DNA from: Mesotaenium endlicherianum
Taxonomy: Eukaryota
Length of the DNA: 63,591 nucleotides
Direction: 5' to 3'
NCBI GenBank assembly: GCA_009602735.1
Contig: WELA01002119.1
Coordinates: 318,143-381,733 of the forward strand
Part shown: piece by piece, positions 1 through 63,591 of the stretch
Numbering within the stretch: position 1 is the first letter of the stretch
How the letters are laid out: the number at the start of each line of letters is the position of its first letter
Translations under genes and position numbers: made by a program
The notes under the pieces: generated by a model
The model's database searches: none
What the model was told of the DNA's origin: nothing
What the model saw: only the letters and a program-made list of their open reading frames with translations

Positions 1-38
1 AATGTTGTCGAGGCGACAACAAGTTAAGTTGGAGGGAT

Positions 39-759
39 TGTAATGAATCAGTATATTAGTGGATATAATATTCATTTAAATATAATAGTTAATTAAGTTC
101 AGCCTGCTGAACTTTAAGTTAATAGTCAGTCTGCTGGACTTTACATAATTATCAGTTTAATGACTCAGCCGGAAGCAGCAGGCTGAAGTCCATATAAGTC
201 AGCTTGCTGACCCATTCTTTGACAGCCAGCTGACTTCCGTACTCGGTAGCAGCGAACTGCCTTGACATACACCTAAGTACGATATGCTAGATGAATGGCC
301 AGATGACATCCCTATGATGGATGGCTATTCGGGATGATGGGAGATGGCGGTGGATTTGGTTAACCGAGGTCCTACCAACGTGGTTAACTCCCGGGTAGGC
401 GGTGCCATCGCACTGACCGTTGAACAGTAAACTCATTCCATGTACATATGCTAGGCATTGCTCTCGAGTTCGGCATTCGGAAACGAGGCCAACTCTCTTG
501 TACAGCTTACTGAGAGAGATCTGAATCCAAGGCGAGAAGCCATTGATACGCACTGTCTTCTAACCTTGCTTATGTATGAGTTTACTGATTTGCATCATTG
601 ATGCTAGTTTACTCGCATTTGACTTACGAGTATTATTCACTGCTAGTGTATTGTCCTTTGCCGTTTAACCAGTTAACGGAAATTGCCATCAAGATTACTT
701 GCTGATATAAAGATCTTCATTAATTGTTAATCGCTTATTTGGTAAGTCGATTCATTCCA
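39..759 (+). repeat. 3' LTR of a family-1 Gypsy copy whose body lies left of the window
   Basis: Starts TGTAATGAATC right after the hairpin+PPT (TGTTGTCGAGGCGACAACA..TTAAGTTGGAGGGAT) and ends GATTCATTCCA. Near-identical to the LTRs at 8936, 26018 and 34244. Followed by ORF3-like sequence rather than a PBS. Confidence 0.95.
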
Positions 760-834
760 AGGAAGAAGGCTGAAGCTGACAGGCAAAAGAGCTTGGCCAC
801 TTACAGATATACGGTGGTGGGTGGCCAAACCTTT

Positions 835-1580
835 TGTAATGAATCAGTATATTAGTAGATATATTATTCATTTAAATAAAAATAGTTAATTTAGTTCAGC
901 CTGCTGAACTTTAGTTAGTAGTCAGTCTGCTGAACTTTAGTTAATAATCAGTCTGCTGGACTTTACATAATTATCAGTTTAATGACTCGGCCAAAAGCAG
1001 CAGGCTGAAATCAACTTAAGTCAGCTTGCTGACACATTCTTTGACAGCCAGCTGACTTCCGTGCTCGGTAGCAGCGAACTGCCTTGATATGCATCTAAGT
1101 ACCACCTGCTAGATGAATGGCCAGATGACATCCCCATGATGGATGGCTATTCGGGATGATGGGAGATGGCGGTGGATTTGGTTAACCGAGGTCCTACCAA
1201 CGTGGTTAACTCCCGGGTAGGCGGTGCCATCGCACTGACCGTTGAACAGTAAACTCATTCCATGTACATATGCTAGGCATTGCTCTCGAGTTCGGCATTC
1301 GGAAACGAGGCCAACTCTCTTGTACAGCTTACTGAGAGAGATCTGAATCCAAGGCGAGAAGCCATTGATACGCACTGTCTTCTAACCTTGCTTATGTATG
1401 AGTTTACTGATTTGCATCATTGATGCTAGTTTACTCGCATTTGACTTACGAGTATTATTCCCTGCTAGTGTATTGTCCTTTGCCGTTTAACTAGTTAACG
1501 GAAATACCATAAAGATTACTTGCTGATATAAAGATCTTTATTAATTGTTAATCGCCTATTTGGTAAGTCGATTCATTTCA
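835..1580 (+). repeat. 5' LTR of element A
   Basis: TGTAATG...ATTCATTTCA, followed by the PBS. Confidence 0.95.
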
Positions 1581-1581
1581 G

Positions 1582-1593
1582 TGGTATCGGAGC
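1582..1593 (+). promoter_or_regulatory. Primer binding site, initiator-Met tRNA type (TGGTATCGGAGC)
   Basis: 1 nt after the LTR end. One mismatch to the common plant iMet PBS TGGTATCAGAGC. Same site at 26733 and 38035. Confidence 0.88.
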
Positions 1594-1614
1594 AGTTATC
1601 ACAGTCTTCTTTGT

Positions 1615-3093
1615 ATGGTAAGGACAAGGTCTCAAACTAGCAACTCCCGAGACATGGAGAACCAGGATAACGAGAATGTCGAAAACCAGGCGGAAAGCCA
1701 TGTAGCGGGAAACCGTACCTATTCGGAAGCAGTAGCGGATACTGCAGCTAGGGAGGCAGCAGATGAGGCAGCTGCTATTGCCTCAGTCGCAGCTCAGCAA
1801 GCTGAGGAGGAGATAGCCAGACTAGAAGCTGAACAAGTAGCAAAGGCCGCTGAAGATATACAAAGGAGGGAAGGACAGCCAGCTGACGAGCGCACTGTTG
1901 AAGAACTTATGGCATCAAGGGCCAATGTTCTGAACCCACCTCCTGCCGTACAACTCAATGTACCCCTAGGTCAAATACGTGACCGGCTGAATGCGGCAGG
2001 AATTGCTGCTGCAGGAGCAAGAGGGATTGTTGAGGACACTACTCAGCGAGTAGATGCCAATGCTGCTGCTGCATTTGCTAATCTACCACCCCAAAATGTA
2101 GACTTGGGAGCATTGTTCGTTCAGATGCAGTCGCAAATGGCGACCATGTATCAGTCCCAGCAGGAGGACAAAAGAATCATAATGTCCCTACTCCGGGACA
2201 GAGACCAACTGGGGTCTCACACCACTAGTGGTGGTGGCCGAGGGCCTAGTAAGCCCAAGCCGAAACCTCCCCAGGACTATGATCCTGAGGGAAACAGAAA
2301 ATATTACCTGATCAAGTTTCTCGCGGATGTTGAGCAGTGGCTGGAGAACTACCCAGAACTGCAAGATTACGAGAAGGTCAGGCACACCGGTGCGCTACTG
2401 AAAGGCAGTGCCGCAGACTGGTGGCTTTACTGGAAGGAAGAGCGTAAGGCTCGGCAACTCGGTGACCCTACGTGGGTAGAGTTTGTCGAGAAGTTGCATG
2501 AGAAGTTTGATGTCATCAACCAGCAGGAGAAAGCTATCTATGCGATGATCTCCCTGACACTGAAGCAGACCACTTCAGTTGCTGAGTTTGCTCAAAAGTT
2601 CCAAGAGAACATGATGAAGCAGCCTGATTTGCCAGAACGGTATAGGATAGCATACTTCAGGTATGGCTTGAAATCCGAGGTCTCTGGTCATTTTGCTGAG
2701 AAAAAGTATGAGAAACTGGCTGACTTGATCCAGGATGCTGACGCCTGGGATCAGCAGCAGTTCAATCACAAGCGCCAGAGTAACGCTTTGGTGTCTAAGA
2801 TTGTCAAAAAGCCCCACGGTTCCTACAATGCAGTTGAAGGAGACCAGGCTGAGGATAATCAGGGTGATGAATATGAGTATGAGTACAATGCTATTCAGTC
2901 TAGAGGTAGAGGTGGTCCCTCTCGAGGTGGCTATGGAAGGGGTGGTGGTAGGACTAAGCCGAGACCAGCCTCAGCAAAATCTACTTGCTACCATTGTCAG
3001 CAGAAAGTCCATTACAGAGAACAGTGTCCGATTAGGCACCTGCCTAAGGTCGAGAGAAAAGACCAGCCTTTAAAAGACAGCAACAGTCAGTAA
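1615..3093 (+). CDS. gag: Gag of element A
   Basis: 492 aa. Retrotransposon gag core ([40 protein letters not shown]), RGG stretch and C-terminal CX2CX4HX4C knuckle. Confidence 0.95.
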
Positions 3094-3183
3094 TCCAGTC
3101 TACTGACTGTGAGGATGCTAGAGATAGTGAGTCGTCACTAGCTGCCCTCGTAGCAGGTATTATGGGTCCTGCTGAACTGGATT
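3069..3183 (+). promoter_or_regulatory. -1 ribosomal frameshift signal (U UUA AAA plus downstream stem/pseudoknot)
   Basis: X XXY YYZ heptamer in the gag frame at 3069-3075, then a 7-nt spacer and a perfect 10-bp stem (3083-3092/3101-3110). Pol is in the -1 frame and open across the site. Confidence 0.8.
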
Positions 3184-6100
3184 CACTATGCATGCCTGAC
3201 AAACAGATAAAGGAGACCATCAGTAATATAGACGTCCAGAGAGTGCACACTCTGGATGCTCTTGTTCCACCTGATGTCCAACATTTCTTTGCTACGTCAG
3301 GAGAACAATGCGAAAGTCAGGAAAAGACAGTCCCCCCTATCCTACTGCATTGCATGATTGCAGGTAGGAAGGTGAGGGCATTTGTTGACGGAGGGGCGTC
3401 ACATACTTTTATCCACAAGGACTTAGTTAAGCGGCTAAGGCTGCCTACTGTCACCCAAGGGAATAGAAAAATATTCCTTGGAGATGCCTCAAGTATCCCG
3501 GGAGGAGTTATAACCAAGCCTATTGAGGTCCAGTTAGGTTCTGGCATTGCAGTTCTAACTGAAACGCTTACATTTGAGGTACTCAACACTGGCTTTTATG
3601 ATCTCGTGCTAGGCAGGTCCTGGCTTAATAGACATCAAGCTGAAGTGTGTTGGAGCAGAGGTACAGTTAAAGTGAGAGGAGCCAGTGATGGGCAGACTGA
3701 CTTGGCACCCACCAGTGCTCTTCCTCTTGTCCTGTGTGGATGGCAAATGAAGGAAAAGAAGAGGCTTCCAGAAGGATGCAAGTTGCTGAATGCAATGGAG
3801 TTCGTCAAAAGCTGGAACCAGAAGGAAGACAGAATGTTCTGTCTGCTGCTAAGAGAGGTACCTCCTCAACCTGAAGAAGTGGTTGAGAAAAAGGTAAGCC
3901 CTCCGGAGCACCCTACTGCTGCAAAAATTGTTGCTCAGTACACTGATGTGTTTAACATGCCTCCAGGACTACCCCCTAAAAGGGAAGTAGATCATAGGAT
4001 TGATCTATTACCTGGTAGCCAGCCACCCTGGCAACGCACTTATGGCTTGTCTTATTTGGAGAGCGAGGAGTTGAAAACACAGATTGCAGAGCTGGAGGAA
4101 AATGGTTACATTTCTCCCAGTAAATCACCGTACGGCGCACCTATCCTATTTGTTAAGAAAAAGGATGGCAGTATGCGGATGTGTGTGGATTACAGAGCCC
4201 TGAACAGAATTACAGTAAAGAACAAGTATGCTTTACCCAGAATCGAGGACTTGCTTGATACCCTGTCTGGCGCTAAGGTGTTCAGTAAGATAGATCTCAA
4301 GAGTGGTTATCATCAAATCAGAATTGCTGAGGGGGATGAACACAAGACTGCTTTCCGCACACGTTATGGACACTATGAGTTCAACGTGATGCCATTTGGA
4401 CTGACTAATGCTCCTGCTACCTTTATGGGTGCTATGAATGACATTTTCAGACCTTATTTGGATAAGTTTGTGCAAGTTTTCCTGGATGATATTTTAATTT
4501 TCTCTAAAGATGAAGCTCAGCACACTGAACACTTAAAGAAAGTGCTGGACACTCTGCGGAAAAATCACTTGTATGCTAAAATGAGCAAGTGTGATTTCTT
4601 TAAGGAAAGTATTGAATTCTTAGGCCACGTTGTCAGTAAAGAGGGCATCAGTGTGGATCCTAAGAAAGTCCAGACCATAAGGGACTGGCCAGTACCACAG
4701 TCTGTCTCTGAAGTTAGATCCTTCCTCGGGTTGGCTAACTACTATAGGAGATTTATTGAGAATTATTCCACAAAGGCCAGTAAACTGACTGACCTTACTA
4801 AGAAAGACATCGGGTATGTGTGGGGGGAAGAGCAGCAGGCTGCCTTCCAGACCCTTAAAGATGCCCTTTGTTCTGCCCCAGTGCTAGCCGTGTATGACCC
4901 CAGCAAACCGGTGCAGGTGGTTACTGATGCCTCTGATTTTGCCATGGGTGCTATTTTGTTGCAGCCTGCTGACAAAACCACAAAGGATGGTAAGGTACGG
5001 CAGGAGTGGCATCCTGTGTTGTATGAGTCTATGAAATTTAATCCAGCGGAGATTAATTACTCAGTGCATGATAAAGAGCTGCTAGCTATCATTCATGTAC
5101 TCAAACAGTGGAGAGCATACTTACATGGTAAAGCTTTTAAGGTGATTACAGATCATCTAGCTCTGACCCACTTTCAGAAGAAGTCCAAGCTGTCGAGGAG
5201 GGAGAACCGCTGGAGCCAGATGCTGGAGCAGTTCCAAGTCCAGATCGACTACAAACCAGGGAAGTTGAATCCTGCTGATGCACTCTCTAGAAGACCTGAC
5301 TTGCAAGAAAGGAACTTTAGTCAGCATGCTGTAGATAAAGTCCTGTGTGCACTCACTTCACTAAAGGTGAAAAAGTCCTTCCTTGAACAACTTAGGAAAG
5401 CCTACCTTTCTGACCCAACATTTGAGCCCAGCCCCACTACTGGTGTGTGTCGTGCTACTGCACTCGGGTATAAGCTCAAGGGAGGGGTCTGGGTGACTGA
5501 AACCACTTCAGGCAGGCTGAAGCTGGTCATTCCTAATAACTTGGAAATAAGGTCTCTCTTACTGAGTCAAGCTCATGACAGTCTCCTGGGTGGACATTTG
5601 GGGCAGGCCAAAACTGTTGGCAAACTGGCAAAACATTATCATTGGGAGGGGTTACCCCGGGAGGTCTTGAAATATGTCAAGTCCTGTGACCAGTGTCAGA
5701 GAAATAAGTCTCGGCACACACCACCCGGAGGTCTCTTGCAACCGCTACCCATCCCAGCGGGACGCTGGGAAACTATATCCATGGACTGGGTGGTCTCACT
5801 ACCAAGAACTGCCAACGGGCATGATTCAATACTGGTAGTCGTGGATAAACTGACAAAAATGGTCATTTTTATCCCCACAACTGTCAAAGTGACTGCACTC
5901 GAAACAGCGAGACAGTTTTACAACCATGTAGTATGCCAACATGGGCTCCCTTCTAATATCATCTCAGACAGAGACTCAAAATTCACCTCTAAGTTCTGGA
6001 GAGCTTTAATGGGGTTAATGGGAGTCAAACAGCTGCTCAGCACAGCAAACCACCCTCAGACTGATGGGCAGACTGAAAGAACTAACCGAGTTCTGCAGGA

Positions 6101-6878
6101 GGTGCTGAGAGCATATATTAACCAAAAACAAGATAATTGGGATGACCTGTTGCCTCAAATTCAGTTTGCGGTCAACAGTGCGGTGCACGCGTCAACGGGC
6201 AAAACTCCTTTTGAACTCAGCCTGGGTAGAGTCCCTAAGTCTCCTCTAGATGTGCTAGGGGAATCTTTAACTCACCCTGAAGGGATTGACAACCCGGTCT
6301 CCCTCCAGTTAACTCAGGAGTTTGCTGACACCCTGTCAGAAGTCCAACGAAACTTGCACACGGCCCAAGAAAACCAACAAAAATACGCTAATCAACACCG
6401 TCGGGAACTGACATTTTCCAAGGGGGATTTAGTCAAACTGCATTCTCAGCACCTGTACCTCCCTGGTGTGGTCAAGAAAAAGCTTGGCCCTGTCTGGGTC
6501 GGTCCATATTCGGTGGTCCGTCGTGTCGGTCAGAATGCTTACAAACTGAACATGTCAGCTGAATACAAGGGGCACCCGGTCTTTAATGTCTCCTTCCTGG
6601 AACCGTACATCAAAGGTGATACACTGTTCACAGGTCGGTTCCCTGTCCAACCGGGACCGGTCCCCGCTGTCCGGGACGGCGACCCTGAGGAATATGAGGT
6701 CGATGAGATTTTAGACGCTCGCTCGGTCCGTCGATCGTCTAAATATGTCATGAAATACCTCATTCGATGGAAGGGTTACGATGCCTCTGGGGACACTTGG
6801 GAGTTTAAGGACCACTTGACCAATGCCAAAGGGGCGTTGACACGGTTCCACCTTCGGGCCGCTGGAGTCCCTCCATAA
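3162..6878 (+). CDS. pol: Pol of element A: protease, RT, RNase H, integrase, chromodomain
   Basis: Protease [45 protein letters not shown]; RNase H VTDASDFA; integrase H..H..C..C, SDRD, DGQTER; chromodomain [19 protein letters not shown]. The frame is open upstream to the frameshift site. Confidence 0.97.
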
Positions 6879-7145
6879 CTGTCATTTCAGTTGACACGGG
6901 AAGGTGACAGGCGGTCCTGTCTCCATTTAAGTTGGAGGGGAAAATATATGACAGTTAGTGAGCGAGAGCGATAAAAACACACTCATACGTTTATGTGTAG
7001 CGCATCGCAACTACGTCAACTTTTAGCAATCATCCTGTAAGGTAAACAGCAGCGAAGCCACTATACTAAATACTAACATACTTCCTGCAATCCCTATGAC
7101 AAAGGTCCATATCCTACTAACTTGTGCCCTGGTTACATGTGCAGG

Positions 7146-8822
7146 ATGGCGCCCACCACACAAAAGGAGGACAGAAAGCGCAAGGCAGAAGAAGCCAGGA
7201 GGACAATGGAGCAATACCAGAAGGAGCTGGCGGCGACGTCCCTCACCAGGAGAGAACAAGAAAGGGTCCGCAAGCAACAAGAGGCGGCAGAAGAGGCACA
7301 GAGGAAGAAGGATCAGGAAGCGGAAAACCTCAGGAAGGCTGAGGAGGAGAGACAGAAGAAACAGCAAGAAGAAGCGGCAGCGGCAGAAGAGGAGAAAAGA
7401 AAAAAGATTGAAGCGGACAGACAGAAGAGCTTGGCCACTTACAGGTATACTGTGGTGGGTGGCCAAAACTTCGATAACCTGAAGGAAGCATTGCTGGCAG
7501 CCCAGGAGATCAACAGGCTGGAACAGACAACACTGCTACAGAAGGAAGGAGCTACAGCACTGGACAGGTACATCGAGACACACACCGGCGTGGTCCTTTA
7601 CGAAGATTATGCTAAGATGGTGGGCTATACAGCAGAGCAGGCCCGGTATCTCGCAGATGATTCAGAGGACAAGCCGGTCCCCATACCGGGAATAGTGGGA
7701 GATCAGAGACTCATCCGGATGGTGAGCATGCGGCCCGATAGCTTTAAGGATACGGTATTCTACCTCACACTCCTGCCAGCTTACAATGAAGTTGAGAGAA
7801 GGAGCTGGGAGTACTTGGCCAGGGAAGCAGGACAGCAGATGTTCTCTCCCCACTGGTTCCCGTGTAAACTGAGGAAGGCTGAGCACGGACCCCAGTACTA
7901 CCAGCAGCCAACAGACTGGAGGTGGATGACCGTCACAAATAAGAAGCAGGAGTGTGACCGAGCCCAACCGGATGACTTCCACTATGGCCTAGACGGCTAT
8001 CTCATCCTACCACCTCACATTGCCCCTTGGGACCCCAGGCTGAATGGATGCCTGAGCAATATGAATGCAGAGACCAAGGAACATAGGAGGAGGGGAAGAG
8101 AGTACTTCTCTAAGGGAAAGCATGCCTTTGTCAAATGGGCAAAGAATGCAGGCCGGATAGATATCAGTAGGCTGAAGGCCAAGCAACCTCCAGCGCGCCC
8201 TAAGAAAGGGAGGTCGGTAGACTACTCCATGTCTACTAGGGAGCAGGACGACTTAGTGGACGAGACCCCTACTCTCTCCGAGGAGGAGGATGAGGAGGAT
8301 GAGGAAGAAGAACAAGGCAGAGGAGAAGCATCAGCAGCAGGTACTCAGGATACCCAGGGACAGGCAGTGGCACTTCCTAAAGAACCACGATCAGGTGTGT
8401 GGAATGTGATCCCCGTTATGGCGACAACTGGACCCCGCGCTCGCTCCCCCAGCCCACCTGCCCAAGCAGGGGAAGAAGCTGATCTGACGGTACTGGGCAG
8501 CAGACACAGACAGAAATCCCCAGAGGACAGGGGTGCCAGAAGAGGGACACGCGGGTGGGCCAGAGGTATGCCAGCCTCCCCCTCCGCTCAGGGGCATGTA
8601 CCTCTAGCCAATGTATTTCAGCATCCTACTGGAATGCCTGTCTATGTGGGAATCAACACCCAAGTGGTTGAAGAGCAGGCCACCATCCTCCGTTCTCCTC
8701 GAGGGCCAACTTTAGAGCAAACAGGGTTCTTTAGAAGGCCAGCTGACAGACCTAGAGGGCTGTCCAGATCTAGGTCCAGATCTCCGTCTCCTGACCCTGA
8801 AGCCCCAGGAACAACCCCTTAA
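7146..8822 (+). CDS. ORF3, accessory protein of unknown function (element A)
   Basis: Long intact ORF between pol and the 3' LTR, with probable ATG at 7146. Charged coiled N-terminus, conserved central domain, acidic/disordered C-terminus. Homologues in B, C and the old copy. Confidence 0.88.
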   Translation: MAPTTQKEDRKRKAEEARRTMEQYQKELAATSLTRREQERVRKQQEAAEEAQRKKDQEAENLRKAEEERQKKQQEEAAAAEEEKRKKIEADRQKSLATYRYTVVGGQNFDNLKEALLAAQEINRLEQTTLLQKEGATALDRYIETHTGVVLYEDYAKMVGYTAEQARYLADDSEDKPVPIPGIVGDQRLIRMVSMRPDSFKDTVFYLTLLPAYNEVERRSWEYLAREAGQQMFSPHWFPCKLRKAEHGPQYYQQPTDWRWMTVTNKKQECDRAQPDDFHYGLDGYLILPPHIAPWDPRLNGCLSNMNAETKEHRRRGREYFSKGKHAFVKWAKNAGRIDISRLKAKQPPARPKKGRSVDYSMSTREQDDLVDETPTLSEEEDEEDEEEEQGRGEASAAGTQDTQGQAVALPKEPRSGVWNVIPVMATTGPRARSPSPPAQAGEEADLTVLGSRHRQKSPEDRGARRGTRGWARGMPASPSAQGHVPLANVFQHPTGMPVYVGINTQVVEEQATILRSPRGPTLEQTGFFRRPADRPRGLSRSRSRSPSPDPEAPGTTP

Positions 8823-8920
8823 GGTGACACGCTGAAGAGGCAGTCAGTAAGGGAGGCTGGTCAGGTTCAGTTCCCTTATTTAAAATTTCTGCAGTTTAAT
8901 GTTGTCGAGGCGACAACAAG

Positions 8921-8935
8921 TTAAGTTGGAGGGAT
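8921..8935 (+). promoter_or_regulatory. Polypurine tract of element A
   Basis: TTAAGTTGGAGGGAT immediately before the 3' LTR, preceded by hairpin TGTTGTCG-AGG-CGACAACA. Confidence 0.85.
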
Positions 8936-9654
8936 TGTAATGAATCAGTATATTAGTGGATATAATATTCATTTAAATATAATAGTTAATTAAGTTCAGC
9001 CTGCTGAACTTTAGTTAATAGTCAGTCTGCTGGACTTTACATAATTATCAGTTTAATGACTCAGCCAAAAGCAGCAGGCTGAAGTCAACTTAAGTCAGCT
9101 TGCTGACACATTCTTTGACAGCCAGCTGACTTCCGTGCTCGGTAGCAGCGAACTGCCTTGATATGCATCTAAGTACGACCTGCTAGATGAATGGCCAGAT
9201 GACATCCCCATGATGGATGGCTATTCGGGATGATGGGAGATGGCGGTGGATTTGGTTAACCGAGGTCCTACCAACGTGGTTAACTCCCGGGTAGGCGGTG
9301 CCATCGCACTGACCGTTGAACAGTAAACTCATTCCATGTACATATGCTAGGCATTGCTCTCGAGTTCGGCATTCGGAAACGAGGCCAACTCTCTTGTACA
9401 GCTTACTGAGAGAGATCTGAATCCAAGGCGAGAAGCCATTGATACGCACTGTCTTCTAACCTTGCTTATGTATGAGTTTACTGATTTGCATCATTGATGC
9501 TAGTTTACTCGCATTTGACTTACGAGTATTATTTCCTGCTAGTGTATTGTCCTTTGCCGTTTAATTAGTTAACGGAAATACCATAAAGATTACTCGCTGA
9601 TATAAAGATCTTTATTAATTGTTAGTCGCCTATTTGGTAAGTCGATTCATTTCA
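8936..9654 (+). repeat. 3' LTR of element A
   Basis: Direct repeat of 835-1580, followed by TSD CCTTT. Confidence 0.95.
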
Positions 9655-10858
9655 CCTTTGATAACCTTTAGGAAGCATTACTGGCAGCTCAACAGATCAA
9701 CAAGCTGAAACAGACAACACTTCTACAGAGGGAAGGAGCGGGAGCACTAGATAGGTACATTGAAACACACACTGGTTTGGTCCTCTACGAAGATTATGCC
9801 AAGATGGTTGGCTATACAGCAGGGCAGGCTGGGTACCTTGCACCTGATTTGGAGAACAAGCCAGTTCCAGTACCGAGAATAGTGGGAGACTAGAGACTTA
9901 TCGGGATGGTGAGCATGCGGCCCGATAGCTTTAAGGATACGATATTCTACCTCACACTATTGTCAGCTTACAGTCAAGTTGAGAGGAGGAGCTGGGTGTA
10001 CTTGGCCAAGGAAGTAGGACAGCAGATGTTCTCTCCCCATTGATTCCCTTGTAAGCTGAAAAAGGCCGAGCATGGACCACAGTACTACCAGCAGCCCACA
10101 GACTGGAGGTGGATGACCGTCACCAACAAAGAGCAGGAGTGTGACCGAGCCCATTCAGACGACTTCCACTATGGACTAGACGGCTACCTCATCCTACCAC
10201 CTCACATTGCCCCTTGGGACCCCTGGCTGAATGGCTGCCTAAGTAATATGAATGCAGAGACCAAAGAGCACAGGAGGAGGGGGAGAGCCTACTTCTCTAA
10301 GGGAAAGCATGCCTTTGTCAAATGCGGGAAGAATGCAAGCCAAATAGATATCAGCAGGTTGAAAGCAAGCAACCTCCAGCTCGCCCTAAGAAAGCAAGAT
10401 CAGTAGATTTCTTCATGTCTACCAGGGAGCAGGATGCCTTAGTGGACGAGACTCCTACCCTCTCAGAGGAGGAAGATGAGGAGGATAAGGAAGAAGAACA
10501 AGGCAGAGGAGAAGCATCGGGAGCTGGTACTCAGGAGACCCAGGGGCAGGCAGGTGCAGGCCCTTCTAAGGAGCCAAGATCAGGTGTATGGAATGTGACC
10601 CCGGTCATGGAGGCAACAAGACCCCGCACTCACTCCCCCAGCCCACCTGTCCAAGCAGGGGAAGAAGTTGATCTGACTGTACTTGGCAGCAGACAAAGGC
10701 AAAAAAGCCCAAAGGACAGGGGTGCCAGAAGAGGGACACGCGGGGTGGTCAGAGGTATGCCAACCTCCCCCTTCGCTCGAGGACATGTACCTCTTGCCAA
10801 TGTATTTCAGCATCCTACTGGAATGCCTGTCTATCTGGGGATCAACATCGAGGTGGTT

Positions 10859-11584
10859 TGAAAGGGGCAAAGTGTCCTAGTGGAAGCGTAGTAACTCACG
10901 AGGGAAGGAACTAGTTGCAATCATACGAAAGAGTGCAGCGGCATATTGCTAAGAAAGCTTAGGAAAATTACTTGAAATTTTGAGTGGCAAGAAACTGCTC
11001 ACAAATAATGTAGGATAAAAGGCCTTGTCATTACAAACCCGTAGAAATTTACAGAAGTGAAAACTCATAAGAAACAAAGAAGTTATGCCTAAGAGCTCCT
11101 CTCTAGGAGGAAGCTACGGATTTTCCTAAGTGTTCGTCAAATCGTCCCCTCCAGAATATTCGTGAGTAAGCCAGATCAGTCTCATCTGACGTGTCGGGTC
11201 GATTTGACGTCCACATACATGCATCGAAATATCTAGAAGATACTAACTTAGACGCGCTAGGCTAATCCGAAACTTCTAGGTAGATCGACCTAGTCGGCAC
11301 TTCGCGTCAGCCAAACTTACGTGAAGGTTCGAATTCACTCTAACGACCCAGATCGCTCGACGCTGTCGGTCAATCCGACGGTCGCGCTCACCGCGAATTA
11401 AGGACAGTCGTCAACCGACCTCAAAACTAATTAAACTTCGGAAATCCATAACTCACTTAATACTTGACCAATTTTGACAAACTTTATATCAAAATGATCA
11501 CAAAAATGCACTCTTCACTTCTATGCAATCAAAACATACTTTCATAAAACTCAAAAATGCACTTTGTAAACCTATGACCTTACA
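10859..11584. mobile_element. Solo LTR of an unrelated LTR family
   Basis: TGAAAGG...CCTTACA termini with TSD TGGTT (10854-10858, 11585-11589). It interrupts the old ORF3, which resumes exactly afterwards. No coding domains seen. Confidence 0.85.
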
Positions 11585-11972
11585 TGGTTGAAAAGCACGC
11601 TACAACCCTTCGTTCTCCTCGAGGTCCAACTTTAGAACAAACAAGGTTCTTTAGAAGGCCAGCTGACAGACCTAGAGGGCTGTCCAGATCTAGGTCCAGA
11701 TCTGAGTCTCCTGATCCTGAAGCCCCAGGAACAACCTAGACATCAAAATATTCTCCAGTCAAGCCTTGCTGGATGTCTCTCTGTCTGCAACCCACAACGG
11801 CAGTGGACTGAGGGTGGAGGTGATAGCCACTGTCACTAGTAATCCCCACAGCTAGGCAACAGTGTTGAAGCAAGAGACAAGCGGTGGGGGAGGTTAGTCC
11901 TGTTAAGTTCCTTGACAAGACACTTCTACAATTTAATGTTGTCGAGGGGACAACAAGTTAAGTTGGAGGGAT

Positions 11973-12684
11973 TGTAATGAATCAGTATATTGATAGATAT
12001 AATATTCATTTAAGTCAATTAAGTTTTACTTGCTGATCTGTAGTTAATATCTAGTCCGCTGGACTTTATGAAAGTATCAGTTTAATGACTCAGCCGGAAG
12101 CAGCAGGCTGAAGTCAACTTTGGTCAGCTTGCTAACACATTCTTTGACAGCCAGCTGACTTCCGTACTCGGTAGCAGCGAACTGCCTAGATATGCATCTA
12201 AGTGTGGTATGCTAGATGAATGGCCATATGACATCCTTAGGATGGATGACGATTCGGGATGATGGGAGATGGCGGTGGATTTGGTCAACCGAGGTCCTGC
12301 CAACGTGGTTAATTCCCGGGTAGGCGGTGCCATCGCACTTGCCGTTGAACAGTAAACTCATTCCATAAACATATGTTAGGTATTGCTCTCGAGTTCGGCA
12401 TTCGGAAACGAGGCCAACTCTCTTGTACAGCTTACTAAGAGACGTCTGAGTCCAAGGCGAGAAGCCATTGATAGACACTGTCTTCTAGCCTTGCTTATGT
12501 ATGAGTTTTTTGATTGCAATATTAATGCTAGTTTACTTGCATTTGACTTGCAAGCATTGTCCACTGCTAGTATGTTGTCTTTTGCTGTTTAATCAATTTA
12601 AAAAAAAAACCATTGAAGATTACTTGCTGATATAAAGATCTTCATTAATTGTTAATTGCCTATTTGGTAAGTCGATTCATTTCA
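11973..12684 (+). repeat. Diverged family-1 3' LTR (old copy)
   Basis: Follows the PPT; TGTAATG...ATTTCA; more substitutions than the other LTR copies. Confidence 0.92.
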
Positions 12685-14926
12685 GCTCAGCCATAAATTG
12701 CTATGACACAACATCCCAATACCACCAAGACTCATAGAATTTTTGTTGAAAAATTGGATTTAAGGGAGAATATGAGGCATGAGTTCAGGAGGAGCTTGGC
12801 GAATTGCCATCGCCAGCGCAGGTTAATACCATCACCCAATTAGACCTCACTTCATGAAGATAATGAGTGTGATGAAGGACACACAGTGGGCCGTCAAGTC
12901 TCTCTAGGCGGAAATGGAAGCTGCTCGGACTGACGAGGCGATTCCACGCATGGCCAAAACAAACTGGCTCAGATGTACACAGACTACTATGAGCGGCTGC
13001 ATCGTGTGTAGGCCGACGCTACATACAATAGATTACTCCTGTCTAAGGTGTCTCAAAGTGCTTATTCTAATCTTGCCCCTCTTGCAGTCTCTCTCATCTT
13101 GTGCCTGCTTTGCTAGCACGGTCAGTAACAAGCGACTTCAAGCCTTTCTGCCCAGTAGGCACCTTCTCTGCTTTACAGGGACTTTTAGCAGTCATGCTTC
13201 TTTTTCATTTTTAATATGCCTTGTGCATTGCCTCGTCTGTAAACAATATTTTGACGTTGGTGGAATGCTCGCAGGTTTTGTTCGAGTGTCATTGGGTATG
13301 CCAGAGCTGTACACTATAGGTCAGGACAACCTTTGACAATCCGCCGTGTGGCCGGATGCGGCGCGTGCGACACGTCGCCAAAAGGCGACGAAAGTGTCAG
13401 TTTGAATTGTATAAGTACAATTGGCGCGCGGTCAAAGTACCTCCAGTTACCTTTTTGTTCGTATCCCTACATTGGTATCGGAGCGCAAACGTATGCAACC
13501 GTGTCCAGGAGACCAAGGTTCAAACTCCAATGAGCACAAGGGTGCTCTAGGGGTGCGAGACAGGTCGATGGTATGACCATATGGCGATATATAAATTGTA
13601 CAAAGAAAGAAAACTATCATAAAATAACGTCCCTTGTGCCGCCGGGGCCTAAGTGCTTGGGACGTGCACACGTACTTTGTCCTAAATTAGTTCCACACAC
13701 GAGTATTTTACAACTTTGTTACAATCTACATTATTACATCTCCGCCCTACTCTTTTTCAACCTTCTAGTTGCTTTTTTCAACTTTAGCTTCCTAAGATGT
13801 AACATTCTGCCACCTATCTCTCATGTGTGCAAAGAGTAGCAGGAACGATAGCATCTATTTATTTGTTGCATCGTTTTCAACACCTAATCACTTAATCACA
13901 TCTCTGAAACAACTTCTTATTATTTGGTGAGACGCCCAGGAGATCCGTATTTACACGCTTAGACGCGAGTCGGCTCCTTTGTCAACCACATGCATCAAAC
14001 GTCGACCTGCACGGATGTTCGGAAGCCTGGAAATCCGTTGAAGCCAGTTGAAATGAAACGTGCCACTGTATTGGTGCACCATGGTGCACCACTGGTGAAC
14101 ACAATTGAATTCACTTGTAAGGGCCTCTTTACAGTGGGCGAAGGCGTTCAATTCAATTCCGTCACCTACGCAATCGTGTTTTTCCCAATTCGATTGCAAA
14201 AGTATACAATCGCAATTGCAAATGGAAGGTGGTGTGGGGTCTACCTTTACAGTGCGTAAACCTCCTGCAATTCACATCTTGTTAAAAATGCCCCACCTTT
14301 TACAGCGGCTCTTGAGGGCACCTTATTTCTCGGTGACTCGGTCACGCTAAAAACAACTCACTTTTGTGGACATTATAAATTGTAAAAATTTGTTAACTCT
14401 GACGATTAAACTTGAAAACCCCAAGAGACTCTCACACTGCTAAGTTCTCGCCATTTTTGTTCTTTGTGCCACAATTGATATGCACGGCTTTATCAAGAGT
14501 TTCATATAATCTGCGACATATTGTAAATCTCCTTCACTATATATGGTAAGTACGTGCAAATTACGGCAAATACAGACCCAGGTTAGTGCAAGCACCCAGC
14601 AAATTAATGTGCGCCAAATATAGGGGCTTCAGAAATACTACCCAAGGGAGGAGCCGGGGGAAGCACTTAATCGATCAAGGTGAGCAACATACCGTCTGGA
14701 CAGGGCTCTAGCACATTTGTAGTTTAGTTAGGGGCTCATCAGTAACCTTTCCTTGTTTTACGTGGGGATAGGTTGCCACTTATTTGGGAAGTGCATTGGG
14801 TAATTGCATAGAATAGAGTGTCATTCTTTTGCAAGAATAAGAGAAGAGGGGGAAACCTTCTGTGACTGAACATGTGCGTGTGTGTGTGTTTTCTTTTGTT
14901 GGGGGGGGAGGGTGTGGGGGAAGCAG

Positions 14927-15084
14927 AACCGCAAGGTGGAGCTAAAGACGAGACGCGGCACGCCCGACGTGTCGGCGCTGCTGAAGTCAGCTTCTCTGCT
15001 GCCTTCATCTTGGGCTTCACCATCGCCGACGCCATCGCGCTGCTGCGTCTCAGCGATCTCTACGTGAAGTTCTTCAAAATCAAG
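14927..15084 (+). pseudogene. PNO1: Captured exon of host PNO1/Dim2 (KH-domain 40S biogenesis factor), frameshifted
   Basis: Reads NRKVELKTRRGTPDVSALLKSA/AAFILGFTIADAIALLRLSDLYVKFFKIK across one frameshift. This matches the PNO1 segment recalled as KVELKT..TPD.S.LQK.ADFV.AF.LGF...DA.ALLR.D.LY..SF.IK. Bounded by CAG and GT. Confidence 0.8.
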
Positions 15085-15589
15085 GTTAGGTGGGTGGGCA
15101 CGCGGGTTGTGCCGATACAGGAGAACCGTCTTTCCCCCGCTCTCCCTTCCTCCCCCCTGGCTGCCACATAGCACCTCCTCCCCCCTGCCCATGGTGTTCA
15201 GTTCGCCTGCTCCATTAGTTTTGTCTCCTTTGTCAAGAATTTGGAGGCAGGGGGAGCTGGTAGAGGGTTTGGGCATATGTGGCCATCTGCCAAAGTAGCC
15301 TGATACTGCTCGCCTGCTGCAAGCTTGCCACAATCCTGTCGCACGCCCGGCAGACTCGCAGAGCAGCTGGCTGCACGCGCGTGGCCGCCGCGCTGGCAGT
15401 CGCTGGCCTACCACAAGCCCGTTGCGATGGCCAAGGGGGCAAAGGGGCCTTTGCGCTGGTATCGAAATGTAGGCGCTGGCCTGGCGCTGAAAGGGTCAGG
15501 GACAGGCAAAGGGGTCGGAGGGGCAGGTGGGCCGAGAGGGCACAGGAAGCAGAGGGGCCTGCACGCTGGCACCTGCATGCAGACGAAAC

Positions 15590-16730
15590 TTGTGTGGGAC
15601 GGGCAGGTGCAGCCGCCCGCCCCTTGCCTTCTTGTGTCGGGGCGGGCGGGCTGGTTGCTGCAGGCAGTTGCTCCCGCCCGCCCCTCGTGTGTTTGTGCTT
15701 GTGTGGGGCGGGCGGGATCAGCAGCCCGCCCCTTGTGTGTATGTGTTTGTGTGGGGCGGGCGGAATCAGCAACTCGCCCCTTGTGTGCTCGTGTGGGGCG
15801 GGCGAGCCTGCTGCAGCAGGCAGCTGCTCCTGCCCGCCCCTTGTGTGTTTGTGCTTGTGTGGGGCGGGCGAGATCAGCAGCTCCCCCCTTGTGTGTATGT
15901 GTTTGTGTGGGGCGGGCGAAAGCAGCAGCCGCCCCTTGCGTGCTTGTGTGGGGCGGGGGGGCCTGTTGTTGCAGGTATTTGCTCCTGCCCGCCCCTTCTG
16001 TGTTTGTGCTCGTGTGGGGCGGGCGGGAGCAGCAGTGTGGGGCGGCCGGGAGCAGCAGTCTGCCCTTGTGTGCTCGTGTGGGGCGGGCGGGCCTGAAGCT
16101 GCAGGCAGCTGCTCCTGCCAGCCCCTCGTGTGTTTGTGCTTGTGTGGGGCGGGCGGGAGCAGCAGCCCGCCCTTGTGTGCTCGTGTGGGGCGGGCGGGCC
16201 TGCTGGTGCAGGCAGCTGCTCCTGCCAGTCCCTCGTGTGTTTGTGCTTGTGTGAGGCGGGCGAGATTAGCAGCCCGCTCCTTGTGTATATGTATTTGTGT
16301 GGGGCGGGCAGAAGCAGCAGCCCGCCCCTTATGTGCTCGTGTGGGGTGGGCGGGCCTGTTGCTGCAGGCAGCGGCTCCCGCCAGTCCCTTGTGTGTTTGT
16401 GCTTGTGTGGGGCGGGCGGGATCAGCAACCCGCCCCTTGTGTGTTTGTGTTTGTGTGGGGCGAGCATGAGCAGCAGCCCGCCCATTGTGTGCTCGGGAGG
16501 GGCGGGTGGGCCTGCTGCTGCAGGCAGCTGCTCCTGCCAGCCCCTCTTGTGTTTGTGCTTGTGTGGGGTGGGCGGGATCAGCAGCTCGCCCCTTGTATAT
16601 ATGTGTTTATGTGGGGCGGGCAGAAGCAGCAGCCCGCCCCTTGTGTGCTCGTGTGGGGCGAGCGGGCCTGCTGCTGCAGGCAGCTGCTCCTGCCCGCCCC
16701 TTGTTGCTCGTGCTTGTGTGGGGCGAGAGG
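15590..16730 (+). repeat. GC-rich tandem hairpin array (about 45-65 bp units)
   Basis: Repeated TGTGTGGGGCGGGC-[variable loop]-GCCCGCCCCTTGTGTG units. This array generates the many Cys/Gly/Ala-rich spurious ORFs. Confidence 0.9.
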
Positions 16731-16976
16731 AGCAGATGGGGCAGAGGGGCAGAGGGGGCAAAGGGGGCAGAGGGTCACGAGGGCAGAGAGGTGGGCAGGC
16801 TTGCATGCAGGCTGCTGGTCCTGCCCGCCTTACACAATAGTTGCCCGCTCTTTGCCTTCTTGTGTTGGGGTGTTCTTGTGTTGTCATGCGGCTGCCAACC
16901 TTGTTGTGGATCCTGAAGCTGTTGCTGTTTATCATTTTATGTGTTGCAGGTTACTGCAGCTTGGTGAGCATCAGCT

Positions 16977-18028
16977 ATGGACCCTTGCAGTGCAACAACA
17001 AAGATTTTTACTGTCTTAGCTCTCCTCATTGTCATATTTGCGGTTCAACAGTGGGGCTCCATACAGCAAGCTTTTGGTGAAGTCCTCAGAAACACCACTC
17101 ATGAGTTAGACATGGCCGTTGAGAGGCAAGCTAGGGATCGATTGCAGAGATTTTTACAGTTCACTATGCAACATACTATGCTATGTTATCATGTTAAGGT
17201 TGGGAAGAAGAAGCGTAAGCATCGTGAGGTGTATGTGTATCCTAGGGACTCAACATGGTTTGAATACTTGGTGCTCACTCAATGGGAAACACTACGATGG
17301 AGAAGTTTGATGACTTTGAGCAGCTTCATGGATGGCAAGGCGTTGCTGGTGCCATTGACTGCACCCATATCAAGATCAAAAGACCATATGGGGTGGCAGG
17401 TGGGTGCTACCGCGACAGAAAAGGTGACTATAGTATCATTTTGCAAGCAATTATAGATTCCAAGTGCCGATCCTTAAGCGTTTATGGTGGGTGGCCTGGG
17501 TCTGTTCATGATTCTCGCGTTTTTAAAGCATCTCCTACACATTTGGCCTATGTGGCATATACCCATGTGCTGGCAAGTACCCCTCATGTGCAAATCAAGG
17601 ATGGACATCTCGTTAGACCATATATTTTAAGGGATGCTGGGTATCAACTAATGCCTTCGAACATTACACCATACGATAAGGTCAAGTGCCAAGAGGATGC
17701 CTTACGTCAGGCATTCAATTATGAGCATTCTAGTCAAAGAATGGCGGTAGAGAGGACCTTTGGTGTTTTCAAAAATGTGTGGCGTTTGTTTGGTGGTGTA
17801 GACAGGTGCGTAAAGTACAATACGAAGTCTATAAGCGTCATTTTGATGGCTGGTTGCATCTTGCACAATTGGCTGATAGACATTAAAGAACTAGACGTAG
17901 AAAGCTACACCTTACATGCTGAACAGGCGGTGCCTGGGCGTTGTGACGCACAAGAAGCTGTAATAGCCAAAGGTAGTATAGTGAGGGACAAGCTGCAAGA
18001 TGCATTCTGTGAGGCTCGTGTTGTGTAG
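16977..18028 (+). pseudogene. Harbinger/PIF DDE transposase, internally deleted and frameshifted
   Basis: GAIDCTHI, YRDRKGDYSIILQAIID, GWPGSVHDSRVF, ILRDAGY, FNYEHSSQRMAVERTFGVFKNVW, GCILHNW. The N-terminal part (VYPRDSTWF..W..LRWR) is in another frame, and the HTH segment expected between them appears missing near 17305. Confidence 0.9.
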
Positions 18029-19517
18029 ATTATTTGCGCTCATATTTTATTATTAATAAAGTTCATACTTGAAGGTAGCAGTAGGATATGAATTGCTATA
18101 TGATGTTAGGCAACTTAATGGCCATATTATTTCATATTTTCTATACCCAATAAAAGTTGTGCAATGTCGCGACTATTATCCGTTTGACGGTGTCCCACGC
18201 GCAGCGCACGCTACGGCCACCTAGTGCGGAAAGTCAACGTTGACTCACTGACCACTTGACTGATTACATCGCAGTCAGCGGTTATGGCGGCGTCAAGACC
18301 ACTGGCAAGGGGTCAATGTCAGTGTGCCCCACACCCAGGGATGGGGGAGATTTTGACAAGACAGCCGCGAGGCTAGGAAGTGGGGATCAGCAATGAGCCG
18401 CCCAGCAAGTACCAAGTCAGTTACTGTGTGACTGGCAGATTAAGCCAGGTCATGGCTGCAATGCCAAGATAGGTTACGGCCGCCCGGTTGGGAAAACTTG
18501 AGCAAGTGGTATTTGCTTGCACGCCGCTCAGGAGTTCTTAGCCATGAGCCGATTAGGCGTGACTGCCGGCTGAGAAGCTAAGCAGCCACGCGCGACAGTC
18601 ACAAGGTGTGCATGCATGCTGAGTGACTACGAGTTTGAGTTGAGCATGGCTAGGCAAAAGCGACATGCAGCTAAGTTGTGAGACTAAGCACGGCATTCAC
18701 GAAAGATGACGCTGTGTAGTGCCTGTGAAAGGCACGAATCTTGCCTAAGACATGTCATTCACTCTCACGCGCCTTTGCCAAGAAGCAGGAGCAGAAGGAA
18801 AGAGAAGAAGGGCGCGAAGAAGAAGAAGGAGTTCCCAAGGCCATTGGAGGGCCAAGGCCCCACGCTTTTGATGACGCTGAAGATTCTTCTGTGTATCATA
18901 GATAAAGTTAGGATTGTAGGAGTTCCCAAGAGGGAGTCTCACTGTTGAAGAAGGAGAACTGCAGAATAGAATCTGCTAGGAGATTAGCACAGAGTCAGCC
19001 AAACGCCACAAGTGTGTGTGAAGCAGCCTTAAAATGGTGAATTGTGTGTTACTTTCCAAGTTCTCAGAAGTCGCATTCGCATCTCGAAGAGAGAGAGTAG
19101 TATTGACAGATAAAGCTCTCAGTGAAGAACTGAGTGAGCCCAGCCTGGCAGTGAAGAGCTGTTAAGGCGCGGTGTTAAGTGAAGAGCTTGACCAAGGCCA
19201 ACATAGACGTAGTTTCAGAGTTTTGTAAGCTGACTTGTGGAAGTTAAGCGAAAGCCTGAAGGGCGGTTTTCTCTGAATCTGACGTTGCATGTCAAGCTGC
19301 TTAGAGTGTGATTTCTGCAAACTACAATTTGCTCACCTGTGAATCCAAGAACCTTAAGGCATAAAGCCTATGTGGAAGTAAGAGACTTTTGTCCTACTTC
19401 TAAGAACTTCAGTTCTGTGGTTCAGGTGCATAGAAATTCCAAAGCAAATTGGGGTTGAGGCCTGTGAGGGCTGCCGGTGCTCAACCTGGAAGGGGACCCG
19501 GAGAAATTCAACTGTAC

Positions 19518-21389
19518 ATGCAGTTGAGAAGTGGAAGACTCTACTACCCTGTGGAGCCTGCGGAAGGTTCTGATTCAAGCCAGAGTCCACGAGGAAGTGA
19601 GACATCTGAGCACACGGATAACCTGTGGAGTGAGCAACCGTCGAGAGACGAGTCTTGCCATACTGCCACGAACGGTGAGAATCCGTATAACGCGCAATCC
19701 TTTGTACCCAATTTGGGCAGAGAGCACAACGTGTGGGATAAAGATAGTGAGTCTTGGTCACCACTCGAAATGACTGGTGATAATAAGGATGAAAATCCTA
19801 AGTTCAAGCTGTCTACAAAGTGTTTTAGTGGACGAACCAGTGGAAATAGTCTCACTTTCGAAGAGTTTGATGAGATCTATTGGGCTGACTTCTTTGAGAA
19901 AATTCGAAAGGATTCTTCTTACACTCAGTCAGTCGCTTTTATAAGCTTGGTTCAGTACTTGGACAAGGATGCCTTGTTGCTGTATCGCCAATTTCGGAAG
20001 GATGAGAACCTTATCCAAGAATGGGCGTTTGACGAGCAAAAGAAGGCGAGGGATTTGAAAATCCAGAAAGAGGCTGCGAAAGCCCGCCTGTCCGCTTTGT
20101 CATCAGGAAGAGCGATACCTGCTGCACCTGTTGAGAGCGTAGACTTAGCTGCACTAACACAAGAATTAACAGATGCCATGAAGCAACTCACCGAGGGTCA
20201 GCAGCGAGCGGCTACTCGAGATGATGATGCTGGATCTGTCGTAGAATTGCGTAAAGTGTATGAAAAATTGTCTGAAAAGATTGCTAATGCTCAGGAACGA
20301 GTAACACGCATAGCTGCACCTTTTACATGGCAGCATGGTGATAGTGTCACCACGGAAGCAAGCCATGCGCAAGCGTTGGCTAGTTGCCGTAGGGATATGG
20401 AGGCTGGGGATGACCAGTTAGACTCTGAGCACTGTCTGCGTCGTTTCTTTAAGTTGCTTGAAGCAACATTCCCAGAGGATCGCAGTCATAAAGTGCACCG
20501 CTATGTGCATTTTGTCCGTCGGAAGAACGAGACAGTGATGGAGGTCAAATCCAGATTGGTAGACCTTGCCAAGAAGGCAGGAATCTATGAGCCTAGGATT
20601 GTGGCTGACAAATTCTTATTGTGTCTGGGTAAAGACACAGATTGGGAGGTCAGGCCGCACCTATTTGCGAAACGCAGAATCGACTGGAACATCGACGAGG
20701 CTGCTGAAATAGCACGCAATGTCGAGGAAGGTAAAGTCTGGTGCAAGGAGGCTTCCAGGACGCTTATGGCTCCTGAGAAAAGGGAGGAATCCTTTCAGCC
20801 TAAGGCCAATAGCTCTAATTTTCAATTTAAGAAAAAGAGCGGGTCTTTCAATAGGTTTGCTAAGCACGCCAACACCGCTGAGACAGCAGAGGGCTGTTGG
20901 AATTGCGGGAAACCAGGACATCAGAAGAGAGGTTGTCCGTACCCGGATGCTAAGCAATTGTCTGCTAGCAAGGCGCAGGTATGCGCACATTGCAGTAAAA
21001 AGGGACACTCAGAATATGAGTGTTGGTCCAAGAACCCAAATCTGAAACCACCATGGGCTAATGCTGCCAAGAAAGAGGCGGATAAAGGTAAGAAACGGGA
21101 GAGAGATAATTATGGTAACCGGAAGGGTAACCAGAAGTATGATGCTATGAGTGCAGAGATTGCAGAGTCGAAAGCTCAATTTGCAAGACTAAGTGTGCCT
21201 AGTGTCTACTATGATGCAATTGTGGCCAAAAAGACCGTCTGCAAAGGCGAGAAGCTGACGCCTGAGAAGGCCGTGGCTGCAACGGCTGCGGAGCGCGCAG
21301 ATCATGACCGTCTGGTTCCAAGAAGTGCTGGGAAGCTTCCTCAGACCTTTTGGATCACTCTCAATGAGAACGAGATTGCGCAGCTATGA
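19518..21389 (+). CDS. gag: Gag of the DNMT-bearing element (two zinc knuckles)
   Basis: MQLRSGR start; CWNCGKPGHQKRGC and CAHCSKKGHSEYEC. The frame continues past the TGA at 21387 into the protease. Confidence 0.85.
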   Translation: MQLRSGRLYYPVEPAEGSDSSQSPRGSETSEHTDNLWSEQPSRDESCHTATNGENPYNAQSFVPNLGREHNVWDKDSESWSPLEMTGDNKDENPKFKLSTKCFSGRTSGNSLTFEEFDEIYWADFFEKIRKDSSYTQSVAFISLVQYLDKDALLLYRQFRKDENLIQEWAFDEQKKARDLKIQKEAAKARLSALSSGRAIPAAPVESVDLAALTQELTDAMKQLTEGQQRAATRDDDAGSVVELRKVYEKLSEKIANAQERVTRIAAPFTWQHGDSVTTEASHAQALASCRRDMEAGDDQLDSEHCLRRFFKLLEATFPEDRSHKVHRYVHFVRRKNETVMEVKSRLVDLAKKAGIYEPRIVADKFLLCLGKDTDWEVRPHLFAKRRIDWNIDEAAEIARNVEEGKVWCKEASRTLMAPEKREESFQPKANSSNFQFKKKSGSFNRFAKHANTAETAEGCWNCGKPGHQKRGCPYPDAKQLSASKAQVCAHCSKKGHSEYECWSKNPNLKPPWANAAKKEADKGKKRERDNYGNRKGNQKYDAMSAEIAESKAQFARLSVPSVYYDAIVAKKTVCKGEKLTPEKAVAATAAERADHDRLVPRSAGKLPQTFWITLNENEIAQL

Positions 21390-22298
21390 CAAGCCAAGCC
21401 TGGACCACGCAAGACATTTAGTTTTTCGCTGGAAAAGCTGAAGGCTCTAGTGGAAGACCGGGTTCAGCACATTCCTTGTCTTTCACTCGCTGATCTGCGT
21501 CTTACATATCCTTTCACGATTGAGGAAGCCGGACAGCAACTGGACCTAGCTGAGGAAGGCGCAAACAGCGCTTCGCTGCCTACTAATTTCAGCACTGTGA
21601 GAGTGCAGAACAAGGATAGAGTTTTGACGTTTAACGACCGGGCCGCTCCCAATATCCTATTGGACACTGGCGCACAGCCAGTAATATTGGGAAAGCGAGC
21701 TGTGAAAGCTCTGGGATTGACGGCAAGGGACCTGAAAGAAAGTCCTTTCCAGTTGAGGACTGCATCTGGGCAGATTTCAAAGTCTTGTGGAATCACCCGC
21801 AAGCCTGTGAAAATCACAGTAAACTTGGGGAAACCTGAGGAAGCGTCACTGTTCATAGAATGTACGGTGACAGAGGCAGAGAACTATGATGTTCTCTTGG
21901 GGGCAGAAGCTCTGATTCCCTTGGGTATGGTCATCAACCTGCGGAAGCAGAGGGTGACTTACCAATCGACAAATCGGCAGCCGACAGGAGAAATTCCTGT
22001 AAATATGGTTTGCTTGGGAGAGGCAAACTACGGACTGCTAGACTGCTATGTGAATGACCAGTATCCAGACCATTATGACCTCATCATGCAACGCGAAGAG
22101 AAGATCTACACCAGCGTCAACATGCCGACTCCCTTGGTTTGGCAACCTCGGATTATGGAGCAACTAGAAGCTGTGAGTAACAGGGACCGTGGCCCGCTAG
22201 AGCTGCTGCCAGTTCCTTATCCAGTTAAGACTGCTGCCAATTTGATGCCTGGAGTAGACCCACTACCACGAGGATGGAAGATCCTTTTCGCAGGATAG
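21390..22298 (+). pseudogene. Aspartic protease region of the DNMT-bearing element
   Basis: ILLDTGAQPVILG and YDVLLGAEAL, in the same frame as gag. Confidence 0.85.
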
Positions 22299-23270
22299 GA
22301 GTAGTAGTGCTGGAATTGTTCGCCGGACTTGGTACTGGAACCATCGCACTGATTCAGCGAGGTATCCAGGTATCCAAAGTGCTGTATGTGGACAATGATG
22401 AGAGTGCTTTTACAGCATTTGAGGAGGTCATGAGTCAGATGCGGCAAATGTACCATTTCAAGGCATTGGTGCCTACTAGTGTGGTGCATCTTGCTGGAGG
22501 AAACATTCTCGATGTGAAGTTTGAGGACCTGTATGGTTACAGGATTGACTGAATTTTTGCGGGATTCCCTTGTCAACCTTTCTCGCAAGCTGGGAACAGG
22601 AGGGGATTCAATGACCCGCGAGCACAACACTGGGGAAGGATGGTGAAAATCATCAGTATGCTGCGGGAACGCCAGCATCTCTACCCACCAGTGTTTGTGA
22701 TTGAGAATGTACTTCCAGGGATGGATTACAACCAGATGAAGCCAGGAGATCCATGGCTGGTCTTCGACTCCACCCTGGGTCATCATGTATTGATCAACGA
22801 CGCCAGGCACGCAGGACTCTCACACCGGGCCAGACTATTCTGGACCAACGGCATGTCCATTGAACTCCTGAGGGAGATGGAGGAGATTACGCGGCGCACG
22901 CCAACGGCAGTATTTGTGGGAGAAGCACTGATGGTGGAAACCAAGCCAGTGATCAGGGTGGATTCCTACCCACAGTACGTCGTCAACGAGCCAGGCCGGC
23001 CAAAGATGGTGCTGCCCACCTTCACAGCATACCCAGGATCACGCGCATTCGTGAATGGAGGACCAGGAATGGTCAAAGATGTGCACGACAGAGAAGCTCA
23101 GTGGAGAGAGCCGACAACTGAAAAGAAGGGAAGGTGCCTGGGGGTACCCAACTCCATTGCACAAGAAATTGTTGCAATGGTGGGACAGGACAACGCTGTG
23201 AAGATATTCGGCAATATGATTGGGCATCTCTCCATGACATGGTTGGTAGAGACGATTATGACTTGGCAAC
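22274..23270 (+). pseudogene. C5 cytosine DNA methyltransferase domain (one in-frame stop at 22550-22552)
   Basis: Motifs in canonical order and one frame: I VLELFAGLG (22307); IV FAGFPCQPFSQAG (PC at 22568-22573); GFNDPR; VI FVIENV (22703); VIII HRARLFWTN (22823); IX WREPTTEKKGRCLGVP; X KIFGNMI. Confidence 0.9.
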
Positions 23271-25199
23271 AGATGACGTTCTCTGACAAGCCTATGCCCA
23301 CGCCGAGGCCGGTAACGATTGGAGTCTATGTGGTGCCAACCTCTGATCAGAGAGCTATCAGGGAAGCGTATCAGCGACAAAAAGAATATGGTGTTGAAAG
23401 AGACGCAGCTGAGGCTGACCAAGATGATACACTCAGAAAAACCAGAGTGGTGGAGCTGACCAGGTGTCAAGACCTATTGGCGCGAATTGACAATCGGATG
23501 GCGACTCTACACGACCCTCTGGAAAGAGAGTTGCGGAGGCTGCAAGAAGACGTAACCATGGAAGACCAGGTCTTTGGGAGCCCATCCCCAGACGCGGTAA
23601 CATCAAAATATGAAGAACGCCAGTGCAATATTGGCGAATGTGCCGAAGAATGCAGTCAAAATTCAAGAAATTTTGGAGGGTCTGGAAAGACCATTTGCCT
23701 GGAGGTGATTTTTGAAGAACACAGGAAGGAGACGGCCAAGAGATTGCTCGCCACACTTGTTCTGATGAGCCCAGGGCCAGAGGCCAAAGGGCAACCACAA
23801 GACACAGTTGGCAGCACAGCTGAGTCGATCACCAGGCAAATCATGGCGCAGTTGCTACAAGCAGACGCCCCTCGACTCAAGGAAGAGAAAGTGGCGAAAG
23901 CAGCTCTTGCTCTACAGTCAGCCATCATCAACATGGCGAGGCTCAACACAGGAAGGGATGAAGAATTGCCGCCTCCTAGAACAGAGAAGCCGGAGGAGGA
24001 AGAGGATGCAGAGATGCAAGGCCTCTTGGAGTTGGAGTTCCCATCACTCAACAATGAAGGGGACATTAGGGAAGAAATTCCACGTTTTCCCACGCCAGAG
24101 CTGGATCTGCTTGACTTACAGGAGCTGAGGACAGACGACAAGGTAGCTGACCACCTGATGGGGCCAAGCCCGGCAGACCTTTATGAAGAATTAAAGTCGC
24201 CAACATCCAGTTCTCCTACTGCCAGTCTTCCAGTATCAGAGCCCAAGACAACCGCACAACCGCCGCAACGGCAGGAGGTGACTGCCTGCACTGCTAAAGT
24301 GGAGACAGCACAAGGAAAGCCCGAAAGTCGCGCAAGCAGACCAAGGAAGGTGGCCCGTGAGGGTAACGCATCTTTTAGGAGGATGCTAAAGCGATATTTC
24401 AAGCATAAGGGGAAGGCTTAGAGAGAGGGCGTTCCGCGAGGAACCACAGCCCCACCTCCTCCGCCTCTGCGGGATATTCTACAGAGAGAGGGAGAGGACG
24501 GCTTGGTTCGCAGGGCAATGGCATTGGGCATTAGTGTACCGCCAGGCATGAACACGCCCTTGTTGCAACTATCAGATCTTAGGATACAGAGGTCGGAGGA
24601 GCCTGCTCCCATGATACTGCAATCCCAGGATGGGAACAGATGGATCTGAGAAACACCATCAGCCGCTTGACCGCAGCAGATGATGCCTTTCTTGCACAAC
24701 TAGCGGCACCTCAAAGGCCGCAAACGTTGGTGCAGGCATGGATGGTCACACCACCCGCAAGGGAGGAGTATCGCACGACCGTCGCCCGCATAGCTATTAT
24801 TGAGCGAGAATGGGACTGGGCGATCAGCCCTAGGACAGATCTTGCAGGTTTTCCAATGGCAAACCAACCTCGGCCACGTGAAGAAGGAGGAACCGGGACC
24901 AGTTGGACTGCAGTCGACAAGGACATGATCCTGAGGTAGCCCATCCGGAGGCGCCTGACATACCCCTCATCGCGGGAGAGGCGACGCGTCATTGGAAAAG
25001 GTAAAAAGCCTAAGAAACAGGCTGCCGAACTTATGGCAACGGAGGAGCAAGCTGCAAAGCCTGCTACCCCACCTCCTAAGAATCAGGCAGAAAAGCCTGA
25101 GAGCCAGAATCAGGCAGAAAAGCCTGAGGGCCAAGATGAGGGCGGGAAGCCCCCACCTGCACCTAAGGAGTAGCAACTACTCGATGCCTTTGTTGGGGA

Positions 25200-26017
25200 G
25201 AAGCAACCTGAAACGGAGACTTTTGCCATTGGGAAAATGGTCTCAGTCCAGCAGAGAGCACAAGTAGAAAGGTTGCTGAAGAAACACCGCAAGGTATTTG
25301 CTTTCGCTAAAGGGGAGATTGGTAGAACCACTGCCGGTGTGTGTGAGATCACACTAACTACTGATAACCCAGTCAGACTAGGGCCGCATAAGCTCAGTCA
25401 GACAGAGTGGGACTGTGTGGAGAAAACTTGCGTTAGCTGCATAAGCTCCGCATGATTGAAAAATCTACCCCAGTGCATGGGGCTCCCACAGTTGTAGTCG
25501 CTAAAAAGAACGAGGCCGGCAATTACACTGCCACTCGTATGTGTGGAGATTACAAGCGACTGAATCTCTACACGGAGCCAGACAGTTATGTGATGCCTAC
25601 ACCGAAAAGGAACTTTGCAATTGCCACCACCGGAAAGGTGTTCAGCATCATCGATCTGCGCCAAGGCTTCAACCAGATCCCTGTGAAAACAGAAGATCGA
25701 GGTGAGACTGCTTTCTGGGCTCAAAGGGAACTTTGGCAATGGACAGTAATGCCATTTGGGCTGAAAAATGCCCCAGCCATATTTCAGAGGACTATGGATA
25801 AAGTGCTGGAGGGGCTGGATTTCGCTAAGCCATACATGGACGATGTGGTAGTATTCAGCAAGTCCATAGAGGTGCACCTCGAGCACTTGGAACAAGTGTT
25901 CCAGCGCCAGGAGAAATTCCAAATGAAGCTGCATTTTGGGAAGTGCAGATCCTTTGAGGCACACGTGCCTTACCTAGGACATGAGATTGGGAACAATGCT
26001 ACGTCCCCTCAGGCTGT
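25200..26017 (+). pseudogene. pol: Reverse transcriptase (5' part) of the DNMT-bearing element
   Basis: RMCGDYKRLN, SIIDLRQGFNQI, VMPFGLKNAPAIFQR, YMDDVVVFS, YLGHEI. One frameshift near 25440; cut by element B. Confidence 0.92.
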
Positions 26018-26765
26018 TGTAATGAATCAGTATATTAGTAAATATAATATTCATTTAAATATAATAGTTAATTAAGTTCAGCCTGCTGAACTTTAGTTAA
26101 TAGTCAGTCTGCTGGACTTTACATAATTATCAGTTTAATGACTCAGCCGGAAGCAGCAGGCTGAAGTCCATATAAGTCAGCTTGCTGACCCATTCTTTGA
26201 CAGCCAGCTGACTTCCGTACTCGGTAGCAGCGAACTGCCTTGACTTAGACCTAAGTACGATATGCTAGATGAATGGCCAGATGACATCCCTATGATGGAT
26301 GGCTATTCGGGATGATGGGAGATGGCGGTGGATTTGGTTAACCAAGGTCTTACCAACGTGGTTAACTCCCGGGTAGGCGGTGCCATCGCACTGACCGTTG
26401 AACAGTAAACTCATTCCATGTACATATGCTAGGCATTGCTCTTGGGTTCGGCATTCGGAAACGAGGCCAACTCTCCTGTACAGCTTACTGAGAGAGATCT
26501 GAATCCAAGGCGAGTACCCATTGATACGCACTGCCTTCTAACCTTGCTTATGTATGAGTTTACTGCATTATTGATGCTAGTTTACTCGCATTTGACTTAC
26601 GAGTATTATTCACTGCTAGTGTATTGTCCTTTGCCGTTTAACCAGTTAACGAAAATACCATAAAGATAACTTGCTGATATAAAGATCTTTATTAATTGTT
26701 AATCGCTTATTTGGTAAGTTGATTCATTTCAGTGGTATCGGAGCAGTTATCACAGTCTTCTTTGT

Positions 26766-28244
26766 ATGGTAAGGACAAGGTCTCAAACTAGCAACTCCCG
26801 AGACATGGAGAACCAGGATAACGAGAATGTCGAAAACCAGGCGGAAAGCCATGTAGCGGGAAACCGTACCTATTCGGAAGCAGTAGCGGATACTGCAGCT
26901 AGGGAGGCTGCAGATGAGGCAGCTGCTATTGCCTCAGTCGCAGCTCAGCAAGCTGAGGAGGAGATAGCCAGACTAGAAGCTGAACAAGTAGCAAAGGCCG
27001 CTGAAGATATACAAAGGAGGGAAGGACAGCCAGCTGACGAGCGCACTGTTGAAGAACTTATGGCATCAAGGGCCAATGTTCTGAACCCACCTCCTGCCGT
27101 ACAACTCAATGTACCCCTAGGTCAAATACGTGACCGGCTGAATGCGGCAGGAATTGCTGCTGCAGGAGCAAGAGGGATTGTTGAGGACACTACTCAGCGA
27201 GTAGATGCCAATGCTGCTGCTGCATTTGCTAATCTACCACCCCAAAATGTAGACTTGGGAGCATTGTTCGTTCAGATGCAGTCGCAAATGGCGACCATGT
27301 ATCAGTCCCAGCAGGAGGACAAAAGAATCATAATGTCCCTACTCCGGGACAGAGACCAACTGGGGTCTCACACCACTAGTGGTGGTGGCCGAGGGCCTAG
27401 TAAGCCCAAGCCGAAACCTCCCCAGGACTATGATCCTGAGGGAAACAGAAAATATTACCTGATCAAGTTTCTCGCGGATGTTGAGCAGTGGCTGGAGAAC
27501 TACCCAGAACTGCAAGATTACGAGAAGGTCAGGCACACCGGTGCGCTACTGAAAGGCAGTGCCGCAGACTGGTGGCTTTACTGGAAGGAAGAGCGTAAGG
27601 CTCGGCAACTCGGTGACCCTACGTGGGTAGAGTTTGTCGAGAAGTTGCATGAGAAGTTTGATGTCATCAACCAGCAGGAGAAAGCTATCTATGCGATGAT
27701 CTCCCTGACACTGAAGCAGACCACTTCAGTTGCTGAGTTTGCTCAAAAGTTCCAAGAGAACATGATGAAGCAGCCTGATTTGCCAGAACGGTATAGGATA
27801 GCATACTTCAGGTATGGCTTGAAATCCGAGGTCTCTGGTCATTTTGCTGAGAAAAAGTATGAGAAACTGGCTGACTTGATCCAGGATGCTGACGCCTGGG
27901 ATCAGCAGCAGTTCAATCACAAGCGCCAGAGTAACGCTTTGGTGTCTAAGATTGTCAAAAAGCCCCACGGTTCCTACAATGCAGTTGAAGGAGACCAGGC
28001 TGAGGATAATCAGGGTGATGAATATGAGTATGAGTACAATGCTATTCAGTCTAGAGGTAGAGGTGGTCCCTCTCGAGGTGGCTATGGAAGGGGTGGTGGT
28101 AGGACTAAGCCGAGACCAGCCTCAGCAAAATCTACTTGCTACCATTGTCAGCAGAAAGGCCACTACAGAGAACAGTGTCCGGTCAAGCACCTGCCTAAGG
28201 TCGAGAGAAAAGACCAGCCTTTAAAAGACAGCAACAGTCAGTAA
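26766..28244 (+). CDS. gag: Gag of element B
   Basis: 492 aa, nearly identical to gag of A. Confidence 0.95.
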
Positions 28245-28312
28245 TCCAGTCTACTGACTGTGAGGATGCTAGAGATAGTGAGTCGTCACTAGCTGCCCTC
28301 GTAGCAGGTATT

Positions 28313-31300
28313 ATGGGTCCTGCTGAACTGGATTCACTATGCATGCCTGACAAACAGATAAAGGAGACCATCAGTAATATAGACGTCCAGAGAGTGCACA
28401 CTCTGGATGCTCTTGTTCCACCTGATGTCCAACATTTCTTTGCTACGTCAGGAGAACAATGCGAAAGTCAGGAAAAGACAGTCCCCCCTATCCTACTGCA
28501 TTGCATGATTGCAGGTAGGAAGGTGAGGGCATTTGTTGACGGAGGGGCGTCACATACTTTTATCCACAAGGACTTAGTTAAGCGGCTAAGGCTGCCTACT
28601 GTCACCCAAGGGAATAGAAAAATATTCCTTGGAGATGCCTCAAGTATCCCGGGAGGAGTTATAACCAAGCCTATTGAGGTCCAGTTAGGTTCTGGCATTG
28701 CAGTTCTAACTGAAACGCTTACATTTGAGGTACTCAACACTGGCTTTTATGATCTCGTGCTAGGCAGGTCCTGGCTTAATAGACATCAAGCTGAAGTGTG
28801 TTGGAGCAGAGGTACAGTTAAAGTGAGAGGAGCCAGTGATGGGCAGACTGACTTGGCACCCACCAGTGCTCTTCCTCTTGTCCTGTGTGGATGGCAAATG
28901 AAGGAAAAGAAGAGGCTTCCAGAAGGATGCAAGTTGCTGAATGCAATGGAGTTCGTCAAAAGCTGGAACCAGAAGGAAGACAGAATGTTCTGTCTGCTGC
29001 TAAGAGAGGTACCCCCTCAACCTGAAGAAGTGGTTGAGAAAAAGGTACGGCCTCCGGAGCACCCTATTGCTGCAAGCATTGTTGCTCAGTACACGGATGT
29101 GTTTAATATGCCTCCAGGACTACCGCCTAAGCGGGAAGTAGATCATAGGATTGATTTATTACTTGGTAGTCAGCCACCCTGGCAACGCACGTATGGCTTG
29201 TTTTATTTGGAGAGTGAGGAGTTAAAAACACAGATTGCAGAGCTGGAGGAAAATGGTTACATTTGTCCCAGTAAATCACCGTACGGCGCACCTATCCTAT
29301 TTGTTAAGAAAAAGGATGGCAGTATGCGAATGTGTGTGGATTACAGAGCCCTGAACAGAATTACAGTAAAGAACAAGTATGCTTTACCCAGAATCGAGGA
29401 CTTGCTTGATACCCTGTCTGGTGCTAAGGTGTTCAGTAAGATAGATCTCAAGAGTGGTTATCATCAAATCAGAATTGCTGAGGGAGACGAACACAAGACT
29501 GCCTTCCGCACACGTTATGGACACTATGAGTTCAACGTGATGCCATTTGGACTGACTAATGCTCCTGCTACCTTTATGGGTGCTATGAATGACATTTTCA
29601 GACCTTATTTGGATAAGTTTGTGCAAGTTTTCCTGGATGATATTTTAATTTTCTCTAAAGATGAAGCTCAGCACACTGAACACTTCAAAATAGTCCTGGA
29701 CACTCTGCGAAAAAATCACTTATATGCTAAAATGAGCAAGTGTGATTTCTTTAAGGAAAGTATTGAATTCTTAGGCCACGTTGTCAGTAAAGAGGGCATC
29801 AGTGTGGATCCTAAGAAAGTCCAGACCATAAGGGACTGGCCAGTACCACAGTCTGTCTCTCAAGTTAGATCCTTCCGCGGGTTGGCTGACTACTATAGGA
29901 GATTTATTGAGAATTATTCCACAAAGGCCAGTAAACTGACTGACCTTACTAAGAAAGACATCGGGTATGTGTGGGGGGAAGAGCAGCAGGCTGCCTTCCA
30001 GACCCTTAAAGATGCCCTTTGTTCTGCCCCAGTGCTAGCCGTGTATGACCCCAGCAAACCGGTGCAGGTGGTTACTGATGCCTCTGATTTTGCCATGGGT
30101 GCTATTTTGTTGCAGCCTGCTGACAAAACCACAAAGGATGGTAAGGTACGGCAGGAGTGGCATCCTGTGTTGTATGAGTCTATGAAATTTAATCCAGCGG
30201 AGATTAATTACTCAGTGCATGATAAAGAGCTGCTAGCCATCATTCATGTGCTCAAACAGTGGAGAGCATACTTACATGGTAAAGCTTTTAAGGTGATTAC
30301 AGATCATCTAGCTCTGACCCACTTTCAGAAGAAGTCCAAGCTGTCGAGGAGGGAGAACCGCTGGAGCCAGATGCTGGAGCAGTTCCAAGTCCAGATCGAC
30401 TACAAACCAGGGAAGTTGAATCCTGCTGATGCACTCTCTAGAAGACCTGACTTGCAAGAAAGGAACTTTAGTCAGCATGCTGTAGATAAAGTCCTGTGTG
30501 CACTCACTTCACTAAAGGTGAAAAAGTCCTTCCTTGAACAACTTAGGAAAGCCTACCTTTATGACCCAACATTTGAGCCCAGCCCCACTACTGGTATGTG
30601 TCGTGCTACCGCATTCGGGTATAAGCTCAAGGGAGGAATCTGGGTGTCTGAAACCACTTCAAGCAGGCTGAAGCTGGTCATTCCTAATAACTTGGAAATA
30701 AGGTCTCTCTTACTGAGTCAAGCTCATGACATTCTCCNTTCTCCTGGGTGGACATTTAGGGCAGGCCAAAACTGTTGGCAAACTGGCAAAACATTATCTT
30801 TGGGAGGGGTTACCCCGGGAGGTCTTGAAATATGTCAAGTCCTGTGACCAGTGTCAGAGAAATAAGTCTCGGCACACACCACCCGGAGGTCTCTTGCAAC
30901 CACTACCCATCCCAGCTGGACGCTGGGAAACTATATACTTGGACTGGGTGGTCACACTGCCACGAACTGCTAATGGGCATGATTCGATATTGGTAGTCGT
31001 GGATAAACTGACAAAAATGGTCATTTTCATCCCCACAACCGTCAAAGTCACTGCACTCGAAACAGCGAGACAGTTTTACAACCATGTCGTCTGCCAACAT
31101 GGGCTACCTTCTAATATCATCTCAGACAGAGACTCAAAATTCACCTCTAATCTCTGGAAAGCTTTAATGGGGTTAATAGGAGTCAAACAGCTGCTCAGCA
31201 CAGCAAACCACCCTCAGACTGATGGGCAGACTGAAAGAACTAATCGAGTTCTGCAGGAGGTGCTGAGAGCATATATTAACCAAAAACAAGATAATTGGGA

Positions 31301-32036
31301 TGACCTGTTGCCTCAAATGCAGTTTGCGGTCAACAGTGCGGTGCACGCGTCAACGGGCAAGACTCCTTTTGAACTCAGCCTGGGTAGAGTTCCTAAGTCT
31401 CCTTTAGATGTGCTAGGGGAATCTTTAACTCACCCTGAAGGGATTGACAACCCGGTCTCCCTCCAGTTAACTCAGGAGTTTGCTGACACCCTGTCAGAAG
31501 TCCAACGAAACTTGCACAAGGCCCAAGAAAACCAACAAAAATACGCTAATCAACACCGTCGGGAACTGACATTTTCCAAGGGGGATTTAGTCAAACTGCA
31601 TTCTCAGCACCTGTACCTCCCTGGTGTGGTCAAGAAAAAGCTTGGCCCTGTCCGGGTCGGTCCATATTCGGTGGTACGTCGTATCGGTCAGAATGCTTAC
31701 AAACTAAACATGTCAGCTGAATACAAGGGTCACCCGGTCCTTAATGTCTCCTTCCTGGAACCATACATCAAAGGTGATACACTGTTCACAAGTCGGTTAC
31801 CTGTCCAACCGGGACCGGTCCCCGCTGTCCGAGACGGCGACCCTGAGGAATATGAGGTCGATGAGATTTTAGACGCTCGCTCGGTCCGTCGATCGTCTAA
31901 ATATGTCATGAAATACATCATTCGATAGAAGGGTTACGATGCCTCTGGGGACACTTGGGAGTTTAAGGACCACTTGACCAATGCCACAGGGGCGTTGACA
32001 CGGTTCCACCTTCGGGCCGCTGGAGTCCCTTCATAA
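28313..32036 (+). pseudogene. pol: Pol of element B
   Basis: Collinear with pol of A. Frameshift at the ambiguous base 30738 (possible assembly artefact) and a TGG-to-TAG stop inside the chromodomain at 31926. Confidence 0.92.
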
Positions 32037-32426
32037 CTGTCATTTCAGTTGACACGGGAAGGTGACAGGCGGTCCTGTCTCCATTTAAGTTGGAGGGGAA
32101 AATATATGACAGTTAGTGAGCGAGAGCGATAAAGGGACAGTTACGTGAATCCTAAATGTCAGCATAGTGACAGAGGGGACAGCCTGGCCCACATAAAGCA
32201 CCTTGAGCTGAAGGAAAAAGGGCCTCGCACAACACTACATCACTTAACTCACCCTACAACACAATCATACGTTAATGTTTAGCGCATCGCAACTACGTCA
32301 ACTTTTAGTAATCATCTTGTAAGGTAAACAGCATCGAATCCACTATACTAATACTAACATACTTCCCGCAATTTCTATGACAAAGGCACATACCCTACTA
32401 ACTTGTGCCCTGGTTACATGCACAGG

Positions 32427-34130
32427 ATGGCGCCCACCACACAAAAGGAGGACAGAAAGCGCAAGGCAGAAGAAGCCAGGAGGACAATGGAGCAATACCA
32501 GAAGGAGCTGGCGGCGACGTCCCTCACCAGGAGAGAACAAGAAAGGGTCCGCAAGCAACAAGAGGCGGCAGAAGAGGCACANAAACAAGAGGCGACAGAA
32601 GAGGCACAGAGGAAGAAGGATCAGGAAGCGGAAAACCTCAGGAAAGCTGAGGAGGCGAGACAGAAGAAACAACAAGAAGAAGCGGCAGCGGCAGAGGAGG
32701 AGAAAAGGAAAAAGATTGAAGCAGACAGACAGAAGAGCTTGGCCACTTACAGGTATACTGTGGTGGGTGGTCAAAACTTCAATAACCTGAAGGAGGCATT
32801 GCTGGCAGCCCTGGAGATCAACAGGCTGGAACAGATAACACTGCTACAGAGGGAAGGAGCTGCAGCACTGGATAGGTACATCGAGACACACATTGGTGTG
32901 GTCCTCTACGAGGATTATGCCAAGATGGTGGGCTATACAGCGGAGCAGGCTCGGTATCTCGCACATGATTCAGAGGACAAGCCGGTCCCCATACCGGGAA
33001 TAGTGGGAGATCAGAGACTCATCCGGATGGTGAGCATGCGGCCCGATAGCTTTAAGGATACGGTATTCTACCTCACACTCCTGCCAGCTTACAATGAAGT
33101 TGAGAGAAGGAGCTGGGAGTACTTGGCCAGGGAAGCAGGACAGCAGATGTTCTCTCCCCACTGGTTCCCGTGTAAACTGAGGAAGGCTGAGCACGGACCC
33201 CAGTACTACCAGCAGCCAACAGACTGGAGGTGGATGACCGTCACAAATAAGAAGCAGGAGTGTGACCGAGCCCAACCGGATGACTTCCACTATGGCCTAG
33301 ACGGCTATCTCATCCTACCACCTCATTTTGCCCCTTGGGATCCCAGGCTGAATGGATGCCTGAGCAATATGAATGCAGAGACCAAAGAGCATAGGAGGAG
33401 GGGAAGAGACTACTTCTCTAAGGGAAAGCATGCCTTTGTCAAATGGGCAAAGAATGCAGGCCGGATAGATATCAGCAGGCTGAAGGCCAAGCAACCTCCA
33501 GCGCGCCCTAAGAAAGGGAGGTCGGTAGACTACTCCATGTCTACTAGGGAGCAGGACGACTTAGTGGACGAGACCCCTACTCTCTCCGAGGAGGAGGATG
33601 AGGAGGATGAGGAAGAAGAACAAGGCAGAGGAGAAGCATCAGCAGCAGGTACTTAAGATACCCCGGGGCAGACAGGGGCGCTCCCTAAAGAACCACGATC
33701 AGGTATTTGGAATGTGATCCCCGTTATGGCGACAACTGGACCCCGCGCTCGCTCCCCCAGCCCACCTGCCCAAGCAGGGGAAGAAGCTGATCTGACTGTA
33801 CTGGGCAGCAGACACAGGCAGAAATCCTCAGAGGACAGGGGTGCCAGAAGAGGGACACGCGGGTGGGCCAGAGGTATGCCGGCCTCCCCCTCCGCTCAAG
33901 GGCATGTACCTCTAGCCAATGTATTTCAACATCCTACTGGAATGCCTGTCTATGTGGGGATCAACACCCAAGTGGTTGAAGAACAGGCTACCATCCTTCG
34001 TTCTCCTCGAGGCCCAACTTTAGAGCAAACAGGGTTCTTTAGAAGGCCAGCTGACAGACCTAGAGGGCTGTCCAGATCTAGGTCCAGATCTCCGTCTCCT
34101 GACCCTGAAGCCCCAGGAACAACCCCTTAA
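32427..34130 (+). pseudogene. ORF3 of element B (A-type), premature stop at 33654
   Basis: Near-identical to 7146-8822, with TAA replacing a CAG codon. Confidence 0.9.
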
Positions 34131-34963
34131 GGTGACACGCTGAAGAGGCAGTCAGTAAGGGAGGTTGGTCAGGGTCAGTTTTTTTATTTAAGGCTTTGGC
34201 AGTTTAATGTTGTCGAGGCGACAACAAGTTAAGTTGGAGGGATTGTAATGAATCAGTATATTAGTGGATATAATATTCATTTAAATATAATAGTTAATTA
34301 AGTTCAGCCTGCTGAACTTTAGTTAATAGTCAGTCTGCTGGACTTTACATAATTATCAGTTTAATGACTCAGCCGGAAGCAGCAGGCTGAAGTCCATATA
34401 AGTCAGCTTGCTGACCCATTCTTTGACAGCCAGCTGACTTCCGTACTCGGTAGCAGCGAACTGCCTTGACTTACACCTAAGTACGATATGCTAGATGAAT
34501 GGCCAGATGACATCCCTATGATGGATGGCTATTCGGGATGATGGGAGATGGCGGTGGATTTGGTTAACCGAGGTCCTACCAACGTGGTTAACTCCCGGGT
34601 AGGCGGTGCCATCGCACTGACCGTTGAACAGTAAACTCATTCCATGTACATATGCTAGGCATTGCTCTCGGGTTCGGCATTCGAAAACGAGGCCAACTCT
34701 CCTGTACAGCTTACTGTGAGAGATCTGAATCCAAGGCGAGAAGCCATTGATACGCACTGTCTTCTAACCTTGCTTATGTATGAGTTTACTGATTTGCATT
34801 ATTGATGCTAGTTTACTCGCATTTGACTTACGAGTATTATTCACTGCTAGTGTATTGTCCTTTGCCGTTTAACCAGTTAACGGAAATTGCCATAAACATT
34901 ACTTGTTGATATAAAGATCTTTATTAATTGTTAATCGCTTATTTGGTAAGTCGATTCATTTCA

Positions 34964-37182
34964 GCTGTGAAGACTGAGGCCATTTACAAGATACCTGCAC
35001 CTGGGAATGTGTCTAATCTGAAAGCCCTATTAGGGCTAAGCGAATACTATCCTAAGTTTGTGAAGGATTATAGCAGAGTTGCTAAACCCCTGACGGAACT
35101 CCTGAATAAGGATGTACCTTTTGTGTGGACAGAAGCTCAGGAGAAAGCCATGAACGAGCTTAAGGAGCGGCTGGTAACAGCCCCAGTCTTGCAAACGCCT
35201 GACTACTCCAAGCCGTTCAATCTGCACACTGACTGGAGTCGTGTGGAAATTGGCGCAGTACTCACTCAGGCCGCAAGCCCTAGAGAGGAGTATGTCATTG
35301 CCTATGCCTCACGCTCTAAAAATCGAGCGGAGAGCAACTACTCGTCCTATGAAGGAGAGTTGCTGGCAGTGGTTTGGGCGATCACACATTTCAGAGAGTA
35401 TCTGTGGGAAGACCCTTCATACTGATCACTGATCACTCACCATTACTATGGCTGATGAAGAATGGAGACCTCGCTGGTAAGTTGGCTCGCTGGGCTCTTA
35501 AGCTGCAAGAGTACCAAATGACGGTGGTGCACAGAGCAGGAGTGCTCAACAACGACGCCGACGGACTCAGCAGGAACCCAGACCCATCTTTAGACGACAG
35601 AACAGGAGCCCGAGAGGATGAAGACCCGAGCAGCCCAGCAGAGTTGGTGGCTTGCCTAGCCGAAATGGCTGGAATAGTAGCATCAGGTGAAGCTGAGCCT
35701 CTACCCCTGTTCAGTCCAAAGATTTGGAAAGATCAAGCTACTATGCACTGGCTGAAGACGAGAACTCACTTGGAAGGACTATCAGTGAAGGAGATGGACC
35801 AGGTAAACCATCGAGCTAAAAGGTTTTGCTGGAAATGCAACAACCTCTTCAAAATTGAAAAAACTGGTCAGGAGAAGTTAGTGCCAAGACCCATCAAGAG
35901 ACGAGCCCTTGTGCAGGAAATGCACGAGAACACTGGACACTATGGTGTCAAGAAGGCGTATAGTCTTTTGGAGCTGTCTTACTGGTGGAGGGGCATGAAG
36001 CAGCAGTGTGAAGATGTGATCAAGGCCTGCCAAAGCTGTGACCGCGTCAAGGCCGGTTTTACACAGCAACATCCACACTTGCAACCTTTGCCAATCATGG
36101 GCCTAGGCTACCGCTGGAGCTGCGATCTTGCAGGTGAGCTACCGCTGTGTAAACGAGGTAACAAGTATATCATGGTCATGATTGAGCATTTCTCTAAGTG
36201 GATAGAGGTTGTCCCTCTGACTGCTAAGGAGAGTCTAGGAAACGCGGAAGCGTTCCTCAATGGTGTGATTGTGCGTCATGGAGCTCCAGCAGAAGTGCTG
36301 ACAGACGAAGGGTTTGAGTTCCAAGGGTCTTTTCAGAAACTCTTGGACAGATGCTTCATCGATCATCGCACTACGTCTAGAGATCATCCGCAAGCAGATG
36401 GTCTGGCAGAAAGGATGGTGCATACCATTAAGTCTGCTTTGCGTAAGTTTTGCCTTGAGCATGACAAGCGTGACTGGGATCTAGCCCTGCCATGGCTGGT
36501 TATGGGTTACAGATTTAGCAAGCAGGCTGCCTTGGCAAATTACTCGCCATATCAGATACTGTTTGGCAGAAGTCCAGTAGTGCCCAGCAGCATCAAGCAG
36601 GAGATTGAACAGGTGAAAGACCTGGACAGCCCTGATGAATTGTTAAAAGTGATGGTGCGCCGTAAGGCGTTATTTGAGCGCATGATGCCGACTGCACTAG
36701 ACAATCTGAAAATTGTACAGAAAAGAGATACGCAACGTTACGCCGGGACGCGAGACGGGAGCTACTGCCTGCAGATGATGCAGATTCAAGAAGGAGATTC
36801 TGTCTACCGCAAGCGCCAGACCAAGACCACCATCGACACCAGTTCAGGTGCTGTGATCTTGCGCGTGAAACATGCGTTTGACAATGGTGTGTTTAAACTG
36901 AAAGGTTTTGATGGTAAAACCATGAGAGACCACGTGCAGAATTGCTCGCTATGCCATTTGCCGAATATTGATCCCACAGTTAGGGTTGTGCCCGAGGAAT
37001 TGGTGCCAGCCACGCCTTGTGCCAGCTGCAAAGTGCTGGACGATCAGGAAGCAATGGTAACTTGCGATAAGTGTGGTGCCCGTTGGCACACTTTTTGCAT
37101 TGGCGAGGAAGAAATTATTGCAGGACGATGGGAATATCCTAATTGCCTTCCTAAAGCCCCTAGCCGCAGGGCTGGAAAATAA
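34964..37182 (+). pseudogene. pol: RT thumb, RNase H, integrase and C-terminal PHD finger of the DNMT-bearing element
   Basis: LGLSEYYPKFVKDYS; LHTDWS..IGAVLTQ; NYSSYEGELLAVVWAI; integrase HENTGHYG..CQSC, WSCDL, LTDEG, DGLAER; PHD CASC..MVTCDKC..WHTFC..W.YPNC. One frameshift near 35405. Confidence 0.92.
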
Positions 37183-38067
37183 CAGCTTTCAGCAAAAAAG
37201 GCAGGGACGCCTCAGCTGAAAGGGAGGGGTGTAAGAGGAATTAAGGCAAGGCAAGTATTTTTAAATTTTCTGCTAAAGTCTTAGGATAAGCAAATGGTGA
37301 GAGCTGGGTGACTGTAATGAATCAGTATATTAGTTGACATAATATTCATTTAAATAATATAGTTAAAGAAGTTCAGCCTGCTGAACTCTAGTTAATGATC
37401 AGTCTGCTCGACTTTATATTTAATATCAGTTTAATGACTCGGCCAGAAGTAGCAGGCTGATGTCACCTTAAGTCAGCTTGCTGACACATTCTTTGACAGC
37501 CAGCTGACTTCCGTACTCGGTAGCAGCGAACTGCCTCGATATGCATCTAAGTGTGGTATGCTAGATGAATGGCCAGATGACATCCCTATGATGGATGGCA
37601 ATTCGGGATGATGGGAGATGGCGGTGGATTTGGTTAACCGAGGTCCTACCAACGTGGTTAACTCCCGGGTAGGCGGTGCCATCGCACTGACCGTTGAACA
37701 GTAAACTCATTCCATGTACATATGCTAGGCATTGCTCTCGAGTTCGGCATTCGAAAACGAGGCCAACTCTCTTGTACAGCTTACTGAGAGAGATCTGAAT
37801 CCAAGGCGAGCAGCCATTGATGCGCACTGTCTTCTAACCTTGCTTATGTATGAGTTTACTGATTTGCATTATTGATGCTAGTTTACTCGCATTTGACTTA
37901 CGAGTATTATTCACTGTTAGTGTGCTGTCCTTTGCGGTTTAACCAGTTAACGGAAAATACCATAAAGATTACTTGCTGATATAAAGATCTTTATTAATTG
38001 TTAATCGCCTATTTGGTAAGTCAATTCAGTTTAGTGGTATCGGAGCAGTTATCACAGTCTTTTTTGT

Positions 38068-39554
38068 ATGGTAAGGACAAGGTCTCAAACTAGCAACTCT
38101 CGAGACATGGAGAAGCAGGATAACAAGAATGTCGAAAACCAGGCGAAAAGCCATGTAGTGGGAACGTGTACCTATTCTGAAGCAGTAGCAGATGCTGCAG
38201 CTAGAGAGGCTACAGATGAGGCAGCTGCTATTGCCGCAGTCGCAGCACAGCAAGCTGAGGAGGAGAGAGCCAGATTAGAAGCTGAACAATTAGCAAAGGC
38301 CGCTGAAGATACAGAAAGGAGGGAAGGACAGCCAGCTGACGAGCACACTGTTGAAGAACTTATGGCATCAAGGGACAATGTTATGAACCCACCTCCTGCT
38401 GTACAACTCAGTGTACCCCTAGGTCAAATACGTGACCGGCTGAATGCGGCAGGAATTGCTGCTGCAGGAGCGAGAGGGACTGTTGAGGACACTACTCAGC
38501 GAGTAGATGCCAATGCTGCTGCTGCTTTTGCTTGACTACCTCCCAAGAGTGTAGACTTGGGAGCATTGTTTGTTCAAATGCAATCGCAAATGGCGACCAT
38601 GTATCAGTCCCAACAGGAGGACAAAAGAATCATAATGTCTCTACTGCGGGACAGATTCCAACTGGGGTCTCACACCACTAGTGGTGGTGGCTGAGGGCCT
38701 AGTAAGCCCAAGCCGAAACCTCCCCAGGACTATGATCCTGAGGGAAACAGAAAATATTACCTGATCAAGTTTCTCGCGGATGTTGAGCAGTGGCTGGAGA
38801 ACTACCCAGAACTGCAAGATTACGAGAAGGTCAGGCACACCGGTGCGCTACTGAAAGGCAGTGCCGCAGACTGGTGGCTTTACTGGAAGGAAGAGCGTAA
38901 GGCTCGGCAACTCGGTGACCCTACGTGGGTAGAATTTGTCGAGAAGTTGCATGAGAAGTTTGATGTCATCAACCAGCAGGAGAAAGCAATCTATNAATCT
39001 ATGCCATGATCTCCCTGACACTGAAGCAGACCACTTCAGTTGCTGAGCTTGCTCAAAAGTTCCAGGTGAACATTATGAAACAGCCAGACTTGTCAGAACG
39101 GTATAGGATAGCATACTTCAGGTATGGCTTGAAATCCGAAGTCTCTGGTCATTTTGCTGAGAAAAAGTATGAGAAACTGGCTGACTTGATCCAGGATGCT
39201 GACGCCTGGGATCAGCAGCAGTTCAATCACAAGCGCCAGAGTAACGCTTTGGTGTCTAAGATTGTCAAAAAACCCCACGGTTCCTACAATGCAATTGAAG
39301 GAGACCAGGCTGAGGATAATCAGGGTGATGAATATGAGTATGAGTATAATGCTATTCAGTCTAGAGGTAGAGGTGGTTCCTCTCGAGGTGGCTATGGAAG
39401 GGGTGGTGGTAGGACTAAGCCGAGACCAGCCTCAGCGAAATCGATTTGCTTTCATTGCCAACAGCCAAGTCACTTCAGAGAGCAGTGTCCAGAAAAGCAC
39501 CTTCCTAAGGTCGAGAGAAAAGACCAGCCTTTAAAAGACAACAACAGTCAGTAA
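38068..39554 (+). pseudogene. gag: Gag of element C
   Basis: Collinear with gag of A; stops at 38533 and near 38692, frameshift at the n at 38995. Confidence 0.92.
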
Positions 39555-39622
39555 TCCAGTCTACTGACTGTGAGGATGCTAGAGATAGTGAGTCGTCACT
39601 AGCTGCCCTCGTAGCAGGTATT

Positions 39623-42600
39623 ATGGGTCCTGCTGAACTGGATTCACTATGCATGCCTGACAACCAGATAAAGGAGACCATCAGCAATATAGACGTCCAG
39701 AGAGTGCACACTCTGGATGCTCTTGTTCCACCTGATGTCCAACATTTCTTTGCTACGTCAGGAGAACAATGCGAAAGTCAGGAAAAGACAGTCCCCCCTA
39801 TCCTACTGCATTGCATGATTGCAGGTAGGAAGGTGAGGGCATTTGTTGACGGAGGGGCGTCACATACTTTTATCCATAAGGACTTAGTTAAGCGGCTAAG
39901 GCTGCCTATTGTCACCCAAGCGAATAGAAATATATTCCTTGGAAATGCCTCAAGTATCCCGGGAGGAGTTACAACCAAGCCTATTGAGCTACAGTTAGGT
40001 TCTGGCATTGCAGTTCTAACTGAAACGCTTACATTTGAGGTACTCAACACTGGCTTTTATAATCTTGTGCTAGGCAGGTCCTGGCTTAATAGACATCAAG
40101 CTGAAGTGTGTTGGAGCAGAGGTACAGTTAAAGTGAGAGGAGCCAGTGATGGGCAGACTGACTTGGCACCCACCAGTGCTCTTCCTCTTGTCCTGTGTGG
40201 ATGGCAAATGAAGGAAAAGAAGAGGCTTCCAGAAGGATGCAAGTTGCTGAATGCAATGGAGTTCGTCAAAAGCTGGAACCAGAAGGAAGACAGAATGTTC
40301 TGTCTGCTGCTAAGAGAGGTACCTCCTCAACCTGAAGAAGTGGTTGAGAAAAAGGTAAGCCCTCCGGAGCACCCTACTGCTGCAAAAATTGTTGCTCAGT
40401 ACACTGATGTATTTAATATGCCTCCAGGACTACCCCCTAAGAGGGAAGTAGATCATAGGATTGATCTATTACCTGGGAGTCAGCCACCTTGGCAACGCAC
40501 GTATGGCTTGTCTTATGTGGAGAGCGAGGAGTTGAAAACACAGATTGCAGAGCTTGAGGAAAATGGTTATATTTCTCCCAGTAAATCGCCTTACGGCGCA
40601 CCCATCCTATTTGTTAAGAAAAAGGATGGCAGTATGCAGATGTGTGTGGATTACGGAGCCCTGAACAGAATTACAGTAAGGAACAAGTATGCTTTACCCA
40701 GGATCGAAGACTTGCTTGATACCCTATCTGCTGCTAAGGTGTTCAGTAAGATAGATCTCAAGAGTGGTTATCATCAAATCAGAATTGCTGAGGGGGATGA
40801 ACACAAAACTGCCTTCCATACACGTTATGGACACTATGAGTTCAACGTGATGCCATTTGGACTGACTAACGCTCCTGCCACCTTCATGGGTGCTATGAAT
40901 GACATTTTCAGACCTTATTTGGATAAGTTTGTGCAAGTTTTCCTGGATGATATTTTAATTTTCTCTAAAGATGAAGCTCAGCACGCTGAACACTTAAAGA
41001 CAGTCCTGGACACTCTGAGAACGAATCACTTATATGCTAAAATGAGCAAGTGTAATTTCTTTAAAGACAGTATTGAATTCTTAGGCCACATTGTCAGTAA
41101 AGAGGGCATCACTGTGGATCCTAAGAAAGTCCAGACCATAAGGGACTGGCCAGTATCACAGTCTGTCTCTGAAGTTAGATCCTTCCTCGGGTTGGCTAAC
41201 TACTATAGGAAATTTATTGAGAATTATTCCACAAAGGCCAGTATACTGACTGACCTTACTAAGAAAGACATAGGGTATGTGTGGGGGGGATAGCAGCAGG
41301 TTGCCTTCCAGATCCTTAAAGATGCCCTTTGTTCTGCCCGCGTGCTAGCCGTGTATGACGCAATGGGTGCTATTTTGAGCATTTGAGCATTTGAGCCCAA
41401 ACATTCGAGCCTAGCCCCACTACTGGTGTGTGTCGTGCTACTGCAATCGGGTATAAGCTTAAGGGAGGGGTCTGGGTGACTGAAACCACTTCAGGGAGGC
41501 TGAAGCTGGTCATTCCTAATAACTTGGAAATAAGGTCTCTCTTACTGAGTCAAGCGCATGACTGTCTCCTGGGTGGACATTTGGGGCAGGCCAAAACTGT
41601 TGGCAAATTGGCAAAACATTATCATTGGGAGGGGTTACCCCGGGAGGTCTTGAAATATGTCAAGTCCTGTGACCAGTGTCAGAGAAATAAGTCTCGGCAC
41701 ACACCACCCGGAGGTCTCTTGCAACCACTGCCCATCCCAGCTAGACGCTGGGAAACTATATCCATGGACTGGGTGGTCTCACTACCAAGAATTGCCAATG
41801 GGCATGATTCAATACTGGTAGCCGTGGATAAACTGACAAAAATGGTCATTTTCATCCCCACAACTGTCAAAGTGACTGCACTCAAAACAGCGAGACAATT
41901 CTACAACCATGTAGTATGCCAACATAGGCTCCCTTCTAATATCATTTCAGACAGAGACTCAAAATTCACCTCTAAGTTCTAGAGAGCTTTAATGGGGTTG
42001 ATGGGAGTCAAACAGCTGCTCAGCACAGCAAACCACCCTCAGACTGATGGGCAAACTGAAAGAACTAATCGAGTTCTGCAGGAGGTTCTGAGAGCATATA
42101 TTAACCAAAAACAAGATAATTGGGACGACCTGTTGCCTCAAATTCAGTTTGCGGTCAACACTGCGGTGCACACGTCAACGGGCAAGACTCCTTTTGAACT
42201 CAGCCTGGGTAGAGTTCCTAAGTCTACTTTAGATGTCCTGGGGGAGTCTTTAACTGGCCCCGAAGGGATTGACAACCCGGTCTCCCTCCAGTTAACTCAG
42301 GAGTTTGCTGACACCCTGTCAGAAGTCCAACAAAACCTGCACAAAGCCCAAGACAACCAACAAAAATACGCTAATCAACACCGTTGGCAGCTGACATTTT
42401 CTAAGGGCGATTTAGTCAAACTGCATTCTCAGCACCTGTACCTCCCTGGTGTGGTCAAGAAAAAGCTTAGCCCTCTCTGGGTCGGTCCATATTCGGTAGT
42501 GCGTCGTGTCGGTCAAAATGCTTACAAACTGAACATGTCAGCTGACTACAAGGGTCACTCGGTCTTTAATGTCTCCTTCTCAGAACCATACATCAAAGGT

Positions 42601-42859
42601 GATGCACTGTTCACCGGTCGGTCACCTGTCCAACCGGGACCGGTCCCCGCTGTCCGGGACGGCGATCCTGAGGAATATGAGGTCGATGAGATTTTAGACG
42701 CTCGCTCGGTCCGTCGATCGTCAAAATATGTCATGAAGTACCTCATCCGATGGAAGGGTTACGATGCCTCTGGGGACACTTGGGAATGTAAAGACCAGCT
42801 GACCANCCAAAGGGGCGTTGAAACGGTTCCACCTTCTTGCGGCTGGGGCACCGCCCTAA
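39623..42859 (+). pseudogene. pol: Pol of element C, RNase H deleted
   Basis: Collinear with A. Stops at 41291 and 41980; about 0.5 kb covering RNase H is missing near 41360-41400. Confidence 0.92.
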
Positions 42860-43183
42860 CTGTCCCTTCAGTAGACATGGGAAGGTGACAGGAGGTCCTG
42901 TCTCCATATAATTTGGAGGGGGCTGTGACAGTTAGTGACAGTTGTGACAAGCAGCCCACCTTTAAAATTAAGTTGGAGGGAGTGGTATTCTCTGATCACC
43001 ATATTACAGACTCAACCTGCGCTCACCCTCACTTGCTCTCTAACTCAATTTTCCCTTATATTCACTTACACCAGGTATTCCACACTAGGAACTCTCCCGA
43101 TCGCGTTCCTCTTCATCAAGGGCACTCAGTAGCGGCAAAACATCATGACTTCACTAACTGCATTGTGTTTATGATTGAGCAGG

Positions 43184-44848
43184 ATGACTCAAAAGTTGGA
43201 ACTCAAGCGGAAGAGAAGGGCGGAAGAGGCACGTGCTGAATACTTGCAATTTCGTGGAGACATCGAATCATCTTCCATCTCCGCTCGGGAATCACAACGA
43301 CTCCAACAACAGCGGGAGGCACAGAAGAAGAAGGAGGAGGAGGAACACGCACTGAGGCAGGAAGAAATGGACAGAAAAGCCGCAGAGGAGGTCAAGAAAG
43401 CAGAGGAGGAGAGGCAAGCTGAGGAGAAGCGGAAGCAGCAGGCTGAAGAAGAAGAACAGAGGAGAATCAGCAGCTACCGCTACACGGTGCTGGGCAAGGG
43501 CTTTGATCTACTGGAGGAGGCCTTCAAGTATGCCCAGAGAAGTCGCAGTGAGTCGCAGAAGGAAATCCTCCAGAAGGAAGGGGAGACATCCGAAAACTTT
43601 GACAAGTATATAGAGGTCGGCACAGGGCTCCTCCTCTACCACGATTACGCCAGGATGGTAGGATATACCATCGGAGAGGCCAAGGCAATGGCCCAGGTGA
43701 ACGAAGCAGGAGCTGTCTCGATTCCTGGTATCTGGGGGGCAGATAGGGTCATCAGGATGATCCCCATGGACGCGGACAGCTTCAAGGACTCAACACCCCA
43801 CAACAGGTTCAAGGCCATGTACAATGAGGTGGAGAGGAGGAGCTGGGAATTCTTGGCCAGGGAAACCAGTCAGCTGGACTTTGCAGGGCACTGGTACCCT
43901 TGTACTCTTAAAAAGACAGACGCTGCCTTCTTCCAAAAGCCCACTGATTGGCGGTGGATGACCATCAACATGAGGGACCAGCAGAATGACAGGGCGACGG
44001 ATGAGGATTTCCTGACAGACCTAAAGGGGAACATAGTATTGCCCCCTCACATTGCGGCTTGGGACCCAAGATTGGATGGAGTCAGAGACTGCATGAGCCA
44101 AGAGATGCAGGGGGACAGAAGCAGGGCCCGAGAGTCATTCTCCAAAGGGAAGCACGCTTATGCCAAATGGGCAAGTAAGCAGGGGGAAAAGGACCTCTAT
44201 GCGGTCCGGACTCAGCAGCCCCCACCAGCACCCAAAAGGGGAAGGTCAGTAGGATATTCTTTTTCTCGGGAAGAGCTGGAGCAGCTGACAGAAGGGACCC
44301 CAGAAGTCTCAGAGGAACCCGGGGACGGAGAGGAGGAGGAGTCAGAGGAAGACGAGGAGGAAGGCGAGGAGGAGGACACTAGCCCCGCCGTGAACTTAAC
44401 GCCTGCCACATCCCCTGTAAGGGAGAAGACGGGGTTGGCCCTGCAGCAACTCGCTGAAGAGGAGAATATCACTTGGCTGGGGACTGCCAGAGGATCGACC
44501 CCATCTCCAGGCAAGGAGACCCAGTCAGACAGGGCAGACAGGAGGGCTGCTCGGGAGATAGCTAGAGGCCTGCCAGCATCTCCTTCGCAGAGAGGGCATG
44601 TACCCTTGGCTCATGTCATGCAACATCCTTTTGGGATGCCGGTATACGTACCTGTCAGTTTGAGGGCTGCCCAGAAGAAGGCTGCCTCCCTTCAGTTTCA
44701 AACTGTGCAGGAGGAAACAGCCCAGTTACTGCGTTCTCCGCGGGGTTTTTACACAGAACCTCCCTCTCTGACAGGCTTCAGAAGACCCCAAGACAGGAGG
44801 AGGTCTGGCTCCCCTGAGTATAGGGCCTCAAAGACATCTCCCTCCTAA
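43184..44848 (+). CDS. ORF3 of element C (divergent C-type)
   Basis: Intact ORF sharing YRYTV, MVGYT, DSFKD, YNEVERRSWE.LARE, PTDWRWMT, LPPHIA.WDPRL, FSKGKHA and GHVPLA.V.QHP.GMPVYV with A-type ORF3. Confidence 0.88.
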   Translation: MTQKLELKRKRRAEEARAEYLQFRGDIESSSISARESQRLQQQREAQKKKEEEEHALRQEEMDRKAAEEVKKAEEERQAEEKRKQQAEEEEQRRISSYRYTVLGKGFDLLEEAFKYAQRSRSESQKEILQKEGETSENFDKYIEVGTGLLLYHDYARMVGYTIGEAKAMAQVNEAGAVSIPGIWGADRVIRMIPMDADSFKDSTPHNRFKAMYNEVERRSWEFLARETSQLDFAGHWYPCTLKKTDAAFFQKPTDWRWMTINMRDQQNDRATDEDFLTDLKGNIVLPPHIAAWDPRLDGVRDCMSQEMQGDRSRARESFSKGKHAYAKWASKQGEKDLYAVRTQQPPPAPKRGRSVGYSFSREELEQLTEGTPEVSEEPGDGEEEESEEDEEEGEEEDTSPAVNLTPATSPVREKTGLALQQLAEEENITWLGTARGSTPSPGKETQSDRADRRAAREIARGLPASPSQRGHVPLAHVMQHPFGMPVYVPVSLRAAQKKAASLQFQTVQEETAQLLRSPRGFYTEPPSLTGFRRPQDRRRSGSPEYRASKTSPS

Positions 44849-46956
44849 TGGCAGTAGGCTGGGGACGGAAGGGACAGCACGCTGTTATTAGTGTTAGTGT
44901 GGTCAAGGCGACAACATGATAAGTTGGAGGAATTGTAACGAATCAGTATATTGGTTGACATAATATTCATTTAAATAATATAGTTAAATAAGTTCAGCCT
45001 GCTGAACTCTAGTTAATGATCAGTCTGCTGGACTTTATATTTAATATCAGTTTAATGACTCGGCCGGAACTAGCAGGCTGATGTCACCTTAAGTCAGCTT
45101 GCTGACACAATCTTGGACAGCCAGCTGACTTCCGTACTCCGTAGCAGCAAACTGCCTCGATATGCTTTCAAGTGTGGTATGCTAGATGAATGGCCAGATG
45201 ACATCCCTATGATGGATGGCGATTCGGGATGATGGGAGATGGCGGTGGATTTGGTTAACCGAGGTCCTACCAACGTGGTTAACTCCCGGGTAGGCGGTGC
45301 CATCGCTCTGGCCGTTGAACAGTAAACTCATTCCATGTACATATGCTATGCATTGCTCTCGAGTTCGGCATTTGGAAACGAGGCCAACTCTCTTGTACAG
45401 CTTACTGAGAGAGATCTGAATCCAAGGCGAGAAGCCATTGATACGCACTGTCTTCTAACCTTGCTTATGTATGAGTTTATTGATTTGCATTATTGATGCT
45501 AGTTTACTCGCATTTGACTTACGAGTATTATTCACTGCTAGTGTGTTGTCCTTTGCCGTTTAACCAGTTAACGGAAAATATCATAAAGATTACTTGCTGA
45601 TATAAAGATCTTTATTAATTGTTAATCGCCTATTTGGTAAGTCGATTCATTTCAGTGACAGAGAACGTCACCCTGAGTGTTGGTCAAGGCTGCATGGTGC
45701 ATGTAGTGAAACAGATAGATAAAGTACTTAGTGAAATAGAATACTTTATTCAAGACAAGGATCTTTGGTAGCTTCTTGAAAAAGAGATGGCTTCTTGAAA
45801 GTTAATATATTTCTGGATGTTGGCAAGTACAAGAGTGATTCTGGAATGTCTTTCTATGTTCTAGCTTTTGTTTATATACTTGCTACATAAGTAATTTATA
45901 GAAAAGTGTATGTTGATGTGTTGGCATCCAACACATCCCAAAACTTGCCACCTCTTTCTAGAATAATGTACACATGTCCTTTTGACCTAAAAATGGCACA
46001 TTTGACTTTTGCCACATGGAGTTCTTCTAGGTCTTTCCTCTAACTTCGAAAATGCCTTGGAAGGTTCAAAGGACATGAACCAAGTTACTAGAGTACCTAT
46101 TCACACTTGACTCCACACAATACTACTCCAAATATATTTGAAAACATTAAAATATATGCAAACTAATATATAATAACTCAAATCACTACATCACCCCCCC
46201 GATAGAAAAAGCGACGTCTCGGCGCGTCAAGTCAGGTCTTACACATGTGGAGCAAACTAGTCAACAGTTTCAAGTCAGATGCCACACATGTGAAGAGGAC
46301 TAGTCAAAGGCGCCAAGTCAGGTGCTACACATGTAAGGTAGACTAGGCAAGGTCGTAGGTGGTGTGACCTTATTGGCTAGCCTACTCCTTAATGATAAAG
46401 AAAATTGTACAAGTTGGCCCAGAATCTGCCACGAACTCAAAAGTTCATAGCGGCCACAGAACTGCTCCAAATCTAAAAATTCGAGTGCCAGACGGACCGC
46501 GTCAGAGAACTCTACCGGGTCACCAAATTTGAGAGCATTCTAATTTCTGGAGTGTCGTTGAGAGCTGAGAGAGTAGGCACTCCTCCAAATCTAAGCAGAA
46601 ACTTCTGAAAATCACAAGTCCTTCTATACTTCTCCGAATTCTGCAAAGTAAGTCTCAAAATGAGCGCTGTAAGATGTTCTACCAGAGTCTTGAGTTTCAA
46701 AGCATTCCAAGTTTAGGGGAGGGCACAATGTCAAAAGGCATATTCTGCCCTAACAATGCCAGCAGCTTGACCCCCTTCTACTTAGAGCATCATATCTCTC
46801 TCAGTGCTCCAAATTGAGCAACCTTGAACTCTAAATGGCCGGCTACTTATGGACTACAGCCAGGTAAATTTTCAGAATTATTTATGCAGAGACCTATCAC
46901 TAGTAGCAGTTTTATATTTCTGTTCAGAAACTGTGAGAAGAGAAGAGTGTCTAATG

Positions 46957-49900
46957 TCAATTTTTCCTCTTTCTTGTTCTTGCAGGCTGCCTCCAAGGGG
47001 TCTTCTGCTGCTTCTTGATGGTGGCAGGCTGCCTCCCTGAAGTCTTTGGGCTTCTAGTAGAGAGACTTGGGGCTGGTCCAAGATGGGGGCTGGCGGCATG
47101 GAAGCGCTTCAACTTTCTCTGAACTTTGTCAAGGTAGTGCGCCGCCACCCAACTATTCTCCGAATCTGGATATCCTTTCCACTTGATCAAGTATTGCTAC
47201 TGTCTCCTGAAATGTCTCATAGCCACTATGTCTTTCACTTTGTACTCCAAATGATTATCTACTATTGTTGGGGCTGGTGGGGTTGTCACACGTCCTGGGA
47301 ACTTGTTGTCGGGTTGCACATATGGCTTGAAGAGGGAAGCGTGGAATACGGGGTCGATGTGCATAGTCTGGGGAAGTTCTAGCTGGAAAGCAACGGGGTT
47401 GACTTGCTGGATAATCTTGAAGGGTCCCAAATACTTGGGAGAGAACTTGCTGCCGGCAGGCCTGTTGTTCAGGGAAATATTCTTGGATGATAGTAACACG
47501 TTGTCACCCGCTCTGTACGTATTTTCTCTTCTAGACCTGTTTGCCACTCTTGCTTGAGCATCTTGTGCGTGTTGTAGAGCTTTCTTGGCTGCTGCAAGGG
47601 CTGCTTCTAATGTCTCCAAAAAATCTGTGGCTGCAAGTACTTCATCATGGCCAGCCGTGAAGCTCAGCGGCGTGGTTGGATGGAAGCCATAGTTGAGGAA
47701 GAATGGGGACTCTTGGGTAGAGGCCTGCGTAGTGTTGTTGTAGGCAAACTCGAGGGGGGTCAAGTACATGTCCCAGTCTTGCTCGAGGGTAGACACGTAG
47801 GCCTTTAGAGAGGTCTTTAGGGTACGATTCATACGCTCGGTTTGCCCATCTGATTGTGGGTGGTAGGCAGTAGACATATCCAGCGATGTGCCCAAGTTCT
47901 TGAAGAGATTTTTCCAGAAATGGCTTGTGAATCTTGGATCTCTATCTGACACAATTCTTGATGGTAGTCCATGGAGTCGGAAGATGTTGTCAAAGATGAG
48001 TCTTGCAAGNAAGTGTTGCAAGTTGTGGTGCTGTAGCCTTAGTCGTCGTGGGAATAAAATGAGCCATCTCTGTAAGTCTGTCCACCACCGTGAGTATTGC
48101 ATTATGGCCTCGAGATGTCACGGGCAAGTCCACGATAAGGTCCATTGAGATGTCCGTCCATTGTCTTTCGGGGATTGGTAGTGGTTGGAGGAGTCCTCCC
48201 GCCTTTTGCGACGATGGCTTGATTCTTTGGCATGTGTCTCAGCTCCTGCCGTACTCCTTGACTTGCTTAGACATGCCTGGCCAACAATAAGTCCTAGCTA
48301 GAACGCCCGTGGTCCTTAGGATTCCAAAGTGTCCTCCAAGAGGGTTGTCGTGTGCTTCTCCTAGAAGCAAGAGCCGGAGGTCTATGTCATTAGGAACACA
48401 TCTTTGGCCCGTATCTTGCCTCACCCAATAAATGCCTTTTTGCTTCTTGTATGGGTCCAAGGCTGCTTCTCCGTTCTTGTAGTAAGGGTCTCTTTCATAG
48501 GCGGCTGAAAATCGAGNNNNNNNNNNNNNNNNNNNNNNNNNNNNNNNNNNNNNNNNNNNNNNNNNNNNNNNNNNNNNNNNNNNNNNNNNNNNNNNNNNNN
48601 NNNNNNNNNNNNNNNNNNNNNNNNNNNNNNNNNNNNNNNNNNNNNNNNNNNNNNNNNNNNNNNNTGCTCCATCTTGCTTNNNNNNNNNNNNNNNNNNNNN
48701 TGGAGGTGCTTGAACGCTTCGTGGTCCGTGGTGACCTGTACCTTGCGTCCTTCAACGTAGCAGCGCCAAACCTTCAAGGCATGTACAATCGCCAATGCCT
48801 CTCGCTCCGTGGTTGTATAATTTTGCTCGGCTGGATTTAGCTTCCTTGACTCGTAGGCGATGGGCTGCAGTCCCTTGCCTTGGTCTTGAAGCAGGATTGC
48901 TCCTATTGCATAGGAAGATGCATCGGTGATGACGTGGAAGGGCCAATCTGGGTTTGGACTTGGGAGAGTGAGCACCGGGGATGTGGTCAATCTTCGCTTT
49001 AACTCTTGAAATGCCTCTTCCTCTTTCTCGGTCCATGTATATAGCCTGTCCTTCTTGAGTAGATCTGTCAGGGGGGCTGCTATGTGCGAGAAGCCTTGGA
49101 TGAATTTTCTGTACCAATTGGCAAATCCCAAGAATGACTGGAGTTCTTTCTTGGTCGTGGGGGTTGGCCATTCCTCCACCACCGTGGTCTTCTTGGGGTC
49201 TATCTTGATGCCATCAGCAGTCACGTGGAGACCTAGGAACTCCACTTCTTGTTTGGCAAACTCGCATTTTGACTCCTTCGCAAACAGCTTGTTTTGCTTC
49301 AATACTTCAAGGACTTCTTTCAAGTGTCTCGCATGCTCTTCAAGGGTCTTGCTGTAGATAAGGATGTCATCGATGAATACCACCACAAATCTGTCCAACA
49401 TGGGCTGAAATATGGTGTTCATCATAGTCATGAAAGTTGCTGGCGCGTTGGTGAGTCCAAATGGCAGGACCATGAACTCAAAATGTCCATATCTTGTCCT
49501 GAATGCCGTCTTCTCTATGTCCGGTTCTGCGATGCGAATCTGGTGGTAGCCGCTCCGTAAGTCAATCTTCGTGAAGTACTTGGCTCCAACCAGCCGGTCC
49601 ATGAGCTCATCCATGCGCGGCAGCGGGTATCGATTCTTGATGGTGATCTTGTTGAGGGCGCGATAGTCCACACACATCCTCAAGGTACCATCTTTCTTCT
49701 TGACAAATAGCACCGGGGCTCCAAATGGCGACTTGCTAGGTCGAATGAAGCCATGCTCCAGTAGCTCCTTGATTTGCTTCTTGACTTCGTCTAGCTCCGT
49801 GTATGACATTTTGAACGTAGGCCGAGAGATGGGCTTGCTTCCGGGCTCCAACTCTATCTTGTGGTCTACGAATCTTTTGGGGGGTAGGCCCTTGGGCAAT

Positions 49901-50601
49901 TCCGGGGAGAACACTTCTTTGTAGTCCTCAAAGACTTCTTGTATCTCCTTGGGAACGGGGCTGCCTTCTTGACTCTCGATGTCTTTCTTGATGTCTTTTG
50001 GCGTGATCAAGGCCAAAAGAAGCTCGTGTCCCTTCCTCACAAGTCTCTTGAGTTGGAGGGCGGACAATAGTATCTCGTGTGCCGGCTTCTGGATGTCTTG
50101 GGTCTGGATATTCTGGATTGCGCGCAAAATACAGATTCTTGAAGTGATGTCATTCTTGATCTTGATAGTACCGGTCCTCCAATCAACTTGGGGGTTGTGC
50201 TTGGTCAACCAAGGCGTCCCTAGGATGACGTCGTACTTGCCCAATTGCATGGGGGAGAACACTACTCTATCCTTGAAGGACTTGATAGAGAGTGCCAAGG
50301 GGTACGTCTTCTTGGAAGGGGTAGTATAGGAGAATCCATCGGGCATCATAATCTCCTCGTCGTGGTCAAGAGTTCGCATAGTAATACCGTGCTTGGTGGC
50401 AAAATCTGCAGCAATGAAGTTGCCTTGAGCTCCGCTATCCACCAAGATGTGGACCTTCTCTCCTCCAAGGTAACCTCTCAAACTCATTGGGGCTGGAACG
50501 TCGTCTTCAACGGGGGTCTCCACCTCACTTGGCGTGTTGCCTTCTCGTGAAGTGGGTCTTGGGGTGGTAGGCTCCTGGCCTACCGGCGCTGTCCGTTTTT
50601 T
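46957..50601 (-). pseudogene. pol: Pol of element D (PR, RT, RH, IN, chromodomain), with assembly gap and disruptions
   Basis: [61 protein letters not shown]-run at ~48517-48700; stops in the integrase. Confidence 0.92.
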
Positions 50602-51860
50602 GACAACTTTTTGGGGCATGAAAGTGCACGATGGCCCTTTTCCTTGCAATAGAAGCATAGTCCAGCCGTCATGAGAGCTTCTTTTTCAGCCGGGGAGAGT
50701 CTTGCTTTCACTCCTTGCTGGTTTCTTGCATCATAAGTGTCATTGGAGGGTCTTCCACTCTTCCGGGCAGCCGCGGGGTCCCTTTTAATAACTCCGATTT
50801 CCATGGGTGTGGGTCCAGATTCGGATGTGGAAGGGGCTGCGTACACCCGCGTCGTCGGTACCCGTGAAGATGAAGGCACGGAGTGCTTGAAATCCAAGGT
50901 ATCCACCTTTTGGGCCACTTCAATGATCTTTGAGAAGTCCGTCAAGTCGCGTAACTCCACTTCCTTTGCCACCTTGGGTTTGAGGCCAAAGATGTAACGG
51001 TCAATCTTCTCCTCGAGAGACATGTTGGGGATCTCAAGAGTGAGGGCGTGAAATCTGGATGTATACTCTTGAACGGACGTCGTTTGCTTGAGATGGTGGA
51101 GCTTTCCTCGGGCAATCTTCTCCGCATTGATGGGCATGAATTGCTTCTTGAGGGCCTCACGAAAATCTGCCCATCTTGCATATGATGGTGGGGGCTCTTG
51201 GCCGAGCATGGGGTGCGCCATAGCTTGATATATAGCCGCTTGATAGTTACGCCACCATGATGTTGCTGCTCCTCTAAGTAAGGTAACGGCAAAGGGAACG
51301 TAGTCCTCCTCGGGTACTTCAAGGAACGCGAGGTACGTCTCCACTTGGTAGAGCCATAAATTCAGGTTGGCACCTTTCCCGGGGTTGAAAGTGTCGGGTT
51401 TGCCGGGCTTGATGAGTTTCCTTGCTCTCGTTGGCTCTTGTGGAGGCGCTTGAGCCGGGGCTGGATTTTGAGCATTGCTCGCAATAGGGGCAACCATGGC
51501 AGCCATAGCTTCTCTTGACGCTTGCACGGTTGCTTCATAGGTGGCCAAGCCCACTTGGTTGTGGACGGTCATTAGGAAGGCTGCCCACTCATTTGCGGGA
51601 ACTCCTTGTGGTGGGGTCAACTTTGCTATAGCGGCTGCCACGGGATTTGACGGTGCTCCTCCTTGTGGTGCTTCTTGTTGTTGCAGATTTCCTTGAGTAG
51701 GCTCTCCCATCGACGCTGGAGGAGGGTGTGCTCCTCCTTGTGGTGCTTCTTGTTGTTGCAGATTTTCTTGAGTGGGCTCTCCCATCGGCGCTGGAGGAGG
51801 GTGTCTTGGAGAGGAAGGGCTTCCTTCGAAAGCTTGCTGTTGGTCTTGAGGATCGGCCAT
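50580..51860 (-). CDS. gag: Gag of element D
   Basis: 426 aa. [48 protein letters not shown]; 25-aa N-terminal tandem duplication. Confidence 0.95.
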
Positions 51861-52902
51861 CTTCTTGTGCTACCAAAGTGCCTAGCTCCGATACCACTGT
51901 AGTGAAACAGATAGATAAAGTACTTAGTGAAATAGAATACTTTATTCAAGACAAAGATCTTTGAACACAAGTGGTAGCTTCTTGAAATAGAGATGGCTTC
52001 TTGAAAGTTAATATGTTTATGGATGTTGGCAAGGACAAGAGTGATTCTGGAATGTCTTTCTATGTTCTAGCTTTTGTTTATATACTTGCTACATAAGTAA
52101 TTTGTAAGAAAGTGTATGTTGATGTGTTGGCACCCAACACATCCCAAAACTTGCCACCTCTTTCTAGAATAATGTACACATGTCCTTTTGACCTAAAAAT
52201 GGCACATTTGACTTTTGCCACATGGAGTTCTTCTAGGTCTTTCCTCTAACTTCGAAAATGCCTTGGAAGGTTCAAAGGACATGAACCAAGTTACTAGAGT
52301 ACCTATTCACACTTGACTCCACACAATACTACTCCAAATATATTTGAAAACATTAAAATATATGCAAACTAATATATAATAACTCAAATCACTACAGTGC
52401 AAGTTCAGGAACCCAGGGATGGGTTAACCCTGGCAAGGCTTGTCACCGACACACGTGCAAAGGTCGATCGACCATGTCTGCCACACACGAGGAGGGCCAC
52501 CGACACATCAACTAGGCCAAAGGCACACGTGCTGGAAGGCTACGCACGTGCCGAGGGACCGACACTGTTAGGCACGACAGCAATCCACTCTTTAGTTGCG
52601 TGGAAGTTTGCACTTGAAGCGATGCTTACATACCAGTTTGTAATAAACTGCAATATAATAAAAGTTACAATGCACTCAATATAACTAATATGTGCAAGTG
52701 AGTATTAAGGTGTCCAAAATGTAGCCCGCGTTGTAAGTGTGAAGTTTGGAGAAAAAAAATTGCCAATTAATGTACCAATGGGTGCCTACAGGACCCATAG
52801 GCCATAATTAGAAACAAATAATAATGACATAACTGCTCAATGTTAGCACCACCTACCACTTCACTTATAGAACGGTGAAAGTGTATTAGACAAGACAAAC
52901 AT

Positions 52903-55900
52903 TTATTCTTTTCTAGGAGCTGACTTGTCTTGTACGCTTGCAAACATCTGTGCCAGAGCGCGTATACTACTACTGATAGCATTGCCTATTTCCTTGGCAC
53001 ACAATAATTGGGTGGCCATTGCCTCCTTTGCAATCTCTTTTTGATATGCACTTGCAGCATTCATTAGAGTTGTGTCTTGGCACATGTCTTTCATGCCATC
53101 AATCTGCATCTTTGTGATAGTCATAAACTCACTATCCCGTGTTTTAGCAGGCACCTCCTTATGCAAACGTGGGCGCTTCTTTGCGCTTCCACGTTCCTGC
53201 ACCACAAGCGCATGTACGTTATTGGAAGGAATGTATTGCCACAAATCATACGACATTTCATGAGCACATATTGAGTAAATTATTCTTTGTACTTACTCAC
53301 CGTGGTAAATGATGCACTTTCACCACCATCTACAATCTCTTCATTGTTGGGCTTAGGCACTTGGTTCTCCGGAGCATACTCGTCAAACTCCTCCTGTCAC
53401 AAGCTCCCACACGAAAATATGAGCATGCAACTTACATCATGAACCCATGACAATGGTTAGTTATTGAGCAACCACCACCAGCAGTCATGCATCCCGAGGC
53501 AAGGGCAGAGTCTTGCTTACCACTATGAGAGTCCACATGGGAAATCGTTGCATTTCTTTGCCATTGTCAACGGCATCCGCGGGATTGTCGAGGGCACCAT
53601 TATGCACAAATCTCAGGTCAGAGTGCAACTCAGTTTTCCACATTCCATATGGACTTTCGAGCGTGCTCACGAACCTATATGCACCAACTTCATTGTCCCC
53701 GTCCACATGCCCTTCTACAATACTCCCGCGAGTTCCCGTAGCGAACTGACCACAAATGCTATCACACACACCTTGTAAGAGCATTCTCTGCCCGCCAGCC
53801 AAACAGGACACAAAAATATCTTAGAACCAAGGAAAAGAAGGTTATAGTAACCTTGACATAACAAGAGCAGACATACATGTTTAAAAAGAGAAAAAGAATA
53901 GCACATGAAACACACCTCCTTCGTGGCTGAGCTGAGTGGGGCAAGTTGAAAGTCTTCGTTGAACGTCACGAACCAGAGGGTGATTTTTTATAGTAGTGAC
54001 TTCGAGGCATGTTGGATCACAGATGGCAATCAGAGACGCCACGCCAGGATTAACACCTTGCATCTGCGGTGTGCTTAACGCACCGTGGGGTATATCCCCA
54101 GCCTGCACACATTCACATACACATAAATATTACGTGCTATATAATACTACTTAGCACGCCTCAGCACGCAGAATCCGACAGCCCACAATCTTGGCCTAAA
54201 CCTCACGCGCGTGCAGCAAGCAAGCAAAAAGCTCTGCCACACCAAGCAATCGGCTGGCAGCATGCTCGCAACAAGACTGCAACAGCGACCTTGCTATGCG
54301 CGTGGCACTAGACCTGCAGCAGAGGAGCCTGCTCTGCCACGCGCGTCCAGCAGGCTTGCAACAGGCTAGCAGCTTGCAAGAGCCTGCCCGTCCCCCCCAC
54401 AAAAGAATGCGTGGAGTGGGCGGAGGGCACTAGACCTGCAGCAGAGGAGCCTGCTCTGCCACGCGCGTCCAGCAGGCTTGCAACAGGCTAGCAGCTTGCA
54501 AGAGCCTGCCCGTCCCCCCCACAAAAGAATGCGTGGAGTGGGCGGAGGGCACTAGACCTGCAGCAGAGGAGCCTGCTCTGCCACGCGCGTCCAGCAGGCT
54601 TGCAACAGGCTAGCAGCTTGCAAGAGCCTGCCCGTCCCCCCCACAAAAGAATGCGTGGAGTGGGCGGAGAAGCAGCCTGCAACAGCAGGCCCGCCCGCCT
54701 CACACAAACACACAAGGGGTGGGCTGCTGCTTCCGCCCGCCCCACACAAGCACAAACACAGAAGGGGCAGGCAGGAGCAGCTGCTTGCAGCAGCAGGCCC
54801 GCCCGCCCCACACGAGCACACAAGGGGCGGGCTGCTGCTTCTGCCCGCCCCACACAAAACACATACACACAAGGGGCGGGCTGCTGATCCCGTCCGCCCC
54901 ACACAAGCACAAACACACGAGGGGCGAGCAGGAGCAGCTGCTTGTAGCAGCAGGCCCGCCCGCCCCACACGAGCACACAAGGGGCGGGCTGCTGCTTCAG
55001 CCCGCCCCGCACAAACACATACGCACAAGGGGCGGGCTATTGATCCCGCCTGCCCCACACTGGCACAAACACATGAGGGGCGGGCAAGAGCAGCTACCTG
55101 CAGCAGCAGGCCCGCCCGCCCCACACAAGCACACAAGGGGCGGGCTGCTGCTTTCGCTCGCCCCACACAAACACAAACACACGAGGGGCGGGTTGCTTGT
55201 GTGGGGTGGGCGGGATCAGCAGCCCGCCCCCTTGTGTGTATTTGTTTGTGTGGGGCGAGCAGAAGCAGCAAGCCGCCCCATACAAACATATACGCAAGAG
55301 CAGCAGCGTGCAGCCCGCCCGTCCCTCTGCCCCCTGACCCTCTACCCCCTTTGCTCCTCCAGCGCAGGTCAGCGCCTGGATGTCGACGCCAGCGCGCAGG
55401 CCCACCTTCTCCGCCCACCTGCACCTATGCTGCTCTCTGCCCCTCTGACCCCTCTCTGCCCCCTCTGCCTGCTCTCTGCCTCTCTGCCCGTTTGCCCTCT
55501 TTGCCCCCTTTGCAGACAATGAGCAGGAGCAGCAACCTGTTGCAACAGCCCGTCCGCTTCACACAAGAACGCAGCCTGCAGCCTGCCCGCCGGCACCGAC
55601 ATAAGAAAGCAAGGGGTGGGCAGGAGCAGGAGCATGCCCGCTCGCCACAAGGAGGTAAACATTCATAGCGGTTGAAATGGTTGACGTCGAAGTGACCCAT
55701 CACTTCGAATCTCTGATTGTGTGCCGTTGTCAACATCATGTTCCTCACCTGGCAAAACAAAATTACTCGGGAATCCTAACATTTCACGTGCCACATCTTG
55801 GGCGCTAGCAGGTGTCATGCAGTGACCTCCTGTGGTAGACGGCTTGTCACCAATTGCTGCGTCCATTGCACTAAAGACGAGAGGGCAATATTTGGCGCTT

Positions 55901-56481
55901 AAATTAGTAAGTGACCATGTTGCTTTGGCCACTTTTCGCTCTTTTGGGGACATCTCAAAGTAAGACCTTGGGGCTCCGATCTTTGAATTGAGATCGATAA
56001 TGGCCTTATAACCCGTCTTCAAATTCTGCCACTTGACTTTGCATTGTTCTGGGGTCGTATGGTAACCCATGGCGGCCAGCAAAACTGCTATTGCTGCCCA
56101 TCTCTCCCCTGCAGTTTTGTGCGCAGTCTTTCCCTTAGTCATAAAACCACCCACCCCCCCAAGTGTACGTCCTTTTCCCATTGCTAGAGCTTTGTGATCA
56201 GCCTTTGCCTTCTTCAACTCACTCTTTTCTCGCACTCTCACACCCTCGTTCGTACATATTTGTATGAGAAATATTACGGCTTCATGGGGCCACAGATCGG
56301 TGACCGATGGTGTAACCATTGCACGAGGTTGTTGAATTTCAATTTGCCCAGGTGCCACTACTTCTCCATTACTAGCGTCGACAATATGTTGTCTCTCACC
56401 ACCTGCACACTCTACTACGTCAACACTACGCGTGCTGTCACCTAAGCCTAAGCCGAGAGGGTCAAACGACAAAGAAGCCAT
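52903..56481 (-). CDS. Harbinger Myb/SANT-like (trihelix) DNA-binding protein, multi-exon
   Basis: First exon has WPHEAVIFLI..RWAAIAVLL..GYHTTPEQCKVKWQNLKTGYK. Further AG/GT-bounded coding pieces near 53920-54102, 53520-53775, 53301-53393 and 52903-53195 (helical C-terminus). Exact splicing not resolved. Confidence 0.8.
54304..54669. repeat. Three near-perfect tandem copies of a 122-bp unit
   Basis: GGCACTAGACCTGCAGCAGAGG... recurs at 54304, 54426 and 54548. Confidence 0.9.
54670..55320 (-). repeat. Second GC-rich hairpin array, inverted relative to 15590-16730
   Basis: CACACAAGGGGCGGGC..GCCCGCCCCACACAA units, the reverse complement of the left array. The flanking GGGGCAGAG-rich blocks are also shared. 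Confidence 0.9.
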
Positions 56482-56482
56482 T

Positions 56483-56740
56483 TAGTGGAGAAATCGGGTG
56501 CTCTAGAGCTGGAGAAAGGGTGCATAGCCTACTTCCTTTGCTGCTGCTCCAATGTTTCGTGCATGTGTTCTCCGTTTAGGGCCAAGGCCACGAAAACACA
56601 AAGTTTGCTTCATAGTGGAGAAATCGGGTGCTCTAGAGCTGGAGGAAGGGTGCATAGCCTACCTTCTTTGCTGCTGCTCCAATGTTTCGTGCATGTGTTC
56701 TCCGTTCAGGGCCAAGGCCACGAAAACAATAAGTTTGCTT
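56483..56740. repeat. 130-bp tandem duplication immediately upstream of the Myb gene start
   Basis: TAGTGGAGAAATCGGGTGCTCTAGAGCTGGAG... at 56483 and 56613. Confidence 0.9.
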
Positions 56741-59700
56741 GAAAGCACAAATTTTGTGCGTTGAAAATGGTGAAGGAGTATCGTGACTTTGATTTCAACT
56801 GGAGACCAAATAGTACCAAATAGTACCAAATGGTACAAAGGGTCGGGTTCGCTTCTTCACGCGAGGCACCTCATGTCAGACGTTTTTGTATTCACACGTA
56901 TGAAAACAAGTTTGTCTTCAGTGACATCTGGAGAAGTCGAGTCTACGAAAACCTGAATTGACCTCGTGAGCTGAATTCGAAAATGTTCAATTCAATCGAG
57001 TTTTGTGCAATCCAATTCGGAAACGAGCACAATCGCGATTGCGGACGAGAGTGTCCAAAACCACTGTAAAGCACCTTTTGAAGCCACTTTTTGAGATTGT
57101 AAAAGTTGGTGTACGACCCGGTACATAAACGTACAATTGAATTGAATTGAGTCGTCTCGATTTGCCCACTGTAAACTGGCCCTAATTTCCTATGTTTGGA
57201 GGGTCGGCGGCTGTAAGTACCTCCCGATTTTGCCCGACATTCCACGCTTCAAGGCCCTCGATTTCCATTTCTGCATTAATTGTATGTGCTTGTTACATGG
57301 TTAAATAATATTTCCGCTTCAGGGCTCGTGACTGCCCGTGACCCTTGCATCCTAAGCTGTCTTAAGCCATCGTATGTGCGCGAATAGTACACGCGGTCGT
57401 CAGCTGTTCGTCGCTACATCTGGCTACATCGCCAACTAGTCATATTTTGTCAGAAACTGGCCTGCTCCTTTCTGATGCCTCGCAGCAGAATGTACTTTGC
57501 CTATAATAATTGGATGCGGAGCAAGCTGGTGAAAAGCTGCAGAATTTGCGAAATATCTTGAAATCGAGGTGTGTGACTTTGTTATTTGACAGAAAATGTT
57601 TCCAGAGACTCCTCCGGGCACCTCCGGGGGCATTATTTCGCAAGGAGGATTCAATCATTCAAGCGGACCGCATTTGTAGGGCCAAAACCTATGGGTAGAT
57701 CGAATCATCCAGTAGCTGGCTTTGTGTTTACAGTAGGCTTTCTAATATAAAACAGCGGATCTGTCCTGACGAGTCCAGATTGGTCCTTTACCGCCGCAGA
57801 GGGGGTTTTATAAACTATTGAAAATGAGCCTTCAAACTGCTTCAAACGGGTCCAAGCAGTATTTTCGAAATCTTGTTCACATTGTATATATATTTATGTA
57901 TGGAGCTCAAAAGAGTACGCGTGGACCAACAATAAGCCTCGATCACTGGATGTACCCTGTAGACTACATGCACTCTGATTATAATATAAAACGGATGAAC
58001 AGAAAGTAATCCACTTGTTGTTTTATGCGATTAGAGGGCCCGGTAGTGACCGAAAAACGAGAAAGTACGTCTGACAGGAATGAACGAGGCTGGCACAATA
58101 TCTCAGAAGTCGGCTGTTTGGTTCAGATTGGAATGCAGTTGGGGCCAAGAATTGACCGTGAATGGATAGAGAGATTTGAACTTTTGAGAAAGCGATGCGA
58201 TGCGATGCGAGGGAAAAGCAAGGGAAATCCATAACTTGCCCTAAAAATTGGCTGTCCTCTCTGTTCCCTCCTCCCACTACTAACATACTTGCTTCTGATT
58301 AATGTAAGTGGTGAAATTTCTGTCTCTGTTTATGCGCCATGGCATCCGTTTGCGCGGCATCATGTAGCCCTTTGGCATTGGATGTCTTTTCGGTGCTTGG
58401 AGCAAGCAAGTCGTCAGCAGGATTTCGAAGGACAAATAGGACATTGGGCGCAGGCTATATTGTAATTCGAGGTACAGCTTCCACACCTTCAAATGACCGG
58501 CATTCAAATGATCCGTCTAACTTCCCATTCTACCTCTGGCATCACCAGTCTCCGCCATTCGTTATTATGGGCCCCTCATTTGGAACGTTCAGTTGCTGTA
58601 TAGTACGAGCAAACAGTCTTGAGTAGTTCTACTCGTGATTTACCTCCGGTAGATGTCAAATCTTTTGCCCGTTTTTACTATGGGCTGCCATTAATAACAA
58701 TGTGAATGTTGGCCCCTGTATCCAGGTCCTACTTTTCAGCCACTTAGTTGCGTTCCATTTAAGATCCGCAGGAGAAGGAGATTGTGTATCAGTGCTGAAG
58801 CATCGAGTGTCAGTACAAGGTATTGGGCCCTCAAGCATCCCTGACATTTGTCTTCAATGGGCTTTTTATCTGCTTTGAGGTTGACATTGCGAGGAAGAAG
58901 CGGCTTCATACTTGGCTAGATGAGTGTCGAGCTTGACCCTTTTAAATGCATCCAGTGAATCTTGAAAGAGAGCACGATGTCCTTCCTCCTAGGGCTATCA
59001 AATCCATGTCTGTCCCCAGCAAGGGTTTTGCCCTCCTGCAAAGTGGTCTTCAGCTCCTCAAAGCCACACATTCTTAACACCAACAGTTCCTGTGTCAACA
59101 TAAGTGCCTGCAGATCTCATCTCCCCCTTTCTGATTAGCAGCCTGGCTGCCTTGCTGCAGAGACAACAAGTCACAGAAAAGCAACCAGGGCACAGAATGG
59201 CCAGCATCACAGGGCCGGCCTTCTGGCCCCTTCCGCAACAACCCCCAGTTCGGCTTTCAGGTGCCCTTTTTTGGTCATTTTGTACCTGTCCAAGCAGCCT
59301 TATCACCCATCTTTTTGAGGCTAAAATCATCATTGTTTCCTTTCCCTCGTCTACCCCCCCTCTCCCCTCTTTCTCTTATGTGGTAGTTGCGGTAAATCTT
59401 GTGGTGAAGTGGTGCAAGATTAGTGCATTGTCTGAGTTGAATTGAGTCACGTGCTCAACTTTCGCAGTGTTCGTCATGACTTCCGCGTGATCTCCTGTGT
59501 CCTCGATCTCCTACTACCTTGTGTGTTTCTTCTGGTGACTTTAGTATACTTCAGGACTTGACCACCAACTAGGTCACCTCTCCCTCCGGAGTCAGGGTCC
59601 GGGATGCTCAGTGCCTTTATGGGAATCTCACATCAAAAATAAGCATTTGTGTCAATTGCCATCGATCTTCACCTGGTCAGGGTGAAGCCTTTCAGTCACC

Positions 59701-60574
59701 CATTGTCATCATGGGCTCGACTTCTATAGCTCATTGTTCTGCCGGCCTGGCTCCATCTCAGCAGTGAGGCTTCTGCCAACGATGCGTGTTTTTCAACTTC
59801 CTGATGCTCTGTGCTTGCGGGTGGTCGGCAGGTCATGCGGGCTTGCAAGGTGGCAGCGGCAGCTGTTGCAGGCGTGGTGAGCATCAAGCTGTGTGCAACG
59901 GTTGTGGATGTGAGTAGGCTCTTGCACGCTCTCCCCCCTTCTCAGTGCGCACGGGACCTCCTCATATCTCCTCATGTCATCATGAGCCCCTTTGTGAAGA
60001 TGCCCTCAATCACGACCCTCTGTGGAACATTCCAAGTGTGCGGGTTGTGGTGTGAGCATCAAACTGTGATTGCTGTGTCTCCATGCGCAATGTGGATGGA
60101 TGGGCGATGCGTGGTGTATCAAGCCCTCGTTGTCAGCAGGTGGATTGAAAAGAAGAGGGGAGTGCGTGTGGTGCTCCGTGCTTTCTGTAATGGCATTCTG
60201 TGCATCTGCCGCTGCAGAGATGTTGTTGATCAGTGTCATGCAGGTCACTCCTCGCACCTCTGTGTCATACGTGGAGCTTCTTGTCCTTGTGCTCCTTCAA
60301 AAGCTCTGATCTTTTCTCTATTGTCACTTTGTGATCCCGGGCTTTGCGCCACTTCATGGGCCGGCAAACTGTCGCAGGTTCTGGACTCTTATGTGATGGC
60401 CTGATGCTTATACATAAAGCGATATGTTATAACGCATCATTTTACAGTCAAAATACCTTTGTTTGCTTGTTACTAACCGCTGCCTAAAAGTACCTCCTGC
60501 CTTCTCTATATATGACAGTTCAAAGTAGTAAAATGATGTCCTCTTGGTTCCATGATGCCCTCTTTACCATGCAG

Positions 60575-63500
60575 AGCATTGAGGCTGTGCCTCTCCTGCC
60601 TCAAGTGGAGAGGCTGATAGGCGCAGTCGTGGCGGGCAACTTTGGCATGAGGTTCCTGGGAGGTGGCGAAGGTGAGGCCCTCCTTGCAGCCCGTCTCTCT
60701 TCCCCCGCCCCCTTTATAGCCTAGCCTCTTGATGGCAGAGTTAAATGTTACTTTCTTCTCTCTTCAAGCCCTCCCTTGGTGCTGCACGTACGCCTGCTTT
60801 GAGTTTGTGCTACAGGACAGGAGGAACGAGTGTGCCTGCGGAGCCTGTGGGTGATCACAATACAAGCTCTTCGAGTATCGTACGCGGTACTTTCCATGGA
60901 GTCGGTTCATTCGGCTCTTTCGGCACATCGCACCCTGTTTCGACACCTCGCGTGCATGTATGCTCTCATTGCTGTGCCGCGAGCGCAAGCGTGCGCACCT
61001 CCTTGCACGTGGCTCTCCCATTGACCTTACACCCACTTCCTTGCCACCTGCCGGCGTGGCCCACGGCCACATGGTGCCCTCTCTCTCTCTTGTTGGATGT
61101 GGTGGCGTGTGGCAAGCAGGGAGGGCGCGCATCGAGTCCTTCATTGAGGACATCGTGGAGCGCTTCCAGGGCAACAAGGGCGACGGCATCGAGGACCTGG
61201 AGCCCAGCATGCTGGACGTAAGCGCACGCCCCCGCCCTGTGATCCGTCGTGCGATGTACTCTGGACCGAGGGGCTGACCGGCATCGCTGTGTTGCATTGC
61301 GTTGCATTGGCTGACCGCAATGTTGACCCCTGTTGACCACCAACTGTCACACCTTGGCCCTTGTGCCTGACCGGCAATGCCGCGTGTATCTAGTGGATTT
61401 CTGGTACAACATGTCGCCTAACTTGGCTCATCCATAGTAAGCCCCGGTTACAATTTGCCAGGCCCTCTCCACGTGCCCGCACTGCTCACTGCCAGCTGGC
61501 AACCGCTCCTCGTAATGTGCTTGCAGGTCCAGATCCGGTCGTTGATTGACGAGCACGTGAGGGTGCACGACGCTTTGACGGAGGAGGGGCGCGTGGAGAG
61601 CTTGCCCGTCATCAGCAGCAAGCCGGCGCTTGTTGCCGCGCTCAAGAGCTTTGTCAGAGGCAGGGAGTCGAAGGTGAGAGGGAGAGGGCCACTCGTCTCT
61701 GACAACCCCCTCTCCCCCCCCCCCCCCCCCCNNNNNNNNNNNNNNNNNNNNNNNNNNNNNNNNNNNNNNNNNNNNNNNCCCCCCCCCCTCCCTGTGTCCC
61801 CTTTCCACCCCTGTCAAGGGCGAGGGCTGGTGGTTCTTAATAAAGTTCGACCCCCATGCATATTTGCATCATTGCTCACTTCTGCGCCGCTGGACACAGA
61901 AGATAGTGGGTGGCCCTGTTACGTTCCTCATTTAGATTCCTGAATAGAACCAGCTCCTTGTCATTTTGCAAGGATTGGCTTGTTGCACGCCCTCATCAGT
62001 TGTCAGCTGACTAATTCCACTTGTGCCCAGCAGGCAGCTGTCTTGCCATTGCTCGGCTTATGTGTGGTCAGATTGGCATTTTTGCCCGCTAGGCTCAACG
62101 GCAGTCGTGTCAATGGCTTCTTATTCCAACGACAAGAACTCTAATTGCGTGCTTGCTACATAGTGCATGATCATTATAGCTCTTGGCCTTCAACTTTTGC
62201 TTCAGCTTTTGGCTTTGGCTTCTGAACGCATCCCTTCCCTCCGAAGAGAGGCACTTGCGAGGAGCAGGAGTAGGCCACTCATGCGTGGTGCAACATTGTT
62301 GCAGGTCTGCAGAATGATTGCAAGCGTTTTCACCACAAGCAATCCCCATAAGGAGGCTTGCAGTATGGCCAACTTACCTCATCTCTTCGTCCCTTCGTCC
62401 CACCCTTTGCCCCCCCCCTCCCCTCCTTCTCTGCTGCCGCAGGGAAGGGAGGTGAACTCCATGTTGAGGAAGGATCTGGCGGGCCTCAAAGAGCAGCAGG
62501 CTCAGCTCAAGAGGGCCAAGGAGGTGAGGACACCTCTCTGGCATCTGCGCCCCCCTCCCCCCCTCCCTCTTTCGCCTTCGTGGCTGGCGACACGCTCATG
62601 CCATCTGTCCAGACACCCTCCTTGACCTCCTGCCAAGGCCACAGCCGTGGAGCCAGCACCTACGCCTGTGACGTGCTCATGCCATCTGTCACGTCCACCC
62701 TCCACCCTCCCCCATTGCCTCCCCCTTGCCTTGCCAGGGCCTCAAAAGCCCCTCTGGCTCTGCAGGCCTAACCCACAGCTGCAGCTGAAAGCCTAAGCGT
62801 GCATGAGCGTTGTGGGATGTGCTGCTGCTGACGCGCTCGTTGGACGCCATCTGCCACGACTCCAGCTCATCCTGGAACTGCACGAAACGCGGATCTTAAC
62901 ACGCATGCGAGGGTGGTTGTGTCTGCCTCGTGGTAATTTGGGGGTGGGGTCCAGGCGGAAGCAGAAGAGGCAGCGGCGCAGATGAAGAGCCTGGAAAACT
63001 CCACCGGCATTCTCCAGGTACTGCATCTCCGCCTCAAGAGGAGCCCACTTTCCCCTCGTGTGAGCATGATATTCGTCCATCACCTAGTCGGTATGTGCCT
63101 CTCTGCGCAAGAGAGAGCTAGGCGTGTGGGAACACTTGTCTTTCTGTCCATCCGTTATTTTGCGTGCATGTGCCTCCCCCTTGTGTACGTGGCCTCTGTG
63201 TGCACATACATGTACAGCTGTCGATGGAGCATGTTGCGGACTGCATCTCTCACGTGTAGACTGCATGGGGACCGTACTAGTGAAATTGTTGTTCTTTATG
63301 CCTTTTCTGGCCCTGGTGCGGTGTTGGTGCCGGTCTGAAGTTGTGCTGGTGCTGGTGCTGAGCTGGTGCCTTGCTGAGCTGGAGCTGTTGCTGATGTTGG
63401 TGCTTACGCTGCTGGCTGTCTGCCTGCGGGTGCGGGTGCGCCTGCGGGGCTGCAGGTGGAGCGGGACGAGGCGCGCAGCGAGGTGATCGAGCTCGACCAC

Positions 63501-63575
63501 CGCATCTCCGACATGAGCGTGCAACTGGGGCACGTCTCCCAAGCCCGCGAGGACCTGGAAAGGCTCACGCGCGAG
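60575..63575 (+). CDS. Partial multi-exon host gene, coiled-coil protein of unknown identity
   Basis: AG/GT-bounded GC-rich exons with compatible phases: 60575-60671, 61120-61217, 61527-61673, 62443-62523, 62955-63017, 63456-63575 (..RARIESFIEDIVERFQG..LRKDLAGLKEQQAQLKRAKE..VERDEARSEVIELDHRISDM..). Start and end not seen. Confidence 0.7.
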
Positions 63576-63591
63576 GTGAGAGTCCCCCCCC

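What the first reader, a model, noticed from the sequence alone, without database searches (positions are those of the whole stretch)
7146..8822. Conserved non-env third gene in a chromovirus
Seen: every family-1 copy has a ~560-aa sense ORF between pol and the 3' LTR. It has a charged coiled N-terminus with basic NLS-like runs, a ~240-aa W/Y/H-rich core (~7440-8140), an acidic tract and a conserved GHVPLANVFQHPTGMPVYV island. There is no signal peptide or transmembrane stretch, so it is not env. I recognise no domain. Motif-level conservation against the diverged C-type copy implies purifying selection. Inference: a nuclear accessory factor, for example an anti-silencing or trans-activating protein analogous in role to the VANC proteins of VANDAL transposons.
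Basis: partly seen in the sequence, partly recalled or inferred. Interest (0 to 1): 0.8.

Follow-up and report, generated by a model that had tools for sequence, protein, structure and literature searches.

The report
Swappable orphan third gene in chromovirus
A family of jumping genes carries a third, non-envelope gene that is under strong selection, has no detectable relatives and exists in two very different swappable versions; it is likely made from a spliced message and likely helps switch on the element's own promoter, though neither step has been shown.

Summary
The ORF is real: 7146-8822, 558 aa, between pol and the 3' LTR of a chromodomain-bearing Ty3/gypsy element, with no membrane segment. 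It is open in 2 of 4 assessable copies, not in all. dN/dS is 0.14 in two pairs (pol 0.19-0.21). No homolog was found in any library searched, and the fold is unresolved.

New here: (1) All three full-length copies start at a branch-point plus CAG|G-ATG acceptor-like site, found nowhere else in the window. (2) Copy C is about 95% identical to A1 across LTR, gag and pol but carries a 43%-identical ORF3, so the gene moves as a cassette in two deep versions. (3) Each LTR carries an array of CAG-N4-CTG palindromes, partly tandem-duplicated.

Six RNA subsamples showed patchy reads and no splice joint, which is inconclusive. Best reading (0.4): a nuclear trans-activator or anti-silencer acting on the LTR array, like foamy-virus Tas or VANC. 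Binding is untested, and the cassette swap argues against tight protein-motif co-evolution. Extra ORFs are a known kind; this protein family appears undescribed. The scan had not noted this sequence before.

The parts
7146..8822 (+). ORF3, A-type, 558 aa, intact (copy A1)
   Evidence: dN/dS 0.14 against A2 and against the old copy
7146..7430 (+). Charged N-terminus (aa 1-95), probable coiled coil; RKRK at 7173-7184
   Evidence: composition; coiled coil and nuclear signal are inferred
7431..8165 (+). Conserved core (aa 96-340), 52% identical to the C type over aa 98-335; aa 94-216 modelled as hairpin-helix, hairpin, two-helix unit
   Evidence: model pLDDT 60.7; whole-core model pLDDT 41
8280..8312 (+). 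Acidic tract
   Evidence: also present in C (alignment)
8592..8648 (+). Conserved island in the low-complexity C-terminus
   Evidence: aa 471-505 are 69% identical A1 vs C, pN/pS 0.30
7117..7148 (+). Branch-point-like CTAAC, AG-free stretch, acceptor-like CAG|G directly before the ATG
   Evidence: 3 matches in the window, all at ORF3 starts, 0.18 expected; splicing not observed
1562..1568 (+). Donor-like GGTAAGT near the end of the 5' LTR; candidate partner of the acceptor
   Evidence: present in 8 of 8 family LTRs; use is inferred
7040..7047 (+). Alternative donor-like site about 100 nt before the ATG (C has one at 43073)
   Evidence: use is inferred
6929..6940 (+). Internal copy of the polypurine tract just after pol, at the left edge of the swapped cassette
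   Evidence: loose ends at 6940 in runs X1 and X16
8923..8935 (+). 3' polypurine tract; the right edge of the cassette is at about 8896
835..1580 (+). 5' LTR of A1, with one extra 26-bp motif unit; target-site duplication CCTTT at 830-834 and 9655-9659
8936..9654 (+). 3' LTR of A1
   Evidence: 12 mismatches in 719 columns to the 5' LTR
8997..9155 (.). Array of six CAG-N4-CTG palindromes near the LTR start; a seventh at 9399
   Evidence: 7 observed vs 0.17 in 2000 dinucleotide shuffles, none reaching 7
1615..3093 (+). gag
   Evidence: PF19259, PF03732
3162..6878 (+). pol: protease, RT, RNase H, integrase, chromodomain (about 6693-6851)
   Evidence: chromodomain best hit CDYL, E 9e-11
32427..34130 (+). 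ORF3, A-type, copy A2 (element 26018-34963); stop at 33654, one N at 32582
43184..44848 (+). ORF3, C-type, 554 aa, intact (element 37313-45654)
9655..11736 (+). Broken ORF3 of an older copy (further piece at 760-834; gap at about 10859-11562)

Best explanation
ORF3 is a selected accessory gene of this chromovirus family, and its protein likely works in the nucleus as a trans-activator or anti-silencer of the element's own LTR promoter. Shown: the ORF, its purifying selection, its two deep versions on a shared backbone, the acceptor-like site at its start, and the palindrome array in the LTR. Inferred, in order: (a) a spliced subgenomic RNA joins a donor near the end of the 5' LTR, or one about 100 nt upstream, to the acceptor at 7143-7144, placing the ATG second in the new exon; (b) the basic N-terminal run imports the protein and the charged helix pairs it; (c) the folded core binds the CAG-N4-CTG palindromes as a dimer; (d) the acidic tract and the conserved C-terminal island recruit host activators or chromatin factors. 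This would matter to an element whose aromatic-cage chromodomain likely aims it into silenced chromatin.
For: Selection: A1-A2 dN/dS 0.14 (33.5 synonymous changes in 394 sites vs 15.5 in 1277; bootstrap pN/pS 0.08-0.25; Fisher p 5e-11). A1-old core 0.14 (p 4e-18). Synonymous sites are saturated against C, with pN/pS 0.45. Pol controls are 0.19-0.21. Acceptor pattern: 3 matches in 63.6 kb on both strands, all at ORF3 starts, against 0.18 expected and at most 2 in 200 shuffles, although the spacer is only about 59% identical between A1 and C. Read-through from pol is blocked by in-frame stops in the spacer. Anatomy shared by both versions: basic run at aa 8-13, folded core, acidic tract, 7 SP dipeptides in the last 190 aa, conserved island. 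LTR array: 7, 6 and 3 sites in the A1, C and old 3' LTRs against about 0.16 expected; it includes a 26-27-bp tandem repeat that gained one unit in the A1 5' LTR. VANC targets also accumulate by tandem-repeat formation (PMC5735166, passages). The subdomain model shows two hairpin-helix units. Its top structural rows are a zinc-finger-type fold (Z 3.4, rmsd 1.7, 40 aligned) and Kaiso fingers (Z 2.7, rmsd 3.4, 48 aligned); these are below any useful threshold and count only as compatible.
Against: No DNA-binding domain was assigned: no Foldseek match at E<=0.001, best Z 3.4 and 2.0. The core's net charge is 0 and -3. Two versions 43% identical serve LTRs only 6-7% apart with the same motif, unlike the matched change of VANC proteins and their motifs. 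Short repeats in LTR promoters are commonly host transcription-factor sites (recalled), so the array needs no element-encoded binder. Motif sites inside gag-pol are no better conserved than their surroundings (3 of 60 vs 5.0%; 2 of 72 vs 1.7%). Their enrichment fell from 12 vs 4.8 to 12 vs 6.7 (21 of 1000) once codon-junction dinucleotides were kept. No splice joint at either acceptor and no continuous ORF3 coverage appeared in six RNA subsamples. The family is as CpG-depleted as its neighbours or more so (CG o/e 0.40-0.48 in its ORFs vs 0.59-0.64 in the two other gypsy elements), which gives no sign of lasting escape from methylation.
Confidence: 0.4

Rival explanations
1. ORF3 acts on RNA. 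Made from the spliced message, it would help export or protect the unspliced genomic RNA, or blunt small-RNA silencing, in the manner of retroviral Rev or viral silencing suppressors.
For: A spliced accessory message creates the need to export unspliced RNA (inference). A1 ends in an RS/SP-rich tail (6 RS, 7 SP in the last 190 aa). Antisense RNA over the integrase region is present in several runs, so double-stranded RNA is plausible. A silencing-modulating role has been proposed for Tekay 5' extra ORFs (PMC11728184, passages).
Against: The RS run is not conserved in C (2 RS). No RNA-binding fold or family was matched.
Confidence: 0.2
2. ORF3 is a cofactor of the particle or pre-integration complex. 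It would supply nuclear import or tether integration to chromatin together with the chromodomain.
For: Constraint is as strong as on pol (0.14 vs 0.19-0.21; the A1-A2 difference is not significant, p 0.39), whereas Arabidopsis accessory proteins evolve faster than core ones (PMC13547354, passages). Two family insertions lie 75 bp apart in ORF3 of an older copy. An import role is discussed for extra ORFs (PMC7264820).
Against: Versions 43% identical work with Gag and Pol that are 88-96% identical at protein level, which fits a tight interface poorly. Same-family nesting between pol and the 3' LTR is common in plant LTR elements (PMC6911290, passages).
Confidence: 0.2
3. ORF3 is a counter-defence adaptor that binds a host silencing protein without reading DNA sequence. 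The two versions would persist because each evades a different host variant or acts in a different cell state.
For: Deep cassette dimorphism on a shared backbone. The C-type junctions and core also occur in other runs: loose ends at 6940 and 8896 in X1; in X5 a contig spanning 42756-43188 with 29 differences and a 430-nt core contig with 2. A short conserved island in a disordered tail suits a docking motif (inference).
Against: There is no excess of amino-acid change within the A type, which an arms race might produce. No partner is identified.
Confidence: 0.15
4. ORF3 is a recently captured host fragment or a chance frame with no role in transposition.
For: It is broken in 2 of 4 copies, and little RNA covers it.
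Against: dN/dS of 0.14 between element copies 3% and 13% apart, and an open frame kept at synonymous saturation. Pol is also broken in A2 and C.
Confidence: 0.03

Closest known systems
Extra sense ORFs between pol and the 3' LTR in plant LTR retrotransposons (eORF-3'F; PMC6317226 passages and supplement 3; PMC7264820 parts 1-2 of 3)
   Same: Position, orientation, length over 250 codons, no conserved domain, unknown function. A spliced message is reported for barley Bagy2.
   Different: Among chromoviruses the REXdb table lists eORF-3'F only for Tekay (18% of 782); none for Chlamyvir (44), Tcn1 (1500), Galadriel, Reina, CRM or unclassified. This protein has no transmembrane segment and matches no Pfam family, so none of plant mobile domain, Transposase_28 or Athila ORF1.
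VANC proteins of VANDAL (MuDR) transposons (PMC5735166, passages)
   Same: Element-encoded accessory protein; a family-associated short motif amplified by tandem repeats in non-coding DNA.
   Different: VANC is in a DNA transposon, is structurally related to MAIN (PMC13547354) and has proven binding and demethylation. Here there is no sequence match, no binding data, and the motif did not change with the protein.
Foamy-virus Tas/Bel1 (PMC517496, PMC4929722; search listing and start of abstract only)
   Same: Accessory protein proposed here to act as Tas does, by binding response elements in the LTR promoter; the 3' position of tas is recalled.
   Different: A vertebrate retrovirus with env and a proven internal promoter. 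No sequence similarity was detected and no internal promoter was shown here.
Maize Grande GENE23, Retand TRP28 ORFs, Tekay 5' extra ORFs (PMC7264820; PMC11963269 and PMC11728184, passages)
   Same: Conserved non-env accessory ORFs with nuclear location or nuclear signals; regulatory role proposed and untested.
   Different: These are antisense 3' ORFs in non-chromoviruses, or 5' ORFs in Tekay. No TRP28 match here.
Bdelloid rotifer non-env ORF3s (PMC5408684, passages)
   Same: Family-specific, modular third ORFs that are gained, lost and shared; ORF3s are described as typically expressed from spliced messages.
   Different: Those carry recognisable GDSL or DEDDy enzyme domains; this one has none.

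Membership tests
Chromovirus (Ty3/gypsy) | LTRs with TG..CA ends, 5-bp target duplication, PPT, order gag-PR-RT-RH-IN | tested here: met
   (duplications CCTTT, GCTGT, GTGAC in 3 of 3 full elements)
Chromovirus (Ty3/gypsy) | Chromodomain at the integrase C-terminus | tested here: met
   PF00385 E 2e-08; CDYL, MPP8, Clr4 and HP1 hits with the aromatic positions aligned
Chromovirus clade (Chlamyvir, Tcn1, Galadriel, Tekay) | RT/RH/IN phylogeny against reference elements | not tested
   The REXdb sequence file was too large to read. The aromatic cage and a tRNA-Met-like primer site (identification recalled) fit Chlamyvir or Galadriel better than Tcn1.
eORF-3'F class | Sense ORF of at least 250 codons between pol and the 3' LTR | tested here: met
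   558 and 554 aa
env / env-like | Transmembrane segment(s) | tested here: not met
   maximum 19-residue hydropathy 0.73 and 0.88
env / env-like | Spliced subgenomic message | tested here: inconclusive
   signals conserved; no joint listed in 6 low-coverage RNA subsamples
VANC | Sequence or structural homology to VANC / MAIN / plant mobile domain | tested here: inconclusive
   no Pfam or sequence hit; models too weak to exclude a fold
VANC | Short motif amplified in tandem in the element's non-coding DNA | tested here: met
VANC | Motif changes together with the protein | tested here: not met
   the same motif array under A- and C-type ORF3; one pair of versions only
VANC | Sequence-specific DNA binding and loss of methylation on cognate copies | not testable with these tools
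   needs EMSA/ChIP and methylomes
Tas/Bel1-like transactivator | Binds LTR response elements and activates the promoter | not testable with these tools
   needs a reporter assay
TRP28 / Athila ORF1 / plant mobile domain extra ORFs | PF04195, PF03078 or PF10536 domain | tested here: not met
   Pfam scans of both proteins and their pieces gave none of these

The most novel reading that the evidence does not exclude
A chromovirus that lands in silenced chromatin encodes, from a spliced message, its own sequence-specific DNA-binding activator of a new fold. The protein reads a palindrome array in the LTR and is kept in the population as two ancient, freely swappable cassettes. It would be a retrotransposon counterpart of VANC and of foamy-virus Tas.
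Probability: 0.25. Interest if true: 0.8.

Novelty: new variant of a known kind. Interest (0 to 1): 0.5.

Why it matters
Thousands of extra ORFs are catalogued in plant LTR retrotransposons (3372 Ty3/gypsy elements in PMC6317226), and that paper asks whether they have any function. This one is shown to be under selection as strong as pol. It also comes with a testable set: a predicted splice junction, a 10-bp candidate site arrayed in 160 bp of LTR, and two natural protein versions on nearly the same promoter. If binding and activation hold, it would show a retrotransposon encoding its own LTR activator or anti-silencer, which my paper searches did not find described for plants or algae. If they fail, it remains an undescribed, selected protein family and a clear case of accessory-gene swapping.

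Tried and rejected
Homolog searches, all blank. 5.8-billion-protein search with core aa 95-345: 0 of 3592 candidates. Same with the 3-row alignment at E<=1: 0 of 2649. phmmer over 1.84 billion representatives: 0. Metagenome and viral contigs: 0 of 212 and 0 of 57 pattern matches confirmed; prokaryote genome contigs were not scanned. ESM Atlas: best scores 0.84, none, 0.77. Pfam, PHROGs and NCBIfam gave only sub-threshold rows (Borrelia_P83 on the charged N-terminus, Obc1_C E 0.0018 in A only, DUF6462, tape measure, SsgD), none shared by both versions. PDB sequences: HNF6 at E 0.3, treated as chance. The host is poorly represented in these libraries: 0 of 10 window proteins were found exactly and the Harbinger transposase's best full-length hits were about 33-42% identical, so the blanks do not prove novelty.

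Folds. The whole-core model (pLDDT 41) gave only helix-pair matches, Z<=6.2, and was discarded. My by-eye guess of a MerR/excisionase-type or NUMOD1-type helix-turn-helix (names recalled) was not supported: such rows appear only at E 0.5-7 and Z 2.0, and were not recovered. Residues 217-340 were never modelled alone. A homodimer prediction could not be run because the queue was full.

Motif in coding DNA. A refined form with T or A flanks scored 10 vs 4.2 (0 of 1000) and 71 vs 1 sites in family vs other DNA. The refinement was chosen after seeing the hits and the family copies are not independent, so I do not lean on it. CAG-N1-CTG is enriched as well (14 vs 6.7).

Methylation footprint in LTR pairs: transitions at 11 of 147 CG, 5 of 221 CHG and 19 of 523 CHH sites; there was no other family to compare, so it is uninformative.

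RNA. No listed holder was on record as RNA. A divergent promoter at the C-type start was considered and dropped, because an opposite-strand joint (41621-43246) from a rearranged copy explains part of those reads.

No whole genome was held, so no copy census was possible. Paper searches that found no description of this protein or of a 3' accessory gene in an algal chromovirus.

Full report
Setting. The window is a nest of transposons. The finding lies in element A1 (835-9654), with TG..CA LTRs that differ at 12 of 719 columns, a CCTTT target duplication, gag, and a pol ending in a chromodomain. Five family elements are visible: A1, A2 (26018-34963), C (37313-45654), an older broken copy that A1 sits inside, and the 3' end of a fifth (1-759). 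No whole genome was held. The host was not identified. A neighbouring gypsy element carries a C5 methylase domain in pol (PF00145, E 1e-11), like KnitGypsy-Dnmt3 of the charophyte Klebsormidium (PMC5890265, passages), and earlier unreviewed scan notes on this genome call it green-lineage. A streptophyte alga or early land plant is therefore an inference.

The ORF. It runs 7146-8822 and encodes 558 aa; the other five frames are closed. It has a charged N-terminus with a basic run, a core at aa 96-340, an acidic tract, and a P/S/T/G-rich tail holding one conserved island. Hydropathy never exceeds 0.73 (A1) or 0.88 (C) over 19 residues. It is open in 2 of 4 copies that include the region.

Selection. 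By Nei-Gojobori counting, A1 vs A2 gives pS 0.085 and pN 0.012 (dN/dS 0.14), and A1 vs the old core gives pS 0.35 and pN 0.062 (0.14). The old copy's aa 342-510 give 0.30. A1 vs C is at synonymous saturation (pS 0.75) with 49% identity over aligned codons, 52% in the core and 69% around the island. Pol controls are 0.19-0.21; gag segments are 0.26-0.55 on few changes. Fisher tests give p 5e-11 and 4e-18. These are pairwise values from four related copies, not a tree-based estimate.

Two cassettes. C is 88-99% identical to A1 in 300-nt bins across LTR, gag and pol, apart from a deletion in pol, but 53-64% identical from the 6835 bin to the 8635 bin. LTR distances place C (0.06-0.075) closer to A1 and A2 than the old copy is (0.11-0.12). 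ORF3-core distances say the opposite (C 0.41-0.43, old 0.13). ORF3 and its flanks were therefore exchanged by recombination. The left edge follows an internal copy of the polypurine tract at 6929 and the right edge is about 40 nt before the LTR. C-type junction sequence appears as loose ends at 6940 and 8896 in run X1, which may be the source sample, and at 6940 in X16. In X5 one contig crosses from pol into the C-type start with 29 differences, and another matches 430 nt of the C core with 2 differences. The C arrangement is thus not an assembly chimera of this window.

Expression signals. The pattern CTAAC, 15-35 nt, CAGGATG occurs 3 times on both strands of the window, at the starts of ORF3 in A1, A2 and C. 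Shuffles gave a mean of 0.18 and a maximum of 2 in 200. I drew the pattern from these starts, so the telling point is its survival in the diverged C spacer, not the count in A1. The acceptor is preceded by an AG-free stretch of 39 nt in A1 and A2 and 45 nt in C. Donor-like sites lie at 1562 (8 of 8 LTRs) and about 100 nt upstream of the ATG. In-frame stops exclude read-through from pol.

RNA test. Three RNA runs were laid on A1 (X10, X13, X16; 1036-1388 million letters each) and three on C (X14, X17, X11; 1220-1874 million). They carry another organism code than X1, and most reads are 90-99% alike, so they come from other copies. Over A1 ORF3, X10 gave 0-0.14-fold and X16 0-2.3-fold. X13 gave 0-2.8-fold up to 8151 and 8-21-fold beyond, with 18 reads leaving for unrelated sequence at 8568. 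Over C ORF3, sense-strand depth in the stranded runs was 0-5.8-fold and patchy. No joint to 7145 or 43183 was listed; joints need 3 reads, and 26 and 98 loose-end rows were not shown. Gag and most of pol were as patchy. The family looks largely silent in these samples, and the splice prediction is neither confirmed nor refuted.

Homologs and fold. Every sequence and family search was blank or sub-threshold, with the caveat that this host is poorly covered. The three-row core model had pLDDT 41. The aa 94-216 model had pLDDT 60.7, with 30 of 123 residues at 70-90: hairpin, long helix, hairpin, two short helices. Structural searches gave no significant match. The best was Z 3.4 (rmsd 1.7, 40 aligned) to the AFV1 p06 zinc-finger fold. 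This is compatible with small nucleic-acid-binding units and shows nothing more.

LTR array. The first 300 nt of the LTR hold six or seven CAG-N4-CTG palindromes and none with spacers of 2, 3, 5 or 6. Whole 3' LTRs hold 7 (A1), 6 (C) and 3 (old) against about 0.16 expected; 0, 0 and 3 of 2000 shuffles reached those counts. Part of the array is a 26-27-bp tandem repeat, so the sites are not fully independent, and the A1 5' LTR has one extra unit. In A1 coding DNA the motif occurs 12 times against 6.7 expected under a junction-preserving synonymous shuffle (21 of 1000); the two other gypsy elements show no excess (3 vs 2.7; 0 vs 0.3). The coding sites are not better conserved than background. 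The array marks a protein-binding promoter element by inference. Whether the binder is ORF3 or a host factor is open.

Mechanism. I put 0.4 on a nuclear activator or anti-silencer acting on the array, 0.2 on an RNA-level factor, 0.2 on a particle or integration cofactor, 0.15 on a sequence-blind adaptor, and 0.03 on no function. The strongest point against the lead reading is that ORF3 was swapped without a change of motif. It survives if both cores, 52% identical, read the same site.

What is known. Extra ORFs are common and mostly unexplained (PMC6317226, passages; PMC7264820, parts 1-2 of 3). In that survey's supplement 3, read whole, 3' sense ORFs occur in 18% of Tekay elements and in no other chromovirus clade; its element-level table and sequence file were too large to read and could hold individual cases. 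A figure legend in PMC2864245 marks an additional ORF of unknown function among fungal and spikemoss elements (passages), position not seen. Passages of PMC12859917 and PMC13269885 added nothing on retrotransposon anti-silencers. The scan has noted other non-env third genes in other genomes, with recognisable JmjC or J domains (unreviewed), but not this sequence.

Verdict. The feature is real, selected and apparently an undescribed protein family, in a known category of extra ORFs. The cassette dimorphism, the conserved acceptor and the LTR array make it unusually testable. Function remains inferred. Interest 0.5.

Noticed in passing
window 19518-26017 and 34964-37182: A second gypsy element carries a C5 cytosine methylase domain in pol (PF00145; interrupted by a stop near 22550) and a PHD-like finger after the integrase. 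It resembles KnitGypsy-Dnmt3 (PMC5890265). Family elements A2 and C both appear to be inserted in or beside it.
   Followed up: partly
window 6352-6642 and 42334-42624: An antisense RNA covers the 3' half of integrase and skips 289 nt (CT..AC on the + strand, i.e. GT..AG antisense): 8 reads in X13, 9 in X14, 4 in X17, and one X5 contig.
   Followed up: no
window 759/760 and 834/835: Two family elements are inserted 75 bp apart inside ORF3 of an older copy of the same family.
   Followed up: partly
window 6929-6962; 42910-42981: An internal polypurine-tract copy follows pol (two in C), then a conserved TGACAGTTAGTGA. It could be a relic of an older element end or a second plus-strand priming site.
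   Followed up: partly
window 3066-3093: gag and pol frames overlap in a -1 relation, with TTTAAAA shortly before the gag stop, a candidate frameshift site.
   Followed up: no
window 15590-16725, 17282-18028, 54702-55197, 55663-56481: Harbinger-type transposase (+) and Myb/SANT gene (-), with 156-bp tandem arrays in inverted orientation 38 kb apart.
   Followed up: no
window 47197-51860 (-): A third gypsy element (gag PF03732/PF19259, pol with assembly gaps) with no third ORF of 150 aa or more seen.
   Followed up: no
window about 32105-32260 and 10859-11562: A2 has an insertion of about 124 nt in the pol-ORF3 spacer; the old copy has an unrelated stretch of about 700 nt inside its ORF3.
   Followed up: no
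window 44852-44884: Two further CAG-N4-CTG sites, 23 bp apart, lie in the C cassette's 3' untranslated part; the A cassette has none there.
   Followed up: no

Follow-up and report, generated by a model that had tools for sequence, protein, structure and literature searches.

A decayed Gypsy retrotransposon with a DNMT3-type methyltransferase domain between protease and reverse transcriptase in Mesotaenium endlicherianum

The window analyzed here is a 63,591-nt stretch of Mesotaenium endlicherianum DNA (contig WELA01002119.1). An initial annotation described within it a Gypsy element with a C5 cytosine methyltransferase between an LDTGA protease and a YMDD reverse transcriptase (RT), and the locus raises the question of whether this enzyme belongs to the element, of which type it is, and what it does there. 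The motifs were found in order and in the proposed place. The locus is best read as a decayed Ty3/Gypsy copy with a DNMT3-type domain between protease and RT, whose family likely methylates its own new DNA before integration.

The Gypsy element spans 18165-52579 and is split by three nested insertions. It starts with TGTC at 18165 and ends with GACA at 52579, and GCAA flanks both sides as a 4-bp duplication. Its parts run in the order repeat A, gag, protease, methyltransferase, spacer, RT, RNase H, integrase, PHD finger, polypurine tract, and repeat B. All positions given here and below are those of the whole window.

18161-18164 (+): target-site duplication GCAA, left copy; coverage by other copies begins at 18165
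18165-19395 (+): 5' repeat A, starting with TGTC, right part of a putative B+A LTR, with a predicted promoter and transcript start near 19058; junctions in other copies run from the B-end to 18165 and from 19395 to the B-start
19058-19071 (+): complement (13/14) of the primer site, where the transcript is predicted to start, with a TATA-like box some 30 nt before it
19396-19409 (+): predicted self-priming primer-binding site, with no TGG start
19518-21386 (+): gag, with CCHC knuckles at 20895-20936 and 20982-21023, followed by the copy-private stop 21387
21627-21914 (+): aspartic protease, LDTGA at 21660 (PF13975, 3e-7)
22266-22298 (+): frame break between protease and methyltransferase, not present in the contigs of runs X5, X7, and X12 that cross this region
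22289-23281 (+): DNMT3-type C5 cytosine methyltransferase by profile and predicted fold, motifs I-X unrearranged; copy-private stop at 22550
23282-25170 (+): low-complexity spacer (1.9 kb), interrupted by two stops (24419, 24937) and by a frame break at about 24616
25171-25179 (+): candidate programmed read-through stop, TAG + CAACTA, just ahead of RT
25230-26017 (+): RT, YMDD at 25833 (PF00078, 2e-28); frame break at about 25432
26018-34963 (+): nested chromovirus, foreign to the element; 5-bp duplication GCTGT, LTRs 96.8% alike
34969-37182 (+): RNase H and integrase (zinc finger; D 36124, D 36304, E 36409) with a C-terminal PHD finger
37218-37229 (+): polypurine tract
37230-52579 (+): 3' repeat B, about 300 nt, ending with GACA, in the pieces 37230-37312, 45660-45701, and 52402-52579
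37313-45654 and 45702-52396: nested elements splitting repeat B
52580-52583 (+): target-site duplication GCAA, right copy

The domain order protease-RT-RNase H-DDE integrase of Gypsy elements is present. The three nested elements are younger, each with its own 5-bp duplication and with LTRs 96-97% alike, and the one at 26018-34963 cuts RT off from RNase H. The copy is dead, with stops at 21387, 22550, 24419, and 24937 and several frame breaks. The PHD finger at about 37018-37130 scores 21 bits in this copy, below the Pfam cut-off; the frame stops just past it, with no chromodomain or Dam-like tail. The frames of the element gave no Pfam match to a tyrosine recombinase, and an rve integrase with a 4-bp duplication is found instead. 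No Pfam family matched the spacer at 23291-24418. The window holds no matching LTR pair for the element and no second copy of repeat A, and no tRNA or Rfam match was obtained anywhere in it.

The rest of the window contains several other features. A chromovirus family is represented by eight LTR copies and has a long extra sense frame after pol (7077-8822, 32358-33656, and 43175-44848) without a clear match in Pfam. PIF/Harbinger transposase and Myb-like frames flank the element at 17264-18028 (+) and 55663-56481 (-), and beside them lie inverted GC-rich arrays of 48/108/156-nt units at 15500-16700 and 54300-55200. At 56483-56740, a unit of about 130 nt is duplicated in tandem, and the two copies are 95% alike. 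A host gene at 59162-63578 (+) has a CAAD (CURT1-like) domain, a long C-terminal extension, and many small exons. Its exon at 61527-61673 matches a M. endlicherianum gene model at 100% over 49 residues, and the protein of that gene model aligns with the window over seven stretches of exon size, six of them at 92-100% identity and one at 58%. These matches make the zygnematophyte alga, rather than a land plant, the most likely host.

The methyltransferase domain carries motif I at 22307-22333, IV at 22556-22594, VI at 22697-22711, VIII at 22823-22849, IX at about 23102-23140, and X at 23204-23221, with F-x-G-x-G, P-C, E-N-V, and R-x-R all present. Motif IV lies right after the single TGA at 22550, as the initial annotation had stated, and two differences in motif IX (23117 and 23123) are private to this copy. 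PF00145, the profile proposed at that stage as a check, matched the read-through translation from 22274 (X at the stop) with 63.5 bits and an E value of 3e-17, against a cut-off of 22. A model predicted from a 48-row alignment reached a mean pLDDT of 93.2, and Foldseek placed DNMT3B and DNMT3A at the top with it (E 4e-14, TM 0.66), with HhaI at rank 23. The family profile scored 85 bits for DNMT3A, 54 for DRM, 40 for HhaI, 33 for HaeIII, and 26 for DNMT2. By family profile and predicted fold, the domain is therefore DNMT3-type. HaeIII ranked first when the single decayed sequence was compared with solved structures. The profile scores speak against a bacterial or DNMT2-type enzyme, and the fold agrees. 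The DNMT3 likeness first noticed thus holds, whereas the accompanying hint of a bacterial or DNMT2 affinity does not, since a Klebsormidium nitens protein has the same GFPCQ and DNMT2 scores so low.

That protein, KFL_013780020 of a K. nitens retrotransposon, is 30% identical to the window domain over 334 residues (E 1.5e-25). The window domain and all 33 retrotransposon domains were separated from 16 viral enzymes with a branch support of 98 in a quick tree built without host DNMT3, in which five rows labeled protease-first had no neighbor domain in the domain survey. The window domain forms a long branch in the trees, with K. nitens on the same side (support 90; 95 rows, quick tree without host DNMT3). 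Viral enzymes match the domain in part, with a best E value of 9e-12.

The methyltransferase is a fixed trait of the family and part of the element rather than a separate insertion. Contigs of sequencing runs X5, X7, and X12 bridge protease and methyltransferase without the frame break, with both domains in one frame. One contig of run X20 over the frame break has another length than these, and the two domains would not share a frame in it. The stops 21387 and 22550 are private to the window copy; at each of them, 98% of the contig depth in run X1, which does not equal copy number, has another letter. Parts of the methyltransferase domain were detected in 20 of the 24 listed sequencing runs, under five organism labels. 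Among 80 related metagenome loci from an integrase-based scan (L081-L160), the domain lies between protease and RT in 29/29 loci that have both, and it is present in 34 of the 36 loci with 1.5 kb upstream of RT. These results, together with the bridging contigs, bear out the original view that the domain belongs to the element and is not an independent insertion.

A word-index search of longer proteins for the methyltransferase gave 0/458 candidates. HMMER over all representative proteins found 431 homologues at E <=0.001, and neighbor domains were surveyed in 152 proteins, namely 150 listed homologues of the 431 and two more. A protease before the domain or RT after it was seen in 11/152, and the domain lay after RT/RNase H or just before the integrase in 80/152; no neighbor domain was seen in 60/152, and one of the 152 had no methyltransferase match. 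Altogether, 91 of the 151 methyltransferase-bearing homologues examined adjoin retrotransposon domains. Named proteins with the protease-methyltransferase-RT layout come from K. nitens, Mesostigma viride, and Closterium, and the layout with the domain past RT/RNase H or before the integrase forms a nested clade in a quick tree (support 94). In addition, 20/152 proteins (for example, P0141, P0173, P0175, P0183, P0187, and P0251) combine a DNMT3-type domain and, mostly, a PHD finger with a further C-terminal domain. Pfam gave this domain no name, and from its motifs we take it to be adenine methyltransferase-like. Such proteins would be a third dual-methylase retrotransposon type. Members of the retrotransposon clusters of P0328 and P0277 are labeled cyanobacterium and betaproteobacterium and are probably eukaryotic DNA in bacterial bins.

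The metagenome loci include two abundant families with protease-methyltransferase-RT order on low-GC eukaryotic contigs. Their pol proteins are 73-84% identical to proteins of the liverworts Calypogeia and Riccia, which suggests bryophyte or land-plant hosts. Transposon-borne methylases are stated to be absent from land plants in PMC6338049. One locus (L082:976-8226) is nearly intact, with two in-register open frames, one stop with a read-through context, and complete methyltransferase motifs. Selection was measured on these related loci. The dN/dS of the domain against L082 was 0.19-0.27 in the 9/16 pairs that were unsaturated, and among old copies (90 pairs), the median was 0.41 for the domain vs 0.38 for RT. 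The dN/dS comparison proposed at the outset therefore points to constraint in relatives, outside the family of the window.

The level at which the enzyme is made can be approached through the stop ahead of RT. A stop followed by CARYYA is a plant read-through signal. The in-frame TAG at 25171 is followed by CAACTA and is the sole such motif in 18165-26016, and the otherwise open L082 has the same stop motif at a like place. The motif was found in 1/37 related loci (36/37 lack it), against three chance matches in control sequence, and in some relatives a single frame is open. A literature search on the read-through signal, covering papers available without subscription, found no paper. The main product would more probably than otherwise be Gag-protease-methyltransferase, which read-through would extend by RT-RNase H-integrase-PHD, giving many enzyme molecules per particle, freed by the protease. 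If the read-through stop ahead of RT is real, the methyltransferase would therefore be made with Gag and in excess over RT.

The ends of the element give evidence on its route of integration. In loose contig ends, the B-end, two bases, and the A-start together form a palindrome (X5), and the A-end is joined to the B-start (X5 and X12). The family layout is A-coding-B-A-B, and the window copy has the form A-coding-B. For the end analysis, 11 of the 80 metagenome loci had no repeat match and 6 were duplicates, leaving 63 non-duplicate loci. The B|A junction was present in 29/63 loci, with a 2-nt spacer in 29/29, and 27/63 loci were classed as having just B or A-B, the majority stopping after the first B. 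Among 14 two-ended loci, a 4-bp duplication was perfect in nine, including one (L154) with doubtful ends, and had at most one mismatch in 11; none of the 14 had a 5- or 6-bp duplication. The 4-bp duplications occur with both end forms. The length of the A|B joint, by a crude measure, was exact in 11/22 loci and altered in 10/22. Among 22 relatives, the two central bases of the palindrome have undergone transitions in 55% and 36%, vs a CHG median of 20%; this is suggestive, but an unconstrained spacer would give it too.

The primer site lies directly after repeat A, does not start as a tRNA-primed site would, and can pair with a stretch that lies about 30 nt past the TATA-like box. The score of this self-priming match in the window was reached by 6/200 shuffles, and a match was found in 6/8 relatives at <=2/100 shuffles. 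Standard reverse transcription with a primer site at the A-end and a polypurine tract at the B-start must yield BA-coding-BA. A transcript from inside repeat A may prime itself at 19396, and because of these two positions, its reverse transcription would give BA-coding-BA, with ends free of integrase signals. The DNA would then close to a circle, which the integrase probably opens at the GACA-nn-TGTC palindrome inside the repeat. A two-repeat circle would be inserted as A-coding-B-A-B, and a one-repeat circle or later B-B recombination would leave A-coding-B, as in the window copy; cutting of both palindromes can be a further source of this form. The anatomy, with its constant B|A palindrome, variable A|B joint, and 4-bp duplications, thus leads to integration by the opening of a circle, a route that is well supported but unproven. 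A literature search covering papers available without subscription found no Gypsy element described as integrating from a circle.

A retroviral precedent for such a reaction is foamy virus, whose DDE integrase cleaves 2-LTR circles at their palindromic LTR-LTR junction (PMC1180852). The foamy virus palindrome is made by end joining, whereas the window family encodes it inside the repeat, and circle opening or internal cutting would therefore be obligatory. Troyka resembles the window element in its Gypsy-like domain order and unusual ends, but its ends are CG..CG with 3-bp duplications and ordinary LTR pairs, and its hosts are animals only (as described in PMC12440569); the present ends are TG..CA with 4-bp duplications.

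Elements of this kind have already been published as Gypsy-Dnmt3 (PMC5890265), and the window element belongs to them. Of the two options first raised, a new family or a relative, the second holds: the element is related to the charophyte family and is not new in kind. As described in PMC5890265, KnitGypsy-Dnmt3 of K. nitens likewise has a Dnmt3-type domain, intronless and unrearranged, within a polyprotein with Gypsy domains, and its DIRS-like A-coding-B-A-B repeats (Fig. 4 legend) are matched here at the family level. KFL_013780020, whose order is knuckle-protease-methyltransferase, is, we infer, one of the KnitGypsy-Dnmt3 copies of that paper. The window element differs from KnitGypsy-Dnmt3 in its host, a member of the Zygnematophyceae, its long-branch enzyme, its long spacer before RT, and its candidate read-through stop. 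The text of PMC5890265 considered here notes the repeat layout of KnitGypsy-Dnmt3 but describes neither a route of integration nor a PHD finger. Two Symbiodinium elements, SymbioDIRS-Dnmt3 and SymbioLINE-Dnmt (PMC5890265), are also retrotransposons with a cytosine methyltransferase, and SymbioDIRS-Dnmt3 shares the A-coding-B-A-B layout. DIRS elements, however, have a tyrosine recombinase, whereas the window element has a DDE integrase with 4-bp duplications. EpiLTRs/DAM-LTRs (bioRxiv 10.64898/2026.05.21.726589) are LTR elements that encode DNA methyltransferases together with a chromatin reader. Their DNMTs are sister to DNMT4 and accompanied by Dam and a chromodomain, in contrast to the DNMT3-type enzyme and PHD finger, with no Dam-like tail, of the window element. 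In its available text, that preprint sets streptophyte Gypsy-DNMT3 apart as a case already known, and the word PHD occurs there solely in the acknowledgements. No Mesotaenium DNMT elements were found in a literature search of papers available without subscription.

With regard to the role of the enzyme, the favored reading, to which we give about an even chance, is that the methyltransferase marks the unintegrated DNA during its long life, probably at CG, and that a new copy would thereby arrive methylated like host chromatin. Methylation of cDNA has already been proposed for such elements, and the DIRS-borne DNMT3 methylates CG de novo, as found in yeast (PMC5890265). No methylation by the K. 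nitens domain was seen in yeast, a result that the authors call inconclusive (PMC5890265). The window element bears no footprint of self-methylation in the form of extra CpG loss, with a CpG observed/expected ratio of 0.59 vs 0.43, 0.45, and 0.61 in three other retrotransposon stretches and no 4-mer depleted past z -2.8. Two polyA runs, of which about 6 and 12 in 100 were read, yielded 0 matching reads, with no positive control.

The inactivity in yeast and the lack of extra CpG loss would both suit a domain that methylates little or nothing and is retained for DNA binding or for a structural role in the particle or the integration complex, as would the change from P to E before the catalytic cysteine of motif IV in many relatives. 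Nevertheless, across 48 aligned homologues with about 25-30% identity, the catalytic cysteine, the glutamate of motif VI, and the arginines of motif VIII (R-x-R) vary little or not at all, and P-C is kept in the window copy, K. nitens, and L082. Such a non-catalytic role is unlikely. It is quite unlikely that the enzyme instead travels with the PHD-bearing integrase and acts on host chromatin at or after insertion, where it would mark the target and silence or set the new copy. The integrase does end in a PHD finger, and the placement past RT/RNase H or just before the integrase in 80 of the proteins surveyed would fit, but in the window layout, the domain lies far from the integrase and probably upstream of the read-through stop. 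Methylation of element RNA or of an RNA-DNA hybrid, rather than double-stranded DNA, would account for inactivity on yeast DNA and has been proposed for the LINE case (PMC5890265); nonetheless, a profile and fold nearest DNMT3A/B and far from DNMT2 make it very improbable. A passenger bacterial or viral gene landed in a single copy, as the first rank of HaeIII in the single-sequence search and the frame break with the protease in this copy might have implied, is refuted by the bridging contigs of three runs, the 29/29 loci, the retrotransposon neighbors of 91/151 homologues, and the tree, in which the partly matching viral enzymes fall outside the clade.

The marking of unintegrated DNA by the methyltransferase thus remains the preferred reading. 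A more far-reaching and rather unlikely version of it is that Gypsy-Dnmt3 is a streptophyte-wide lineage with obligate circle opening, in which DNMT3 made at the level of Gag would methylate the circle and the integrase would cut one palindrome while the other is spared, in the manner of modification and protection.

Transposons that carry the silencing enzyme of their hosts are rare. The present results place Gypsy-Dnmt3 in a zygnematophyte, a member of the algal group nearest to land plants, and in a species that is grown in culture and for which sequencing runs contain numerous related copies. Its occurrence in Mesostigma, Klebsormidium, and Closterium and in loci near liverwort proteins indicates an old lineage and not the oddity of one species. 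The anatomy of the ends provides a testable account, integration of a circle, of the repeat layout that is left unexplained in the text of PMC5890265 considered here.
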